From assembly GCA_030599585.1 (NCBI GenBank), contig JAUVNS010000020.1, positions 1 to 64,000 of the forward strand: a DNA stretch of 64,000 nucleotides. Direction: 5' to 3'. The DNA comes from Promethearchaeota archaeon (GTDB lineage: Archaea; Asgardarchaeota; Lokiarchaeia; Sigyniarchaeales; SOKP01). Shown piece after piece: positions 1 through 64,000 of the stretch. Each line of letters starts with the position of its first letter. The first letter of the stretch is position 1. The notes beneath the pieces were generated by a model that did not search any database, was not told the origin of the DNA, and saw nothing but the letters and a program-made list of their open reading frames with translations. Position numbers and translations under genes: made by a program.

Positions 1-372
1 AACCAGATCACGGAAGAGTTAAGCGTGTGTACCAGGTGTTACGCGTGTCGAGAAGCTTGTCCTATGTGCTACTGTAACCTTTGTTTTGTTGATCAAAATA
101 AACCGGTTTGGTTCGGGAAGACAACTGATTTACCGGATGTATTCGTCTATCACTTGATCCGGGCAATGCACATGGCGGGAAGATGCGTTGCGTGCGGTGC
201 GTGCTCACTTGTTTGCCCCATGGGCATTGATTTAAATAAAATTAATAGAAAATTAGAAAAAATCGTTAAAGAACGATTTGATTTCACTTCAGGGCTCGAT
301 CCAGACGTGCTACCACCTATGGTAGATTTCAAGATGGATGACGCCCAAGAATTTATGTTAGAAGAGGATTAA
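1..372 (+). CDS. 5'-truncated 2x[4Fe-4S] protein of an Hdr/Flx (Mvh/Asr-like) cluster, FlxD/FdhB-like C-terminus
   Basis: Frame is open from base 1 (NQITEELSV...). Motifs CTRCYACREACPMCYC and HMAGRCVACGACSLVCP. Lies directly upstream of AsrA/AsrB-like genes. Confidence 0.75.
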   Translation, partial: NQITEELSVCTRCYACREACPMCYCNLCFVDQNKPVWFGKTTDLPDVFVYHLIRAMHMAGRCVACGACSLVCPMGIDLNKINRKLEKIVKERFDFTSGLDPDVLPPMVDFKMDDAQEFMLEED

Positions 373-388
373 GATAAGTGTTTAAGAT

Positions 389-1447
389 ATGGCCGAAAAA
401 ATATTGAAAAAAGATGACATTAGTAAGCTCTATAGCGAGCTAGAAAAAGACTACAAATTTTACGCTCCTACTAAAGTAAAAGGTAATATTGCTTTCAAGC
501 AGATTTCGAATGCTGAAGAAATCGAATTAGACTACTTGAATTCAAAGGTTCCTCCGAAAGAAGTATTATTTCCACAAAAAGAAACTATTTTTGAGTATAG
601 ATACGAAGGGAAAGAAGTAATTATAGAAGAGAGAAAAGATCTCGAGGATAAAATACTAATTTTTGGAGTTAGACCTTGCGATGCGTATAGTTTTAAGCTT
701 TTAGAAGATTTCTTTGCGTCTGGCGACTTTCAAGACGATGTATTTCTAAAAAAACAAGAAAACGCAACAATTATCGGTATTGGTTGTAGTAGTCCCAGAC
801 AATCCTGTTTTTGTACATCTGTAGGAGGACATCCCTTTCAAAAAGAAAGCACCGATGTGTTCTTATCAGATTTAGGAGATAAATTCTTAGTTGAAGGTAT
901 CAGTGATAAAGGAAAAAACCTTGTTAAAAAATTAACTTGGCTTTCTGACGCTAAAAAAGCAGATGTTGATAAAGCAAAGGATTTAGCAAAGCAAGCAGAA
1001 GAATTGATTACAACTAAGTTTAATTTTGATTTAGTAACAAAAGTATTGGACGAAAACTTCGAACATCCAGTCTGGCAAGAAATTAGCGAAAGTTGCATCG
1101 GGTGTAGTTCTTGTACTTTTCTGTGCCCTACTTGTACCTGTTTTGATGTTATCGACGAAAACGACGAATATAATAACCGAGGTAGACGAATTAGGATTTG
1201 GGACACCTGTCAATCGTGTCTTTATACGCTTGAAACGAGCGGTCATAACCCTCGCCCAGCTAAGATACAAAGGTGTAGAAATCGAATAATGCACAAGTTT
1301 AGTTATTATCCCTCGAACTACGATTGTTTAGGGTGTGTGGGGTGCGGAAGATGCATTACTGCTTGTCCCGTTAATAACGAGCTCAGACTAATAATTGATA
1401 AAATACTGGAAATTGAAGAAAAAAGTGGTGAGAAAGTAAGTGCCTAA
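389..1447 (+). CDS. AsrA/sulfhydrogenase beta-like (FlxB-type) 4Fe-4S protein
   Basis: Motifs GVRPCD, CFCTSVG, CIGCSSCTFLCPTCTCF, R-x-WDTC, HKF and CVGCGRCITACP. Confidence 0.85.
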   Translation: MAEKILKKDDISKLYSELEKDYKFYAPTKVKGNIAFKQISNAEEIELDYLNSKVPPKEVLFPQKETIFEYRYEGKEVIIEERKDLEDKILIFGVRPCDAYSFKLLEDFFASGDFQDDVFLKKQENATIIGIGCSSPRQSCFCTSVGGHPFQKESTDVFLSDLGDKFLVEGISDKGKNLVKKLTWLSDAKKADVDKAKDLAKQAEELITTKFNFDLVTKVLDENFEHPVWQEISESCIGCSSCTFLCPTCTCFDVIDENDEYNNRGRRIRIWDTCQSCLYTLETSGHNPRPAKIQRCRNRIMHKFSYYPSNYDCLGCVGCGRCITACPVNNELRLIIDKILEIEEKSGEKVSA

Positions 1448-2279
1448 TCCATACATCCCTATACTAACAAAAATTAAATCGATGGTCTCAGAAAACGAAG
1501 TTAACGATATTAAAACCTTCGAACTTGAATTCAATAATAATGAAGATTACAAAGCTTTTGATTATATTCCAGGACAATTTGCCGAAATCAGTATTATCGG
1601 AAAGGGGGAATGCCCAATAGGTATAGCCTCTTCTCCAACTGAAGAAGGAACGATTAAATTCACGATTAAAAAAATGGGAACCGTTACCTCAGCATTTCAT
1701 AATTGTGAGATTGGAGACACTATTGGGATTAGAGGCCCTTTAGGAAACGGTTGGCCAATGGAAGAACTAAAAGGAAAGAATATCGTCGTAATTGGCGGTG
1801 GATTTGCATTCTCAACTTTACGATCATTGATTTTGTATGTCTTAGATGACAAATATAGAAAAGATTATGGGAAAATTACTGTTATATATGGAAATCGTAA
1901 TTCAGGAGAACTTCTCTATCGAGATGTTCTTGATGAATGGGAAAAACGAGACGATATTGATATAGTTTTGACAATTGATAGCGAAGAGGAAAGCTGGACT
2001 CGAAAAGTAGGCTATGTTGCTGCAGTTGTTAAAGAAGTCGCTCCATCTTCAGAAAATGCAGTTGCAGTTGTCTGTGGTCCGCCTATTATGATTAAAACAG
2101 CTCAAAGCGAGCTTGAAAAATTGAATTGGAAGGATGAACAGATTCTTAATTCTTTAGAAATGCGAATGAAATGCGGAATCGGGAAATGCGGAAGATGCAA
2201 TATCGGTGATAAATTTGTGTGCATAGATGGACCTGTCTTCTCTTTAGCAGAATTAAAGAATATGCCAAAAGAGCATTAA
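1440..2279 (+). CDS. AsrB/sulfhydrogenase gamma-like (FlxA-type) FAD/NAD(P)-binding oxidoreductase with [2Fe-2S]
   Basis: Motifs PGQF, RGPLGNGW, GGG, CGPPIM and MKCGIGKCGRC...CIDGPVF. Confidence 0.88.
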   Translation: MPNPYIPILTKIKSMVSENEVNDIKTFELEFNNNEDYKAFDYIPGQFAEISIIGKGECPIGIASSPTEEGTIKFTIKKMGTVTSAFHNCEIGDTIGIRGPLGNGWPMEELKGKNIVVIGGGFAFSTLRSLILYVLDDKYRKDYGKITVIYGNRNSGELLYRDVLDEWEKRDDIDIVLTIDSEEESWTRKVGYVAAVVKEVAPSSENAVAVVCGPPIMIKTAQSELEKLNWKDEQILNSLEMRMKCGIGKCGRCNIGDKFVCIDGPVFSLAELKNMPKEH

Positions 2280-2305
2280 CATCTTTATATAAACATAACC
2301 ATCGA

Positions 2306-3601
2306 TTAAAGGCTTTTTTTTACTTCTTTTTTAAATGTATAAGTTTCAGCTAAATGCGGTATTAAGTAATACACTACCAGTAGATAGAGAGGAATTAGCG
2401 ATAATTCAACAAATATTGAAATAATGAAGGGATAGTTTGGACCGTAAAAATCCCAAACAACGCCTCCTAAAATTGGACCTATGACGCTTCCTAAAAACTG
2501 AAAAAACTCACCAGACCCTAACATTTTTCCACGATTCTTTAACGATATTCTACTTAACAAGTTTTGAAAAATCAGTCCAGAAGCAATCATTATAGTCATA
2601 TCTATCAATAGAAGCAATGAAAAAACCCAAATATTTGCCGAATTTATTAAAAACCATGTGACCAGTGCTCCAAGTGTACTTGTAACTGTTATACCTATAG
2701 CAGGGCGAAATTTATCTACAAGTTTTCCCAATTTTGGAGCTAAAAGCGTTGCGACAATTCCCGCAGGTAAATATGCCCAAGTAACTAATTGGATGTTACT
2801 TTCTATAGTTTCAATCACATAAATATTTAAAAAAGGTTTTGCAATTGAACCGTTAATATTACTTAGAAATAAAACGGACATCAAGAAAAATGATCCTAAT
2901 ATTAAAGGTCCAGCGAGTTTGGCGCGTTTTTCCTTATTTTTTTTAATAAGCGGATTAGTCAAGTTATCTGAGGGGTCATTAAATTTAATTGATTCATCCA
3001 CCTCTCGATTGAATTTAAAACCCGCATAAAAGTTAGCAATTCCAAAAATTGGAATACTAGCGTATAAAAGAAAGGGATTACTAGTGAAAAACTCAAGTAT
3101 CATTAGAAGAATAAAACCTATAACACCTCCAATCATTTGGCCTATGGCATTAGAAGAATTTCGCTTTCCATAGGCTTCAGAACGGTTGTCTTTATTTGAT
3201 TTTTCTGCTATTAGGGTATTAAATGGAACCCAAAAAACGCCCGCCATAAAACCTAGAGCAAATGTCCCTATTCCTAACAGTATTATTGAATTTAAAATTA
3301 TCGCGGTATAGATTATGAAATAAGAGGTCCCTCTACCAATCGATCCTATTAACACGAGTTTCTTCCTTGATTTCATCCGATCAGTTAGAAACCCTGTAAT
3401 TGTACCGCTAATAGTTCGACCTAATACTTGAAAAGAAACAATCAGACTTATTTGTATAGCAGTTGCGGACATATTATATCTAGCAATAATTGGGACTAAA
3501 AAACCTATAAAAAAGAAGCCTAAGCTATTTAGAATAACGATTTTTAACATATGATTAAAATCTGGTGTGAAACGATTCGAATCAATTTCTTTGTTTAACA
3601 T
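2306..3601 (-). CDS. MFS transporter
   Basis: About 12 hydrophobic segments. Motif-A-like GFLTDRMKSRK and GKLVDKF. Confidence 0.85.
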   Translation of the reverse strand: MLNKEIDSNRFTPDFNHMLKIVILNSLGFFFIGFLVPIIARYNMSATAIQISLIVSFQVLGRTISGTITGFLTDRMKSRKKLVLIGSIGRGTSYFIIYTAIILNSIILLGIGTFALGFMAGVFWVPFNTLIAEKSNKDNRSEAYGKRNSSNAIGQMIGGVIGFILLMILEFFTSNPFLLYASIPIFGIANFYAGFKFNREVDESIKFNDPSDNLTNPLIKKNKEKRAKLAGPLILGSFFLMSVLFLSNINGSIAKPFLNIYVIETIESNIQLVTWAYLPAGIVATLLAPKLGKLVDKFRPAIGITVTSTLGALVTWFLINSANIWVFSLLLLIDMTIMIASGLIFQNLLSRISLKNRGKMLGSGEFFQFLGSVIGPILGGVVWDFYGPNYPFIISIFVELSLIPLYLLVVYYLIPHLAETYTFKKEVKKSL

Positions 3602-3728
3602 GGATCTTTGAAAAGTGTGTATTCTTGCATTCTGAAATAATTTATCTAATTTATTTTTTAAGGTTTCTTCAAATGCATTAAAAAAGAATGAGTAGGCAAC
3701 AAAAATAGGGATTTTTCAATATTATTGG

Positions 3729-4703
3729 TTAGATGTCGAAAATATTACCGGAGCTGTATATTGTATCATCTAATTCTAAAAGGATTTGCCCACCGGATGC
3801 GATTTTGATAGCGTAATTAATACCCTCTAATACTCTTTTCATCATAAATCCATATGCTCGAAATAAATCTTCGAGTTGAGCCTGATTACTACCAGAATAA
3901 GCGTTTGATATTGCGGGGATTAATACTGGAATAAAATCTTGGTTTAGCATAAATTCTTCGGCATCAATCATGACTTCTTTTCCTTCAGAAAACGGATCAA
4001 ACACATCAATCTGTGCGAACATTACTTTACATACGAAAATTGAAGCTTTAATCTCTCTCATTATGAATTTTATTCGATTATTATCATCTAAATATTTCTT
4101 AAAAGTTATTGCATTAATTATATCCTCGTTAGTTACGATGTCCTTAAGGTCTATTAGATTTCTAACTCTGTTTGAAACTCTTTTAGAGGAAAGCATTAGT
4201 TTAAGATTCATCTTATTTTTATGAGTATAGTCCTTATAGAAAGAAGAGATAAACATGTGAGGTGCTAAATCTTCTTGCTCTTCCGGTATATTTAATTTAA
4301 AATCGTTATCTTTAAAATTTTCCATAAAATACTTGATGAACAGAAATTTTAACTTTAATCTATGTAAAGCTAAATAAAGACAAACGCGTGTTTTCGTATA
4401 AGCCACAACTTTTCCCATTCTAAAGCGATCGTGATGATCTCTTGCATACATTACTATGGGTTTGAGTTTTTGAACAACACCATCTATAAAATATCTAATG
4501 ATATTTTCAAGAGGTTGACAATCTAAAATTCGGAAAGTTTCAATGACTTTTTGACTTGAAGGTTGACTTCTTGGTATTTCTTTAATATGATCATAATTAT
4601 AGTATTCTAAGAACAAGGAAGTTAATGCCTCCATCTCCAAAACCGTTCTGCAAGGTATAAAAACTTTGTTAAGATCGTTTAAAATAATACTACTTTCAGG
4701 CAT
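3729..4703 (-). CDS. Hypothetical protein immediately downstream of actin
   Basis: 324-aa ORF with GTGAT SD 6 nt before the ATG. No recognisable motif. Confidence 0.7.
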   Translation of the reverse strand: MPESSIILNDLNKVFIPCRTVLEMEALTSLFLEYYNYDHIKEIPRSQPSSQKVIETFRILDCQPLENIIRYFIDGVVQKLKPIVMYARDHHDRFRMGKVVAYTKTRVCLYLALHRLKLKFLFIKYFMENFKDNDFKLNIPEEQEDLAPHMFISSFYKDYTHKNKMNLKLMLSSKRVSNRVRNLIDLKDIVTNEDIINAITFKKYLDDNNRIKFIMREIKASIFVCKVMFAQIDVFDPFSEGKEVMIDAEEFMLNQDFIPVLIPAISNAYSGSNQAQLEDLFRAYGFMMKRVLEGINYAIKIASGGQILLELDDTIYSSGNIFDI

Positions 4704-4842
4704 ATTATTATCACTTCATTGTTGTTGCTGGAAAATCCTTTGGACCAAACCCTAAAATATCCTTAGAGATATTTTAAATTCAATAACTAAATCAAATTTA
4801 TGATTATATTTTATTTAAAAGTTATTGTTTAAAACGAGTAGT

Positions 4843-4902
4843 AAAAATTAAAAAAATAAAAATAAAAAAATTCAAAAAATTTAGGAATTTGCCCTAAAGG
4901 GC
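4843..4902 (-). terminator. Probable terminator of the actin gene (short GC hairpin plus oligo-T tracts)
   Basis: GCCCT-TT-AGGGC hairpin (4891-4902) directly after the stop codon, followed by several T5-T7 runs on the minus strand. Confidence 0.5.
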
Positions 4903-6048
4903 TTAGAAGCATCTGTGAATGACTTGTGGTCCCATTTCTTTATATTCCCTTCTAGTTACCCACATTCTGTGGAAGGTTTTCAAGGAACTTAAGATTGAAC
5001 CACCAATCCATACGGAATACATACGCTCTGGAGGTGCTATAATCTTTACATCAACTGATTCTGGAATCTGTTCTTTAATTTCTTTTGTTAATCTTTCCTT
5101 GATTCCAGGGAACATTGTTGAGCCACCAGAAAGCACAATATTGCCATAGAGGTCTCTACGAAGGTCGACATCACATTCAGAAATAGCACCGACAATTACA
5201 TCATCGAGAGGTTCTAATTCTTTCCCGATTACTGATGGATTGAAGAAGCATTCAGGTGCTAAAAATCGTTCGACACCTACATTAATAGTTTCTCCGTCAG
5301 GAAGCATGTAGCTTTTTTCCATTCCAGCAACTTTCTTTGAAAGCATCATCTCTTTCTCTGGATCAATTGCTACATAGCAGAGTTTTTCTTTTATATCTCT
5401 AACAATTTCTTTCTCTGCAGATGTTGTAAATGAGTATCCTTTTTGTCGGAGTAATCTTTGTAGGTACGTTGTGATATCACGGCCAGCAAGATCGATTCTT
5501 TGGATTGCATGACTTAGAGCAAAGCCTTCGAAAATAGGTACTACGTGAGAAACTCCATCCCCAATATCTATGACGCATCCGGTCGTTCGACCTGAAGCGT
5601 ATAATGATAAAACTGCCTGCATTGCTACATAAAGGGCTGGAACATTAAAGGTTTCAAACATAATCTCAGCCATTTTTTCTCGGTTTGGTCTAGGGTTTAA
5701 TGGAGCCTCAGTTAATAGAACTGGGTGTTCGCTAGGATCGATTCTCAAGTCAGTATAAAAAGTGTAATGCCAAATCTTTTCCATTGCGGTCCAATCTTCG
5801 ATAATACCATGTTCTACTGGAAACATTAGCTTCAGAACACCTTTCAATTGCATTGCTTCTTCTCCAATATAGTATTCACGAGTGTAATGCTCTACATCAG
5901 TCATTATCGATTCATATTTAGGATAGCCAATAAGAGTTGGAAATACAGAACGAGGTTGGTCTTCACCAGCGAAGCCATTCTTGGAAATTCCTGTCCCATT
6001 ATCGACTACTAAGGCTTTCGCGTTTAAAAAACTGTCTTCTTCTGCCAT
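4903..6048 (-). CDS. Actin (Lokiactin, eukaryote-like)
   Basis: Motifs LVVDNGTG...[92 protein letters not shown] and C-terminal IHRCF. Confidence 0.98.
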
Positions 6049-6431
6049 AATATTCAGCTTGTTTATCTTTTTTATTAAAACGGTTTTTAAATTTTTTAAT
6101 ATTTGTCCATATTATTTTTTTTTATAGGTATAATAATATCGATAAATTATAACAAATTCAAATTTAATAATTTAATAAATTTCGTCTATATAAATTTTTT
6201 TTATTACAAAAAAAATGAGATGTCTTAGAGTGTTTCTTTCGACTAATTAATTTTTTATCTATAAGATCGAAGTAAATAAATGCCCATATTGATTTCTTTT
6301 TTATTTTTTTACATTAATTTGTGTAAACAAAATATTTACTTTTGAGACCTCAAAAAACCATTTGTGTATACAGAATATCTTAATTAAAGGGAATAATGGA
6401 TAACCACGAATTTTTAGAATGATTCCAATCA

Positions 6432-6995
6432 TCAAGGATTCTTAGATAGGTAATCATCTATCCAAAGTTCCATCAAAACTTCATCGTAGTAATTCGTATC
6501 TATGTAAAATTGCTTTTTCCTTATCCCAGCCGTTTTAAACCCAATTTTCTTGTATAGATAGAGAGCTCTTTCATTATCTAGAAAAGTGCTTAGAACGATT
6601 TTTTCTTTATTTAATCTTTTTGATTCACGGATAGCTATATCGATTAAATTAAAGCCTATGCCTAAGTCCCTGAATTTTTTCTGAACAATTATGCCTAGGC
6701 TACCAACATGAGTAGCCGCATCCCATTCGAGATTCGAAATCTCACATTGGCCTAAAATATTGTATGGACTTGCCATAGTTGGATGAATTGCTACGATACA
6801 TATTTCTCTTTCTTTTTGAATGTTATGAAACCATGATTGTTTTTCGAATTTAGATCTAACAGGAAATAACACCGGAAGATAGATTTTTTCATCAACGACT
6901 TCATTAAAATTGTTCCAAACGCCATCAATATCGGATTCAATGACGTGTCTGATGAGAATTTTTTCTCCGTTCCTTAGCTTGACAACTTCTTTCAT
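6432..6995 (-). CDS. GNAT-family N-acetyltransferase (RimJ/RimL/YhhY-like)
   Basis: Acetyl-CoA motif FRDLGIG, NERALYLYKKIGF, C-terminal YYDEVLMEL. Confidence 0.88.
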   Translation of the reverse strand: MKEVVKLRNGEKILIRHVIESDIDGVWNNFNEVVDEKIYLPVLFPVRSKFEKQSWFHNIQKEREICIVAIHPTMASPYNILGQCEISNLEWDAATHVGSLGIIVQKKFRDLGIGFNLIDIAIRESKRLNKEKIVLSTFLDNERALYLYKKIGFKTAGIRKKQFYIDTNYYDEVLMELWIDDYLSKNP

Positions 6996-7040
6996 TAATT
7001 AAATATAAATTTTTATAATTAAATTCCTTATCGTATTATT

Positions 7041-7502
7041 ATGGAAAATAAAAACGAACGCGATAAGGTGAAAAAAGATTCAGATGATAAAGAAAAAATT
7101 CGGGGTTACATCGAACTAATGGCTCAGTCTAAGAAAACTCCAGTTGCAAAAGACCTCGTCCAATTAAAGCATGTCGAAGTAAAGAAACAAGAAATAAGTC
7201 CTGCAACTCAAAACTTAGCAAACGCCCTTAAAGAACGATATATAGAACACGATCAGTTTGAACGCCTTACAAATGATGAACTTACGGTGCTTGAATCTTT
7301 TACTAGTAAAAGAATGTTCTTAACGCGAATCGCGATTATCGCTAATCAGAGTAGACTTCCTTTAGGTATCGAACCATTCAATAAAGCAGATTTGGAAAAA
7401 ATTTTAAATACTTTAATATCGAAAGATTATTTAGAAGTTGAACCGGTTGGGGGGAAAAACGTATACATTTTAACGGAGAGAGGGAAATATAGGCTTCAAT
7501 AG
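7041..7502 (+). CDS. Hypothetical protein with C-terminal winged-helix domain
   Basis: LEKILNTLISKDYLEV...YILTERGK is a typical wHTH recognition helix plus wing. Confidence 0.65.
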   Translation: MENKNERDKVKKDSDDKEKIRGYIELMAQSKKTPVAKDLVQLKHVEVKKQEISPATQNLANALKERYIEHDQFERLTNDELTVLESFTSKRMFLTRIAIIANQSRLPLGIEPFNKADLEKILNTLISKDYLEVEPVGGKNVYILTERGKYRLQ

Positions 7503-7512
7503 AACGTAACCC

Positions 7513-7815
7513 TTAATCTTTCTTAAGAATCAACTTATTAATAGAAATATCTTGGTATTCTCCACTTGGATATTTCCGCCTTATAGTTAAAGGTAAGATT
7601 TTTGCTTTTAATTCTAATAGAGCGATTTTAATTGGATCGATGACATTTTTGGGCTTGTGTATTAGGATGGGAGCTCCGAACGAGATTTGTAAAGCCCTAG
7701 CGCCAGTAATTCGCGCTTTTTCATATCTTGTAAGAAAGATTGAACCAACCTTAATCGTTTTTCGAACTTCTTTATATAACTTCCTCAATTCACGAGATTC
7801 TAAAAAAGAAGACAT
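7513..7815 (-). CDS. rpo6: DNA-directed RNA polymerase subunit K (Rpo6/RPB6)
   Basis: LTRYEKARITGARALQISFGAP...DPIKIALLEL...LPLTIRR signature. Confidence 0.96.
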   Translation of the reverse strand: MSSFLESRELRKLYKEVRKTIKVGSIFLTRYEKARITGARALQISFGAPILIHKPKNVIDPIKIALLELKAKILPLTIRRKYPSGEYQDISINKLILKKD

Positions 7816-7924
7816 AGTATTAACCTAAGAATTAGTAACTGTCTTTTCAAATGTATTTTAAAATAAAACTTTTATGGTTTTCTTCCGATATCAATTAGAA
7901 CGATTGTTTTTACGTGGTTAGAGA

Positions 7925-8093
7925 TGGTGCGCAAGGGGGGAATTTTTCAGTCTAAAAGAATTTTTCAGACTTTTGAACCCCCGACCGTCGAGATTAACGC
8001 CATGAATTAGCGAAAATTTACACGGTGTGAGCGTTTAACGCTTTCCAAAATATAGCTTTAGAAAGTGTCGTTATACGTCTAAACCACTCGCGC
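7925..8093 (-). tRNA. tRNA-Val(CAC) with three non-canonical introns (approx. 28/29, 44/45, 59/60) and encoded CCA
   Basis: Acceptor stem GCGCGAG/CTTGCGC plus A-CCA. Removing 8035-8066, 7987-8018 and 7942-7971 gives anticodon arm ACACG-CT-CAC-AC-CGTGT, variable loop AGGTC and T arm GGGGG-TTCAAAT-CCCCC (75 nt). Confidence 0.8.
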
Positions 8094-8259
8094 AACCTAT
8101 TGTGAATAAATATTATAGATTAATTATTAAAAAGGTATTAATATAATTTAAGAGATTCTATAGACTCTGTAACTTTAATAAATTTCTAAGCTATATCTCT
8201 TTGAAAGAGTTTCGTTATGATATTTACTGGTGATTTGAGTATCAAATAAGGAAGACTTT

Positions 8260-10575
8260 ATATCGCACCCGCTTTTAAAGGAAAACATTGTTCTGAGGAG
8301 AGCATATCAAGAAAATATTTTTATAAATTGCCTTAATGCAAACTGCTTAGTTGTCATTCCAACGGGATTAGGAAAAACAATAATTGCTTTAATGTTAGCT
8401 ATACACAAATTGTCAGAAACGCCTAATTCTAAAATAATCTTCTTAGCTCCAACTAAGCCTCTTGTAAATCAACATTATAAATCTTTTTTAGATTTAACGG
8501 TTATTCCTGAAGAGAACTTAAAAGTAATTACTGGAACTACATCACCAGAGAAAAGGAAGGATATTTGGAAGGATTTAGAAATTGCTTTTATGACACCTCA
8601 GGTACTTCAAAATGATATTATCTCTAATCTTTACTCGTTAGAGAATGTACCGTTAATAATTTTTGATGAATGTCATCGAAGTGTAGGTGATTACGCGTAT
8701 TGTTTTATTGCTAAGAAATATGTCGAATCCGCTAAGAATTTTCAAATTTTAGGTCTTACCGCAAGTCCAGGATCTACGGAAGAGAAGATTAACGAAATAA
8801 AAAAGAATTTATATATCGACCATGTCGAAATCAGAACAGAACAAGATTCGGATGTGAAACCTTACATCTTTAAGGTTGAGAACGAGTGGATTAAGGTTAA
8901 ACTTCCAAGTGAATTTATGGATATTAAAAAAATAATAACCGAGAAATTAAGAACAATTTATAAATGGTTAAAGCAACAAGAATTACTAAATTCGTCAGAT
9001 ATTACTAAGGTTACTAGAAAAGATTTGCTTGCGTTAGATAGAGTAATTAATGGAAGAATTTCCTCTGCAAGAACAGATGAGGAGAAGTTTAGATTATTTA
9101 CTGCGAAAAAATCTATGGCAAATGCGATAAGATTGTCCCACATGGATGAACTTATCGAGACTCAAGGAGTTAGCGCATTAGATGATTACATGAGAAAAAA
9201 TATTAAAAAGATAAAACAAAACACTGCAAATAAATCACTAAAAGAACTTTTTAGAGATTCTGACATAAAGCGCGCTCTTAGGTTAATAGGAACTAGCAAA
9301 CAAAAAGGTATTGTTCATCCTAAACTTGAAAAACTTGCGGAAATTTTACATAATCAGATCATTGAAAATAGAGACTCGAGAATATTAGTATTTTGTCATT
9401 TTAGAGACTCTGTCAACAATATAGTTAAATTTATTGAAAGAGATGAAGTGGTTAAGGCTCACAAATTCGTAGGACAAGCTAACAAAGCTCTAGATAAAGG
9501 TCTAACTCAAAAAAAGCAAATTCAATTACTAGAAGAGTTCAAAGAAGGAATATATAACACATTAATAGCTACAAGTGTTGGAGAAGAAGGTTTAGATATA
9601 GCGGAATGTGATTTAGTAATATTTTATGACATAGTACCAAGTGCTGTGCGTTCTATTCAACGCCGAGGAAGAACTGGGAGAAAAAAGGAAGGAAAAGTTC
9701 TCTTATTAATGGCTGAAGGTACTCGTGATGAAGGATATTTTTGGGCTGAAAAAGCTAAGGAACGGGTTATGCATCAAAGCTTAAAAAACATGAAAGAAAA
9801 TGATTCAAGCTCGAAAGCAGGACAATCAAACCTTTTAAATTTTATAAAAGAAGAAGAAGACAATAAGGATTCTAGTAATTTAAAAAATATTTCAGATTTA
9901 TCGTCTATCCAGAAGATTGAGGGTGCTCAGGATTACACAATAATTTGTGATAATAGAGAGACAGCCTCTGCTGTTGTTAGAGCATTATCCCTTATGGGAG
10001 TTAGTTTAGAACTAAAACAATTACCCGTCGCAGACTATATACTCTCAGAAAGAGTTGGGATCGAAAGAAAATCAGCACCAGATTTTAACGATTCCGTTAA
10101 GGATGGGAGACTGTTTAATGAACTCTTTGAGTTAAAAAACAATTTTGTCAGGCCCATTTTAATATTAGAAGGGGACCCTTTTTTAAATTCAAACATTAAC
10201 CAAAACGCCCTCTACGGTGCGATTACTTCAATAATTTTGAATTTAGGAATTACAATATATAAAACAAACAATCCGTCTGACTCTGCCATGTTTATTTATC
10301 AGCTAGCTAAAAAAGAACAGTCAGATACTAAAAAGGAATTTAAATTAAGATTTGACAAGAAACCAATAGAAATTACTAGTTTATTAGAATACATCGTTGC
10401 AGGTATACCAGGTATAAACGCTCTTAGAGCTAAAAACTTACTTAGAGAATTGAAATCGCTTCAAAAGATTTTTAACGCTGATATTGGGGATTTAATGAGT
10501 GTTGAAAATATTGGAAAGAAAATTGCTCAAGAAATATATAAACTAAGCAGATTTAAATATCAAGATAAAACCTAA
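8260..10575 (+). CDS. hef: Hef / FANCM-like DEAH helicase-ERCC4 nuclease (N-terminus extends upstream of the ATG at 8392)
   Basis: The in-frame upstream sequence SHPLLKENIVLRRAYQ...IPTGLGKT (Q motif and Walker A) precedes the ATG. Also DECH, LTASPG, QRRGRTGR, ERCC4 DNRE...ADYI...ERK and a C-terminal HhH. Start is inferred at ATA 8260. Confidence 0.93.
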   Translation: MSHPLLKENIVLRRAYQENIFINCLNANCLVVIPTGLGKTIIALMLAIHKLSETPNSKIIFLAPTKPLVNQHYKSFLDLTVIPEENLKVITGTTSPEKRKDIWKDLEIAFMTPQVLQNDIISNLYSLENVPLIIFDECHRSVGDYAYCFIAKKYVESAKNFQILGLTASPGSTEEKINEIKKNLYIDHVEIRTEQDSDVKPYIFKVENEWIKVKLPSEFMDIKKIITEKLRTIYKWLKQQELLNSSDITKVTRKDLLALDRVINGRISSARTDEEKFRLFTAKKSMANAIRLSHMDELIETQGVSALDDYMRKNIKKIKQNTANKSLKELFRDSDIKRALRLIGTSKQKGIVHPKLEKLAEILHNQIIENRDSRILVFCHFRDSVNNIVKFIERDEVVKAHKFVGQANKALDKGLTQKKQIQLLEEFKEGIYNTLIATSVGEEGLDIAECDLVIFYDIVPSAVRSIQRRGRTGRKKEGKVLLLMAEGTRDEGYFWAEKAKERVMHQSLKNMKENDSSSKAGQSNLLNFIKEEEDNKDSSNLKNISDLSSIQKIEGAQDYTIICDNRETASAVVRALSLMGVSLELKQLPVADYILSERVGIERKSAPDFNDSVKDGRLFNELFELKNNFVRPILILEGDPFLNSNINQNALYGAITSIILNLGITIYKTNNPSDSAMFIYQLAKKEQSDTKKEFKLRFDKKPIEITSLLEYIVAGIPGINALRAKNLLRELKSLQKIFNADIGDLMSVENIGKKIAQEIYKLSRFKYQDKT

Positions 10576-10593
10576 ATTGTGTAAGATTAGTGT

Positions 10594-11901
10594 TTACGCT
10601 AAATTTTTAATCTTTTTAACGCCTTCACCGATTCTTTTTAATATCTCTTCGATTTCTTTTTCTTTCACGATTAAGGGTGGCATCATTATGATCGTGTCCT
10701 TTTTATTTCCACAGTAATTTTGTAGAACGCCTTCTTTTATTATGGAAAGCATAGCTAATTGCCCTAGTGTTTCGCTATTAAACTCCATGCCCCACATAAG
10801 TCCCCTCCCTCTCACTTCATTTATTATTTCAGAATTATCGTCTGCAATTTCCTCCAAACCCTTCTTAAAAAGTTTCCCCATCTCCTTTACATGATTCAAA
10901 AATTTTGGATCAGATTGGATATCTAGCATTTCACATGCAACGACACAACCTAAGTCAGAACCTCCTGTTGTAGAAATGTGTATGAATGGGTCGTCTTTAA
11001 AAACTGCTTTCTCTATGAATGGTTTATAACTGCAAGTAGTGATCGGATAAATTCCAGCACTCATACCCTTACCTAATACCATAAAATCAGGTATAACCTT
11101 TTCGCGTTCATAAAGTCCTCCATAGATTGCCCAAAAATGACCAGTTCGCCCAAGTCCTGTTTGAACTTCGTCGATTATCATCATAACACCAAAATCATCG
11201 CATAATTCTCGAACTTCTGAAAAATAGCCCTCTTGAGCAATTAATACACCTGCTGATGCTGGGATTGTTTCCAGGATGATGCAAGCAACATCATCCGAAA
11301 TGCTCTTTTTTAATGCATCAATATCGCCAAATGGTACTTGCGTAAAATCCGAAAGATTCCAAAGGAAATTTTCTTTAAAGTCAGGATCTCCAGCTGCTAA
11401 CGCAAAACCAGTATGACCATGAAATCCTCCAATTGCAGATAAGCATTTTTTACGTTTCGTATATGCCCTTGAAAATTTAATAGCTGAATCTACTGACTCA
11501 CCACCACTAACTCCAAATGTAGTTTTTGTAATCCCGGGTGGCATAAGCTTTGCTATCTTTTCCCCTAACAAAGCTCTCCATTCTGACAATAATAGATGAT
11601 CACCTATATCTAATCCGCTATCTAAAGCGTCCTTAAGGATTTGGACAATTTTTTGGTTACCATGCCCTAAATTATAAACACCGCCACATGTGTGGCAATT
11701 AAAAAGTTCCAATGGTGGATCATTGGGTCTTGGTCCAGCCAAAGTTTTAATCTTAATGCCCTTCCTCTCCCCAGGAATAATTCCAAGACCAAATCCTTTA
11801 AATACACGAACTTTTGGTGAATTTACATACTTTGCGTATAACTTCAATAGCTCTTTCTGAGATAAAGTTCCAAAAAATCTATTATTTGAACCTTCTTTCA
11901 T
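10594..11901 (-). CDS. Class III PLP aminotransferase (putrescine/acetylornithine-type)
   Basis: Motifs SGGESVDSAIK, FHGHT, IIDEVQTGLGRTG, LGKGM and VRGRGLMWG. Confidence 0.92.
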   Translation of the reverse strand: MKEGSNNRFFGTLSQKELLKLYAKYVNSPKVRVFKGFGLGIIPGERKGIKIKTLAGPRPNDPPLELFNCHTCGGVYNLGHGNQKIVQILKDALDSGLDIGDHLLLSEWRALLGEKIAKLMPPGITKTTFGVSGGESVDSAIKFSRAYTKRKKCLSAIGGFHGHTGFALAAGDPDFKENFLWNLSDFTQVPFGDIDALKKSISDDVACIILETIPASAGVLIAQEGYFSEVRELCDDFGVMMIIDEVQTGLGRTGHFWAIYGGLYEREKVIPDFMVLGKGMSAGIYPITTCSYKPFIEKAVFKDDPFIHISTTGGSDLGCVVACEMLDIQSDPKFLNHVKEMGKLFKKGLEEIADDNSEIINEVRGRGLMWGMEFNSETLGQLAMLSIIKEGVLQNYCGNKKDTIIMMPPLIVKEKEIEEILKRIGEGVKKIKNLA

Positions 11902-12114
11902 AATTCATCAGCGTTATTTTTAAGTTAATGTATAATACTTGATTATTGATTTAAGATCATAGTCTTTAATAGAATTTACAGATAAAAGTTATGAAATAAA
12001 TGAAAAATCAAACTGTTAATATTAATAACAAAAATTTTATGATTAAAGATTAATCTTTTTATTGTAGTAGTAATATAATTAGAATGTTATTAAAAAAACT
12101 TGATGTGATTTACC

Positions 12115-12705
12115 ATAATCAAATTTAAAGTAATTGTAGCTGGGGCTAAAAATGTCGGAAAAACATCTCTCATAAGGCGTTATGCAACAGGCAAATTTGA
12201 TAAATCAACTTTATCAACGATTGGAGTAGATTTTGAAACAAAGAAGGTAGTTGTTGATGATACTGAGATTCTCTTAAATATTTGGGATTTCGCTGGAGAG
12301 AAAAAGTTTCGACTTCTACTTCCCTCATATGTATCGGGAGCTTCTGGGGCTTTAATGCTTTACGATATAACAAATAAAGATTCTTTAGGAGATCTTCACG
12401 ATTGGGTGAAAACTATTAGTTCAGTTCCAAATTATCCAAAAACTAAGCTACTAATTGAGGCAAAAATTGATTTAGAAAACCAGAGAGAAGTAACTCATGA
12501 TGATGCTAAGGCACTATTTGACAAATACAAATTTCAAGGAGACATCCATGGTGTGTCCTCAAAGACGGGAGAAAATGTCGAAAATGTTTTTGAGACGCTC
12601 GGAAGAGAGATTATCAAGAATTCTTTAAAAAAATGCACGAGCTGCGACAAATTTTACCCTTTAGAACTTAAATATTGTCAATATTGCGGTCAGAAAACAC
12701 GGTAA
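12115..12705 (+). CDS. Rab/Ras-like small GTPase with C-terminal zinc ribbon
   Basis: In frame upstream of ATG 12355: G1 GAKNVGKTS, STIGVDF and G3 WDFAGE. Downstream: G4-like EAKID, G5 SSKTG, and CTSC...CQYC. Start is inferred at ATA 12115. Confidence 0.92.
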   Translation: MIKFKVIVAGAKNVGKTSLIRRYATGKFDKSTLSTIGVDFETKKVVVDDTEILLNIWDFAGEKKFRLLLPSYVSGASGALMLYDITNKDSLGDLHDWVKTISSVPNYPKTKLLIEAKIDLENQREVTHDDAKALFDKYKFQGDIHGVSSKTGENVENVFETLGREIIKNSLKKCTSCDKFYPLELKYCQYCGQKTR

Positions 12706-12810
12706 TTCTGTTAATTGCTTATTTTCAATCATTAGGATTAAAGAATCTATATCTTTTTAAAAAATAAAACGCTTATCAAAAATAATATTCTAAAAAATAG
12801 GTAATTTAAC

Positions 12811-13881
12811 TTGAAATACGATTTAAATGATGACCTCAACGAAATTTTAAAGCGTTTAAAAGACGATGAAATTTCTTTTCGTGGTAAGACAATTTTAGTT
12901 ACAGGAGGAGCAGGCTTCTTAGGTTCGTGGATTTGTGATGTACTAGTAAAACAGGGAGCGTATTGCATTTGTTTAGACAATCTATCTTCAGGAAGATTTG
13001 AAAATATTTCACATTTAATGGATAAAGATAATTTCCGCTTCATAAATCACGACATTTCTAAATCAATATTTTTTGGATTCACCCATCATCCAAATGGAAT
13101 ATGTATCGGCGATATTAAAAAAATCGACATCGTGATGCATATGGCAAGTAGAGCGTCTCCGTTTGAGTTTAGTAAATTTCCAATCCCTATATTAAAAAGT
13201 AATACTTTAGGGACGATGAATGCTCTGGGAATTGCAAAAGCTCATAATGCTATATTTTTTTATACGAGCACCTCTGAGGTTTATGGGAATCCTCCCGACG
13301 ATGTTATCCCAACATCTGAAGAATATTTTGGACATGTTAATCCTGTAGGGCCCAGAAGTTGCTACGACGAATCTAAAAGAGCTGGAGAAGCTTTCGTTAA
13401 AGCTTACGAACTCCAACATGGAATTAAAACAAAAATTGTTCGAATTTTTAATACATCTGGCCCCAGGATTCGATTCGGTCCGGAATTTGGTAGAGTTATC
13501 CCTAACTTTATAAAACAGGCTTTAAACAACGAAGAGATAACTATCTTTGGTGATGGGTCACAAACAAGATCATTTATTTACGTAGTTGATGAAATTGAAG
13601 GTCTTTTAAAAATTGTTTATAAAGACGAAGCGATTGGAGAAGTTATTAATTTAGGTAATAATAAGGAACATACTATCTTAGAATTGGCAAAAATTATCAA
13701 AGAATTATCCAATTCAGAATCAGTAATTACATTTAAACCTTTACCTATTGACGATCCAACAAGAAGATGTGCTGATTTAAAAAAAGCAAACAGAATCTTA
13801 AATTGGCGACCCACGACACCTCTAAAAGAAGGTTTGTCGAAAACTATAGCCTGGTTTAAAGAAAATGTCCCGATTGAATGA
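12811..13881 (+). CDS. NAD-dependent epimerase/dehydratase, UDP-glucuronate decarboxylase (UXS)-like
   Basis: Motifs TGGAGFLGS, ASRASP, STSEVYG, GPRSCYDESKR, RIFNT-GPR, GDGSQTRSF and DDPTRR. Confidence 0.9.
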   Translation: MKYDLNDDLNEILKRLKDDEISFRGKTILVTGGAGFLGSWICDVLVKQGAYCICLDNLSSGRFENISHLMDKDNFRFINHDISKSIFFGFTHHPNGICIGDIKKIDIVMHMASRASPFEFSKFPIPILKSNTLGTMNALGIAKAHNAIFFYTSTSEVYGNPPDDVIPTSEEYFGHVNPVGPRSCYDESKRAGEAFVKAYELQHGIKTKIVRIFNTSGPRIRFGPEFGRVIPNFIKQALNNEEITIFGDGSQTRSFIYVVDEIEGLLKIVYKDEAIGEVINLGNNKEHTILELAKIIKELSNSESVITFKPLPIDDPTRRCADLKKANRILNWRPTTPLKEGLSKTIAWFKENVPIE

Positions 13882-14389
13882 AAAACAAGATTCAAGTAAA
13901 CTTAACAGAAATTATAAAGAGTTTGATAAACTTCTCAAATTGCTCCTCATAATTGGTATCATTATTATATCGGGGTTTATAATTTACGCCTTTTTAACTC
14001 CTAAACCGGGTTATTGGTATCTTGGTATTTTGAATTCTGACAAAAAAGCAGAAAATTACCCTACAGAAGCTGCTGTTGATGTAAATATTACTTTTTATAT
14101 TTCTGTTGGAAATTATTTAAATCGGGATTTTTCATTCCGTATAGAAATTTTGAAGGGAGATAACGAAACTGTACTAGGGCCATCACCTTCTTTAAACGCA
14201 ACCTCGTTCGTAAATTCGTCAACAATTACTTTACTACATGGAGCAGAATGGATTTCAAGTGCATTTAATATTTCTTTTTCGCAGCGGGGGAATAACCAAT
14301 CAATCATTGCAGAACTGTGGGAAATCCCTTCCGTAGGTGTTAGAAGATTTTATGACGTAGTATATATAAGATTAAATATTACTTTCTAA
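13865..14389 (+). CDS. DUF1616-like membrane-anchored protein
   Basis: Single N-terminal TM followed by ILNSDKKAENYPT and a beta-rich domain with several NxT/S sequons. Confidence 0.6.
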   Translation: MSRLNEKQDSSKLNRNYKEFDKLLKLLLIIGIIIISGFIIYAFLTPKPGYWYLGILNSDKKAENYPTEAAVDVNITFYISVGNYLNRDFSFRIEILKGDNETVLGPSPSLNATSFVNSSTITLLHGAEWISSAFNISFSQRGNNQSIIAELWEIPSVGVRRFYDVVYIRLNITF

Positions 14390-15762
14390 CTCTGAGCACC
14401 TATTATTTGAACATTATCAATTTTTACATAGGGTGCGGAGTAAGATCCGTAAACCTTATATTCTTTTGATATAGAAGTAATGTTTTCAAACAAATCTAAT
14501 AGATTTATACCGAACATAGTTTCATTTAAAGCATGCTTTATTTGACCATTTTGTATCAAATTTCCTTGTGAAATCAAGCCTGAAAAATCACCAGTTGCAA
14601 TATTTGGAGAATCTGCGGTTGAATTTAACAAAATACCTTCTTTTACATTTTGTATTAATTCTTCTTTTTGAGCTGTTCCAGGTTGTAAAATTAAATTCGA
14701 TATTCCTATTGAAGGAATGGAGCTAAATGATCTTCTTGATGCGTTTCCTGTGCTTTCGACACCCTCTTTTCCAGCAGTATAACTGTTGTGCAACAATCCT
14801 GATTGCAGAAATTGTCCATGTTCGATAATTTTTTTATTTCTACAAGGAAACCCTTCACCATCAAAAATATTAGAGCCAACTCTACCATTAATTAAAGCGT
14901 TGTCATCCATATTTATCAAATCTGAACCGATCTTTTTTCCTCTTTTGCCAACTAAAAAACTTCGTTTATATTGATATGTTTCTGCATTAATTGCAGATGC
15001 GATAGGATTTAATATTAGATTTATTGTCCCCTTCGGAGAAAGTATCACTTGCATTTTTTTTGTTTTAATTTTTTTTCTATGTAGATTTCTCTTAGCATTT
15101 TTTAGTGCTTCCTCTGCAGTTTTTGTTGCATCGATATCAATTAGCTTTCTTTTCATTTGAGATTCGTATCCATTTGAAACTTCTCCATTAATCGTATCTT
15201 TCACTATCATATTTGACGATGTATTAAAATAGGTCTCCTCTCCACTTACCTCTATGCCGTTCGAGTTGAAAATATAAGAAAAATTGCTATTAGCTGTAAA
15301 ATCTCCTGATTGTGATATTGCTTGGTCATCCTCAGCACAAACTTTAATCAGATCTTTAACATATTCTATTGCATCCTCGATTGATAAGTTCTTTATGCTT
15401 TTATCGTATAAATCTTCAACCACTGCATAGGACTTTAATTTTTCAGGCAAATTTTTAAAGTTAGGATCGGGAGTTCCGACACGCATCATTTTGATGGCAT
15501 TTTTAACAATTTTTTCTACAACATTTTTTTTCATTATGTTTGTAAATGCGAACCCAATGGACCCATTTGTTTGATAAATTCTGATTGAAATTCCATGATT
15601 TCTCCCAGTTTCGCTGGATTTTACCGAATTTTCCTCTACTTCGATATTAAGATATTGACTTTTTCCGATAAAAATTTCAGCACATTTATAATTTGAAAAA
15701 TTTTTTTCGGCAATTTTAATAGCAAATTTAGCAAGCTCAAATACATCTATATCCTCATACAT
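14386..15762 (-). CDS. pmbA: TldE/PmbA family protein
   Basis: Motifs FDGEG, STGNASR and GDFS. No HExxxH. Paired with TldD. Confidence 0.88.
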   Translation of the reverse strand: MYEDIDVFELAKFAIKIAEKNFSNYKCAEIFIGKSQYLNIEVEENSVKSSETGRNHGISIRIYQTNGSIGFAFTNIMKKNVVEKIVKNAIKMMRVGTPDPNFKNLPEKLKSYAVVEDLYDKSIKNLSIEDAIEYVKDLIKVCAEDDQAISQSGDFTANSNFSYIFNSNGIEVSGEETYFNTSSNMIVKDTINGEVSNGYESQMKRKLIDIDATKTAEEALKNAKRNLHRKKIKTKKMQVILSPKGTINLILNPIASAINAETYQYKRSFLVGKRGKKIGSDLINMDDNALINGRVGSNIFDGEGFPCRNKKIIEHGQFLQSGLLHNSYTAGKEGVESTGNASRRSFSSIPSIGISNLILQPGTAQKEELIQNVKEGILLNSTADSPNIATGDFSGLISQGNLIQNGQIKHALNETMFGINLLDLFENITSISKEYKVYGSYSAPYVKIDNVQIIGAQS

Positions 15763-17226
15763 TTAATTCAATCCTCCCACCGTGATGTCATCAACTCTGA
15801 TATATGGTCCACCATCGCAAACCCTAATGCTTTGGCCTCCCTTTCCGCAAACACCGTCACTGTAGCTAAACGATTTTTGATCACCAATCGCTGAAACTTT
15901 TTTTAACACCTCAAGAATCATTCCCGACAACGCAACATCCCTCATTAATTCTTTTTTCTCTCCATTTTCGATTTTATACGAGAACTTACACTTAAATTGA
16001 AAGTTTCCAGTAGTTGGATTAGTATAACCGTACAAAAAATCTTCGCAAAGAATTCCATTTTTTGTGTCTTGTATTAATTCTTCGATGTTCCAATCTTTTG
16101 GTTCAATGTAAGTGAACCCCATTCGGACTTGAGGTTTAGCGGAACTAGATGAAGCTCTTCCGTGACCGTTTGGGGGTAAATTCATTCTTGATGATGTTTC
16201 TAAATTATGCAGGTAATTTTTCAGTACGCCATTTTCAATAATTGTTGTTTTTTGGGATGGAATTCCTTCGTCATCTATAAAATAGCTCCCAAATAACTCA
16301 TAAGGAAGTCCAAGTTTTTTACCTTGCCCCATTGAAGGATCATCGATCACATTGATATCTGGTAAAGCTATTTTTTTTCCTATTTTTTCTTTCAAAATAC
16401 TTTCTTTACTTAAAACCAAATCAGCCTCGCATGCATGTCCAAGAGCTTCGTGAATTAAGGTTCCGGCTAATTTAGGATCAGCAATAATAGTAAATTGTCC
16501 ACCTATAGGAGATTTCGCGTCTAGTAATTTAATCGACTCTTGGGCTGTTTTTTCGCTTAATTTTTCTGCCTTTTCTGTTGATACTATCTCAAATCCACCT
16601 AAGCCCCCTACAGAATTAATAGATTTCTGGGTTACTCCTGCTTTTCGGGAATATACCATGTTTAATAATCGCAAATACGAAAGCTTTTGTTTAATTTTAC
16701 TTCCAAATGAACTGATAAAGATGTAATTGCTAACGCCATCCATATAAATTGTTCGCGTATTTGTTACTAACTTAGAAGAATCTATGGCAATTTTTTCATG
16801 AGATTTTACTAATTTTATTTTTTCTTCAATATTTACATCCGATAAGGGTATTTTGCTATCAATTTTGAAGCTTTTCTCTAAAGGATCCCTTTCAATTATT
16901 TTAAACTCATTTTTTATTAACGATCGTGTTAATTTCGCTAGCTTTATTGATTTTAAGAAGCTCGATCTAATGCTATCCTTATTAAGATCCTTGAGAACAC
17001 TAAAACCCCATCCTCCATTTATAAAAGCTCTTATTCCACAATTTGTCATCTCATATGAAGAAATCTCCGTACTCCTTTGATCTGTGAAATCTAAAGTCGT
17101 TCCTTCGCTGACCGTTGCTCTAATATCCCAATATTCGACTTTATTCCCCGCTTCTCGCAACAAGTCTGCTATGAAAGCATTGTCAAATAGGCTTAATTCA
17201 TTATCTGTCTCCATAAAACTCGTCAA
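15763..17226 (-). CDS. tldD: TldD family metalloprotease
   Basis: Motifs HEALGHACEAD, DDEG, GHGRA...PQVRM and CGKGGQ...GGP. Confidence 0.92.
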   Translation of the reverse strand: MTSFMETDNELSLFDNAFIADLLREAGNKVEYWDIRATVSEGTTLDFTDQRSTEISSYEMTNCGIRAFINGGWGFSVLKDLNKDSIRSSFLKSIKLAKLTRSLIKNEFKIIERDPLEKSFKIDSKIPLSDVNIEEKIKLVKSHEKIAIDSSKLVTNTRTIYMDGVSNYIFISSFGSKIKQKLSYLRLLNMVYSRKAGVTQKSINSVGGLGGFEIVSTEKAEKLSEKTAQESIKLLDAKSPIGGQFTIIADPKLAGTLIHEALGHACEADLVLSKESILKEKIGKKIALPDINVIDDPSMGQGKKLGLPYELFGSYFIDDEGIPSQKTTIIENGVLKNYLHNLETSSRMNLPPNGHGRASSSSAKPQVRMGFTYIEPKDWNIEELIQDTKNGILCEDFLYGYTNPTTGNFQFKCKFSYKIENGEKKELMRDVALSGMILEVLKKVSAIGDQKSFSYSDGVCGKGGQSIRVCDGGPYIRVDDITVGGLN

Positions 17227-17324
17227 ATCACAATATAAACATAAAACTTCTTGATAAATAATAATAAGAGTCTTAAGAAAGTGAAGAATAGAGATTTAAA
17301 TAATTTTTTTCTTTAGAGGATTTT

Positions 17325-17570
17325 TTAATTCAAATTTTTTTCATAATCAAGAAATTTAAAAAGAGTTTCTTTTTCTCCTTTCATTTTTATTTTCTTGATA
17401 ATTTTAATAGCGTCCGCTAAAGTTACCGTTCTTGTAACCTTAAATGAGTTCTTAAACTGAAAAGATCGATTACACTTCCAACATTTTTTCGTTTTTAAAA
17501 TTTTATTGCTATAATACCACTCTCCACAATGATAACAACGAAAAAAGTAGAATTTCTGAACATTGCGCAT
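17325..17570 (-). CDS. Small zinc-ribbon protein (DUF1922-like)
   Basis: Motif FRCYHCG...KKCWKCNR. Confidence 0.7.
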   Translation of the reverse strand: MRNVQKFYFFRCYHCGEWYYSNKILKTKKCWKCNRSFQFKNSFKVTRTVTLADAIKIIKKIKMKGEKETLFKFLDYEKNLN

Positions 17571-17736
17571 TATATAGATATAGCAAAAATTTTAGCATTT
17601 ATGGAAAATAAGGCTACAAGTTTTCTAACATACAATAAATATATTTGATAGTTAATATATAGAATATATAAAAAAAAGTTAAATTTACCAGAGACGTTAT
17701 TATTCCTAGATAGAATCATAAAAAGTTGGGGATATT

Positions 17737-18399
17737 ATGAAGGAGATAACTGAGAAAGAATTAAAAAAGCTAAATATCGACGAATTAACGCACTTGTTTG
17801 TGGATAATATAAATGAACAAAATTTGAAATTAATTAAAGGGATAGAATTTCTGGTCGAGGAAAAATTTGATGATTTTACGAAAAATTTAAATTACGTTAT
17901 AGAGACTAATACCGAAGTACAAATCAAGAAAGTTTTTGAGGGTAAAATCTTCAAATCTAAATTAATGTTCTCAAAAGCAGACAGGTTAAAGCTATTCACT
18001 AAAATTAATGATATCAAAGGTATTGGAGAATTCATTGCCAATAAAATGCTTCTCTACAAAGTAGTATTTCCAGATAATGAATTTAAAACCCAACTCATTA
18101 ACATTTTAAAATCATTAAAATCGATTTCTAATGGTTTAACTGAAGCGGTAAAAGCCATTGGCTCGGATTTGAGTAAAGCTCATAGTATTTGTGAAGATGT
18201 GAAAGATGAAAGAAGAAAAATGAGAAAAGAAGAGTGGCAATTACTGAACCGTTTGTATAATTATGACATGGATTACCTATCAAGAACTTTTCTTTACTTG
18301 AAAGAACTAGTAGAAGATATTATGATGTTGGCTGACCATATTAAAAGTTTTTCAGAGTATATTCAATTTTTAGCAACAAAATATTTAATCTTTGATTAA
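17737..18399 (+). CDS. DUF47/PhoU-like phosphate-transport regulator
   Basis: All-helical protein upstream of a PiT gene. Resembles the downstream DUF47 paralog. Confidence 0.65.
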   Translation: MKEITEKELKKLNIDELTHLFVDNINEQNLKLIKGIEFLVEEKFDDFTKNLNYVIETNTEVQIKKVFEGKIFKSKLMFSKADRLKLFTKINDIKGIGEFIANKMLLYKVVFPDNEFKTQLINILKSLKSISNGLTEAVKAIGSDLSKAHSICEDVKDERRKMRKEEWQLLNRLYNYDMDYLSRTFLYLKELVEDIMMLADHIKSFSEYIQFLATKYLIFD

Positions 18400-18413
18400 A
18401 AAAACTGATTGTT

Positions 18414-19445
18414 ATGGCAGTTGACATAATTTCAATTGTAGTAGTAGTTTTAATTGCCTTGGCAATCGCCCTCGCATTTTCTATAGGCGCAAACGATGAA
18501 ACTCTATCCACTTTAGTGGGAGCTGGAGTTATTAAATTCAAGGTAGCCTTATTGATTGGTGGCATAGCAGTTGGAGTAGGGATGTTCTCCTTTAGCTTTG
18601 CGTTTGTAGCAAAAACCGTTGGTGCTGATTTATTAGGTGAGGCGGTAACGTATACAGAATTTATGTTGTTAGCGGTATTAATAAGTAGTATTTTGTGGTT
18701 AGTAATTGGCAGTTTCGCAGGAATTCCCTTAAGTAGCACCCATTCATTAGTAGGAAGTATATTTGGAGTTGTAATTGTATATGCATTAACACATGGAAAT
18801 GTTAATATGGAAACTGCATTTGATTGGGAAAAATTAAGTAATGTAATTCTTGGTTGGTTCATTTCTCCATTATTTGGATTGATCATTACATATGTTCTTT
18901 TCAAAATACTTGCAAAAGTATATCTCTCCAAATTAAAAGGTTTAAATCAAATCGAGAAATCTGAGAAAAATTTCAAGTGGTTATTATTAATTGCAGTAAT
19001 TTTTGCTGAGATATGGGTGGGAGCAAATTCTGGCGAGGCGTTAGGGATTCTTTATGGATTATTGGATGGAGGTACGTTGAACTTGGAGCAATATATATTT
19101 TTTGCATTTATTTGTGGTGTTTTCTCTTGTCTGGGGATATATATTGCAGCACGGTATGTAATTAGAAATTTAGCTTCTCAAATGATGGATTCTCGACCGA
19201 GCGAAAGCCTCATTACTCAAATTAGTTCCGGCTTGATTCTCATGATCGCTACTTTATTAACTTTGCCAATATCTCATAGCCATGTAATAGTATTTTGCAT
19301 AATTGGAATGAGCGTGGCGCAAAGAAAAGAAGTTGACTACAAAGGTTTAGGAAAAATGGCGATATACTGGGTTCTCACTTTTCCAGTTGCTGCGATTCTT
19401 GCAGGGTTGATTTATTATGGATTTAATTTATTTGGATTAGGCTAA
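18414..19445 (+). CDS. pit: PiT family inorganic phosphate/anion transporter
   Basis: Motifs GANDE, GIPLSSTHSLVGSIFG and LPISHSH; multiple TM helices. Confidence 0.88.
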   Translation: MAVDIISIVVVVLIALAIALAFSIGANDETLSTLVGAGVIKFKVALLIGGIAVGVGMFSFSFAFVAKTVGADLLGEAVTYTEFMLLAVLISSILWLVIGSFAGIPLSSTHSLVGSIFGVVIVYALTHGNVNMETAFDWEKLSNVILGWFISPLFGLIITYVLFKILAKVYLSKLKGLNQIEKSEKNFKWLLLIAVIFAEIWVGANSGEALGILYGLLDGGTLNLEQYIFFAFICGVFSCLGIYIAARYVIRNLASQMMDSRPSESLITQISSGLILMIATLLTLPISHSHVIVFCIIGMSVAQRKEVDYKGLGKMAIYWVLTFPVAAILAGLIYYGFNLFGLG

Positions 19446-19505
19446 TAAACTATAAAAAATACTTTGTAATAGTAAAATATAGCACTAATAAAGAAATGAA
19501 AATAT

Positions 19506-20198
19506 GTGATAAAAATGGGTTCATTAATAGAATTTCTTAAAAGAGAAACGGCATTGAATGTTCTAGAAAAAACAATCAAACATGCCCAAATTGTTCAACA
19601 ATGTGTAAGAGAATTAGAAGTAGGGCTTAAAGTATTGCTTAAGGAAGAGAATTTTGAAAAAGCTCGCGAAAACTTTAACAAAGTTGATCTTTTAGAAGAC
19701 GAAGCAGACAAGATAAGGAGAGAAATATTAAAAGATGTTTCGAAAGGAGAATTAAATCCAAGTATCAGACAGAATTTATCACATCTTATAAAAAGATTAG
19801 ATGATGTAGCAAATTGTAGTACGGGAGTTGCTCGTAGAATTACTACCATACCCACCAAATTTTGGGAGCAGAGTAGTGAAGAAACTATAAAACTAATATT
19901 AGAAATAATTGAAACAACCGTAGAAGCGGTAAGTAATTTAGATAAGCTTGTTATTGATTTAGTGGGCGAAAGGAAAAATGTGAAAGACTATGCCCAAAAG
20001 ATAAATCAATTGGAACATGATGTAGACCTCTTAAATATTAAACTAAGAGAAAGTCTTCAGAAAACAGAGTACGATGTAAATTTCTTTACAATTTTCACTG
20101 TTGGCAACATTTTTGACATTTTGGAAGCAATATCCGATTCTATTGAAGGCGTTGCCGATTATATAATAGTACTCCTCACAAGCTCCCGCGTTCTTTAG
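19506..20198 (+). CDS. DUF47/PhoU-like phosphate-transport regulator
   Basis: Motifs LEDEADKIRR, LDDVAN, LEHDVD and LEAISDSIEGVAD. Confidence 0.88.
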   Translation: MIKMGSLIEFLKRETALNVLEKTIKHAQIVQQCVRELEVGLKVLLKEENFEKARENFNKVDLLEDEADKIRREILKDVSKGELNPSIRQNLSHLIKRLDDVANCSTGVARRITTIPTKFWEQSSEETIKLILEIIETTVEAVSNLDKLVIDLVGERKNVKDYAQKINQLEHDVDLLNIKLRESLQKTEYDVNFFTIFTVGNIFDILEAISDSIEGVADYIIVLLTSSRVL

Positions 20199-20295
20199 AG
20201 TGGAATGTTTAACAAATGTAGTTTATTTAAATTAATTGATATTTAAGTAAAACAAGTTATAGTTCTCTTTAAAAAATAAAGAAAATTTGAATATT

Positions 20296-21189
20296 TTAAT
20301 TCAAAGAATTAAAATTAATACTAATATTGGCTAGAAGTTCTTTGTACCTTGAGCGTAGGGTGACCTCTGTAACCGATATTACCTTGGAAATGTCTTTTTG
20401 GCTCACTTTAACATTACGGAGTTTGGAAACCAAATAAATTGCTCCAGCGCAGAGTCCTTTAGGATCTTTTCCAGAAATAGAGGTTTTTAATATAAAGTTG
20501 CGAAGCACTTTCATTGCTTCTTTTTCTACCTCAATTCCTAAACTTAGATCAGCACAATAACGCGGTATAAGAGTTACTGGATCAATATGTGATATCTTTA
20601 AATTCAACTCCCGAACTAATATCTTATAGCATTTCTTTACGATATTGTCGTTAATGGAAGCTTCTGATAGTATTTCTTGAAGCGTAATAGGTACTTTTTC
20701 GTCTTTACACGCATAGTACGCACAGGCTGCAACCATTCCGTTTATCGATCTTCCTCGCAAAAGTTGTCTTTTAAAAACTTCTTTATACAGTCTAACGGCA
20801 GATTTTTTCACTCTTTCAGGAAAATTTAGATTACCCCCTATTCTTTTCAGCTCGGTAATTGCCATTAACATGTTTCTCTTTTCCCAAGACAGATGCGTAT
20901 TCCATTTAGCAGCTCTTCGTAAATCAGGATTTTTGATTTTGGTCCTATCGATAACGGTACTCAGACCTATATCTGGCATCAAGATAGACATAGGAGACCC
21001 TGTCCGCTCCTTTCTATCTTTTTCGTGTTTCGAATAAGCCCTTATCCCACTATGACCAATATCCAAACATCTCTCGTTAACTACTAGTCCACACTGTTGA
21101 CAGACCGTTTCTCCTCTTTCTTGTATGATAAGAGTACTTCCCCCACATTCGGGGCATAAATTTGATGATACATCTAATTCAACAACCAT
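20296..21189 (-). CDS. tfb: Transcription initiation factor IIB (TFB) paralog
   Basis: CPECG...CQQCG Zn ribbon, B-reader ERTGSP, RGRSING-VAAC-Y, GKDPKGLCAGAIY and VTEVTLRSRYKEL. Confidence 0.95.
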   Translation of the reverse strand: MVVELDVSSNLCPECGGSTLIIQERGETVCQQCGLVVNERCLDIGHSGIRAYSKHEKDRKERTGSPMSILMPDIGLSTVIDRTKIKNPDLRRAAKWNTHLSWEKRNMLMAITELKRIGGNLNFPERVKKSAVRLYKEVFKRQLLRGRSINGMVAACAYYACKDEKVPITLQEILSEASINDNIVKKCYKILVRELNLKISHIDPVTLIPRYCADLSLGIEVEKEAMKVLRNFILKTSISGKDPKGLCAGAIYLVSKLRNVKVSQKDISKVISVTEVTLRSRYKELLANISINFNSLN

Positions 21190-21740
21190 ATTAAAATACC
21201 ACTTTACTTATAGTTTATTTATTTTTTTTGTCGTTCCTTTTTTTTACTATTCTCGTTTTTCAAGGGAATAGTAGGACAAATATTTATACTTTTGAACACA
21301 CATAAATTTTGTTTGTTATCTCAATCAATGATAAATTTATATTTAAATATTATGCTTTTGTAATACAAATTTTGTTTTTAGTAGTACTTTTTTTTTTTTT
21401 TACCCTAATTTCCCGTGAACAATAGGAATTTATATAATTTGAATATAAATATTTATTTTTGAATTAATAATAGATATATCATTAGGGTATATATTTTGAT
21501 TAAAAAATGTCTTATCTTGAACCTTGGGTGAAACGATGTCCTTGATTTTGCTTCTTGAAAATTAAGATATCTCATTTTTCATGCAAAGAAAATTACGGCT
21601 TTATTCTTTATCGAGTTAAAATAAGTAAATAGTTATCGTCTTATCTTTTTACATAATATTAAATAAAACTTTTAACACTAATTTTTTGATCTTATTTTCG
21701 TCTTTTTAAAAATAAAGTTTTCTTTTAAGGTGAAAAACAG

Positions 21741-22745
21741 ATATCGCAAGAACCGGAAAAATCAAATAAGAAAGAAAATCCATCCACGATGAATGACAAG
21801 AGTTCGAGTAAGGATAAATCAGAAGATAAACCTAATATGACCGAAAAAGAAATAGAAAATATTAATCTTAACGACGAAAAGATAAAGCGGTATATGAAAC
21901 AGTACAAAGAAGAGAACGATAAATACGCAATTTGGAGAGGCGCGATAACTGAAGGTTTTAAAAAGTGGTTAAAAGGCGAAAAAATCTATACGCGCGACAA
22001 GGAAAGAATATCCTTATATGTTGACGATAAGATTAAGGGAAATTGGCAAAAATTTATAAATAAAAACAAGGAATCCTTTCCTACTTTTTCAGAGCTAATA
22101 AGACAGAGCGTTAAGTCATTTATGGAAGATTCGAGTAGGGTGTCGAGCGAGTTATCTAAACTTAACCCTAGTACCCTATCTAACATCTCTCACGCTTTAA
22201 AGGAACCTCTCACATCTATTAAAGGCTATTCTCAGTTACTTCTTGAAAGCGAAGAATTCAAGGGTAAATTAAGTGAGCATGTTGAGGAAACAATAAAAAA
22301 TATTTTTGATCAGAGCAATTTACTAGAAAACATTATAAAGAATTTCCTAGACAACATTGAACCTGAAAGTACTCCGTACGACATTTTATTAATTGAAGAT
22401 GATTTGGCAACAATTCGGCTAATAACTAGCTATTTTGAAAGTAAGCATTACATCTGTAAGGGAGTTGTAAGTGGGACAAAGGGTTTAGAAGAATTAAGAA
22501 GGGTGGTTCCAAAAGTTATACTGTTAGACATTATATTGCCTGATTTAAGTGGGTATGATATATGTCAGACAATAAAAACCGATAACACTTACAAAAAAAT
22601 ACCTGTTTACTTTCTAACAGCGATATCCGCATCAGAAATAAAAAAACGTTTAAATGAAACGCTAGCTGATGGATACATCCTTAAGCCATTTAACTTTTCT
22701 GATTTTAATGTTATATTTGAGATTTTAAATGGAAAAGCGGATTAA
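21741..22745 (+). CDS. RHH-HisKA(DHp)-REC hybrid regulator, copy 1 (start ATA 21741 or ATG 21789)
   Basis: ERISLYV...FSELIRQSV (RHH); SHALKEPLTSIKG (H-box); LLIEDD...LLDIILPD...KPF (receiver). No HATPase domain. Confidence 0.85.
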   Translation: MSQEPEKSNKKENPSTMNDKSSSKDKSEDKPNMTEKEIENINLNDEKIKRYMKQYKEENDKYAIWRGAITEGFKKWLKGEKIYTRDKERISLYVDDKIKGNWQKFINKNKESFPTFSELIRQSVKSFMEDSSRVSSELSKLNPSTLSNISHALKEPLTSIKGYSQLLLESEEFKGKLSEHVEETIKNIFDQSNLLENIIKNFLDNIEPESTPYDILLIEDDLATIRLITSYFESKHYICKGVVSGTKGLEELRRVVPKVILLDIILPDLSGYDICQTIKTDNTYKKIPVYFLTAISASEIKKRLNETLADGYILKPFNFSDFNVIFEILNGKAD

Positions 22746-22995
22746 TCTGAGTATATATAACTGAATGATCTCCATCAAGAGAAAAATGGTGATTTTTCTT
22801 TGGGTTTGTTAACTTTTAAATAAATACGATATAACTTAATTGGGTTAAATTTATTTTTTGTGAAGAATTACTTTTAAGTAAAAAATTAGTTTACAAAAAA
22901 TAAAAATTTTTATAATAAGCACTATATTAATTTTAGATTTTTAAGCGTAAAATTACTCAGAAATATAATAAATGAAAAAATCATAGGTGTAAAAA

Positions 22996-23949
22996 ATTCC
23001 TAACGAAAAGAAGAACGATAGTAATTCAAGTGGTAAGGAAGATGACACAAGTCCAAAAATGACCGACGAAGAAATAAATAATCTGGATTTGAATAGCGAA
23101 CAAGCGAAAAAGTTGATGAGAGTATATGAAGAGACCACTGATAAGTATGCTAATTGGCGTGGAAACATAACAGAAGGTTTTATGAAATGGCTTAAGGGAG
23201 AAAAAATATACGACAGAGAAAAGGAACGTATTTCCTTGTATGTAGCTGATAAAACCAAAGAAGAGTGGAGCGAGTTTATAAAAACTCATAAAGATAAATA
23301 TAACACCATTTCCAAACTTATAAGAGAGAGTGTTAATTATTTTATTAAGCAAGAATCCACTCTAATCAGCGAAGACTTACATAAAATAGACAACCAAACT
23401 CTTACAAACATATCGCATGCGCTAAAGGAACCGTTAACGTCAATCAAAGGATTTTCTCAACTATTAATTGAAAATTATCGCGATGAGATGGAAGAAAATG
23501 TTTTTAACACCATTCAAAATATATTCAATCAATCTTTACTTTTAGAAAACAAAATTATCAGCATTCTGGACAACATAAAAACAGAAACTTCTCAATACGA
23601 CATATTACTTATTGAAGATGATTTAGCTACTATTCGTTTGTTAACAAGCTATTTTGAAAGCAAGGGTGTTTCCTGTAAGGGCGTAGTTAGTGGAACAAAA
23701 GGATTGGAAGAGCTAGCGAATAATCCACCTAAGTTGGTATTGCTGGATATTATTTTACCCGATTTTAGTGGTTATGACATCTGTAAGCGAATTAAAGCAA
23801 GTAAAGAGCTTCAAAACATTTCGGTTTATTTGTTAACTGCCATACCAGGATCAGAAGTAGAAAAGAATCTCGAAGATAGCAATGCTGACGGTTACATTCT
23901 AAAGCCTTTTGATTTCTCTGATTTTGAAGTAATATTTCAATATTTGTAA
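22996..23949 (+). CDS. RHH-HisKA(DHp)-REC hybrid regulator, copy 2 (start ATT 22996 or ATG 23059)
   Basis: Same architecture as copy 1: ERISLYV...ISKLIRESV, SHALKEPLTSIKG, LLIEDD/LLDIILPD/KPF. Confidence 0.85.
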   Translation: MPNEKKNDSNSSGKEDDTSPKMTDEEINNLDLNSEQAKKLMRVYEETTDKYANWRGNITEGFMKWLKGEKIYDREKERISLYVADKTKEEWSEFIKTHKDKYNTISKLIRESVNYFIKQESTLISEDLHKIDNQTLTNISHALKEPLTSIKGFSQLLIENYRDEMEENVFNTIQNIFNQSLLLENKIISILDNIKTETSQYDILLIEDDLATIRLLTSYFESKGVSCKGVVSGTKGLEELANNPPKLVLLDIILPDFSGYDICKRIKASKELQNISVYLLTAIPGSEVEKNLEDSNADGYILKPFDFSDFEVIFQYL

Positions 23950-23981
23950 TAAGATAATAGCACTTTTTATTAAAAAATAAG

Positions 23982-24055
23982 CGGGCTATGAGGGAATCGA
24001 ACCCCCGACCTGCCGGTTAAGAGCCGGATGCGCTACCTGACTGCGCTAATAGCCC
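23982..24055 (-). tRNA. tRNA-Lys(CTT), intron-less
   Basis: GGGCTAT/ATAGCCC acceptor, CCGG-CT-CTT-AA-CCGG anticodon arm, TTCGATT T loop. Confidence 0.93.
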
Positions 24056-24080
24056 ATTTTGTATTCCTTGCCATTGAAAA

Positions 24081-24181
24081 CGCACCTGGAGGGATTTGAA
24101 CCCCCGAGCGCTTACGCGCACTGGCTTACTTGATCGTATAATTTACTCAAGGCCAGCGTCTTACCACTAGGCTACAGGTGC
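24081..24181 (-). tRNA. tRNA-Ser(TGA) with canonical 37/38 intron (24127-24145, 19 nt)
   Basis: GCACCTG/CAGGTGC plus G73; CTGGC-CT-TGA-G[intron]A-GCCAG; long variable arm; BHB central helix CTTG/CAAG. Confidence 0.9.
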
Positions 24182-24429
24182 TCCAATTATTTTGATTCTA
24201 GGCAGAATAATAATAGAAAAATATTCCTGATTATTATCTGCTTGATACATTCAACCTATATTTGAAAAATTTTTATTCTAAATATTGTGATATAGATATT
24301 AAAATAGTTTATTTTTAATAAAATAAAATTCTTTTTATTTTAATCTCGTAATTCCTAACCTTCATGAGAACAGTAAAGAAAAAATATAAATTTTAAGCAA
24401 CATTGACTCATAATTGAGATGATGTAAAA

Positions 24430-24912
24430 ATGAGTGGGGCAAAAAATTTTAGGTATTTGATACCAGATCGATTATTTAAAGAACTTACTAAGAAAGCCGC
24501 AGATGTTCATCCAAATATCGAACACTATTGGATTTTTGCTGATCGTAAAGAAAACTTTGGAATTGTTAATAAATTTATCGTTAACCCCGATTTAAGGAAG
24601 TCTAAGACTCATGTAAAGCCTAGGTCATGGATGCGTTATAAAAAATCGAAGATTTACAACATGCGTAAGTTTAAACAGGAACTTAACGTAGATATAGTCT
24701 GGCAAGCACACACGCATCCATCAGGAAACGATAAACTACACCAAATTGATAAAAGGATACTTAAATATCTTTCAAACGGTGTTATGATTATCATTATTCC
24801 TCACATTCCGGAAAAAGACTTAGAAGGGCATATGGTGGGTTGGTATTACGATAAGCGGTATACAAAAAAACCGATGATTGAGAAAATGGTATTTGAGATC
24901 ATCCAAGAATAA
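24430..24912 (+). CDS. JAB/MPN (JAMM) domain protein
   Basis: N-terminal E (NIEHY) and the motif AHTHPSGNDKLHQID. Confidence 0.75.
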   Translation: MSGAKNFRYLIPDRLFKELTKKAADVHPNIEHYWIFADRKENFGIVNKFIVNPDLRKSKTHVKPRSWMRYKKSKIYNMRKFKQELNVDIVWQAHTHPSGNDKLHQIDKRILKYLSNGVMIIIIPHIPEKDLEGHMVGWYYDKRYTKKPMIEKMVFEIIQE

Positions 24913-25232
24913 ATATATTTCTGGTTAGCGACTTTCCTTTTTCTTTTTTTCCTTCTAGTAGTAGGTTTGAGAAAAGCTTATATTGATACATGCTCTGAAC
25001 AACATAAGTTTTTTGGTATTTTGTTGATGAGGAGTTATTAAAATGCATCAAATTTAGAATTAATCTATAGTCAAAGGAGAATTAGTCTTTTAATAGGGAA
25101 TTATCTCAGCTTTTTTTTTATTCATATTGAATTAATTTTCTTTCGCTTAATCCACTCTATACAATGACAAAGTATTAAAATTTTAAATTTTTATATACAA
25201 AATATACCACTTGAAGATTATATCAACATTAA

Positions 25233-25334
25233 GCAAATGTCGCTTAGCTTGGTAGAACGCTTAAGCGTGCTAAAAGCGCTGGATTGCTAATCCAGTGTCC
25301 AACGGACTCGAGGGTTCGAATCCCTCCATTTGCG
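25233..25334 (+). tRNA. tRNA-Ser(GCT) with non-canonical D-arm intron (approx. 25256-25274)
   Basis: GCAAATG/CATTTGC plus G; CTGGA-TT-GCT-AA-TCCAG; long variable arm; ACGCT-TA-AGCGT intron hairpin inside the D arm. Confidence 0.88.
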
Positions 25335-25357
25335 CTCTAATAGTCTTCAAATAGTAA

Positions 25358-25460
25358 GGGCCCATGGTCTAGTGGTTATGACGTCTCGCTTACACCGAGA
25401 AGGTCGGGAGTTCGATTTTATAGCGAACTTATCGCTCTTACGAAAACCTCCCTGGGCCCA
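25358..25460 (+). tRNA. tRNA-Val(TAC) with 59/60 T-loop intron (25417-25446, 30 nt)
   Basis: GGGCCCA/TGGGCCC plus A; TCTCG-CT-TAC-AC-CGAGA; GGGAG-TTCGAT[intron]C-CTCCC; BHB helix TTCG/CGAA. Confidence 0.9.
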
Positions 25461-25464
25461 CTAT

Positions 25465-26271
25465 TTATAATTTCGATTTATATAATTTCTTAATTCTTTC
25501 GGGCCGAATTGCATTTAATTTGCAGTTTTTAAGATATTTTCCTATATCTGCGATAATTCCTGGAGCTGTAGTAGATTCTCTTAATATTACAATGTTTTCT
25601 AAAAATCCGAATCGTTCTATTGAAACAATGTCTCGGTAATGTCCGGTTTTCACAAGTGCTTTTTTAAATTGACCTTTAGTTTCACCACTTAAAAACACCG
25701 CCTCGAGATTCTCTGAAATTAGTTTTTCGTAAATATCTAACGTTTTTTTATCCAAAATGCCTTGAATTTGTTTTTTTTCTTTATCTACCGTAACAATTTT
25801 AACATAAACAGGGAATTTATTAATAAAATCGTAAGTTTTGATAATTTCTGTCAATGAAACAGTTTTTCCATTACACAGTTGAGTTCTCAAGTCATGCAGA
25901 GTTATTAATACATCTACTTTAGGATTTACAATGGCACAATCTGCAAAAATTCCAAAACCTACTTTTCCTACGTCCAATAAGACTCCTTTAAAGACGTCGT
26001 TTGTCTTAACATCTTCAAATTCATGTATAGCACCAATCTTTTTCTTTAGTAAATTTAAAATGAATACTTCTTCAGCCCCTGAAATCAGAATTTCAAACCT
26101 ATTATCAAACTTCCTTAATTTCTTAATACGTATTTTCGTGCCCGGAAAGCTCTGGCTTACTTCTTTTAAGTATTTAAGGTACCTAATCGAAATATCTTTG
26201 ACATTGCCTTTTTTTGGGATATTATATATTTGATCGTAAAGAACTAGTGTTTTTACCATAAAAATTCTCAA
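25465..26271 (-). CDS. DUF2110-family (S1/OB-fold) protein
   Basis: DVGKVGFGIFAD...GHYRDIVSIERFGFLE...TAPGIIADIG pattern. Confidence 0.8.
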   Translation of the reverse strand: MRIFMVKTLVLYDQIYNIPKKGNVKDISIRYLKYLKEVSQSFPGTKIRIKKLRKFDNRFEILISGAEEVFILNLLKKKIGAIHEFEDVKTNDVFKGVLLDVGKVGFGIFADCAIVNPKVDVLITLHDLRTQLCNGKTVSLTEIIKTYDFINKFPVYVKIVTVDKEKKQIQGILDKKTLDIYEKLISENLEAVFLSGETKGQFKKALVKTGHYRDIVSIERFGFLENIVILRESTTAPGIIADIGKYLKNCKLNAIRPERIKKLYKSKL

Positions 26272-26427
26272 AAATTAGTGTTATGAATAATGTTATAAAG
26301 AATTGCTTAAATCTAAAATTTCCCTTTTTATCACACCGTATCAAGATTTTCTTTCGTTCTAACAAAATTTATATTCTTGTGGTTTTATGATTCATTAAAT
26401 ACAATATTAGAGAATTATGGTGGAGAT

Positions 26428-26799
26428 ATGGAACTACAACGGTTTAATTATTTAGTAGAAGAATTAAGGGAATATAACGGGATGGAAGAGATTTTCGTGT
26501 TGAGTCCTGAAGGTGAAATCCTTTTTAAATCTGAAGAATTCCAATTATCAAATGAAGAAGCGAAAGCCATCTTAAAAGCGTGGAAAGAACATGAACAAGC
26601 TTTAATGTTCCAGAGCTTTAGATATGCCATTTTAAAAAACGATGAGATACAACTAGCAGCAAAAAATATTGTTGGAGGAAAGGGCAATATAGTTGGATCT
26701 ATTACGAGAGAAGGAGATTACATCATAGCCCATACGCAAGATGAGGGTCTTATTGTGCTTGAATGGTCAATTTTTATCAATAAGATTGCTTGGAGTTAG
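26428..26799 (+). CDS. Profilin-like protein
   Basis: 123 aa from an ATG preceded by GGAG. The pattern IFVLSPEGEILFKSEEFQLSNEEAKAILKAW...FRYAILKND...KNIVGGKGNIV...YIIAH follows the profilin fold order. Confidence 0.78.
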   Translation: MELQRFNYLVEELREYNGMEEIFVLSPEGEILFKSEEFQLSNEEAKAILKAWKEHEQALMFQSFRYAILKNDEIQLAAKNIVGGKGNIVGSITREGDYIIAHTQDEGLIVLEWSIFINKIAWS

Positions 26800-27056
26800 T
26801 TGAAAACAACTTTTTTTTTATATTTTAAAATCGATCAAAATTTAATAAATATTAATTATTGATCAAAAAAGTTCAAATTTTGATTAAATTTTATAAAAAT
26901 AAAACATTCAATTAATTCTAATATAAATATTATAATAAGTTTCAGAGATTGATATAGAAATTACTAACTATTTTAAATCAAGTGTAATCTACATACAAAA
27001 GAATCTCTGGGATTTTCAAATTGATGCTAAAAATAAAATTTAAAGGATAGAACAAG

Positions 27057-28250
27057 ATGGAAACTAAAGCAAATAAAATATACATGCTGTTAATATATAC
27101 AATTTTCCCTACTGTTGCTTCAATAATCTATTTAATTGAAGAACCAATACCTTATCTAGGATTCGATGATTTAATTCATAGAACGAGTAGTATATTTGGT
27201 ATTTTCGCTTTTATTTGGATGTGTTTTAACATCATCATCATGACAAAGATTAAAGTCATAGAAACAAATTATAGCTTGGATTGGTTAAACAAATTTCATA
27301 TGTGGACAGCGGTTATTGCAATAATACTTGGCTCCCTCCATTATCCATTAATGCGTATAGGAGGAGCTATGGATCCAATTCAATTACGTACGGGAAATTT
27401 TGGATGGGCTTCTTTTGTTATTCTATTGGTATTGGCAAAAATCTTCATGTCAAATAATCTAGTGAAGTACAAAGCAATCGGAAAATTAAGATTGTCTGCA
27501 TACATTATGAGATTTAACTATGGCATCAATAAAATCCTTCATAATGTTATGTTGGTAGGATTGGCTCTCATTTTTTACCACTCGATAATATCGTTCACAT
27601 CCATAAGTTCGTTGTACATGCTTGGCGTATATTACTTTTTCTTTGGCATTACGATTATCGGATGGTTTTATCACAAGTTGATTCGAATGTTTCGATCTAC
27701 AAGTGACCCCTATGCGTATCGTAAAAGTTCTTGGGACGATGTAGGCTTGGATGGCATCTCAAAAACGTATAAAAAGTGGGCTTATCGTTCAATAAAGCAA
27801 AACCCTTCCCTCTATCCGTGTTTGCAATGTGGAACGTGTACGTCTGAATGTCCTGTTTCCATTGTTACTAAGGGAAGCTATAACCCAAGAAGGAATATCT
27901 TAGCCACTCTTTTAGGGTATAAAGATTTGCTTCTAAATGGGGACGATTTAGTCATTTGGGGTTGTACCGATTGTCATACTTGTGTAGAAGTATGTCCTCA
28001 AGGTATCGAACTGACAGATTTATTCGCATCCTTGAAGAACCAGAGTATTGCTTTAGGTAAAGGACCAGATTATATTATCGAACAAGCCAAAACAATTTTT
28101 GACAATGCGAAAGCTATTCCCTCTCAGCCAGCTATCGAACGAAGGCGACAAGAATTAGGGTTACCAGCAGTTTCTGAACCAGATATCAGTGAAGTGCAAA
28201 CTTTACTAACTAACTTAGGAATTAAAGATAAATTTGAATTGAGAACTTAA
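27057..28250 (+). CDS. Fusion of a ferric-reductase-like cytochrome b TM domain with an HdrC-like 2x[4Fe-4S] domain
   Basis: About 6 TMs with His pairs FHMW...LHY and LHNV...YH, then CLQCGTCTSECP...YNPR...IWGCTDCHTCVEVCPQG and an HdrC-type tail RRQELGLP. Confidence 0.8.
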   Translation: METKANKIYMLLIYTIFPTVASIIYLIEEPIPYLGFDDLIHRTSSIFGIFAFIWMCFNIIIMTKIKVIETNYSLDWLNKFHMWTAVIAIILGSLHYPLMRIGGAMDPIQLRTGNFGWASFVILLVLAKIFMSNNLVKYKAIGKLRLSAYIMRFNYGINKILHNVMLVGLALIFYHSIISFTSISSLYMLGVYYFFFGITIIGWFYHKLIRMFRSTSDPYAYRKSSWDDVGLDGISKTYKKWAYRSIKQNPSLYPCLQCGTCTSECPVSIVTKGSYNPRRNILATLLGYKDLLLNGDDLVIWGCTDCHTCVEVCPQGIELTDLFASLKNQSIALGKGPDYIIEQAKTIFDNAKAIPSQPAIERRRQELGLPAVSEPDISEVQTLLTNLGIKDKFELRT

Positions 28251-28486
28251 CTCAATAAAAAGTAAAAAATTAAAGAATAAAGGTTCAAAAAAATTAAATG
28301 AATTGAGATTTCATATTTTTTTCTTGTTTTCTTTTAAGATTTTTATCTGTATTTTCAGATACAAATATACAATAAAGGTTATAGTTTATTTAGACAAATT
28401 ATAAATTTTATTGATTATTTGATTATTCAAATAGTAAAAAAAAATTTGTAATAAAAATTATTTAAAAATTCTATTAGGAGAGATTC

Positions 28487-29203
28487 ATGTTCCAGCAAGC
28501 AGGAAGGGGCTATGATATGGCTATAACTCAGTTTTCCCCTGAGGGTCGTCTTTTTCAGGTTGAGTACGCCATAGAAGCTGTGAGAAGAGGAACAACATCT
28601 ATTGTATGCAGAAATAAAAATTCTGTTGTATTTACAGTAGAGAAAAAGAGTTCCGAGCTTCAAGAGATTATTGGCTCTGAGAAAATTTTTAAAGTTGACG
28701 ACCATATTGGAGTAGCCATTGCCGGTTTAACAGCTGACGCAAGAGTTTTAGTTGATAGAGCTCGCGTCCAAGCACAGGTTAATATTTTAAATTATGATGA
28801 AACAATTTCTGTAAAAGATAGCACTTTAAACATTTGCGAATACCTCCAAATGTTTACTCAGAATGCGGGCGTAAGGCCTTTTGGAGTAAGTTTCCTTATA
28901 GCCGGAATTGATTCCAATGGAGAAGCTTCCTTGTATTTAACTGATCCCTCTGGCGCTATGTGGGGCTATAAAGCCTTTGCGATTGGGTCAGGAGCGACTG
29001 AAGCAAGAGCTTACCTTGAAGAAAATTATATAGAAGATATAAGTGATGAGGACCTAAAGTTGTTACCTTTAAGGACCTTGAAGGAATTAATGGGTGAAAA
29101 TTTAAACAAAGATACTTGTGATGTAGCTTTTATTATGAAAGACGATTTAAAATTTAAGCTATTAAATGACCAAGAAAAGGAAGAATTATTAACAAAAATA
29201 TAA
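28487..29203 (+). CDS. psmA: Proteasome alpha subunit
   Basis: Motifs GYDMAITQFSPEGRLFQVEYA, GVRPFGVS and TDPSG. Confidence 0.97.
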   Translation: MFQQAGRGYDMAITQFSPEGRLFQVEYAIEAVRRGTTSIVCRNKNSVVFTVEKKSSELQEIIGSEKIFKVDDHIGVAIAGLTADARVLVDRARVQAQVNILNYDETISVKDSTLNICEYLQMFTQNAGVRPFGVSFLIAGIDSNGEASLYLTDPSGAMWGYKAFAIGSGATEARAYLEENYIEDISDEDLKLLPLRTLKELMGENLNKDTCDVAFIMKDDLKFKLLNDQEKEELLTKI

Positions 29204-29320
29204 TCTTCTTACAGTTATATCTGATTCAAGGTTATCTCAAATTAACGTTTATCTAATAATAGAAGGCAAAAAACAAACAGTAACGAGATATTTCCACAAA
29301 TTAAATAGAGTTAAGTTTCA

Positions 29321-30112
29321 ATGATTGGCAGAGCGCGGATAGATTTAGGTGGTTTTATAATCGGACGCATTGCAAAAGAGGGTCGAACATTTGAAATGCT
29401 ACTATCCCCAGATCAGGCTTGGGAAGCAAAAAAAATGATTCGAGACGAAATCAATAAGCGTCTTGTGGAGGGAAAGGATAAATCTCGTTTTTCAGTTGAC
29501 GAACTTCTAAAAAATCCTAAAATATCAGTTGAATTAATTTTCGAAAGTTTTATTGTATTTGAGGATTTAAGACGAGGAAAAAAAGCTACAGATGGTGATA
29601 TGGAGGCTGTATTTAACACTTCAGAAGGGAGAATTATAGCGGGCCATATTTTACTTGATGGGGAGATTCAATGGACACGCTCTCAAAGAGATGAAGAGAG
29701 GGATAAGAAATTAAAACAAATTATAACGATAATTACTAAAAATGCGATAAATCCCCAAAATAAGAAGCCACATCCTTATCAAAGAATTGAGAAAGCAATA
29801 GAAGAAGCCAAAGTTAAAGTTGACTTGATGAGAAGCGCAGAAGAACAGGTAGATGATGTTATTAAACAGTTACGGGCAATCATACCTATTCGAATGGAAC
29901 AGGTAGAACTCGCTCTTAAAATACCCTCAGCATTTACAGCGAAAGGTTATAATGTTGTAGCGCAATTAGCACAAATTAAGAAAGAGGAGTGGCAATCGGA
30001 TGGTTCGTGGGTATCTGTTGTTAGTTTGCCAGCAGGGTTGCAGATGGAATTAGTAGATAAGTTAAATAAACTTACTCATGGAAGAGTTCAAACTAAAATT
30101 ATAAAATCTTAA
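29321..30112 (+). CDS. sdo1: Ribosome maturation factor SBDS/Sdo1
   Basis: Motifs INPQNKKPHP-RIEKA, AEEQV...IPIR and EEWQSDGSW; located between psmA and rrp4. Confidence 0.93.
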   Translation: MIGRARIDLGGFIIGRIAKEGRTFEMLLSPDQAWEAKKMIRDEINKRLVEGKDKSRFSVDELLKNPKISVELIFESFIVFEDLRRGKKATDGDMEAVFNTSEGRIIAGHILLDGEIQWTRSQRDEERDKKLKQIITIITKNAINPQNKKPHPYQRIEKAIEEAKVKVDLMRSAEEQVDDVIKQLRAIIPIRMEQVELALKIPSAFTAKGYNVVAQLAQIKKEEWQSDGSWVSVVSLPAGLQMELVDKLNKLTHGRVQTKIIKS

Positions 30113-30204
30113 CTGAATAATTGTTGACTAATTTTTGTATAGATTTTTTTTTACGACATTGGTTAAGTTAAAACATAATTAATAAGAAGAAGTGAGTTTA
30201 AGAA

Positions 30205-31023
30205 ATGGACGACGAGAAAAATGAAGTTAATGAAGAACCTACAACGGACAATTCTGAAGATGTAGATGCTGATGAGTTTGATGACGAGGAAACTTCCCGC
30301 GATCTTGTAGTACCTGGAGAAACTTTAACAGAAGACACAAAAACTTATCTACCAGGACGTGGAACTATATTTAATAAAGATAGAACTAAGATTATTTCCC
30401 TAAATATTGGATTAAAACAAGTTAAGAGAAATTACATAAATGTAATTCCCCTTAGAGGGTTTTATACACCCCGTCCAGGAGACAAAGTAATTGCGTTAGT
30501 TACAGATAAAAATCCTGTTAAATACATCTGTGATATAAATGCGAAAGACAGAGGTATTTTAAAACCTAAAAACACCGTAGCAAGAGGAAAACCGAGAGGA
30601 TACAGAGGTGGAGCACCTGATCGACATGATCGTCAGGATAATTCTACAGAAAAGTATAAAATCGGAGATATTTTAATAGTTAAAGTACTTTCAGCAGATA
30701 GGTTAAATAAACCGGAATTAACAACTGTTGGTAAATATTTAGGTAAAAGAAGGGATGGATTAGTAATCACAATTGACACTCCAAAAATACCCCGAGTTAT
30801 AGGCCGTAGTGGTTCGATGATTAAAATGTTAAAAGATCTAACTAAAAGTAATATATTTGTGACCCAAAATGGTCGTATCTGGTTAAAAGGCGAAAATTTG
30901 GCTCATGAAAGATTATTAATAGATGCAATACGAAAAATAGAAAAAGAAGCTCATACAGTTGGGCTAACAGACCGAATGTCTGAATATATTGAAAATGAAA
31001 AAAAGATAAGAGGTATGAATTAA
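30205..31023 (+). CDS. rrp4: Exosome RNA-binding subunit Rrp4
   Basis: LVVPGE, S1 domain, KH motif PRVIGRSGSMI, QNGRIW. Confidence 0.93.
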   Translation: MDDEKNEVNEEPTTDNSEDVDADEFDDEETSRDLVVPGETLTEDTKTYLPGRGTIFNKDRTKIISLNIGLKQVKRNYINVIPLRGFYTPRPGDKVIALVTDKNPVKYICDINAKDRGILKPKNTVARGKPRGYRGGAPDRHDRQDNSTEKYKIGDILIVKVLSADRLNKPELTTVGKYLGKRRDGLVITIDTPKIPRVIGRSGSMIKMLKDLTKSNIFVTQNGRIWLKGENLAHERLLIDAIRKIEKEAHTVGLTDRMSEYIENEKKIRGMN

Positions 31024-31785
31024 ATGCCGTTAATTATTAAAGATGAGTATCCGGAGAAGTTATTTCGTGAAGATGGTAAGAGACTAGACGGTCGAGATAA
31101 GAACGAGTTGAGACCTATTAAAATGGAGGTAGGAGTGTTAGAAAATGCTGACGGTTCGGCTTACTTGGAATGGGGTAACAACAAAATCTATTGTGCCGTT
31201 TATGGACCCAGAGAAGTTCACCCTCACCATTTAGCAAAACCGGACAGAGGAATCTTACGCGTTTTTTATCGGATGGCAACTTTTTCGGTATTTGAAAGAA
31301 AACGACCTGCTCCTGGGCGCCGAGAAAAAGAAGTTTCAATGGTAATAAGGGACTGCTTGAAACCCGTTCTCTTTTTAGAACTTTATCCTGGAACATCCTT
31401 TGAAGTTTTTATCAACGTTTTAGATGCAGATGGTGGAACACGATGTGCTTGTACGACTGTTGCAGCATTAGCACTTGCAGATGCAGGTATTCCTATGAGA
31501 AGTTTAGTAACCGCAGTTGCTATAGGTAAAATTGATGGAGAATTAATTACTGATCTATCAGGAATAGAAGATAAAGCAGGTGAGGCGGATTTACCTTGCG
31601 CAATGACTTGGTTTAACGAAGAACTGTCGTTACTTCAATTCGATGGTAGTATGGACTTAGATGAATTTAGCAAAAGTTTAACCCTTGCTAAAGAGGCAAT
31701 CTCTAAAATCTATGAAATTCAGTTGAATGCGTTGAAAAAGAAATATATTGATATTCAAGAAGAATACAGCGGAGGAAAGAAATAA
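31024..31785 (+). CDS. rrp41: Exosome catalytic subunit Rrp41
   Basis: Motifs RLDGR...ELRP, ADGSAY, VYGPRE, ADGGTR and EDKAGEADLP. Confidence 0.96.
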   Translation: MPLIIKDEYPEKLFREDGKRLDGRDKNELRPIKMEVGVLENADGSAYLEWGNNKIYCAVYGPREVHPHHLAKPDRGILRVFYRMATFSVFERKRPAPGRREKEVSMVIRDCLKPVLFLELYPGTSFEVFINVLDADGGTRCACTTVAALALADAGIPMRSLVTAVAIGKIDGELITDLSGIEDKAGEADLPCAMTWFNEELSLLQFDGSMDLDEFSKSLTLAKEAISKIYEIQLNALKKKYIDIQEEYSGGKK

Positions 31786-31786
31786 A

Positions 31787-32605
31787 ATGATGAATATTAA
31801 GCGAGTAATATCGACTATAGAAAAGAATTATATTCTTTCTAATCTAAAAAAAGGAGAAAGAATCGATGGCAGAGATCTTTGGCAATACAGAGACTGGAAT
31901 GTTAAAAGTAATGTAATCGCTTCAGCGGAGGGATCTGCTGAAGTCTCTTTAGGAAAAACAAAGGTGATCACTGGAGTGAAGTACGATGTAGGTACACCAT
32001 TTCCAGATCTTCCTAACGAGGGAGTTTGTACATTTATGGCCGAACTATTACCTTTAGCATCTCCTTTGTTTGAAAGAGGGCCACCTAACGAACAAGCTAT
32101 AGAATTAGCACGCGTTGTGGATAGGGGAATTCGTCATGCAGATTGTGTACAGACTAAAAAGCTTTGTATAAAGGAAAAGAAAGCAGTCTATATTATATTC
32201 GTGGATATTTATGTAATTAGTTATTCAGGAAATTTAATTGATGCTAGTGGTATTAGTTCTTTAGCTGCGTTAATTTCAAGCAAAATCCCCGAAGGAAAAT
32301 GGGAGAACGATGAAGTTGTATGGACGGGAAAATATTTGACAGGAAAAACACTTGTGAACGAATTACCTATAGTTTCAACGTATGGAAAGATTGGAGATAT
32401 TATTTTTTCAGATCCGAGTTTACCAGAAGAATTAGTATGCGATGGAAGAATTTCAATTTCGGTAACTGAAGATAAGATAACATCTATTCAAAAAAGTGGA
32501 TTTGCTACTTTTTCTGTAGAAGAAGTTGAGATGTTAGGTAAAAAATCTATGGAGTTTGGTAAGAAGACCAGAAAAGATTTAAATCTATGGCAGTACAAGC
32601 TTTAG
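31787..32605 (+). CDS. rrp42: Exosome subunit Rrp42
   Basis: Motifs RIDGR, AEGSA, PFPDLPNEG, ELARVVDRGIR and GNLIDA. Confidence 0.95.
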   Translation: MMNIKRVISTIEKNYILSNLKKGERIDGRDLWQYRDWNVKSNVIASAEGSAEVSLGKTKVITGVKYDVGTPFPDLPNEGVCTFMAELLPLASPLFERGPPNEQAIELARVVDRGIRHADCVQTKKLCIKEKKAVYIIFVDIYVISYSGNLIDASGISSLAALISSKIPEGKWENDEVVWTGKYLTGKTLVNELPIVSTYGKIGDIIFSDPSLPEELVCDGRISISVTEDKITSIQKSGFATFSVEEVEMLGKKSMEFGKKTRKDLNLWQYKL

Positions 32606-32685
32606 GACTAAGCTTTTTAAATAATCTAAATTTTTTTATATTTTATTTTTAATTTATAGGAAACATGACCAATTCATTTTTTAAT

Positions 32686-33660
32686 TTAAGTTAGTTTTCT
32701 TACTTTTCTCAGAGTTTCAAAAGTACCATATCCTCCTTTTATTCCATCGAGCTCAAATGTTCCAAAGGATTGAACTAAAATCGAGTGGTTTCCTTCACTA
32801 TCCTGAAAATGGATAGGAATAATTGGTCCTACTTTCGCCTTAAGTATGTGGCGATTATTTTGAGCATCTATTAATTCTAACTCAGAACTTACAGGGAAAA
32901 CATTATCATCCTGAAATGTTTGGTTTAGTATTCGAAGCGTCTTCAGAGGAATATTTTTTCCATCTTTAAACAAAAAACCTCCAGTAGAAACTCGGCCATC
33001 GTTTGTAATTATTGCTGCGGGATTAATTGCTAGATTTTCATTAAACCATACCACGTAATAAAACCAATCTCCAACTCCGGTCCAGTCTCTCACGCCATAA
33101 GTGTGATCCCTTTGCGCCATAACTTGTTTTAATAGATATTCTTTGTTATTGAAATTTAATTTTCCTGAAACGACTCCTATTTGTTCCCAATGTTTATCTC
33201 CGGATTTTTTACCAATTTCCAGTGATTCTGGAGTCATAAATTCGCTGTATTCATATGGATCATTTATAGGTTCATACGACAAGTCCATACTTACAGACTG
33301 AATATCCATAATCAGTTTTGAGTCTTCCTTTACTTTCGCTATGTCTAGAGAATTCTTTACGAAAATCATTTTTCCATTAAATTTGTACATCCATTTGCCA
33401 CTAGGCTTCCAACCATGCTCCATACCCTTTACTTTAATATCGTTGGTGAAATTCTTTTGTTTAATTTGTTGATGATATCCTGCCGCAGATCCATCGGGAA
33501 GAAAGAGAAAAAAAAAGGTCATTGCTTCCTGTTTATTAGGCTTGAAACCAATTCTAGACATCCCTCCCAATTTATCATGTTTACTATAAAAAACGAAATA
33601 ATAACTCTCATTCCATTCTAAATGATTTGTAATGTTTTCGTTATGTGTTATCTTTTCCAT
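32686..33660 (-). CDS. Hypothetical beta-barrel protein (tocopherol-cyclase/lipocalin-like, WNES...RDH-GxRDW family)
   Basis: Motifs WNESYYF, HWEQIG and QRDHTYGVRDW. Confidence 0.6.
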   Translation of the reverse strand: MEKITHNENITNHLEWNESYYFVFYSKHDKLGGMSRIGFKPNKQEAMTFFFLFLPDGSAAGYHQQIKQKNFTNDIKVKGMEHGWKPSGKWMYKFNGKMIFVKNSLDIAKVKEDSKLIMDIQSVSMDLSYEPINDPYEYSEFMTPESLEIGKKSGDKHWEQIGVVSGKLNFNNKEYLLKQVMAQRDHTYGVRDWTGVGDWFYYVVWFNENLAINPAAIITNDGRVSTGGFLFKDGKNIPLKTLRILNQTFQDDNVFPVSSELELIDAQNNRHILKAKVGPIIPIHFQDSEGNHSILVQSFGTFELDGIKGGYGTFETLRKVRKLT

Positions 33661-33677
33661 TATATAGCACTACTCCG

Positions 33678-36398
33678 TTATTTTTTAATGGTTATTATTC
33701 CATCATATCCATTAATTGTTACTATTTGATTATTGTTGAATAATTTACACGCATTTGGAATATTAGTAACCGCAGGGATTCCATATTCTCGAGATACAAC
33801 TGCCCCATGAGATAGAATTCCTCCTGTTTCAGTAATCAGACCTCCAATTTTTGAAAAAACGGGTGTCCATCCGGGATCTGTTCGAGGAACTACAAGGATC
33901 TCGTTTGTTTGAACGGTAGAGATTTGATCAATTGTATTAATGATATGAATTTTACCAGTAAATAACCCTTGACTTGCTGGAATCCCTCGAAAGTTTTCAC
34001 TATTTTTAGAAAATTTAAGTACATCATTATATTCTTGAGAGCCTAAAAGAAATTTTGGAGGAAGCTCGTTCTCGAATTTAAGAAACTCATCTTTTCTTTT
34101 ATTAACTTCAGCTTTCAGCTTTAAAATTTCCTCATCTTTGTATTTATTGCGTAATAAATTTTCAACTTCTTTTTTTTTAAGGAAGAACACATCATTTTCT
34201 TCCTTTAAAAAATCCTCATTTTTCAATAATTTTCCTATCTTCAGGTAAACGATTCTGTTTCGAGTTATCCAACGATCCAAGATGAACCTCTGGTTTTCTC
34301 GAAAAATAATATAAACTCTACTTATTTTTAGAATAGTATTATAAATCTTCCATTTAATAAATCCAAAATGTAGTGCCCGAATTTTACTTGCAACGATACT
34401 CTCTATTTTTTTTCGATAATTTTGATTTGCAAATTTGTTCCTTTCTTGTTTGACGTCATCAACCATTATTAACGATTTCAAAATGTTGAAAATATGTATC
34501 ATTGGTTTTTCTTTCCAACGCGGGTAAAAGGGTTCCCTCGTGAATCCACGATCTCCGAAGTTTTTTAAAAATTTGTTTAGCTCAGTTAAAAAATATTGAA
34601 TCGAATCATCATTGTGAGGAATTAAAAGATTGTATATACTATCCGAAGGATTATCTTCGACTAGAGATTTAAGAACAGGAGTTTTTTGGATTATGCGAGC
34701 TAATAAATGAATTTCTTCGTTAGTTTCAGTTAGTTTGTGTCTTAATCCAGAGATTAAAATAGGATAATATTTATGCGTTGCTTCTTCGCCTAGAAAACGA
34801 GTAAGAAGGTATTGCGTTAACAAGTTCATCCCGATATTGTGAACAGGTATTCCATACCTAACCAATCGGAAGTGTGGAATCATTATGCGATCAAGTTGAT
34901 CAATTAGAGATAAAAAATCATCACGTTTTAATTGATTTTCAGTTAATTTGTCAAATTTATTACAAAAGGGTACGAAAGTTCCGGTTGTCCATTCTTCGTA
35001 TTTATTAGCTGTTTTAGTAATACTTCCATCAGGATCGTGAAACATTATTCGAAGTTCTGCGATTATACGACTTTTCGTGCGAAAAGGTAGGTTTTTTATA
35101 GTTTCCTTACCGTAATGACCGTAACCCGTTGGAAAATAGTTTAAAATATCTTCATTTCGCATTATTGATGGTATTTCATTTTCAACTTTTTGCCTTAGAA
35201 CTTTTAAATTAAAATAAACATGGCCATTGTGAAGTTTAAGAAGTTTTTTGTCCATGCTTGTGTAGCCCATTATGCTATTGAGTTCGATATTAACAATGTT
35301 TGTTAAATGACTACCTAGTAAGTCAAAAAAAAGAGGAGTAACAGGATCATTCCAATAATCATCGCTATAGCCTCGAGTCCAAAGTACATCGTGGTCTTCT
35401 GTTTTGTTTTCTAAGGTTGTTATAGGCCGAGTTTGAAGCAGCCAAATTTGGTCGTCTGAATTTATAGCCCATTCAATATCTTGGGGCTTATTACCAAATA
35501 GATTTTCAACAGTCCCCCCAATTTTAGCTAGCTTAAAAATAATATCGTCTGAGAGTGAAGCCTCTGACCTCTTTTGTTCAGCCAGAAGAACAGAGTTAAC
35601 ACCACCACCCTTCTGGCGATCTTTGGGATATGTTGCATAAAGTTTGTTGCCGATTTTCTTACTAATTATTTTAAATCGTTCTATCCCTTTTTTAATAAAG
35701 GTTTGAACGATGTATTGATCGGGGTTAATCTGACCCGATACTAAGGATTCTCCTAATCCGAAATTTGATTCTATAAGACATTCCGTATAGTTATTTGTTA
35801 TCGGATTGGCTGTAAATAAAACACCAGAAGACTTCACTTCAATCATTTTCTGAATTAAAACTGCGATATTTACGCTGCTGTGAGGGATTTTATTTTTCTC
35901 TCTATAAGAAATTGCTCTTTCAGTCCAGAGTGATGCGTAACATTTTTTTATATTAAGTGTAATATTTTCAAGACCGATTATGTTTAAAAACGTATCATAT
36001 TGTCCCGCAAACGAACTTGCGGGTAAATCTTCAGCTGTAGCAGATGATCTCACTGCAAAACTAAAGTTATTGTATAAATTATGGTTGATTGATAACTCTT
36101 TAATTAACTCGTCAGGGAGTGGGCTCTCAAGGATTTTTTTTCTGATAAATTCTGATTTTTCTACAATTGAGCTGTAGATATTATAATTAATGGTTTCCAA
36201 CGATTTTTGGATTAATTTATCGATCCCATTATGATTTAGAAATAGTTTATAACCTGAAGTTTTAATTACATGCCCATCTGGTATGCTGAAATTATTTTTT
36301 AATAAAATATTAAGATTCAGAGCCTTGTTCCCAATATCGACTGCGTCCTCTTCTTTTACATGAGTTATGTCTATAATAAAAGGATAATCTACTTTCAA
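33678..36398 (-). CDS. PEP-utilising phosphotransferase with PPDK_N / central / C-terminal His-swivel domains (rifampicin-phosphotransferase-like architecture)
   Basis: Motifs GNKA, AVRSSATAED...SFAGQYDT, QDIEWA, LQTRPIT and C-terminal TDPGWTP...GGILSHGAVVSREYGIPAV. Confidence 0.88.
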   Translation of the reverse strand: MKVDYPFIIDITHVKEEDAVDIGNKALNLNILLKNNFSIPDGHVIKTSGYKLFLNHNGIDKLIQKSLETINYNIYSSIVEKSEFIRKKILESPLPDELIKELSINHNLYNNFSFAVRSSATAEDLPASSFAGQYDTFLNIIGLENITLNIKKCYASLWTERAISYREKNKIPHSSVNIAVLIQKMIEVKSSGVLFTANPITNNYTECLIESNFGLGESLVSGQINPDQYIVQTFIKKGIERFKIISKKIGNKLYATYPKDRQKGGGVNSVLLAEQKRSEASLSDDIIFKLAKIGGTVENLFGNKPQDIEWAINSDDQIWLLQTRPITTLENKTEDHDVLWTRGYSDDYWNDPVTPLFFDLLGSHLTNIVNIELNSIMGYTSMDKKLLKLHNGHVYFNLKVLRQKVENEIPSIMRNEDILNYFPTGYGHYGKETIKNLPFRTKSRIIAELRIMFHDPDGSITKTANKYEEWTTGTFVPFCNKFDKLTENQLKRDDFLSLIDQLDRIMIPHFRLVRYGIPVHNIGMNLLTQYLLTRFLGEEATHKYYPILISGLRHKLTETNEEIHLLARIIQKTPVLKSLVEDNPSDSIYNLLIPHNDDSIQYFLTELNKFLKNFGDRGFTREPFYPRWKEKPMIHIFNILKSLIMVDDVKQERNKFANQNYRKKIESIVASKIRALHFGFIKWKIYNTILKISRVYIIFRENQRFILDRWITRNRIVYLKIGKLLKNEDFLKEENDVFFLKKKEVENLLRNKYKDEEILKLKAEVNKRKDEFLKFENELPPKFLLGSQEYNDVLKFSKNSENFRGIPASQGLFTGKIHIINTIDQISTVQTNEILVVPRTDPGWTPVFSKIGGLITETGGILSHGAVVSREYGIPAVTNIPNACKLFNNNQIVTINGYDGIITIKK

Positions 36399-36610
36399 TT
36401 GAAACGCCTAAAATTCTTGAATTATAATTGAAAAATTTTGATGATAAAAATGTTACTATATCTTTGTTTAAAGCTTTTTTTAAAGGTTAATTAAGATAAT
36501 AGGGTTGACAATTGGTTTCAAGAGGAATTCTTATCTCCTCATTAGAAAAATTTAAAGTTTATAATAGTTTTTATTTAAATACAATATTATTAAAGAAACT
36601 AGTGAACGAT

Positions 36611-36901
36611 ATGGGTAAAACTAAAAAAACTGGGATATCCGCAAGGTTTGGAGCGCGTTATGGTTCTAATGTAAGAAAAAAATGGCGCTTGGTAATGGAG
36701 AAACAAAAAAGTGGTAATTTAAAATGCCCCCGATGCGAAACAAGAGGATCTATTAATAGAGTCTCGACGGGTATATGGCATTGTAAAAAATGCAATGCTA
36801 AGTTTACTGGTGGTGCTTATAACACCCAAACTCCTCGTGGAGCGGAATCATTTAGAATAGCGAAGCGAAAACAACGAGAGTTAGAAGTTGTAGAAGAATA
36901 A
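36611..36901 (+). CDS. rpl37ae: 50S ribosomal protein L37ae (eL43)
   Basis: Motif TKKTGISARFGARYG...CPRC...STGIWHCKKC...GGAY. Confidence 0.96.
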   Translation: MGKTKKTGISARFGARYGSNVRKKWRLVMEKQKSGNLKCPRCETRGSINRVSTGIWHCKKCNAKFTGGAYNTQTPRGAESFRIAKRKQRELEVVEE

Positions 36902-37170
36902 TGAATAAAAATAGCTTACTTATTATTAAATCCACTTTAGAGTTTCAATTTAAAACGCCGGAATTATGTAATTATTCTTATAACTCTATTTTACCTGAAT
37001 TTAAAGTTCAAAAATCAAAACGATCTACAATATCTTTAAAAAAAGAAGAAAATTCTTTGATCTTTTCAATAGAAAGTAAAGATATTACTGCGTTCAGGGC
37101 AACAGTTAATGATATTATCAGTTTTGGTCGGATATTTGAAGGCGTTATGAATATTGTAAATAGCACGTAA
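36901..37170 (+). CDS. pcc1: KEOPS subunit Pcc1
   Basis: Motif KRSTI...IESKDITAFRATVN; conserved position after rpl37ae. Confidence 0.82.
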   Translation: MNKNSLLIIKSTLEFQFKTPELCNYSYNSILPEFKVQKSKRSTISLKKEENSLIFSIESKDITAFRATVNDIISFGRIFEGVMNIVNST

Positions 37171-37256
37171 TAAGCCTCAGATTAATTTATTCATAAATTT
37201 CTTATTCCACATTTCATTTAATATTATTATTAAAAAAACAAATGTTGTGATTTTCG

Positions 37257-37613
37257 TTGACAATAAACTTGGACCAATTAGATGAGGAAACAAAAAAAAA
37301 ATTTCAAAATTTAACTCAAGTTGGGCAGACTTTAGAACTCCTTACACAACAAAAGATGCAAATTGATAGTTCTATCAGAGAAACAGAACTTGCACTGGGA
37401 GAGTTAGAAAAAGCAAGCCCCGATACAATAGTTTATAAACAAATCGGTGGGATATTGGTTAGAAGCGAAAGAGATAAACTTCTGGCTGAAAAAACCTCTA
37501 ATAAAGAAACTTTAAATATGCGTTCGACCACACTTGCTCAAAAAATAGAAAGAACAAAGAGCACTTTTGAAAATATGCAGAAATCTTTGCAAGCTGACCT
37601 TCAAAACCAATAA
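37257..37613 (+). CDS. pfdB: Prefoldin beta subunit
   Basis: Coiled coils flanking ALGELE...VYKQIGGILV. Confidence 0.92.
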   Translation: MTINLDQLDEETKKKFQNLTQVGQTLELLTQQKMQIDSSIRETELALGELEKASPDTIVYKQIGGILVRSERDKLLAEKTSNKETLNMRSTTLAQKIERTKSTFENMQKSLQADLQNQ

Positions 37614-37628
37614 TTTAATGAAATATTC

Positions 37629-38624
37629 ATGCGTAATTCTAAAAAAGAGGATTTTTTAAACTTTTTAAAAGAAAAAAATCTCTTAATTACCACTCATGAT
37701 TTAGCAGACCTTGATGGATTTATCTCAGGAATTGCCTTAAAATATTATTTTGAAACTCATTTTCCTAACCAAAACATACAATTAATGTTTTCAGGACTAT
37801 CTAGGCATACAAAAAGTTTTGTTAACCAATTTAGTATAAAATTTCCAAACTTTAAGTTTACTTTTCAAGAACATATTCAATTATCAGATATTGATGTTAT
37901 CGTAATAGTAGACTCCAATAATCTCGACCAGATAAAATTATTTAATAATTCAGATTTGGATATTCCTTTTATCTTTATAGATCATCATTTAAATTTGCAG
38001 AAAAATTATCCAGGCAATGTTTTTTCGTTTAATTTAATTTATGATAATTATTCTTCGACATCCGAGATGGTGTTAGAATTATTTAATGATTCCGACATAA
38101 AGCTTCCACTCCCATACAAATATCTCCTTACATCGGCAATATTGACCGATTCTGGATTTCTCAAGTATGGAAATACCGGAACCGTAAAAAATTTATATAA
38201 TATTTTACAGGATCAGATAGAAATTCAAGATGTATTACCCTTATTAGAAAGAGAAATAGATATCTCAGAGAAAATTGCACGAATTAAAGCTCTTCAAAGA
38301 GTTAAATTAATTCGAATTAACAATTGGTTAATAGGATTATCACATCTTAGTAGCTTTAGCGCTTCTGCTGCTTCAATCTTAACAAAAGTGGGTTTTGACA
38401 TTGGAATTGTCGTATCTGAAGATAAATCTGATTATAGAATCACCACTCGAGCAAAAAAACAAGTTTGCCTAAAAACAGGCTTACATCTCGGGAAAATTAT
38501 TAGTGAAATAAATAACGTGAATGGTGGTGGACATGATGGTGCAGCTACTTTGAATGGTAAGAATGATGTAGAAGAAATTCTTAATCAATTAATCGATAAA
38601 ATAAAAGAAACTTTAATTAATTAA
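37629..38624 (+). CDS. DHH-family phosphoesterase (DHH/DHHA1)
   Basis: Motifs THDLADLDG, IVD, IDHH, TDSG and GGGHDGAA. Confidence 0.92.
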   Translation: MRNSKKEDFLNFLKEKNLLITTHDLADLDGFISGIALKYYFETHFPNQNIQLMFSGLSRHTKSFVNQFSIKFPNFKFTFQEHIQLSDIDVIVIVDSNNLDQIKLFNNSDLDIPFIFIDHHLNLQKNYPGNVFSFNLIYDNYSSTSEMVLELFNDSDIKLPLPYKYLLTSAILTDSGFLKYGNTGTVKNLYNILQDQIEIQDVLPLLEREIDISEKIARIKALQRVKLIRINNWLIGLSHLSSFSASAASILTKVGFDIGIVVSEDKSDYRITTRAKKQVCLKTGLHLGKIISEINNVNGGGHDGAATLNGKNDVEEILNQLIDKIKETLIN

Positions 38625-38665
38625 TTATCCTTATAAAGTAAAAAGAACTATGGATATCCCCTTTC

Positions 38666-39505
38666 ATGAGCTTAATTAAATTTAATAATTTTCATTTTCG
38701 ATATAAAGGAAACGATGAGTATGCACTTAAAAAAATTAATTTGGAATTAGAATCAAATAGATTTATTTTGTTAGCTGGGGAGACGGGATCTGGGAAAACT
38801 TCATTAATTAGATGTATGAATGGATTAATACCCCAATTTTATGCCGGTTATTATAAAGGATATGCAGAAATTTCAGGAAAAAACACCACTGAAACAACAA
38901 TATCTGAATTATCAACTGAAGTTGGAATCGTATTCCAAAATCCTGAAAATCAACTAATTGCAATGAATGTAGAACATGAGATAGCTTTCGGTTTGGAAAA
39001 TTTAGGAATTCCAAGAGAAGAAATTAAAGAAAAAATTAAGGAAGTTGTAGCGATAACTGAAATCGAAAGTATAATAGATAAAGCACCTTTCGAAATAAGT
39101 GGTGGTGAGCAACAACGAGTTGCCATTGCTTCAATTTTAGTATTAGAACCTAGAGTTATCGTTTTGGACGAACCCACGGCAAATTTGGACCCATTATTTG
39201 CCAGAAAAATTTTAAACCTATTAAAAAAAATTCAAGTCGAAAAGAAGATGACTGTTATAATTAGTGAACACCGAATGGATTTAATCCTCCCGTTAGTAGA
39301 CGACATAATTTTAATGAAAGAAAGTGAGATAATAGCTCATGGCGCTAAGGATAAAATTATAAATTCTAACACATTTGAGAATTTGAATATTAACAAGCCA
39401 AAAATATATTCAATTTTCAATGAATTAAAAAATAGAAATAAATTTAAGCACGATATTCCAGTTTCTATTCAAGATGCCGTAAGTTCATTAAAAATGATTA
39501 AATAA
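38666..39505 (+). CDS. ecfA1: ECF transporter ATPase A1
   Basis: Motifs GETGSGKT, FQNPENQ, SGGEQQR and LDEPT. Confidence 0.9.
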   Translation: MSLIKFNNFHFRYKGNDEYALKKINLELESNRFILLAGETGSGKTSLIRCMNGLIPQFYAGYYKGYAEISGKNTTETTISELSTEVGIVFQNPENQLIAMNVEHEIAFGLENLGIPREEIKEKIKEVVAITEIESIIDKAPFEISGGEQQRVAIASILVLEPRVIVLDEPTANLDPLFARKILNLLKKIQVEKKMTVIISEHRMDLILPLVDDIILMKESEIIAHGAKDKIINSNTFENLNINKPKIYSIFNELKNRNKFKHDIPVSIQDAVSSLKMIK

Positions 39506-39511
39506 TTCGAA

Positions 39512-40375
39512 ATGATTATGAAGGATAAAATTTTGCACCCTTTAATAATGGTACACGATGTTGATTATGTGTACTCAAACGGAACAATTGCGTTAAAGCA
39601 AATTTCACTAAATATTAAGAAAGGCGAATTTATTGCAATAATGGGGCAAAATGGAGCAGGAAAAACGACTTTGATCCGCACTTTTAATGGTTTAATCCGA
39701 CCAACAAAAGGTAGTATTTTTTTAGAAGGAGAAAATATTGATTCAAAAACTATTGCGACAATATCGAAAAAAGTTGGAGTTATCTTCCAAAATCCTATGC
39801 ATCAACTATTTTCTACTACATTAGAGGACGAAATTAAATTTTCCTTGAAAAGTCTAAATTTAAATAAAGAAGAAATTCAAATAAAAGTCGATCAAATACT
39901 TGAAGAATTTGATCTCGAAAAATATCGAAAAAGATCCCCCTTTAATTTATCTGGGGGAGAATCAAAAAAATTAGCTACAGCATCTATTCTATGTCGTGAC
40001 CCTGACGTTCTAGTTTTTGATGAACCAACATTAGGACAAGACGCAAAAGAAATTAATTTCTTTCTTGGATTAATAAAAAGCGAGTTAGAAAGAGGAAAAA
40101 CAATAATAATGGTTACACATAACATAGAGTTTACCGTAGAACATGTTCCAAGGACAATCTTGATGAGTGGAGGACAGATCATTGCGGATGGTCCAACGCA
40201 GAGTATTTTTACGAACGAGTTTTTAATATCAAAATCATCATTAATTATGCCACAAATATATCTATTCAAAAAAGAACTTCGAAAAATAGGAATTACTATT
40301 CCTAAAGAAGTTATTAGAGAAAGCGAAATAATTAATTTTCTGGATAATTATTTGGATAACAAAACCACAATTTAA
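39512..40375 (+). CDS. ecfA2: ECF transporter ATPase A2
   Basis: Motifs GQNGAGKT, FQNPMHQLF, SPFNLSGGE and DEPT-GQD. Confidence 0.9.
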   Translation: MIMKDKILHPLIMVHDVDYVYSNGTIALKQISLNIKKGEFIAIMGQNGAGKTTLIRTFNGLIRPTKGSIFLEGENIDSKTIATISKKVGVIFQNPMHQLFSTTLEDEIKFSLKSLNLNKEEIQIKVDQILEEFDLEKYRKRSPFNLSGGESKKLATASILCRDPDVLVFDEPTLGQDAKEINFFLGLIKSELERGKTIIMVTHNIEFTVEHVPRTILMSGGQIIADGPTQSIFTNEFLISKSSLIMPQIYLFKKELRKIGITIPKEVIRESEIINFLDNYLDNKTTI

Positions 40376-40392
40376 AAGAGGAAAATTGTTAA

Positions 40393-41169
40393 ATGTCTTT
40401 AGAGTTTCTGAGTGCGTTCAAATTCTTGAAAAAAGAGACTTTCCTCCACAGGTTAGATCCAAGAACTAAATTATTACTAGCGATAACGTACACCATTAGC
40501 GCTCTATTATTTCAAGAAATAATCCCCCTATTGCTAATTTTAATAACCCTACTCCCTGTAATAATCGTAGGAAAATTGTTTAAAAGATGGTTGAAGAGCG
40601 TCAAAGGAATGTCTTTCCTCTATATTTTTATTATTGTTCTTAATACGCTATTTATTGATGAAAATGGATTAACATTCGCCATTGCTATGATCTTAAGGAT
40701 TTCTATAATGATTTCAGCATTCTCCTTGTTTTTTTTAACTGTAGATCCAAACGATTTAGCCCTTTCCTTAATAACTATGAAAATACCATACGAATATGCG
40801 TTTTCTTTCTCGTTGGCATTTAGATTTGTTCCAACTATTGCTATAGAAACACAAAATATCATCGACGCTCAGCAGAGTCGAGGGTATGAAATGCAAAAAA
40901 AAGGGATTATAAATCAAATAAAAAACCTATTTCCTCTCTTAATTCCTCTTATAGTTAGTTCTATAAAAAGAGCCTTTAACGTAGCAGAAGCCTTAGAATC
41001 ACGATCTTTTGGTAATAAAAAAGATCGGACATTTTATTATACGATTAGATATTCCTTAAAAGATTGGATATTTTCGCTATACTTAATTCTTTTATTGACT
41101 TTTTTAATATTTATTAGAATTAACTTCATGATAATGCCATTATGGTTTAGATGGAGTTTACCTTTATGA
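40393..41169 (+). CDS. ecfT: ECF transporter transmembrane subunit T
   Basis: Motifs LHRLDPRTKL, LAFRFVP, AQQSRG and ALESRS. Confidence 0.92.
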   Translation: MSLEFLSAFKFLKKETFLHRLDPRTKLLLAITYTISALLFQEIIPLLLILITLLPVIIVGKLFKRWLKSVKGMSFLYIFIIVLNTLFIDENGLTFAIAMILRISIMISAFSLFFLTVDPNDLALSLITMKIPYEYAFSFSLAFRFVPTIAIETQNIIDAQQSRGYEMQKKGIINQIKNLFPLLIPLIVSSIKRAFNVAEALESRSFGNKKDRTFYYTIRYSLKDWIFSLYLILLLTFLIFIRINFMIMPLWFRWSLPL

Positions 41170-41822
41170 GAATCTATTCTATTAAGAATTTAAATGGAGT
41201 TTCTAACTATCACATTGGAATTAACCAGATTGAGATTGATCCCGAAGAAATTCAAATAAAAGAATTAGTAGAATTAATTGAGGTTATCCAAAGTCAGCAT
41301 GAAGATACTATTTTACAATTCTTCAACGATAAATATATTCTAAACCCAGATCATGTATTACATGCTTGTTATTTCGTCCAAAAAGCCTTCTATACTAAAA
41401 GTAATATTTCAAATAAAAAGAATCTTGAACTACTTCTATATTTAGCTACTAAAAGACAAATAAAGCTAAGCCTCGAATGTTTTGGGGTAAATAGTTATAA
41501 TTTACACAATAAGAGAATAAGTTTTTGTATCATCTCTCAAAAGGATAATATTCAGCAAGTAAATATCGAAATTAATAGTTATTTGCATTCCAAGGATATT
41601 GGTCTAAATTTAGGAAATTTATCTATTGATAAGTTTAAAATCGTCAAAAAGTATTTTGAATTTTCTGACAACCAGATTTTAACCGTTTTGAAGGCTTATG
41701 GATATAAAAACGATGTATTAGATATAAATTCTTTAAATTTAGAAAGCTTATATGAAGTACTGACTGACTTATTATGTGAAAAAATGGCCTTATTAAGCTT
41801 AGAGAAAAGGAGATATATTTAG
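41151..41822 (+). CDS. cgi121: KEOPS subunit Cgi121
   Basis: Motif QFFN...HVLHA...AF...NISN...ELLLYLATKRQI. Confidence 0.85.
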   Translation: MEFTFMRIYSIKNLNGVSNYHIGINQIEIDPEEIQIKELVELIEVIQSQHEDTILQFFNDKYILNPDHVLHACYFVQKAFYTKSNISNKKNLELLLYLATKRQIKLSLECFGVNSYNLHNKRISFCIISQKDNIQQVNIEINSYLHSKDIGLNLGNLSIDKFKIVKKYFEFSDNQILTVLKAYGYKNDVLDINSLNLESLYEVLTDLLCEKMALLSLEKRRYI

Positions 41823-42361
41823 AACTTATTATACTTATTGTGGATAATAAAAATATCATCGGGATTTAGAAACGATATCCCACTAACATTTCCGAGCAGT
41901 TCAATTTTTATAATTTTATCTGGATTTTCCAAATCGACTCTATTAGGAATAATTTTTGCTACTGATTCAATAATGGCATTTCTTTCTATAATCTCATTTT
42001 TTCTGCGTTTCAATTCAATCTTAAAAGAATCTTCTTTGTTTAAATAAAGAGGGTAATATTTTTCTACAAAATTTTTTATTACCTTTAATTTAGTTTCACA
42101 CACATAATCAATAGGAACAATTTTAAGTATGAATTGAAAAAAATTGGAATCTCTCTCTAAGATTTCTTTAATTTTTCGTATTACTTCTTTAGTATCCATG
42201 TTGGTTGCAGCGGTTATTAATCCAGGATATTTGATCCCTTGAATTATGGGATAAGTATCGCCACACATTAACAGAGTAAACCAAATTTCTGCTTTTGCAT
42301 TTACTTCGTTATATCTCGAAGTTGAGACTAATAAATTAAAGTTATTCAATATTTGCTCCAA
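41819..42361 (-). CDS. Stand-alone THUMP-domain protein (Tan1-like)
   Basis: Motif KIVPIDY...SFKIELKRR...VDLENPDKIIKIE. Confidence 0.88.
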   Translation of the reverse strand: MEQILNNFNLLVSTSRYNEVNAKAEIWFTLLMCGDTYPIIQGIKYPGLITAATNMDTKEVIRKIKEILERDSNFFQFILKIVPIDYVCETKLKVIKNFVEKYYPLYLNKEDSFKIELKRRKNEIIERNAIIESVAKIIPNRVDLENPDKIIKIELLGNVSGISFLNPDDIFIIHNKYNKF

Positions 42362-42365
42362 ATAG

Positions 42366-43034
42366 TTAATCTTTATTTAATCTAATAAAATCTTCAATTT
42401 CCTCTTCTTTTACGACCCCAATCCGCAATATCCTTAACTCTTCTGAAGTACAATCAAGGATTGTTGTGGGAACTTTCGTTTTGGTTTTTCCCCCATCAAG
42501 TATTAAATCTATTGGTGTTAAAAATTTTTTCGCTACTTGGTCTCCACTTATAGATGGAGGTTCTCCAGAATAATTAGCCGAAGTTCCTATTATTCCACCA
42601 AAATATCCGTTTACTTTTAATCTTTTCAAAATAGTTAGAACGATTTCGTTTTCTGGTATGCGAATACCAATCGTATTTTTACCAGCCGTAACTTCGGGAG
42701 GAATAATATTTGGTTCCTTCTTATTTAATATTAAAGTCAGTTGACCGGGCCAGAAGCGTTCAGCTAATTTATAACCTATTTTGTTAAATTCCGCGACTTT
42801 TTCTGCTTCTTCAATATCTGCAACTAATAGTAATAATCCTTTTGAACGATCTCGATACTTGATATCATAAATCCTATTTATTACTTCAAGATTGAGGGGA
42901 TCTCCCCCTAAACCATAAACCGAATTAGTTGGAAAAGCAATTACGCCTCCGTCGTTTATGACTTCGACCGCTTTTTCGAGAAACATATCGATCTCTTCCA
43001 ATTTCTTACCCGCAATTTTCACTAGTAATCCCAT
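42366..43034 (-). CDS. sua5: L-threonylcarbamoyladenylate synthase (TsaC/Sua5, YrdC domain only)
   Basis: Motifs FPTNSVYGL, IKYR...K, FWPGQLT, GIRIP and TSANYSG. Confidence 0.92.
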   Translation of the reverse strand: MGLLVKIAGKKLEEIDMFLEKAVEVINDGGVIAFPTNSVYGLGGDPLNLEVINRIYDIKYRDRSKGLLLLVADIEEAEKVAEFNKIGYKLAERFWPGQLTLILNKKEPNIIPPEVTAGKNTIGIRIPENEIVLTILKRLKVNGYFGGIIGTSANYSGEPPSISGDQVAKKFLTPIDLILDGGKTKTKVPTTILDCTSEELRILRIGVVKEEEIEDFIRLNKD

Positions 43035-43186
43035 ATAAAGTAAAAAATGATGATTAAGATAAAAAATTCTTCTAAATTTTTTTCCGTTAGTAATAAAATC
43101 TATTCGTTGTTATACGAAAGTGTGTGTAGTTGTTATTTTAAGATTATCGTTATTTCTTCTCAATATGAGTTTAAAAAATACATGGT

Positions 43187-43546
43187 TTAATTTCGGGTAA
43201 TTTCCACAATTCTTTCGTCTATTAATTTTAACAAAATCCAATCCTCGTCGTGAAAGAGAAATTGTTCAATAAGTTTGGTAAAACCTTTCATATGGTCGCG
43301 AATTATCATTTTTTGAGTTCTATCTAAATTATCATGTTTCATACCTTCTTTACGAATTACATTTTCAATAAATAATGCTATTCTACCCAGGATTAGGTCG
43401 CTTGTTGGTTCCAACAATACTCCAATGATAAGATACGTTGTTTTTTTTTTCTTAAGAAAAAAACTTTTCGAAAACTTCACGGTTATTTTGCGCACCACGC
43501 TGTCGTGATATCCGTTCCCGTGCGATCTTCCAACTTTTATTGACAT
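43187..43546 (-). CDS. Hypothetical protein
   Basis: 119-aa ORF divergent from the AbrB-like gene. No motif recognised. Confidence 0.5.
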   Translation of the reverse strand: MSIKVGRSHGNGYHDSVVRKITVKFSKSFFLKKKKTTYLIIGVLLEPTSDLILGRIALFIENVIRKEGMKHDNLDRTQKMIIRDHMKGFTKLIEQFLFHDEDWILLKLIDERIVEITRN

Positions 43547-43567
43547 TTTTTTATCATCATCTCATAT

Positions 43568-43601
43568 AGTATTATACTTAGTGTATACTTAATATTATAC
43601 T
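43568..43601. promoter_or_regulatory. Imperfect inverted repeat between divergent island genes (operator or recombinase-type site)
   Basis: AGTATTATACTTAG-TGTATA-CTTAATATTATACT: 14-bp arms, 11/14 complementary, 6-bp spacer. Confidence 0.4.
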
Positions 43602-43685
43602 GACTCTAGTTAAATAACAAAGGGGGGCGTGGATTTTTTGTATTACACCTAAAGTTATAAATAGTATAATAGTTTATGTATACCT

Positions 43686-43838
43686 ATGGAAAAAGAATTA
43701 ATTACCATTCTCGTAAAAAAACCCTCAAAAAAAGGAAAGAACTACTATTTTAGCATACCAATCGAATTTATTCGCACAAAAAAAATTGACCCTGAGAAAG
43801 ACTACGAACTTCACATTTTCTCTATTGCTCACGAATAA
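43686..43838 (+). CDS. Small AbrB/MazE-like (swapped-hairpin) DNA-binding protein, absent from the ORF track
   Basis: MEKELITILVKKPSKKGKNYYFSIPIEFIRTKKIDPEKDYELHIFSIAHE (50 aa). The KxG...xIP...xxIxPxxxxxL pattern is AbrB-like. Confidence 0.72.
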   Translation: MEKELITILVKKPSKKGKNYYFSIPIEFIRTKKIDPEKDYELHIFSIAHE

Positions 43839-43928
43839 GGTAAACGTAATTATACATAGAAAATAAGTCTGTAAAAGCTTCAAGTTCGCGTTCAGATAAA
43901 GTAAACATAGAAACAAAAAGTTCAAAAG

Positions 43929-44005
43929 GCTTGGAGCGACCCGTTAGCCCTTGATGGTTGCGGAGCGAAGCGGAGCAAGGTCGCGACAGCGAAGCGAAGC
44001 GAAGC
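43929..44005 (+). other. GC-rich folded element with GCGAAGC mini-hairpins
   Basis: GCGACC/GGTCGC stem enclosing CCGTTA/TGATGG and TTGC-GGA-GCGAAGC-GGA-GCAA, followed by GCGAAGCGAAGCGAAGC. Confidence 0.55.
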
Positions 44006-44323
44006 TAAATACTAATTTTTTTAGATGTAACGAGAGTCCTCAAATGTTCAAATGTTCAGATGCTGAAGAATTATCCAACCATATCTTTAAATTTCTAGAT
44101 TTTTCTTCGATATTGAGACTTAACTTAGCTTGTTTTCTTAATCCTCATAGCTTTAAATAGAATTGGTTTCATATACCCCGTTTATTCACATTTACGTAAA
44201 TAATTATAAGCTTGATTATTATCTTGTATCTTATAAACTCTAATAAAAAAAATGTAAATCCAATTCAATTAAGATTAAATATCCTAATAAAAAAGGAACA
44301 AATGAAAAGATTAGGTGTTGTCT

Positions 44324-46330
44324 ATGCGCGTAAATGATAATGATGTCGATATTACCGAAATAGAAGCATCAGCAATTAAAGATTTGGAAAAATTAATAGG
44401 AGAATATCCTACAGTGGAAATAGAAGATACGCGAGTTATAAGTCTTGATATTTCCAACCTTCAGCTTAAGGAATTGCCACAATCTATTGGAAACCTTTCT
44501 AACTTACAAACACTTAATATTAGCAGTAATCAGCTTGATGAATTACCAGAATCCATCGGGAAGCTCTCAAACTTACAAACACTTAATATTTCCTACAATC
44601 AGCTTGATGAATTGCCAGAATCCATTGGAAACCTATCTAACTTACAAACACTTTATATTTCCTACAATCAGCTTAAAGAGTTGCCAGAATTCATTGGAAA
44701 CCTATCTAACTTACAAACACTTAATATTCCCAGTAATCAGCTTGATGAATTACCAGAATCCATCGGGAAGCTCTCAAACTTACAAACACTTAGTATTTCC
44801 TACAATCAGCTTAAAGAGTTGCCAGAATCCATTGGAAACCTATCTAACTTACAAAGACTTAATATTTCCTACAATCAGCTTAAAGAGTTGCCAGAATCCA
44901 TTGGAAACCTATCTAACTTACAAACACTTGTTATGTTCAATATTCATCTTAAGGAATTACCAGAATCCATTGGAAACCTATCTAACTTACAAATGCTTGA
45001 TATTTCCAATAATCAGCTTAAAGAGTTGCCAGAATCCATTGGAAACCTATCTAACTTACAAACACTTGATATTAATAAGAATTATATATCCACATTTCCA
45101 GATTCAATTCTAAAAATGGAAAACATTAAGGTTCAGCTTGAAAAATCATTTAATTTTCTACTTGCTCTTAATTATTTTCCAAAGAAATATTCGGTTAAAG
45201 AGGGTGATACAAAAGAAAAAATAAACAAAAAAGATCGATCAAATATTACTGTACAAAAACATCTATTCTCTAAATTAGCCAAAAGCACTATGAAATCATA
45301 TTATTGGAATTTCATTACGGGATTTTCCGAATGGATTTCTTTTATTTTTCGAATTTCTCAATGGAAATTTTCACTATACCAAATAAATTCTAGCACAGAC
45401 AAAAAACAGCGGGAATTAATTGATCTTAAGGAGGGAGAAAACACAAAACATTTAGATCATCCAAATAGAAAAAATAATTTCATAGAACTTCAGATGGTTA
45501 TAGAATTAGAAATTCCTCCCATTTATTCCTCTATGTTCCAAGATTTGACTCAACAATTTATATTTTTGACTCCACTTATTCGTAGCATAACTTTAACGGC
45601 TGAGACAGATAGAGGTGACTCAATTCCATTGGTTTTTACAGATTTTTATTTTATGTGGAATAAGGAGACTCAAGAAAATGAATTTCAGAAAACTTTAATG
45701 CTCAAATTTGATCCAGGTTACGCAATTGAACCTTTTGTTAGAATCGACTTTACAGATGTTAAAGTTGAGTATGAATCCACACTTCTGCCTGATTCCCATC
45801 GGGAATCTCCAGAATTAGCTGTACTTCGTTCTGAAATCGGAAGAATTAATAAAAACTTTGATTTTATAAGGGAATTTATTGAGAAAAAAGAGAATTTTAA
45901 ATTTCCTTCTGATAAAGAACTTAAAACTTATGAAGAAAGAGAAAATTCCGATTTAAAGATTAAGGAATCTAAAGAAATTTTTGAAGCATTTGAGAACGCT
46001 TGGCGTGAGCCAATTCTTCCGACTGTCATCCTTGAAATAGGTAGGAGAGCAGGCAAAGTAGGCAAGAAATGGGGCAGTTGGTTGGGTAAATATGCAGATT
46101 ATTTGGCTGCGGGTGTTATTGTCGCGGGTGTAATCCCTTCACTTTTACAGTTCTTGTATAAATTCTTTGCCAGTATCGGAAAATGGGGGCTTATTGATTG
46201 GGTCACTTGGGATTTAAATCAAATATCCGTCCCTGCAATTTTCGAAATTTTGACCTATAGTCCATTGTTTATACTTTTCGTTTATTTAACAATCAAATTT
46301 TTACTCAGACAAAGAATACCTAAGGAATAA
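44324..46330 (+). CDS. Leucine-rich-repeat protein with C-terminal transmembrane anchor
   Basis: Nine full plus one degenerate 23-aa LxIxxNQLxELPESIGNLSNLQ repeats; two C-terminal hydrophobic helices; AGGTG SD before ATG 44324. Confidence 0.9.
   Translation: MRVNDNDVDITEIEASAIKDLEKLIGEYPTVEIEDTRVISLDISNLQLKELPQSIGNLSNLQTLNISSNQLDELPESIGKLSNLQTLNISYNQLDELPESIGNLSNLQTLYISYNQLKELPEFIGNLSNLQTLNIPSNQLDELPESIGKLSNLQTLSISYNQLKELPESIGNLSNLQRLNISYNQLKELPESIGNLSNLQTLVMFNIHLKELPESIGNLSNLQMLDISNNQLKELPESIGNLSNLQTLDINKNYISTFPDSILKMENIKVQLEKSFNFLLALNYFPKKYSVKEGDTKEKINKKDRSNITVQKHLFSKLAKSTMKSYYWNFITGFSEWISFIFRISQWKFSLYQINSSTDKKQRELIDLKEGENTKHLDHPNRKNNFIELQMVIELEIPPIYSSMFQDLTQQFIFLTPLIRSITLTAETDRGDSIPLVFTDFYFMWNKETQENEFQKTLMLKFDPGYAIEPFVRIDFTDVKVEYESTLLPDSHRESPELAVLRSEIGRINKNFDFIREFIEKKENFKFPSDKELKTYEERENSDLKIKESKEIFEAFENAWREPILPTVILEIGRRAGKVGKKWGSWLGKYADYLAAGVIVAGVIPSLLQFLYKFFASIGKWGLIDWVTWDLNQISVPAIFEILTYSPLFILFVYLTIKFLLRQRIPKE
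44441..45130 (+). repeat. 69-bp tandem coding repeat (LRR units)
   Basis: Near-identical units such as ...aatcagcttaaagagttgccagaatccattggaaacctatctaacttacaa. Confidence 0.95.
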
Positions 46331-46415
46331 TATAAGTTAACTTTGCATTTTGTTTAATAGCATAAAACTTGACTCAAAAAAATGCACTCCCACCGTGGCG
46401 ACTCGGGCGCGTCCG

Positions 46416-46971
46416 CTCCGAAGGGGCAGTAGGACGCCAAGCCACGCAATAAGCGAAAATGGAGTTTAAAAAGAATGTTACTCCTGCGAAAGAAGATATC
46501 GTTTTTCTCGACTCAATTAAGGAAAGAATTGATTCGTTCGACTCTTACAGAAAAAATTTACGATTAGAAATATAAATCCAATTCACTTATAGGTCGTTGG
46601 TTTCCGTTTGTTCTTAGAAGATCGGGGTTGATGTGGGCTTAATCGCATCTTAGCCAAACTTAATAATTCAAAAGAGCCAATAGGCTCTAAGAATTACAAA
46701 AGTTAAAACGCTATAAACCCCCCATGTTTTAAAGGGGCTAATACATTAAAAAAATAAGTCTATAAGACGCTAATATCGATATAAAATCAGACAAGGGCAA
46801 TCGAACCTCTTAGGGTTCGTATCTTTTGCCCAATCTCTATAAAACCTAACGCCTAAGGCGTAAAAAGGTTTCCATGAATTTATTTTAGGTTTTATGGGTT
46901 ATGTTCTCTTTATTTAGAACCTTTGTCTCCTCCGAAGAAGCAGTAGGACGCCAAACCATGCACTAAGCGAA
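46416..46971 (+). repeat. 42-bp direct repeat pair (46416-46457 and 46930-46971) flanking a structured non-coding segment
   Basis: CTCCGAAGGGGCAGTAGGACGCCAAGCCACGCAATAAGCGAA vs CTCCGAAGAAGCAGTAGGACGCCAAACCATGCACTAAGCGAA (37/42 identical). Confidence 0.85.
46626..46928 (+). ncRNA. Candidate multi-stem structured RNA (or ssDNA) of unknown class
   Basis: Many nested stems, e.g. AACTT/TAATTC/AGAGCC pairing with GGCTCT/GAATTA/AAGTT, and AGACAA...TTGTCT enclosing GGGCAA/TTGCCC and TATAAAACCTAA/TTAGGTTTTATG. G-U pairs favour the + strand. Confidence 0.4.
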
Positions 46972-47304
46972 GCGACAATACCAAAGTAGCGCGAAGAGTT
47001 CGTAGAAGTTTAAGTAATTGGCGTTCCGAAGGTTTTAAAATAAAGGGCGAATATCGTGTAGTTAATACTGATTACTTTGGGCATTACTGGAAATTGTTGT
47101 TTTTTTTATCTCTGCCAACTCAATCATTTCATTCCTCAAATTGTCGTTCCACTCTTACCTATTTTATCCTTTTCTTAAGCGATTACGAACATATCGCAAT
47201 GTTGAGAATAGAACGTAGCATTAATACACTTCTCCCGTGGGATCGTTGTTCTCTTCGACTTTAACGATCGTTCTCTCCTTAAACAAAACTGTTATTTTTT
47301 ATCA

Positions 47305-47580
47305 TTATGTTAAATTCGCTACTATAATCGCTACTGAAATCCAAATAATGCAACATAATCCTGCCAAAATTCTTTGTGACTTGGTAGCTCGTGTAGCTTC
47401 TCCACAGTCTGGGCATCGCTTTGGGTAACTATAAACCTGACCTCCGAAAGTAATAATAGCAAAAAAATTAGCTACTTGTTTTCCTGGAGTTTTTGGTTCT
47501 TTTATAGCCATTACTTCTTTTCCGCATTTTTTACAATATCTTCTTTTAACTTTTCTTATATCACTATTTTGCTCGTTCAT
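47305..47580 (-). CDS. Small zinc-ribbon membrane protein
   Basis: YCKKCG...RCPDCG flanking a hydrophobic stretch, plus a C-terminal TM. Confidence 0.7.
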   Translation of the reverse strand: MNEQNSDIRKVKRRYCKKCGKEVMAIKEPKTPGKQVANFFAIITFGGQVYSYPKRCPDCGEATRATKSQRILAGLCCIIWISVAIIVANLT

Positions 47581-47909
47581 CTTCGTTCCTTGGTTTTAAT
47601 TTTGATTTAGTTGTCTTACTAATCTATATTACTTTTTTAGTATTAAATAGTTTTAAGAATATTACCAGCAAAAAGCGAGAAAATACGGTAAAAGTAATAA
47701 AAAAAAAAAATAGAACCTTTCAGTAGTTACTATCGAATTTTTAAAGGAGCGACGGTTGCGACGCGATCTTTAGGAGCAAAACAACCGAGACCCTTTGAAA
47801 ATGAGCGGGATGGTTCGCGAAGGAAACCGAAGGGGTTTCCTTGCAAAATTACTTCTTAACGTTGCGAGATAAACACCTACAAAAAGAAAAAAACTCCCTA
47901 AATAGTCCC

Positions 47910-48239
47910 TTACCCGTCGTCCTCTCCGACCTTGCCCTCTAACTCTCTGCCAAACTCCACCAAGTTCGCAAAACCAATCGATCCCGCTCCCGAACCCGTA
48001 CCACCGTCTTCTGCAACTTTTTCTTCTACAAACCGCTTCACCGCTTCCCTGTACTCCCCAACCCTCTCCTTCGGCACGAATACCGTAATTAGCGCCCATT
48101 CCCCGTCCGAAGACACTTCCATCGCAAACTTATCAGTAACGCACCACTTCAACGCCTCCCGATACTCTTTAACCTTGCTCTTGGGGACTCGAACGCTCAC
48201 GAACGCCGATTCCTCTCCAAACTTCAACCTACGACCCAT
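47910..48239 (-). CDS. Tandem ribbon-helix-helix (CopG-like) DNA-binding protein
   Basis: Two similar units, VSVRVPKSKVKEYREALK and ITVFVPKERVGEYREAVK. TATA-like TTTATATA upstream. Markedly G-rich coding strand. Confidence 0.65.
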   Translation of the reverse strand: MGRRLKFGEESAFVSVRVPKSKVKEYREALKWCVTDKFAMEVSSDGEWALITVFVPKERVGEYREAVKRFVEEKVAEDGGTGSGAGSIGFANLVEFGRELEGKVGEDDG

Positions 48240-48301
48240 AAATGACCCCTACCCGACGCTACCCCAAACTCAAAGCTCATACTTACCTATATAAACGCAA
48301 C

Positions 48302-49295
48302 TATTTAATGCCCAACCTAAATTCCGTGACACGAAATTACTTCTATTACAACAGTACAAGAACTATTAGCTATCTAAAGACACTTTTTTTAATCAAAATT
48401 AAATAGGAAAAGTCTTATTCTCTATGTATGATCCCTAAATCGATAGAAGAATATATTAATCTTGGCGGGCAATTAAGTTACCTTAGATCTGCTAACGAAA
48501 ATAATATGGTTCACGGAGATATCAATATTTTAGGTAATATTAACACATTCCTTAAGAGCATTGAAAATTCAGAATTTAAAGTAACTCAAAATGCTTTATC
48601 AGAGCTTATTAAATATAAGGAAACATTGGAAAAAATGGATAGCGATGCTTATATTAGTAAAGAAGAAGCAAGACAACTTTACAAAATTATGGATAGAATA
48701 TTGCTTGTTTTAAGAGCTGAAACAAGAAACTTCTTCACGTTTTCTATTTCCGAAAAAAGAATAGATAGCACTAAATTAATTTTCAAGATTGATTTGCTTT
48801 TAGCAAAAGACGTATTTAATTCTCTTCCCGATTCAATTCAATACGATTTTAGCGAGGGGGGAAAATGTATTGCTTTCGAATGTGCAACAGCTTCAGCTTT
48901 CCATGTGTTAAGAGGGGTTGAAGGGTTATTAAGACTTCTACTAAAAAAACTTTCACCCTCAGTAGATGTCTCGAAAATGGTCTGGGGCAAAGTTGTCGAG
49001 GAACTAAAAAATCTTAACGTCGCAGCTCTTAGTGTTCTATTAGATAATTGTGATAGAATCAGAGATAATTATAGAAATCCTACTGACCATCCAGAAAAAA
49101 TATATGATATTGAAAAAGCGCAAGATTTGTTTAATCTATGTGTTGGTGTGGTAAACGATATTGTTGATTATATGAAAACTAACAATTTGTTGTAAGAGAG
49201 AAGTATTTATCTCATAACCTTTTTGATTTTAAAATTTATTCAATTAAAAGAACTTCATTATTTAATGCCCAACCTAAATTCCGTGCCACGAAATT
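48302..49295 (+). repeat. 37-bp direct repeats (48302-48338 and 49259-49295) with internal palindrome, flanking the HEPN gene
   Basis: TATTTAATGCCCAACCTAAATTCCGTG(A/C)CACGAAATT, 36/37 identical. Confidence 0.9.
48428..49195 (+). CDS. HEPN-domain protein (DUF4145-like), putative defence RNase
   Basis: ASAFHVLRGVEGLLR followed by an R-x4-H motif, RNPTDH. Confidence 0.75.
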   Translation: MIPKSIEEYINLGGQLSYLRSANENNMVHGDINILGNINTFLKSIENSEFKVTQNALSELIKYKETLEKMDSDAYISKEEARQLYKIMDRILLVLRAETRNFFTFSISEKRIDSTKLIFKIDLLLAKDVFNSLPDSIQYDFSEGGKCIAFECATASAFHVLRGVEGLLRLLLKKLSPSVDVSKMVWGKVVEELKNLNVAALSVLLDNCDRIRDNYRNPTDHPEKIYDIEKAQDLFNLCVGVVNDIVDYMKTNNLL

Positions 49296-49565
49296 CTTCT
49301 CGTAGCATTATTTAATAGCCTATATCAATATTAACCAGTAATCTAATTCAATTCAACCAGTAATTATTTTCGTCGTGTGTTCGTAAAACCCAACCTTATT
49401 CTATAAAACGAGCCTTCCCGTTATTTTCCAATTAATACTAATTATAAATAATCATAAAATAAAAATCATAAAAGATATGATTTAAAACTAGAAGAGCGGA
49501 CGAAACGCGATGTTCATCTCCTAAGAAGAACCACCTTTTCGTTTATAAAAATCGATCGTTTTTAG

Positions 49566-50456
49566 CTAACGAATATAATAAAATATTTCATTTTTTTTTA
49601 CTTCCAGCCCGATTTTGCCTAAAAAGTTTAAATCCTTCGAGATACCTTCGATCTCATCAATTTCAAGGCCCAATTGTTGAAGTTCAAGACATTTTTTGTT
49701 TAAAGAATGTGTTGTGAAAGCTTTTCCTTTGTTTTTCATAAGAAAATTACGAATTATTTGCTCTGCTTCCCTTCTCTTCTCTGGTTTCATGATTTCTTTA
49801 TTTTCTGCAGATTTCGGAATTCTTTGTCGTTTTCCAAGTTCAGAGTAAATTTCAAAAAGGCGGATAAACATCACTCGTTTAATAGCTCTCCCAGAAGGAA
49901 ATTCTTTCTTTCTGTATTGTCCTGAATCAAAACGTAATTTTCTTTTTTTTAATCTTTCTTTACCAGGGAATATGATTTCTACTCGACCAAGTGTCACTGA
50001 TGGTCTTCTATATCCTGGTTTTGTAGTATGGATACTTGCTTGAGCAAGAATTACTTCTTTCCAATGAAAGCAACCTTTTTTAAAAACTTTTCGATAATAG
50101 AATCCTGAAGGACCAATAACAACAAAGTGCCTTATATGGGTAATGCAGATAGGAAAAAATATTAAAAATCCTATGACAGGAATTTCGATTGAAGTTGATA
50201 TTAACATGATCTCAAAATAACTTTCCCCCGAGTAGGGCAGCATTACTGACATAAATATAGCATATAAAATTGGTATAATTACAAAAAGGGAAAAAATTAT
50301 CTTACCTCCCTTCAGCACAAATGTTTTTCCTTCCACAAACGCTCTCTCAATTTGCTCTCCTGTCCCGTATTTTCCAAATGTATATTTTCCTTTTTTATAG
50401 TTTCTGTAGGTCTCTCTCAATTCTTTTAAAATATTATGATTATCCATGTTTTTCAC
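49566..50456 (-). CDS. Two-TM membrane protein with PH-like domain and C-terminal wHTH-like segment
   Basis: Two TMs; FVVIGPSGFYYRK...FHWKEV; IIRNFLMKNKGKAFT. Paralogous to 50469-51119. Confidence 0.6.
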   Translation of the reverse strand: MKNMDNHNILKELRETYRNYKKGKYTFGKYGTGEQIERAFVEGKTFVLKGGKIIFSLFVIIPILYAIFMSVMLPYSGESYFEIMLISTSIEIPVIGFLIFFPICITHIRHFVVIGPSGFYYRKVFKKGCFHWKEVILAQASIHTTKPGYRRPSVTLGRVEIIFPGKERLKKRKLRFDSGQYRKKEFPSGRAIKRVMFIRLFEIYSELGKRQRIPKSAENKEIMKPEKRREAEQIIRNFLMKNKGKAFTTHSLNKKCLELQQLGLEIDEIEGISKDLNFLGKIGLEVKKNEIFYYIR

Positions 50457-50468
50457 ATCTCAATTAAT

Positions 50469-51119
50469 TCAAAACTTAGGTGGTTCGAATGTTCCTAGTT
50501 TACCGTAATTATAATAATTCAAAAATGCATAAAAACTCAAAATATGAATTTGCCTCCCCCGAATCGTTTTGGGGAATTCTTTCGTGGTATAATCGACATT
50601 GTTGAAAAAATCTCCGTTTGGTGTTGAAATATACATAGTTTGAACAATATCGAGATATGCTCTTGATAATTCTCTTGTTTCTTCAACAAATTCTATACCA
50701 ATGTCTTTCCACTTACAAGATTTTATAGCCCCTCTCTTCTTATAGACTATTCCTTCTGCGCCGAGAACCATAAAATTTGTAACATTCCATAATCCAGCAA
50801 TCAAAAATGGAAGACCAAGTAGAGCAAAGCCAAAGATTGGTAGAAGACTCGTCATAAAAATAGATAAGCTAGAAGTAAAAACTTCTATACCAAAGACAAC
50901 ATAAAGACTAAGTGTAAATATTAATCCAATAGAAATAAAAATTATTCCTAATATAATTGCTATTTTTATACCTGGTGTAGTAAACACAATTTTCTTTCCA
51001 TTCCTTACTGCGTTCCTAATATCATTTACTGAAGCTATGGTCTCATACTCGTATTTGCCTTCTTTATAGTTCTGAAAGCTTAAAACATAGTCATCTATAT
51101 TGTTGTGAAAAGGACTCAC
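50469..51119 (-). CDS. Two-TM membrane protein with PH-like domain
   Basis: NYKEGKY N-terminus, two TMs, FMVLGAEGIVYKK...CKWKDI, and a KEFP motif shared with its neighbour. Confidence 0.6.
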   Translation of the reverse strand: MSPFHNNIDDYVLSFQNYKEGKYEYETIASVNDIRNAVRNGKKIVFTTPGIKIAIILGIIFISIGLIFTLSLYVVFGIEVFTSSLSIFMTSLLPIFGFALLGLPFLIAGLWNVTNFMVLGAEGIVYKKRGAIKSCKWKDIGIEFVEETRELSRAYLDIVQTMYISTPNGDFFNNVDYTTKEFPKTIRGRQIHILSFYAFLNYYNYGKLGTFEPPKF

Positions 51120-51200
51120 CCATTTTTAATTATCATAATAATTATTAATTTCATTAATATAAAAGCTTTGACTGAAATGTTAAAAAATAAAACTTAAATC

Positions 51201-51260
51201 GTTTCGTATCACGCTATTTCCCAATCGTGACACGCTATTACCTATAATGTGCCACGAAAT
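51201..51260. repeat. Three phased copies of the CGTG(A/C)CACG-type motif at 21-22 bp spacing
   Basis: CGTATCACG (51205), CGTGACACG (51226), TGTGCCACG (51248). Confidence 0.7.
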
Positions 51261-51433
51261 ATTCACGTCTTGTATCTTGATATATTATACGAAAGTATAA
51301 AACCCTCGATAATATTCTCTACTGCGGTTTCGAAAACAAATTCTAAATCTTGAATTTTTTTTCCTTTAAGTTTTATTAAAAAACCCATTTGGATTCATTT
51401 AGATTATAAGTTTATTGTCTAATAAAAAAGCCT

Positions 51434-52372
51434 TCACTGATGATTTTCTTGGCAGGATAATTCATCAGCGAGATTAGCCCACTGAAGATCGATTCTTTCT
51501 TGAAGTTCAACTAATTCTTTTTCAGATAATTTTGAAAATCGTTTCTGTCTTGATAAGTAATCGATTAGTGGAGTTCTTTTTGAGGGATCTAATAATGGTT
51601 TGCTTTTTTTTGATAAAGTTAAAACACCATTTTCGATTTCGTATAAAATCCAAGAACCTGTTTTAACTGCTAAGCGAGGAATTTCAATGGCGTCCTCGGA
51701 TGCAATACCCCATCCCGGCGGACAAGAAGCTAAAATGTGAATGTATTTGCATCCTTCAATTGATTTTGCTTTTTTAAATTTCTCATAAAGATCGAGAGGT
51801 TCGCTTACAGAACAAGTAGCAACATAAGGGATATCATGTGCCGCCATTATCCTTGGTAGATTTTTCTTATATCGTTCTTTTCCTAATGTGGTTGTAGTTG
51901 TTATTGCTCCATGTGGTGTGCTAGATGATCGTTGAACTCCAGTATTCATATATGCTTCGTTATCGTAACAGCAATAAATGATATTAGAATTTCTTTCAGC
52001 GGCACCGCTTAAGCCTTGAATCCCAATATCCGTTGTTCCTCCATCGCCAGCAAAAACTAAAGTCGTCATTTTTTCCCACACTTTGCCTGGAAATCTATAC
52101 GATTTTGCTTTAAAAGCTGCAGAAACTCCTGTTGCTGCTGCCGCTCCGGCAGCAAATGCCATATTCATAAACGGAAAATTTGGTGCTGTCTTTGGCCATA
52201 ATCCAACAACGACATTTAAACAACTAGCAGGAGTAACTAACGATGTATTTGGACCAAGAGCTTTCATAGCCCACCTTAAAGCAATTTCAAGACCGCAACC
52301 AGCACATGTGGAATTTCCTGCTAAAAAATATTCTTCTTGTCCAATTTCTAATGCTTCCTTTATGGATACCAT
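51434..52372 (-). CDS. porB: Pyruvate/2-oxoacid:ferredoxin oxidoreductase beta subunit
   Basis: Motifs CAGCG, GDGG-DIG-Q-LSGA-ER, YDNEAYMNTG-QRS and CPPGW. Confidence 0.92.
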   Translation of the reverse strand: MVSIKEALEIGQEEYFLAGNSTCAGCGLEIALRWAMKALGPNTSLVTPASCLNVVVGLWPKTAPNFPFMNMAFAAGAAAATGVSAAFKAKSYRFPGKVWEKMTTLVFAGDGGTTDIGIQGLSGAAERNSNIIYCCYDNEAYMNTGVQRSSSTPHGAITTTTTLGKERYKKNLPRIMAAHDIPYVATCSVSEPLDLYEKFKKAKSIEGCKYIHILASCPPGWGIASEDAIEIPRLAVKTGSWILYEIENGVLTLSKKSKPLLDPSKRTPLIDYLSRQKRFSKLSEKELVELQERIDLQWANLADELSCQENHQ

Positions 52373-52374
52373 AT

Positions 52375-53631
52375 CTAATCTACCTCCAATAATCCATCCC
52401 AGAAAGTCCCTTCAATCATATCTTTTGGTAACTCTCCAGTTTCATTTAATTTGTTCAATACTTTTAATTGATCTTTCTGTTGTTCTAATGAAACTTCTCT
52501 TCCACCTAAACCCATTATAATAGGTAGAATTTTTGTAGATGCTCCAGAACCATATAAGGCTGCTTTCACTTCACTGCTTACTGGACCTCCAGTCGGAGAT
52601 CCAAATGCAGTAGCTCTGTCAGCTACACCAAGAACCTTAACTTTATTTGCAATTTGTATAATATCTTCTACGGGAAACGGTCGAAGATATCTTAATTTTA
52701 CACATCCTACTTTGTAGCCTTCATTCCTAAGATCGTCGACAGCGTCTTCCATCTGCATGGCAAGTTCACCGTAGTTAAGTATAGCAATTTCTGCATCTTT
52801 CATTTGATATTCTTCAATTAATCCATTACCGTAAGATCTACCAAACTTTTTCTCGAACTCTGCGGTAACCTCCTTGATTTTTTTCTTTGCAAGAATATGA
52901 GTATAGTGAATTTTTAACCTAAATTCATTGTAGAAACCGGATGGCATGATAAGATTCCCGTGCATCATTGGTCTTTCAGGATCGAGAAAAATATGAGGCC
53001 ATCCTCTTTCTCCTGGAAGTGGTGGTAAAAAATCATCTACATCATCTTGGTCCTCGATGGTTACAGGTTTAGATGTATGAGATAAGGTAAATCCACCGTA
53101 TGCTACGAATTTAGGCAATAGAATTTCGTGATCTTCGCAAATTTTATATGACATTAAAACATCATCATAAATCTCTTGATGACTCGATGCAAATGAAATT
53201 ATCCAACCTGTATCTCTACAACTTATTATATCTGTAAAATCCGCCCAAATATTCCATGGAGGGGCAGGACCTCTCGAAGCAATTGTCGTTACTATAGGTA
53301 AACGAGCTCCTGCGGCCCAATGAACCATTTCATACATGTAAAATAAACCTTGTCCAGAGGTAGCAGTGAAAGTACGAGTCCCTGCAGTGCTTGCCCCTAT
53401 TATCGATGCCATTACTGAGTGTTCTGATTCGAATTTAATATATTGAGTTCCAGGCATCTCGCCGTTATCTGCGAACTCTGATAGTTTTTCTACTACAGTT
53501 GTTTGAGGAGTAATTGGATAAGCGCTTATCACTTGAACGCGTGCTGATTTCGCAGCGTAAGCTGCTGCTACATTTCCCTTTATTATTTTAGTTTCTCTTT
53601 CCTGCGTAAAATCTTCTTGTGCTTCAACCAT
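52375..53631 (-). CDS. porA: Pyruvate/2-oxoacid:ferredoxin oxidoreductase alpha subunit
   Basis: Motifs AYPITPQT, ESEHS, TATSGQG, RPFP and GLGGRE. Confidence 0.93.
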   Translation of the reverse strand: MVEAQEDFTQERETKIIKGNVAAAYAAKSARVQVISAYPITPQTTVVEKLSEFADNGEMPGTQYIKFESEHSVMASIIGASTAGTRTFTATSGQGLFYMYEMVHWAAGARLPIVTTIASRGPAPPWNIWADFTDIISCRDTGWIISFASSHQEIYDDVLMSYKICEDHEILLPKFVAYGGFTLSHTSKPVTIEDQDDVDDFLPPLPGERGWPHIFLDPERPMMHGNLIMPSGFYNEFRLKIHYTHILAKKKIKEVTAEFEKKFGRSYGNGLIEEYQMKDAEIAILNYGELAMQMEDAVDDLRNEGYKVGCVKLRYLRPFPVEDIIQIANKVKVLGVADRATAFGSPTGGPVSSEVKAALYGSGASTKILPIIMGLGGREVSLEQQKDQLKVLNKLNETGELPKDMIEGTFWDGLLEVD

Positions 53632-53632
53632 A

Positions 53633-53971
53633 TTAAACTTCACTCTCTCTAACCATTTCTATACTTTTTGTAGGGCATTCTTTAGCACATATGCCACAAC
53701 CTTTACAATACACATAATCAACTTCAAATTCTCCTTCTTCATTTCTGATTATTGTACCTTCGGGGCAATACATCCAGCAAATACCACATTTAGTACATGT
53801 ATCCCGATCAACAACAGGTTTAAACGTTCTCCAATCTCCTGTTGTCCCAATGCTTCCTTTAATAGGAAGTGAGATGGGTATTGGGGGCAATTCTTTCCAA
53901 TTTTTATATTCTTGAACTTCAGGTCGCTTGTCTTTGTCTTCACATATATTCTTCCATTTCTCCTTATTCAT
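53633..53971 (-). CDS. porD: 2-oxoacid:ferredoxin oxidoreductase delta subunit
   Basis: Motif TGDWRTFKP...CTKCGICWMYCP...YCKGCGICAKECP. Confidence 0.93.
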   Translation of the reverse strand: MNKEKWKNICEDKDKRPEVQEYKNWKELPPIPISLPIKGSIGTTGDWRTFKPVVDRDTCTKCGICWMYCPEGTIIRNEEGEFEVDYVYCKGCGICAKECPTKSIEMVRESEV

Positions 53972-54552
53972 TCAAATTCGACCTCCTTAACGCTATTATA
54001 GGCTTCGACAGCAACCTCTAAATTTTTTTTGCCTTTAGCTTCTCCAAATTCGCTATAGATCACTTTTTTCATAGTGTCTAAATTATAAAAGCCAGTTAAT
54101 TGCCCAAATGCCCCCAGCATTGGAATGTTCAAAATTGGTCCACTTGAATGCATAAATCCTAATTTTATGCAGATTCCCGTGGCATCAACAATAAAAATCT
54201 TAATGTTTTCAGGAAATTCGCAAGTATCTATCTGGTTTTTTGTATTAATTAATAATGTGACTCCACTTTTTATCGAATCGAGAATTCTCTGAATATCTAA
54301 AAGGGAGGGATCAAAAATTAACATGTAATCTGGATCTATTACACTATCGTAAGTTTTTATCGTTTTGTCCCTTGATAACTTAGTGAATGCTTGAATTGGT
54401 GCCCCTCTCCGCTCTGCTCCAATAATCGGAATAGCAATAGCATCTTTAAAACTTTCTTCGTAAGCTAATTGAGCCAATAGCTGGCTAGCAGTTATTGCGG
54501 TTTGACCTCCTCGACCATGAAAGGTAATTTCTATTATTCCATTATCCGTCAA
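53968..54552 (-). CDS. porG: 2-oxoacid:ferredoxin oxidoreductase gamma subunit
   Basis: Motifs HGRGGQ, GAERRGAP, VDAT and N-PMLGA. Confidence 0.93.
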   Translation of the reverse strand: MTDNGIIEITFHGRGGQTAITASQLLAQLAYEESFKDAIAIPIIGAERRGAPIQAFTKLSRDKTIKTYDSVIDPDYMLIFDPSLLDIQRILDSIKSGVTLLINTKNQIDTCEFPENIKIFIVDATGICIKLGFMHSSGPILNIPMLGAFGQLTGFYNLDTMKKVIYSEFGEAKGKKNLEVAVEAYNSVKEVEFE

Positions 54553-54788
54553 TTTTTTCCATCCTTTTAATTAATCGATCTTATAAATTTGATAATAGTA
54601 AAAGCCGTAAAACAACATTATAGTTATTTTTTTGGAAAACTTATATAATTATCTTAAATAGAACTACTAAGGTAAATTAACTAGCAAGAAATTAAAAATT
54701 TCTGGAAAAAATTTATAAGGTAGACACTGAAATTGTTGAAAATTAATAATAACCTTGACCAATTTTCCTAAACTATAGAAAGTGATTA

Positions 54789-55361
54789 ATGTTGTCAGAA
54801 AAGTCAAAAATTAATGAAGTAAATTATTCATTCAAATGTCCTTCGTGTGATAAAGGTATGATAAAAATACTTAAAACTACGTATGATGTCCCTGACGGAG
54901 ATAAAATGTTACTTATCAAATTTGAATGTAACATTTGTAATTTTTCTAATAATGATGTAATTCCTTTGACTACCAACAATACTCCAGGAATTATGACTTT
55001 AAGAGTTTCAAATGAAAATGATTTAAAATCAAAAATCTATCGTTCCCCCGTTGGAAAATTAGAAATTCCAGAGTTGGAATTATTCGTCGTGCCTGGTCCA
55101 CGCGCCGATTTTTACTATACAAATGTTGAAGGGATATTGTTTAGGTTTGAGAATGCTGTATCCATATATCGTAAAAATCTCGAAAAAGATGACGATGAAT
55201 TAGAAGATATTGATAAAATTTTACACGATCTACATAAGGCGATGAAGGGAGAATTTAAATTTACTTTAATAATAACGGACACAGGAGGAGGAAGTTATAT
55301 CATTCCTAAAGATGAATCAAAATACTCGTTTCAAAAATTCGAACAGAAAGAATTAAATTAA
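54789..55361 (+). CDS. ZPR1-type zinc finger protein
   Basis: Motif CPSC...CNICNF...LEIPELEL...PGP...TNVEG...D-GG-SYI. Confidence 0.9.
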   Translation: MLSEKSKINEVNYSFKCPSCDKGMIKILKTTYDVPDGDKMLLIKFECNICNFSNNDVIPLTTNNTPGIMTLRVSNENDLKSKIYRSPVGKLEIPELELFVVPGPRADFYYTNVEGILFRFENAVSIYRKNLEKDDDELEDIDKILHDLHKAMKGEFKFTLIITDTGGGSYIIPKDESKYSFQKFEQKELN

Positions 55362-55439
55362 AAGTAATAAGTGTAATTATCATAATTTCTAAATAGGTAT
55401 TTATTTTTAAAAATTGAATTAGATGAAGTGCGAAATCAA

Positions 55440-56588
55440 ATGACAATTAAAAAAATCGGAATCCTCACAGGAGGCGGCGATTGCCCAGGTTTAAACTCAG
55501 TCATTTACGGAATTATGCTAAAAGCTTACGATGCAGGTGTAGAATGTGTTGGGATTCTTAAAGGTTGGAAAGGCCTTATGGAAAATCTAACGATTCCTCT
55601 TAAAATAGCAGAACATGATGATTTACATACGATTGGAGGGACAATTTTATACACAAGTAGAACTAATCCATTCAAGGGAGCTAAATCTAAAGAAGAAGTT
55701 GCAAAGTTTTTGGTAAATAAATTAGATGAATTAGGTATTGACGCGTTGATTGCGATTGGAGGGGACGATACCCTGAGCGTAGCAGATGCCATGTGCAAAT
55801 ACTCAAAAGCGAATGTAATCGGCTGTCCAAAAACGATAGATAATGACTTGCAAGGAACTCACTATACGTTTGGATTCTGGAGCGCTGTGCAATTAGCATC
55901 AAACGCGATGGATAATCTTACAACAACGGCCCGGTCTCACCAAAGAGTATTTGTTGTAGAAGTTATGGGTAGAGACGCAGGTTTTCTTACGATGTATAGT
56001 GGAATTTCTGCTGGTGCAGACATAATATTAATTCCTGAAACTCCATTTGATTTTCAGAGGGATATAGTTGATGTTCTCAGAAAAAGAGCAAAAGCAGGAT
56101 ATAAATATCATATAATAGCAACTTCTGAAGGTGCTTATCCCAAGATGGAATCATTAGAACGAGATTTTAAAACGATTTCAAAGGAAACCATTGATAAATT
56201 GCCTAAAGACACTTATGGTAATCCTCTCCTCGCGAAATTGAATATGTCGAAAATAATTGTCGATGAATTAAATCTGAGAGATGATCTTAAAGAAGTATTT
56301 CACAATAATGGTGTAGATTTTGAATGTAGGAGCGTAGTTCTAGGCCATACCATGCGAGCTGGGACGCCGAATTCGTTCGATCGAATTTTAGGTTTACGAT
56401 TTGGTCTAGCAGCTATGAAACTCGTTTTAGAAGGCAAATTTGGAAACATGGTTTCGCTTCAAGGAAATAAAATAGAAACGATCCCGCTTTCTAAAGGGGT
56501 TAAAAAGAAATATATTACTACTGATAGCGATAAAATGGAATTAAGAGACCTTCTTGTAAAAATCAGGTATTTATCAAAACAAAATTAA
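55440..56588 (+). CDS. pfp: 6-phosphofructokinase, PfkA family, PPi-type signature
   Basis: Motifs TGGGDCPGLN, GGDDT (Asp), PKTIDND (Lys), EVMGR and LGH-R. Confidence 0.85.
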   Translation: MTIKKIGILTGGGDCPGLNSVIYGIMLKAYDAGVECVGILKGWKGLMENLTIPLKIAEHDDLHTIGGTILYTSRTNPFKGAKSKEEVAKFLVNKLDELGIDALIAIGGDDTLSVADAMCKYSKANVIGCPKTIDNDLQGTHYTFGFWSAVQLASNAMDNLTTTARSHQRVFVVEVMGRDAGFLTMYSGISAGADIILIPETPFDFQRDIVDVLRKRAKAGYKYHIIATSEGAYPKMESLERDFKTISKETIDKLPKDTYGNPLLAKLNMSKIIVDELNLRDDLKEVFHNNGVDFECRSVVLGHTMRAGTPNSFDRILGLRFGLAAMKLVLEGKFGNMVSLQGNKIETIPLSKGVKKKYITTDSDKMELRDLLVKIRYLSKQN

Positions 56589-56636
56589 TTTCAATCTTAT
56601 TGTTATTTGTAATGTTTTTAAAAAAGGAGATATAAA

Positions 56637-57875
56637 CTATCCATAATGTTTTTCTTCCTCGTGTTCAGCGTCTAAAGCATCTAGTTCCACATCGCGACCG
56701 ATCCATTTTTCGCTTAATACTTCCTTATAATATTCGTGCTGGATAATTAAATTCATTATTTCTGTGGTACCAGTCCAAATTTCGCCTAAACGGGCGTCCC
56801 TCATTAATCTTTCAATAGGATAGACGGTTGTGTATCCGATTCCCCCCATGATTTGCATCGATTTATTGATTACTTTCCAGCATGCTTTAGTCGAAAATTT
56901 CTTGGATTCAGAAACTAATCTTCTTTGAAGAGCGGGTGGTGCTCCTGCATCTATAGATTTCGCAGTGTTAAATACGATTGCTCTTGTAGCATCTAAGTAA
57001 GTAATGCAATCCGCTAACATAAAGTTTACTGCTTGAAAATTCTTTATTACCTGCCCAAACGCTTTTCTTTTGGTGCTATATTTGGTAGCAATATGTAAAC
57101 AAGCACGTGCTAATCCAATAAAGCCAGAAGCTGTAGATAACCTCTCTGGGACCATCATTTGATAGAATATTTTACCTCCCTTTCCCTCTCCCATTATTAC
57201 ATTTTCTTTTGGGACTTCTACATCTTTAAAAATTATTCTTCCTGCTCCTCCCCCTCTAGTGCCCAATAAACCGTATATATATGCTGCTTCTACTGCTTCA
57301 CTTTTGTCTACTATAAACAAACTTAAAGCATCGCGAGGTTGTGCGTTTGGATTTGTTTTAGCGTAAACTAAGAAAAAATCAGCGCCTTCAGCTCCGACTA
57401 CAAATCGCTTTTCTCCGTTTAATATGTAATAATCTCCTTCTTTCACAGCTGTAGATGTAGCTCCAAAAAAATCAGACCCGCCTCTTGGTTCAGTTAGTGC
57501 TTCGGCAGTAAATTTTTTGCCCTCACACATGGGTTTAAGGTAATTAAGCTTTTGTTCTTCGGTACCAAATTTATTAAGAGCTTCTCCACAGATGCTTGGT
57601 AATGAAAATAAACAAGCTAAAGAACTTCCTAATACACCTATTTCTTCTTGAGCAATTATTTCACTTTCCCAATTCAATCCACGGCCGCCATATTCTTTTG
57701 GAAACCTTATCCCTATTAAATTTTGTTTGGCTAGGGCGTGTAACCATTCACTTGGGTATTGTACTTCGTCTTTATCCATTTTTTTTAATAAAGAAGGAGG
57801 AATAGCGTTCTTTACAAACTCTCGAACTTCCTCTCTAAATTCCTTATTTTCTTCGCTTAATAAATAATCATACAA
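56637..57875 (-). CDS. Acyl-CoA dehydrogenase
   Basis: Motifs ALTEPRGGSD, LNGEKRF, RKAFGQ...FQAV and QIMGGIGY...ERLMRDAR...GTTEI. Confidence 0.94.
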   Translation of the reverse strand: MYDYLLSEENKEFREEVREFVKNAIPPSLLKKMDKDEVQYPSEWLHALAKQNLIGIRFPKEYGGRGLNWESEIIAQEEIGVLGSSLACLFSLPSICGEALNKFGTEEQKLNYLKPMCEGKKFTAEALTEPRGGSDFFGATSTAVKEGDYYILNGEKRFVVGAEGADFFLVYAKTNPNAQPRDALSLFIVDKSEAVEAAYIYGLLGTRGGGAGRIIFKDVEVPKENVIMGEGKGGKIFYQMMVPERLSTASGFIGLARACLHIATKYSTKRKAFGQVIKNFQAVNFMLADCITYLDATRAIVFNTAKSIDAGAPPALQRRLVSESKKFSTKACWKVINKSMQIMGGIGYTTVYPIERLMRDARLGEIWTGTTEIMNLIIQHEYYKEVLSEKWIGRDVELDALDAEHEEEKHYG

Positions 57876-58065
57876 TTTTGTTCCACCTTAGTTGATTAAT
57901 ACCACTAATAATTAATGATGGATATGTTTATTAAATATACTAAATAGCTCTAGGTTTATTAGTTGACAGTAATTAGAATTTAATATAATCTTTTGTTGAT
58001 TATTCTTTTTACATATTTTATGATTAATTCTTTTTTAAAATAAATTCAAATAAAGATGACAATTC

Positions 58066-59316
58066 ATGTTCAAAAAAATTAAAAAGGGATATAATGAATA
58101 CCCAAAACCATTTAAAGTGCTGGTTTTCGCCACTTTCATTGATAGGTTAGGAGGTTTCTTATTATTTCCATTTTTTGCAGTATATATTATAGAGCGTTTT
58201 GGGGTAGGGATGACTCAAGTAGGATTTTTATTTTCGATGTTTGCGGGTGGAAGTATAATAGGTAGTACGTTAGGAGGTGCGTTAGCTGATAAATATGGGC
58301 GTCGTTCGATGGTTCTTTTAGGTTTAATTTCAAGCGGCATAGGAAGCATCTTGATGGGATTAGTTGATGACCTATTTATTTTTTTTATAGTAGCAGCAAT
58401 TTTAGGCGTTTTAGGAGATTTGGGAGGTCCTGCAAGACAAGCAATGGTAGTAGATTTACTCCCCAAAGATTTACAGACAGAAGGATTTGGATTATTGCGG
58501 GTAGCTGTAAATGTTTCAGCAACAATTGGTCCTATCTTCGGTGGATTTTTAGCAAGCGAATCTTATATGTTGTTATTTATAGCGGACGCTATGAGTAGCT
58601 TAATTACGGCTTTAATCGTATTCATTACTATTCCAGAGACGAAACCGGAAAAACGAGATGATAAACCAGAAGAATCAGTTATGAAAACCATTATAGGATA
58701 TAAAGAGGTTTTAAAAGATTCAGTTTATATAATGTTTCTTGGTGTGTCTATAATAACGGTGTTAGTTTACATGCAATTGTATAGTACTTTATCGGTATTT
58801 CTTCTGACGGTATACGAGTTCCCAAAGGAGAGTTTCGGCATATTGGTAAGTATGAATGCGTTGATGGTAGTACTATTTCAATTCTGGATAACTAAAAGAA
58901 CTTCAAAGTACGCACCTATGAAAATGATGGCTTTTGGAACGCTACTTTATATGATTGGTTTCGGGATGTATGGCTTTATCTCCGAAGTATACCTGTTTTT
59001 CGTAGCCATGTTTATCCTAACAGTGGGGGAGATGATTGTTTTACCAGTCGCCCAAGCTGCAGTTTCCTTATTTGCTCCTGAAGATAAACGAGGGCGATAT
59101 ATGGCAATATATGGATTCAGTTGGTCGATTCCGAACCTTTTTGGAGTTGTCATCGCGGGTTTAATTATGGATTATATTGGCCCAAATTGGGTATGGTATA
59201 TAGCGGGAATTTTGAGCATGATTGCAATTATTGGATTTTTGTTACTTCAGGGCTCTGTAAAAGCTCGATTTTTAAAAGAGAAGGAATTACTCGTTGATGA
59301 AGCGCAAAAGATATGA
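58066..59316 (+). CDS. MFS transporter (MdtH-like), tandem copy 1
   Basis: GGALADKYGRR, APEDKRGRY, about 12 TMs. Confidence 0.92.
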   Translation: MFKKIKKGYNEYPKPFKVLVFATFIDRLGGFLLFPFFAVYIIERFGVGMTQVGFLFSMFAGGSIIGSTLGGALADKYGRRSMVLLGLISSGIGSILMGLVDDLFIFFIVAAILGVLGDLGGPARQAMVVDLLPKDLQTEGFGLLRVAVNVSATIGPIFGGFLASESYMLLFIADAMSSLITALIVFITIPETKPEKRDDKPEESVMKTIIGYKEVLKDSVYIMFLGVSIITVLVYMQLYSTLSVFLLTVYEFPKESFGILVSMNALMVVLFQFWITKRTSKYAPMKMMAFGTLLYMIGFGMYGFISEVYLFFVAMFILTVGEMIVLPVAQAAVSLFAPEDKRGRYMAIYGFSWSIPNLFGVVIAGLIMDYIGPNWVWYIAGILSMIAIIGFLLLQGSVKARFLKEKELLVDEAQKI

Positions 59317-59450
59317 TTTTTTCATCAAATTTACAAAAAAGATCCTGATTTATAGAAAAGGTATTTTGGATAACTTTTTTGGATGTGCTACTTTTAAAAT
59401 CTAACCAAGTGTGTCATAGAAAATTACACAATTAAGAGTATGAAATAACT

Positions 59451-60722
59451 ATGCTGGAAAAAATAAAGATTGCCTATAAAGTATATCCCAGTGCATTCAA
59501 AGTGCTAGTTCTCGCCTCTTTCATAGATATGGTTGGAGGAGCCTTATTGTTTCCTTTTTTTGCACTCTATATCACCGAACGATTTGGGGTAGGGATGACT
59601 CAAGTGGGATTCCTATTTGCATTCTTCTCTGCAGGAGGTATAATCAGTGGCGTGGTTGGAGGCGCTTTAGCGGATAAGTATGGGCGTCGCGTAATACTGC
59701 TTATTGGTTTAGTCATAAGTGGGGTAGGAAGTATCTTTATGGGATTAGTTGATAATTTGAACGTTTTTTACATTCTAGCAGCAATTTTAGGTTTAGTAGG
59801 CGATCTTGGAGGTCCAGCGCGACAGGCAATGGTTGTAGATTTACTTCCGAAAGAAAAACAAACAGAAGGTTTTGGAATTATGCGAGTTGCAATGAACCTT
59901 GCAGTGACAGTCGGTCCAATTCTAGGGGGTTTCTTAGCTACACAGTCTTATATGTTATTGTTCATAGCTGATGCCGTAAGCAGTCTAATTACCGCGGTTA
60001 TTGTATTTATTGTCATTCCAGAAACAAAACCGGAAAAATCTGAGGATGAACCTGAAGAAACTGTAGTAAAAACGATTATTGGATACAAAGAGGTTCTGAA
60101 AGATGGAGTTTTTATCCTTTTTCTTTCCGTTTCTGTCATAATGGTCATAGTTTATATGCAAATGAATAGTACTCTATCAGTATTCCTACGGGATGTTCAT
60201 GGATTCTCACCTCAGAGTTTTGGGTTATTATTGAGTATGAACGCATTAATGGTTGTACTATTTCAATTTTGGATAGCTAAAAAGATTTCAAAGTATGCTC
60301 CCATGAAGGTAATAGCGATAGGAACGCTGTTTTATATGTTAGGATTTGGCATGTACGGTTTTATTTCTGCTGTTTACCTATTTTTTATTGCTATGATAAT
60401 TATTACTATAGGAGAAATGATTGTTACACCTATTCAACAAACTGTAGTGGCAAACTTTGCTCCTGAAGATAAGAGAGGTCGGTATATGGCGATATTTGGT
60501 TTCCACTGGGCGATTCCTAATTTATTTGGGGTTTTACTCGCGGGATTAGTGATGGAACATATTGGACCAAATTGGGTTTGGTATTTCGCAGGGATTTTGT
60601 CTTTCTTTTCAGCGGTAGGATTTTGGTCTCTTCATGGAGTAACAAAGAAACGGTTTTCAAAAGAAGAAGAAACTTCGATTGAAGAAGTAAGTATAGAATT
60701 GGGAGAAGAAATGAGTGAATGA
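59451..60722 (+). CDS. MFS transporter (MdtH-like), tandem copy 2
   Basis: Highly similar to 58066-59316 along its whole length. Confidence 0.92.
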   Translation: MLEKIKIAYKVYPSAFKVLVLASFIDMVGGALLFPFFALYITERFGVGMTQVGFLFAFFSAGGIISGVVGGALADKYGRRVILLIGLVISGVGSIFMGLVDNLNVFYILAAILGLVGDLGGPARQAMVVDLLPKEKQTEGFGIMRVAMNLAVTVGPILGGFLATQSYMLLFIADAVSSLITAVIVFIVIPETKPEKSEDEPEETVVKTIIGYKEVLKDGVFILFLSVSVIMVIVYMQMNSTLSVFLRDVHGFSPQSFGLLLSMNALMVVLFQFWIAKKISKYAPMKVIAIGTLFYMLGFGMYGFISAVYLFFIAMIIITIGEMIVTPIQQTVVANFAPEDKRGRYMAIFGFHWAIPNLFGVLLAGLVMEHIGPNWVWYFAGILSFFSAVGFWSLHGVTKKRFSKEEETSIEEVSIELGEEMSE

Positions 60723-60951
60723 ACGACTGTTAAACGATTTCTAATGCACTTTAAATATATTAAGGAGCTGAGATTCATTGGTTCACAATAATTATTTGAA
60801 ATTCCTGCTTCCTTCACATTCAACCTAAATTTTTCTTTCATAAAATAATAGCTTCGCAAATATCCAAATAAGTAATTTGCTATATTTGATGGAAATTAGA
60901 AAAAACAATACACTGTATTAGTTTAGATGCAACGATTTAATTTAAAATGTA

Positions 60952-61449
60952 ATGAAAGATGAGAATTTGAATGGTTTTAGAAATTTTATAATTAACTTGG
61001 ACAATAAAGATATTTTTAAAAAATGTTCTAAATGTAAACAAGTTTATCCAGCAGAATCTAAATTCTTTTATAGAAATAGAAATAGAAAAGATGGTTTTGA
61101 CTCATGGTGTAAAGAATGTAAGAAAGATTATGATAAAATAAGACATAAAATGAAGAATTTTAATATCTCATTAAAACAATATAAGAAAATGTTAAAAGAA
61201 CAAAGCGGTCGTTGTCTAATATGTGGAAGAGATTTCAACGATATTTATGGAAATCCAAAACAAAACCATATCTATTATACTCCCAGAATTGATCACGATC
61301 ACAAAACTGGAAAAGTTAGAGGTATATTATGTCATCATTGCAATATTGCTTTAGGAAGCTTCAATGAAAATCCACTTATTTTAGTTAGAGCAATTAAGTA
61401 CCTAAAGGAAAATAAAAATTCTAGAATTAGATTTCAAAAATCTCTTTAG
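60952..61449 (+). CDS. Endonuclease VII-like HNH nuclease with N-terminal zinc finger
   Basis: CSKC...F...DG...WCKEC, then QSGRCLICG...IDHDHKTGKVRGILCHHCNIALG. Confidence 0.88.
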   Translation: MKDENLNGFRNFIINLDNKDIFKKCSKCKQVYPAESKFFYRNRNRKDGFDSWCKECKKDYDKIRHKMKNFNISLKQYKKMLKEQSGRCLICGRDFNDIYGNPKQNHIYYTPRIDHDHKTGKVRGILCHHCNIALGSFNENPLILVRAIKYLKENKNSRIRFQKSL

Positions 61450-61723
61450 CTTTCTCGTTTACGATAGTGTTGTTTACTAAATCCCATAGTTCGCTATAGA
61501 AGAACTCTTTGTCGTTTTTCACTACTAGAGGTAAGCTTTCAACACAGGCACTCATATCACAATAAAGGCTATTAAACGTAGGATTTTTCATTAAAGGATC
61601 GTTAAAATCTTTAGGATTTTGGTAGTCTAATACTTTGTAATCAACATTTTTATCTTCGAGCCAAGTCAATAGCTTTTCACAGAAAAAGCAACTTTTTTTA
61701 ATAACAATTTTAAATTGAGTCAT
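61427..61723 (-). CDS. Glutaredoxin-like protein
   Basis: Motif CFFC...L...V-Y...cis-Pro SLPLV. Confidence 0.75.
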   Translation of the reverse strand: MTQFKIVIKKSCFFCEKLLTWLEDKNVDYKVLDYQNPKDFNDPLMKNPTFNSLYCDMSACVESLPLVVKNDKEFFYSELWDLVNNTIVNEKAKEIFEI

Positions 61724-61775
61724 AATTGAAAAATTAAAACACAAATTATTAAATTTTTATTTTATAATTTGAAAA

Positions 61776-62927
61776 TTAATGCTCAATTTCGAATGTAACC
61801 TTGAGATATTCGTATTTGGAATTAAGTAATATTAATATTTTTTTCGCAAGTATTCTTAGATTTTGTGCATGAAATGGTTTCTCTTCTGCTTGTTCATCAT
61901 AAAAATCATGAATCTTCTTTCTTGTTTCATCTACTCCGTTAGTAACATAAAATTTTTCCCAATGAGTAGAGATTTTACAGAGCGATTTTATCTTCTCGTT
62001 TGTATATTTAGAGTTATCTAAAATAATATCTTTATGTTTTTTAATAGCTTCGCCAACTTTTTCAAGGTGGTCTGCGATGGTAAAGGAATAACGACAAATA
62101 CTTATTAGATTAGATGTAGTCCTAGTGTTTCGTGTATTGGCGGCCTGTTCAAAAGAATTCCATGCATCTAACCACTCATCTTTGTGAATCCCATCAACAC
62201 CATTATTCATCATTGCTACATTAATAATATCGCTTAAATCTACATCGTGTCCTCTTTTAATTTTTTTAACAAAAATTTCTTTTAAACTTGAACCTTCGAG
62301 ATTACTACCTGCTCCAAAATCAAGTAGCTGATTAAGATTATTTGCAGCAAATAAAGTTTCGCGCCTATTTTCTTTAGTTTCAAATTTCTTCCATTCAACA
62401 GTTTTTTCCCATTCTCCTGTTTCTTTATTTTTTAAAAAACTGCATTCTTTCAAAGACGAATCTAAAAGGTTCGTGTGAAACATCCAGAAATCTATATCGT
62501 CTGTGAATCTCTTCCTTCTCCAATCTCTAGTTGTGTATTTACCTAAATAGAGTTTTAACGTCCCTCTTACTGACGAGAATTTCCCTTTTTTTAATACTTC
62601 GCGAGCTACTTCACAGTAATGATGATTAGGATCTAGGGAACATAATTCTATTTTATTCAGAACTTTTCTTGCTTCTCTAGCTACTATATCACATGGAATG
62701 CTACCATCAGAAGGGTATGCTCTAGAGCCGCCTTCTATAAAGTTTTCGAAGAGTTTGAAATCTTCTTCTGGAATTGTATACCATGGATTAGAAAAATTCG
62801 CTTTACTGAAGATATAGTGAGTGAAATCATTTTCATCTTTCCAAATTTTTTCTGTAATGGGGGAAACATCTCTAAGTTTATCGCCTTTGGTTATAACATC
62901 GGTTTTTATATCCCAAATACCATTCAT
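61776..62927 (-). CDS. Nucleotidyltransferase-fold protein (AbiEii/MenT-like)
   Basis: Motifs RGTLKLYL...RRKRFTDDIDF and KKIKRGHDVDLSDI. Confidence 0.6.
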   Translation of the reverse strand: MNGIWDIKTDVITKGDKLRDVSPITEKIWKDENDFTHYIFSKANFSNPWYTIPEEDFKLFENFIEGGSRAYPSDGSIPCDIVAREARKVLNKIELCSLDPNHHYCEVAREVLKKGKFSSVRGTLKLYLGKYTTRDWRRKRFTDDIDFWMFHTNLLDSSLKECSFLKNKETGEWEKTVEWKKFETKENRRETLFAANNLNQLLDFGAGSNLEGSSLKEIFVKKIKRGHDVDLSDIINVAMMNNGVDGIHKDEWLDAWNSFEQAANTRNTRTTSNLISICRYSFTIADHLEKVGEAIKKHKDIILDNSKYTNEKIKSLCKISTHWEKFYVTNGVDETRKKIHDFYDEQAEEKPFHAQNLRILAKKILILLNSKYEYLKVTFEIEH

Positions 62928-63049
62928 TTGAAAAACTCTACATATAATTAATAAAATTATATGAAAAAATCAAACTTAAATCTTTTTTCTATAATATATA
63001 GAAATGATCAGGCACATAGTATAAATAGAATATCTATTTCTTTCTCATT

Positions 63050-63733
63050 ATGAAAGAACTCTTTTCAGTTTTTGTTAATGCACCATGGAATAAGGTAAAA
63101 ACAAAAAAACTAACTGAAATTAGATTATTGTCACTCAAAAGCGTATTTGAGAAATATCCAGTAGTTGAACCAAAATTTTTTGAAGATCTATCAGAAAATA
63201 TTAGCAAAAATTTGCATTATTCTTGGTTCGAATGTATTAGAAGAATAGTAGGACCAGATAAAGAAGATTACGAAATTCAAAATTGGAATATTATATGGGC
63301 AATGGATTTGGATAATAGAATATATCAATTCTTATTCCAGAAAGTAGGAAAGTCTGATGAGTCTCAGGCAGTAATGGTCGGATTGGCTCCACCAGAGCTT
63401 AGTAAGCTATTTTCTGAATATAAAAATGATGCAATTCTAAGGATATTATCAGTATTGAATAATCCGAAAAAAATAAAATTCTTGATGGGATTAGCTCCAA
63501 AAGGGATATCATTGGCTGTAGAACAGCAACTAATTCAAGCTAATAAAAACGATTTTGACAAGCTAAAATTTGTAAACTCGCTAAAAGAAATGCCAAACAT
63601 CCAAGGACAATGGTTTTTTCCACGTAATCCTATGTGCCCAGATTGTAAAGGACTGCTGATTGAGAAAATGGATGATGTTAAAGGGTTTCAGAAGTTAGAG
63701 TGTCCTCAATGTGGTTACGAGAGAAAAAAGTAA
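63050..63733 (+). CDS. Hypothetical protein with C-terminal zinc ribbon
   Basis: Motif CPDCKG...CPQCGY. Confidence 0.7.
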   Translation: MKELFSVFVNAPWNKVKTKKLTEIRLLSLKSVFEKYPVVEPKFFEDLSENISKNLHYSWFECIRRIVGPDKEDYEIQNWNIIWAMDLDNRIYQFLFQKVGKSDESQAVMVGLAPPELSKLFSEYKNDAILRILSVLNNPKKIKFLMGLAPKGISLAVEQQLIQANKNDFDKLKFVNSLKEMPNIQGQWFFPRNPMCPDCKGLLIEKMDDVKGFQKLECPQCGYERKK

Positions 63734-63916
63734 TTTATAATGGCCCCCTCACTCAATTTTTATAGTCCTGAAGTAGGATTAAAGTGTAAAACATGTGGGT
63801 TTAATAAAGTGAAATAAAAGTAAGACTTTTCTTATAATTGTTAATAATAGTTTTTATTTTATAGCACAATCTATACATTACTACTAAAACTAATTATTCA
63901 AAGAATTTTCTTAACT

Positions 63917-64000
63917 ATGTTTGTTGCCGCACTCGACCTTGGAACTACAGGATGTAGAACTTTTATTTTTGATATGACGGGTACTATAATATCAAGCGCG
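63917..64000 (+). CDS. FGGY-family carbohydrate kinase (5' part, truncated by the window end)
   Basis: MFVAALDLGTTGCRTFIFDMTG matches the FGGY N-terminal DxGTT motif. Confidence 0.85.
   Translation, partial: MFVAALDLGTTGCRTFIFDMTGTIISSA

Follow-up and report, generated by a model that had tools for sequence, protein, structure and literature searches.

IS91 elements have two unlike ends, use CTTG/GTTC targets without target duplication, move mini-elements in trans, and mobilize adjacent DNA upon failure of the ter end (PMC13181058). RepA of SNJ1, a haloarchaeal sphaerolipovirus, is an RCR initiator reported to be homologous to IS91 transposases (Wang et al. 2018, as cited in PMC6563490), and NitAQ6f-E2, a thaumarchaeal cryptic integrated element known from one genome, also encodes an SNJ1-type rolling-circle Rep (PMC6563490). 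The DSO of pGT5 and pTN1 is GGGTTTATCTTG/ATA (PMC9569500).

We analyzed a window of 64,000 nucleotides (the whole stretch of a Lokiarchaeia contig under study) containing an island at 42944 to 51301, which probably belongs, as a degenerate and non-autonomous copy, to a Lokiarchaeia family of rolling-circle elements integrated in the chromosome. This mobile-element family is apparently new to the literature, and "undescribed Asgard gene-capture system," as the initial annotation called the locus, is still a fair label. Similarly to IS91/ISCR elements, the Loki elements have unlike ends without inverted repeats, a CTTG-containing candidate origin at one end, a predicted HUH nuclease with zinc-binding Cys pairs from a clade tied to IS91 via SNJ1 RepA, DNA carried along next to the weaker end, a small accessory protein gene, and end-only copies that may move in trans as those of IS91 do (PMC13181058). 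In contrast to these bacterial elements, the Loki elements have an archaeal host and are known from sequence alone, span 2 to 28 kb at a few fixed intragenic sites, have a 12- to 14-nt direct repeat common to both ends, and hold the CTTG inside the conserved end rather than in the target; their Rep matches neither Pfam Y2_Tnp nor the IS91 zinc domain and has only one invariant Tyr. The small AbrB/MazE-type and RHH-type genes that accompany rep recall SNJ1. Unlike SNJ1, pGT5, and pTN1, all Loki copies seen are chromosomal insertions with no episome detected, and they lack capsid or packaging genes. Whereas NitAQ6f-E2 is described from a single genome, the Loki elements form a family with mapped ends, targets, and Rep-less derivatives. 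The elements also resemble Helitrons in having a predicted rolling-circle HUH enzyme, a majority of non-autonomous copies with only termini in common, captured host gene fragments, and a short palindrome near one end. Compared with these eukaryotic elements, however, the Loki Rep lacks a helicase fusion and has one predicted catalytic Tyr, and the elements prefer sites inside specific genes of a prokaryotic host.

Insertion in sua5 and empty sites

Comparison with empty sites revealed an 8358-bp insertion that interrupts sua5 at codon ~30. In at least six congeneric genomes (G002, G010, G011, G006, G013, and G018), window position 42943 is joined straight to 51302, with similarity to the window ending at 42943, and one contig from another metagenome has the same joint with GTTT between. 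The DNA between the two 12-mers noted in the initial annotation is a real insertion, but its sua5-side boundary lies 166 nt to the left of the left 12-mer, beyond the bounds of 43110 to 51296 first given. The flanking genes are indeed sua5 and a porB-like TPP-binding gene (Table 1), the latter being 81 to 91% identical in G010, G013, G011, G006, and G002 and 73% identical in G018.

Fragments of the flanks are captured at the left end of elements. The left adapter of the island, which is also present in G014:C11 and metagenome contig L069, brings a foreign sua5 5' end that matches the native one at only 56 of 87 nt. The displaced native 5' end is identical at 82 to 83 of 87 nt to the functional sua5 5' ends of G010 and G002, and its 29 codons specify the residues found in G002. 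No simple rolling-circle model predicts that a foreign sua5 5' end should be fused in frame precisely where the insertion begins.

Restoration of an interrupted gene by an element-borne copy is comparable to phage integration into protein genes and would suit a remnant of an integrated rolling-circle plasmid or virus, in which Rep served replication only and a recombinase acting in trans (an XerA-like tyrosine recombinase of the host or an integrase from a different element) inserted and excised the DNA via the 12- to 14-nt direct repeat. Direct repeats at both ends are a classic footprint of site-specific integration, recurrent target sites are few, and the window's genome (G000) has two tyrosine recombinases (C31:1270 and C32:210086). 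However, the repeat present at both element ends is absent from the empty sua5 and CxxC-gene sites that we compared; these sites thus offer no common core for recombination, and the 12-mer is not a shared att core. The initial annotation had anticipated empty sua5-porB sites with a single 12-mer, of which the sites exist and the 12-mer does not. Furthermore, all eight mapped elements lack an integrase, PF00589 was unmatched in the element-carrying G013 and G040 assemblies, the second G000 integrase is part of a different, unrelated element and has no comparable site in its vicinity, and G000 has no serine recombinase or Y1 transposase. We consider such a remnant an unlikely source of the island.

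Table 1. Features of the sua5 insertion and its flanks (positions in the window)
Feature	Position	Strand	Basis or remark
sua5, chimeric (codons ~31-222 native, codons 1-30 foreign)	42366-43034	-	PF01300, E 7e-53
Left adapter: foreign sua5 5' end (91 nt, in frame) and 75-nt upstream region, travels with insertion	42944-43109	-	
Left terminal direct repeat copy, TTATACGAAAGT	43110-43121	+	Other copies: 14 nt, TATTATACGAAAGT
Conserved left arm	43122-43186	+	~80% identical to left arms of G016:C49 and G013:C188
119-aa ORF; first 23 codons (43478-43546) HUH Rep gene remnant, rest unrelated	43187-43546	-	
Divergent rep/abrB-like control region	43547-43685		TATTATAC-type repeats
50-aa AbrB-like small protein, family backbone	43686-43838	+	Label from motif only
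GC-rich conserved non-coding block 1	43925-44015		87% identical in G016:C65
Cargo: LRR protein, two C-terminal hydrophobic segments	44315-46330	+	LRR_14 E 3e-57, LRR_8 E 7e-49; hydropathy
GC-rich conserved block 2	46378-46457		96% identical in G014:C11; repeat D2
Cargo: 91-aa zinc-ribbon protein, one hydrophobic segment	47305-47580	-	Weak zinc-ribbon Pfam matches; hydropathy
GC-rich conserved block 3	47734-47846		86-96% identical in G008, G014, G016
109-aa RHH-like small protein	47910-48239	-	Label from motif only
37-nt repeat copy 1, with CGTG-A-CACG	48302-48338	+	Repeat D4, 36/37 identical
Cargo: 255-aa protein, R-x4-H motif	48428-49195	+	HEPN-like, from motif only
37-nt repeat copy 2	49259-49295	+	
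Cargo: two membrane-protein genes (296 aa, 216 aa)	49566-51119	-	2 and 3 hydrophobic segments, respectively
Right arm, three short palindromic sites (CGT-ATC-ACG, CGTG-A-CACG, GTG-C-CAC)	51196-51270	+	
Invariant 27-mer: dso-like TATCTTG/ATA (51273-51282) and right 12-mer (51285-51296)	51271-51297	+	
Displaced native sua5 5' end (29 codons), now remnant	51302-51388	-	
porB-like TPP-binding gene, right flank	51434-52372	-	PF02775, E 3e-18

Conserved ends of an integrase-less element family

As initially annotated, TTATACGAAAGT occurs without mismatch at 43110-43121 and 51285-51296, on the + strand in each case. Judged within the window alone, this pair is weak evidence: the window holds 372 exact 12-mer direct pairs 2 to 20 kb apart, any two given 150-nt stretches have a 12-mer in common ~0.4% of the time, and the 4.85-Mb genome has four copies of TTATACGAAAGT versus 2.3 expected. 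The third copy (C23:75584-75595, - strand) is separated by 16 nt from a remnant of the C-terminal part of the Rep gene and thus belongs to the same element family.

The decisive support for an element comes instead from ends conserved across genomes. Of 42 congeneric genomes, 8 contain the right-end 25-mer TATCTTGATATATTATACGAAAGTA with at most one mismatch, at 11 places in total, and its 22-mer core occurs in 34 island-type metagenome contigs. A left-end 15-mer was found in four genomes, each time accompanied by a right end on its contig in the same orientation, and paired ends enclose different, variable cargo in eight elements of 2.0 to 28 kb. The 27-mer is identical in all six aligned copies, and the palindromic right arm is kept in four of six aligned right ends, a second arm variant having CGAG-A-CTCG sites instead. 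G016 contains a Rep-less copy (C49) alongside a Rep-bearing copy (C65). These findings support the island as a likely member of an integrase-less mobile family defined by its ends and bear out the earlier suggestion of a non-autonomous element, one that may be mobilized in trans. On the other side, co-occurrence of Rep and the right end is incomplete, as right ends are present in G013, G039, G041, and G051, whose assemblies lack Rep. The circular junctions also suggested earlier did not appear: among assembled contigs, we saw no circular form or excision junction, and in none of the 34 metagenome contigs was a right arm joined to a left arm.

We also considered a non-mobile hot spot, where homologous recombination between conserved regulatory blocks (the RHH operator region and GC-rich blocks, with the 12-mer as part of a promoter or terminator) would exchange variable genes. 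Close relatives do carry different cargo at one and the same site, conserved blocks are repeatedly the place of breakpoints, the right arm is located upstream of the RHH-like gene, and the CxxC-gene site and the site between the peptidase and CDC48 are occupied by unrelated inserts in other genomes. We nevertheless find such a hot spot improbable, since three or more unrelated loci have the same, sharply bounded ends, these ends do not vary between species with flanks only 65 to 90% identical, the Rep gene or its remnants accompany the ends, and the family is patchy, with one or two copies in each of the eight genomes.

The Rep protein and a putative nick motif

The mobile family's own enzyme is predicted from sequence and modeling to be an HUH rolling-circle nuclease. 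Three larger relatives, the islands G014:C11, G040:C14, and G016:C65, encode an intact Rep of 380 to 390 aa in genes without stops, and invariance across an alignment of 89 homologues is confined to H-x-H and a single Tyr. Rep had no Pfam, PHROG, or PDB-sequence matches. Its family profile matched SNJ1 RepA in hhalign with 98.9% probability (E 1e-17) over 196 columns covering both motifs. A structure search of 48,161 chains with an AlphaFold model of the Rep core (pLDDT 92) returned three chains with Z≥5 from two proteins, both HUH Reps (SIRV1 ORF119, Z 5.7; pMV158 RepB, Z 5.4 and 5.3), followed by MVM NS1, vientovirus Rep, Helitron transposase (Z 4.4), AAV Rep, and nanovirus Rep. These Z scores are modest (<8), and structural and sequence support are moderate.

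The initial annotation reported no recombinase, transposase, or Rep in the island. An integrase and an intact Rep are indeed missing, but the start of a rep gene persists: 21 of the 23 N-terminal residues of the window ORF P0002 are identical to those of the 388-aa Rep P0006. Rep remnants likewise adjoin the left repeat in L069 and G000:C23. With its Rep cut to 23 codons, the window's copy is non-autonomous and probably immobile, and because no intact Rep gene exists in the window's own genome, it is probably now fixed.

The conserved right end contains a putative nick motif of the pC194/pGT5 type. TATCTTG/ATA within the 27-mer agrees with the Rep75/Rep74 DSO of pGT5/pTN1, TTATCTTG/ATA (PMC9569500), at 10 of 11 bases. 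The 27-mer includes the 10-mer TATCTTGATA, which occurs 51 times in this AT-rich genome versus 43.5 expected, and the match could be due to chance. The predicted hairpin was no better than shuffles (z -1.1). Unlike the pGT5 DSO, located toward the 5' end within rep, the Loki motif is at the element's far end by the RHH-like gene. An HUH enzyme, a nick motif of this type at the end, and the lack of an integrase in any of the eight elements argue against the annotation's view of the boundary repeat as a loxP-like tyrosine-recombinase arm.

A candidate rolling-circle route

Intact members combine a predicted HUH endonuclease from the SNJ1-RepA/IS91 clade with two small predicted DNA-binding proteins, AbrB-like by rep and RHH-like by the right end. 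Their right end contains the putative nick site and a TATAC-GAAA-GTATA element, with phased palindromes upstream, ahead of the RHH-like gene, and only the 12 to 14 nt following the putative nick site are repeated at the left end. Rep may nick the right-end origin, copy or transfer one strand, and join it to nick-site-like chromosomal sequences (GCATCTG|CAT in a CxxCxxCC gene and GCAATTA|ATT in sua5). End-only elements would be mobilized in trans, sometimes with adjacent DNA, similarly to IS91-type one-ended transposition, and the window's copy would be such an element with a truncated Rep and cargo modules between conserved backbone blocks. The junctions do not fit a simple version of this route: they lie off the canonical nick position, 17 to 60 nt past that position, with an A-rich tail among them, are retained at the right end, and both ends have the 12- to 14-mer that empty sites lack. 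The element family suggests a route for moving receptor and defence genes in Loki-type Asgard archaea.

Backbone genes and cargo modules

The control region homologous to that of the island carries GTTATACGAAAA in G014, G016, and G040, and copies of the AbrB-like protein (66 to 70% identical) adjoin Rep in G014:C11, G016:C65, and G040:C14. The RHH-like gene, found in 19 of 45 end-bearing contigs and normally starting 195 nt inside the right end, is the sole gene widely common to the family. The AbrB-like protein had no Pfam match and the RHH-like protein no Pfam or PDB-sequence match; the motifs behind the AbrB-like, tandem RHH, and HEPN labels of the initial annotation are present, but the labels gained no Pfam, PHROG, or PADLOC support, the sole match of the HEPN-like protein being a PHROG of unknown function. 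Pfam confirmed the LRR cargo, and hydropathy indicates hydrophobic segments in the LRR tail and the 296-, 216-, and 91-aa ORFs, in keeping with the annotated membrane cargo.

The annotated families of intergenic repeats were confirmed. GC-rich block 1 is present once in the G000 genome and had no Rfam match, and block 2 has a partial second copy at 46925 to 46971. Metagenome contigs join exactly at repeats, verifying the repeat-delimited modules proposed earlier and supporting gain and loss of island modules at repeat boundaries. The LRR gene is skipped by the joints 43831>46378 and 43895>46642, the joint 46457>47734 starts at the end of block 2, and joints at 47734 recur.

One gene flanked by 37-nt repeats identical at 36 positions, together with cassette-less and one-cassette metagenome variants (joints 48338>51196, from the end of repeat copy 1, and 49303>51202, past copy 2), might also point to an integron-like cassette array without an integrase (CALIN-like), in which the 37-nt and end repeats act as attC/attI-type sites. 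Integrons have reportedly been found in Archaea. Even so, such an array is very improbable: G000 has no IntI-type integrase beyond its two PF00589 tyrosine recombinases, which lie on C31 and C32 while the island is on C4; inspection by eye found no paired RYYYAAC...GTTRRRY arms in the repeats; the module of membrane genes is encoded on the other strand; and the repeats are of a single, element-specific family rather than genome-wide. Cargo of the island recurs in the rolling-circle element family, with homologues of the 296- and 216-aa membrane proteins in other element copies. In G051:C57 and G039:C271, 85 to 95% identical copies of the 255-aa HEPN-like protein adjoin the right end.

The island is an insertion within sua5

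The island is flanked by Sua5 (PF01300) on one side and by a TPP-binding porB-like gene on the other. In a DNA search of 30 relatives, these flanks were adjacent, with no island between them, in six genomes (G002, G010, G011, G006, G013, and G018), confirming the initial annotation of the island as DNA inserted between the two genes. Homology to the empty-site genomes breaks off within sua5 and resumes beyond the right end of the island, and on a contig of another metagenome the two flanks meet at these positions with GTTT between them. We therefore place the insertion between these two breaks, with an insertion point at about codon 30 of sua5. The sua5-side boundary had been set at the 12-mer, which is incorrect, as the true edge lies inside the gene.

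The sequence next to the right end is the displaced native 5' end of sua5, which is identical to those of G010 and G002 at 82 to 83 of 87 positions and codes for the same 29 residues as in G002. The working sua5 begins with a foreign 5' end, just 56/87 identical to the native one, and with 75 nt of new upstream sequence. The same foreign adapter occurs in the island of G014:C11 and in metagenome contig L069. sua5 is a clear case of an element restoring the gene that it interrupts, replacing both its 5' end and its upstream region.

As first claimed, the 12-mer TTATACGAAAGT occurs exactly at both junctions. The window contains 372 exact 12-mer direct pairs spaced 2 to 20 kb apart, the chance of a shared 12-mer between two arbitrary 150-nt stretches is about 0.4%, and the source genome holds four copies of this 12-mer against 2.3 expected. 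The pair on its own is weak evidence; it is the cross-genome comparison that makes the repeat real. Empty sua5-porB sites had been predicted to carry a single 12-mer. Such sites exist and lack it, as do empty sites in a CxxCxxCC (PF03692) gene targeted by the same element family, and because of this absence the 12-mer is ruled out as a Campbell core.

Coordinates of features in the window (bare positions) and at other loci (C51 and other contigs given alone belong to the source genome, G000)
Feature	Location	Remark
Insertion	42944-51301	8358 bp
Break and restart of homology to empty sites	42943 / 51302	
12-mer, left copy	43110-43121	+ strand
12-mer, right copy	51285-51296	+ strand
Invariant right-end 27-mer	51271-51297	
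Displaced native sua5 5' end	51302-51388	87 nt
GC-rich non-coding blocks	43925-44015; 46378-46457 (and 46925-46971); 47734-47846	Recurrent breakpoints between modules
Module-skipping joints	43831>46378; 46457>47734; 48338>51196; 49303>51202	
32-nt motif	49376-49407	
Other copies of 32-nt motif	C51:7237; C32:203116; C12:1788; C30:14435	89-94% identical
C-terminal Rep remnant with nearby 12-mer	C23:75278-75595 (L021/L003)	Remnant ~97 aa
Separate mobile element	C32:202000-213232 (L114)	At contig end
Unbroken CxxCxxCC gene	C52:8589-9277	
Element in CxxCxxCC gene	G013:C188 (L020:2750-6270)	
Element downstream of CDC48	G040:C14:2750-31250 (L043, L044)	~28 kb
Ras-family GTPase gene	G014:C11 (L015:7994-8527)	PF00071, E 3e-42

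Elements with the same two ends occur in related genomes

The island's terminal 27 nt (TGTATCTTGATATATTATACGAAAGTA) show no difference among six aligned copies, and the flanks of these copies diverge immediately beyond. Of 42 congeneric genomes, 8 contain a 25-mer of this right end, at 11 places in total and one or two per genome, and its 22-mer core is present in 34 island-type metagenome contigs. The left-end motif was present in four genomes, each time matched by a right end on that contig and strand, and further pairs of ends were found on contigs L069, L076, and L079 and on G016:C65. Whereas the right end consists of the invariant 27 nt and an upstream arm, the left end shares just 12 to 14 nt with it and has a different arm. 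The family thereby has two functionally distinct ends without inverted repeats, a property by which IS91 elements are recognized. Where both ends are present, element sizes span 2.0 to about 28 kb, and the cargo differs each time. Their targets are few and recurrent: the 5' end of sua5, the CxxCxxCC gene, which is split, and a stretch downstream of a CDC48 gene. Among the genes, only that for an RHH-like protein of about 108 aa is widely shared within the family; it normally starts 195 nt inside the right end.

The family enzyme is a predicted HUH nuclease

A 119-aa ORF lies at the left of the island, and over its first 23 residues it is 91% identical to the N-terminus of P0006, a protein of 388 aa encoded in the G014 island. 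The initial annotation had reported no Rep in the island, which holds for an intact gene, but the first 23 Rep codons remain. Close homologues of the 388-aa Rep number 13 in Asgard metagenome bins, and a search of 1.84 billion proteins yielded 613 cluster representatives at E<=0.001. All homologues are hypothetical proteins, and the few cluster representatives with a named source come from Asgard and Pacearchaeota (DPANN) bins. Rep homologues had no Pfam, PHROG, or PDB-sequence match, and P0005, P0006, and ten distant homologues hit no Pfam family at E<=0.01, the IS91 Y2_Tnp and zinc-domain profiles included. BLAST against phage and plasmid collections returned nothing, and a scan of viral contigs found no Rep.

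In an alignment of 89 Rep sequences, the sole invariant residues were the two histidines of SPHFHxxGYG and one tyrosine of TxxYxLxH. In the predicted core model (pLDDT 92), the HUH motif SPHFHxxGYG lies on strand 113-127 and the tyrosine on the next helix, 154-163. A structural search with this model against 48,161 representative chains gave three chains at Z>=5, which represent two proteins, both HUH Reps: SIRV1 ORF119 (2x3g, 5.7) and pMV158 RepB (3dkx and 8amu, 5.4/5.3). These Z scores are modest. The next matches were parvovirus NS1, vientovirus Rep, Helitron transposase, AAV Rep, and nanovirus Rep, and the top 32 included seven further HUH nucleases. In an hhalign comparison, the Rep family profile matched SNJ1 RepA over 196 columns covering both motifs (98.9% probability, E 1e-17). 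SNJ1 RepA is reported to initiate rolling-circle replication of its virus and to share homology with the transposases of IS91 (Wang et al. 2018, as cited in PMC6563490). The metal motif, tyrosine, modeled fold, and homology together assign the P0006 family to the HUH endonuclease superfamily, with sequence-specific nicking and joining of single-stranded DNA as its predicted activity. The Rep loci of G032 and G042, which lack these ends, represent a more distant subfamily and were set aside; Rep-Arvir (PMC13107129) is a different, non-HUH family, and aloposons are unrelated to the element.

Intact Rep genes lie within the islands of G014:C11, G040:C14, and G016:C65. The source genome has two remnants only, the 23 codons in the window and a C-terminal piece on contig C23. 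The latter, a second trace of the family, is 63% identical to P0010 and ends 16 nt from a 12-mer copy on the opposite strand in the expected orientation. No right end was found at this locus, and the same arrangement of remnant and 12-mer is repeated in L069. A pure homologous-recombination hot spot, another explanation for such islands, would leave unexplained both the identical ends at unrelated loci and a Rep that travels with them.

The main rival to a Rep-driven element is a recombinase acting in trans on the terminal repeat, which the initial annotation had likened to a tyrosine-recombinase site. This explanation fails the empty-site comparison, since the empty sua5 and CxxC sites have no common core, and no integrase is linked to any element: neither PF00589 nor other Pfam recombinases were detected in eight mapped elements. 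A recombinase gene had been expected beside other copies; the mapped elements have none, and three carry an intact HUH Rep. The two tyrosine recombinases of the source genome are located away from the island, and neither a Y1 transposase nor a serine recombinase was found in that genome. The earlier picture of a non-autonomous, modular, possibly trans-mobilized element stands, without the proposed enzyme class and sua5-side boundary. One tyrosine recombinase considered as the island's enzyme belongs to an unrelated element on C32 with no similar site. That element also encodes a NikA-like RHH protein, a ParB-like protein, an Mrr nuclease, and an NYN-domain protein.

The right end resembles a rolling-circle origin

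The pC194/pUB110 plasmids and phiX174 have CTTG/ATA in common. The invariant 27-mer holds TATCTTGATA, and its GTATCTTGATA matches the pC194/pGT5-type nick sequence TTATCTTG/ATA at 10 of 11 positions, making it a candidate nick site. For the archaeal plasmids pGT5 and pTN1, the published double-strand origin is GGGTTTATCTTG/ATA (PMC9569500). Because the nick-motif 10-mer is common in the AT-rich source genome, this match counts only jointly with the Rep and the invariance of the site. Upstream of the 27-mer are three short palindromes, replaced in a second arm variant by a CGAG-A-CTCG palindrome; these right-arm palindromes probably bind the RHH-like protein. A TTATAC-GAAA-GTATAA hairpin was rejected as a stable fold, its energy being no better than those of shuffled sequences.

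The 22- to 24-nt right-end core (TATCTTGATATATTATACGAAAGT) also occurs in frame in a T4-type clamp-loader small-subunit gene (PF16790) on 16 phage contigs from IMG/VR and metagenomes (L050-L062, L065, L091, and L099). No similarity extends outside the exact core, and we dismissed the phage 22-mer as an attP and consider it a probable coincidence. An odd point is that all three diverged variants of the clamp-loader sequence retain the core.

Proposed movement of the elements

The element family most likely represents integrated rolling-circle elements. Rep would nick the origin at the right end and then join the strand to origin-like chromosomal sequences; the observed breaks lie at GCATCTG|CAT in the CxxC gene and at GCAATTA|ATT in sua5. 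Copies retaining only the ends would be moved in trans. In three elements, the left junction has the sequence ...CATCT|TATTATACGAAAGT; the repeat is therefore 14 nt long and is the sequence directly after the nick motif. The left end holds foreign flank pieces, 166 nt from sua5 and about 55 nt from a CxxC gene, that recall the one-ended transposition of IS91 (PMC13181058). The window's copy is a Rep-deleted derivative and is probably immobile.

Four observations fit this model poorly. Both ends bear the repeat, but the empty sites do not. The right end extends 5 to 45 nt past the repeat as an A-rich tail that is semi-conserved between sites and similar to the CxxC gene beside its insertion point, and the foreign 5' end of sua5 joins the gene in frame precisely at the break. 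Neither circles nor excision products turned up in the 34 contigs or in window-aligned contigs, which is uninformative since these are assembled contigs only.

The Rep is linked to IS91 solely via SNJ1 RepA, without a match to its Y2_Tnp or zinc-domain profiles. The IS91 target CTTG/GTTC abuts the ori end and is not duplicated on insertion. Here, CTTG sits 17 nt inside the right end, the two target sequences only resemble the nick site, and a target duplication may or may not be present. IS91 mobilizes DNA beside its ter-like end; here, the sua5 and CxxC flank pieces are at the left end. We found no description of the Rep family or its ends in the literature searched, and the elements are apparently an undescribed variant of rolling-circle mobile elements in the SNJ1 RepA/IS91 clade. 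A fuller model, which we offer tentatively and regard as somewhat less probable than its negation, is that these are Asgard-native IS91/Helitron-like rolling-circle transposons, in which one SNJ1-RepA-type HUH nuclease would replicate the element and insert it at nick-site-like sequences in genes, the interrupted gene would be repaired by a captured copy or 5' end, and Rep-less two-ended derivatives would be moved in trans, spreading receptor and defense genes between species.

Mobile elements of Asgard archaea are barely known; described in the literature searched are viruses, aloposons, and a small number of unassigned circular elements. An integrase-less rolling-circle family would account for variable islands beside core genes in Lokiarchaeia, would supply a testable origin sequence and initiator protein as a possible seed for genetic tools in this group, and would extend the IS91/SNJ1 RepA clade to the lineage closest to eukaryotes, where Helitrons share the chemistry.

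Cargo and modules

Contigs from related populations directly join backbone blocks while omitting single cargo modules, and the modular picture of the initial annotation is therefore right. Three GC-rich non-coding blocks lie at recurrent breakpoints between modules. They are 86 to 96% identical across species whose genes are 65 to 90% identical, are single-copy in the source genome, and match nothing in Rfam. Their possible roles include ncRNA, single-strand origin, and recombination site. Island blocks were rejected as genome-wide repeats on the basis of their single-copy state, bar one 32-nt motif (CGTGTGTTCGTAAAACCCAACC...) with copies on four other contigs. An Rfam scan of window positions 40000-54000 at a permissive threshold gave just a chance-level wcaG match, and no tRNA was found near the island. 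An integron-like (CALIN) array is not supported on inspection as a source of the modules: one GCCCAAC occurs in a 37-nt repeat, but no partner arm (RYYYAAC/GTTRRRY) was seen by eye, and there is no IntI nearby.

The AbrB-like, RHH, and HEPN labels given earlier to island proteins found no backing, since these proteins, like the membrane proteins, had no match in Pfam, PHROGs, or PADLOC. The RHH-like family profile had no match among PDB sequences, and an Atlas search with the HEPN-like protein gave only unnamed bacterial look-alikes and a weak DUF4145 lead.

Cargo across the elements includes an LRR protein, a Ras-like GTPase, and a NosD beta-helix protein; also present are an OLD-family nuclease, a type IIG restriction-modification enzyme, and HerA-like and KAP ATPases. 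In the element downstream of CDC48 in G040, an OLD-family nuclease (AAA_15 and TOPRIM), a type IIG MmeI/Eco57I-like enzyme, HerA-like and KAP ATPases, and an ABC ATPase occur together, and this element looks like a defense island on a rolling-circle backbone. The G014 island brings a Ras-family small GTPase as mobile-element cargo in a Lokiarchaeon. In G013, the element breaks the CxxCxxCC gene, unbroken in the source genome and five others, into pieces of 117 aa and 71 aa, and within the element is a full-length 206-aa paralogue of this gene.
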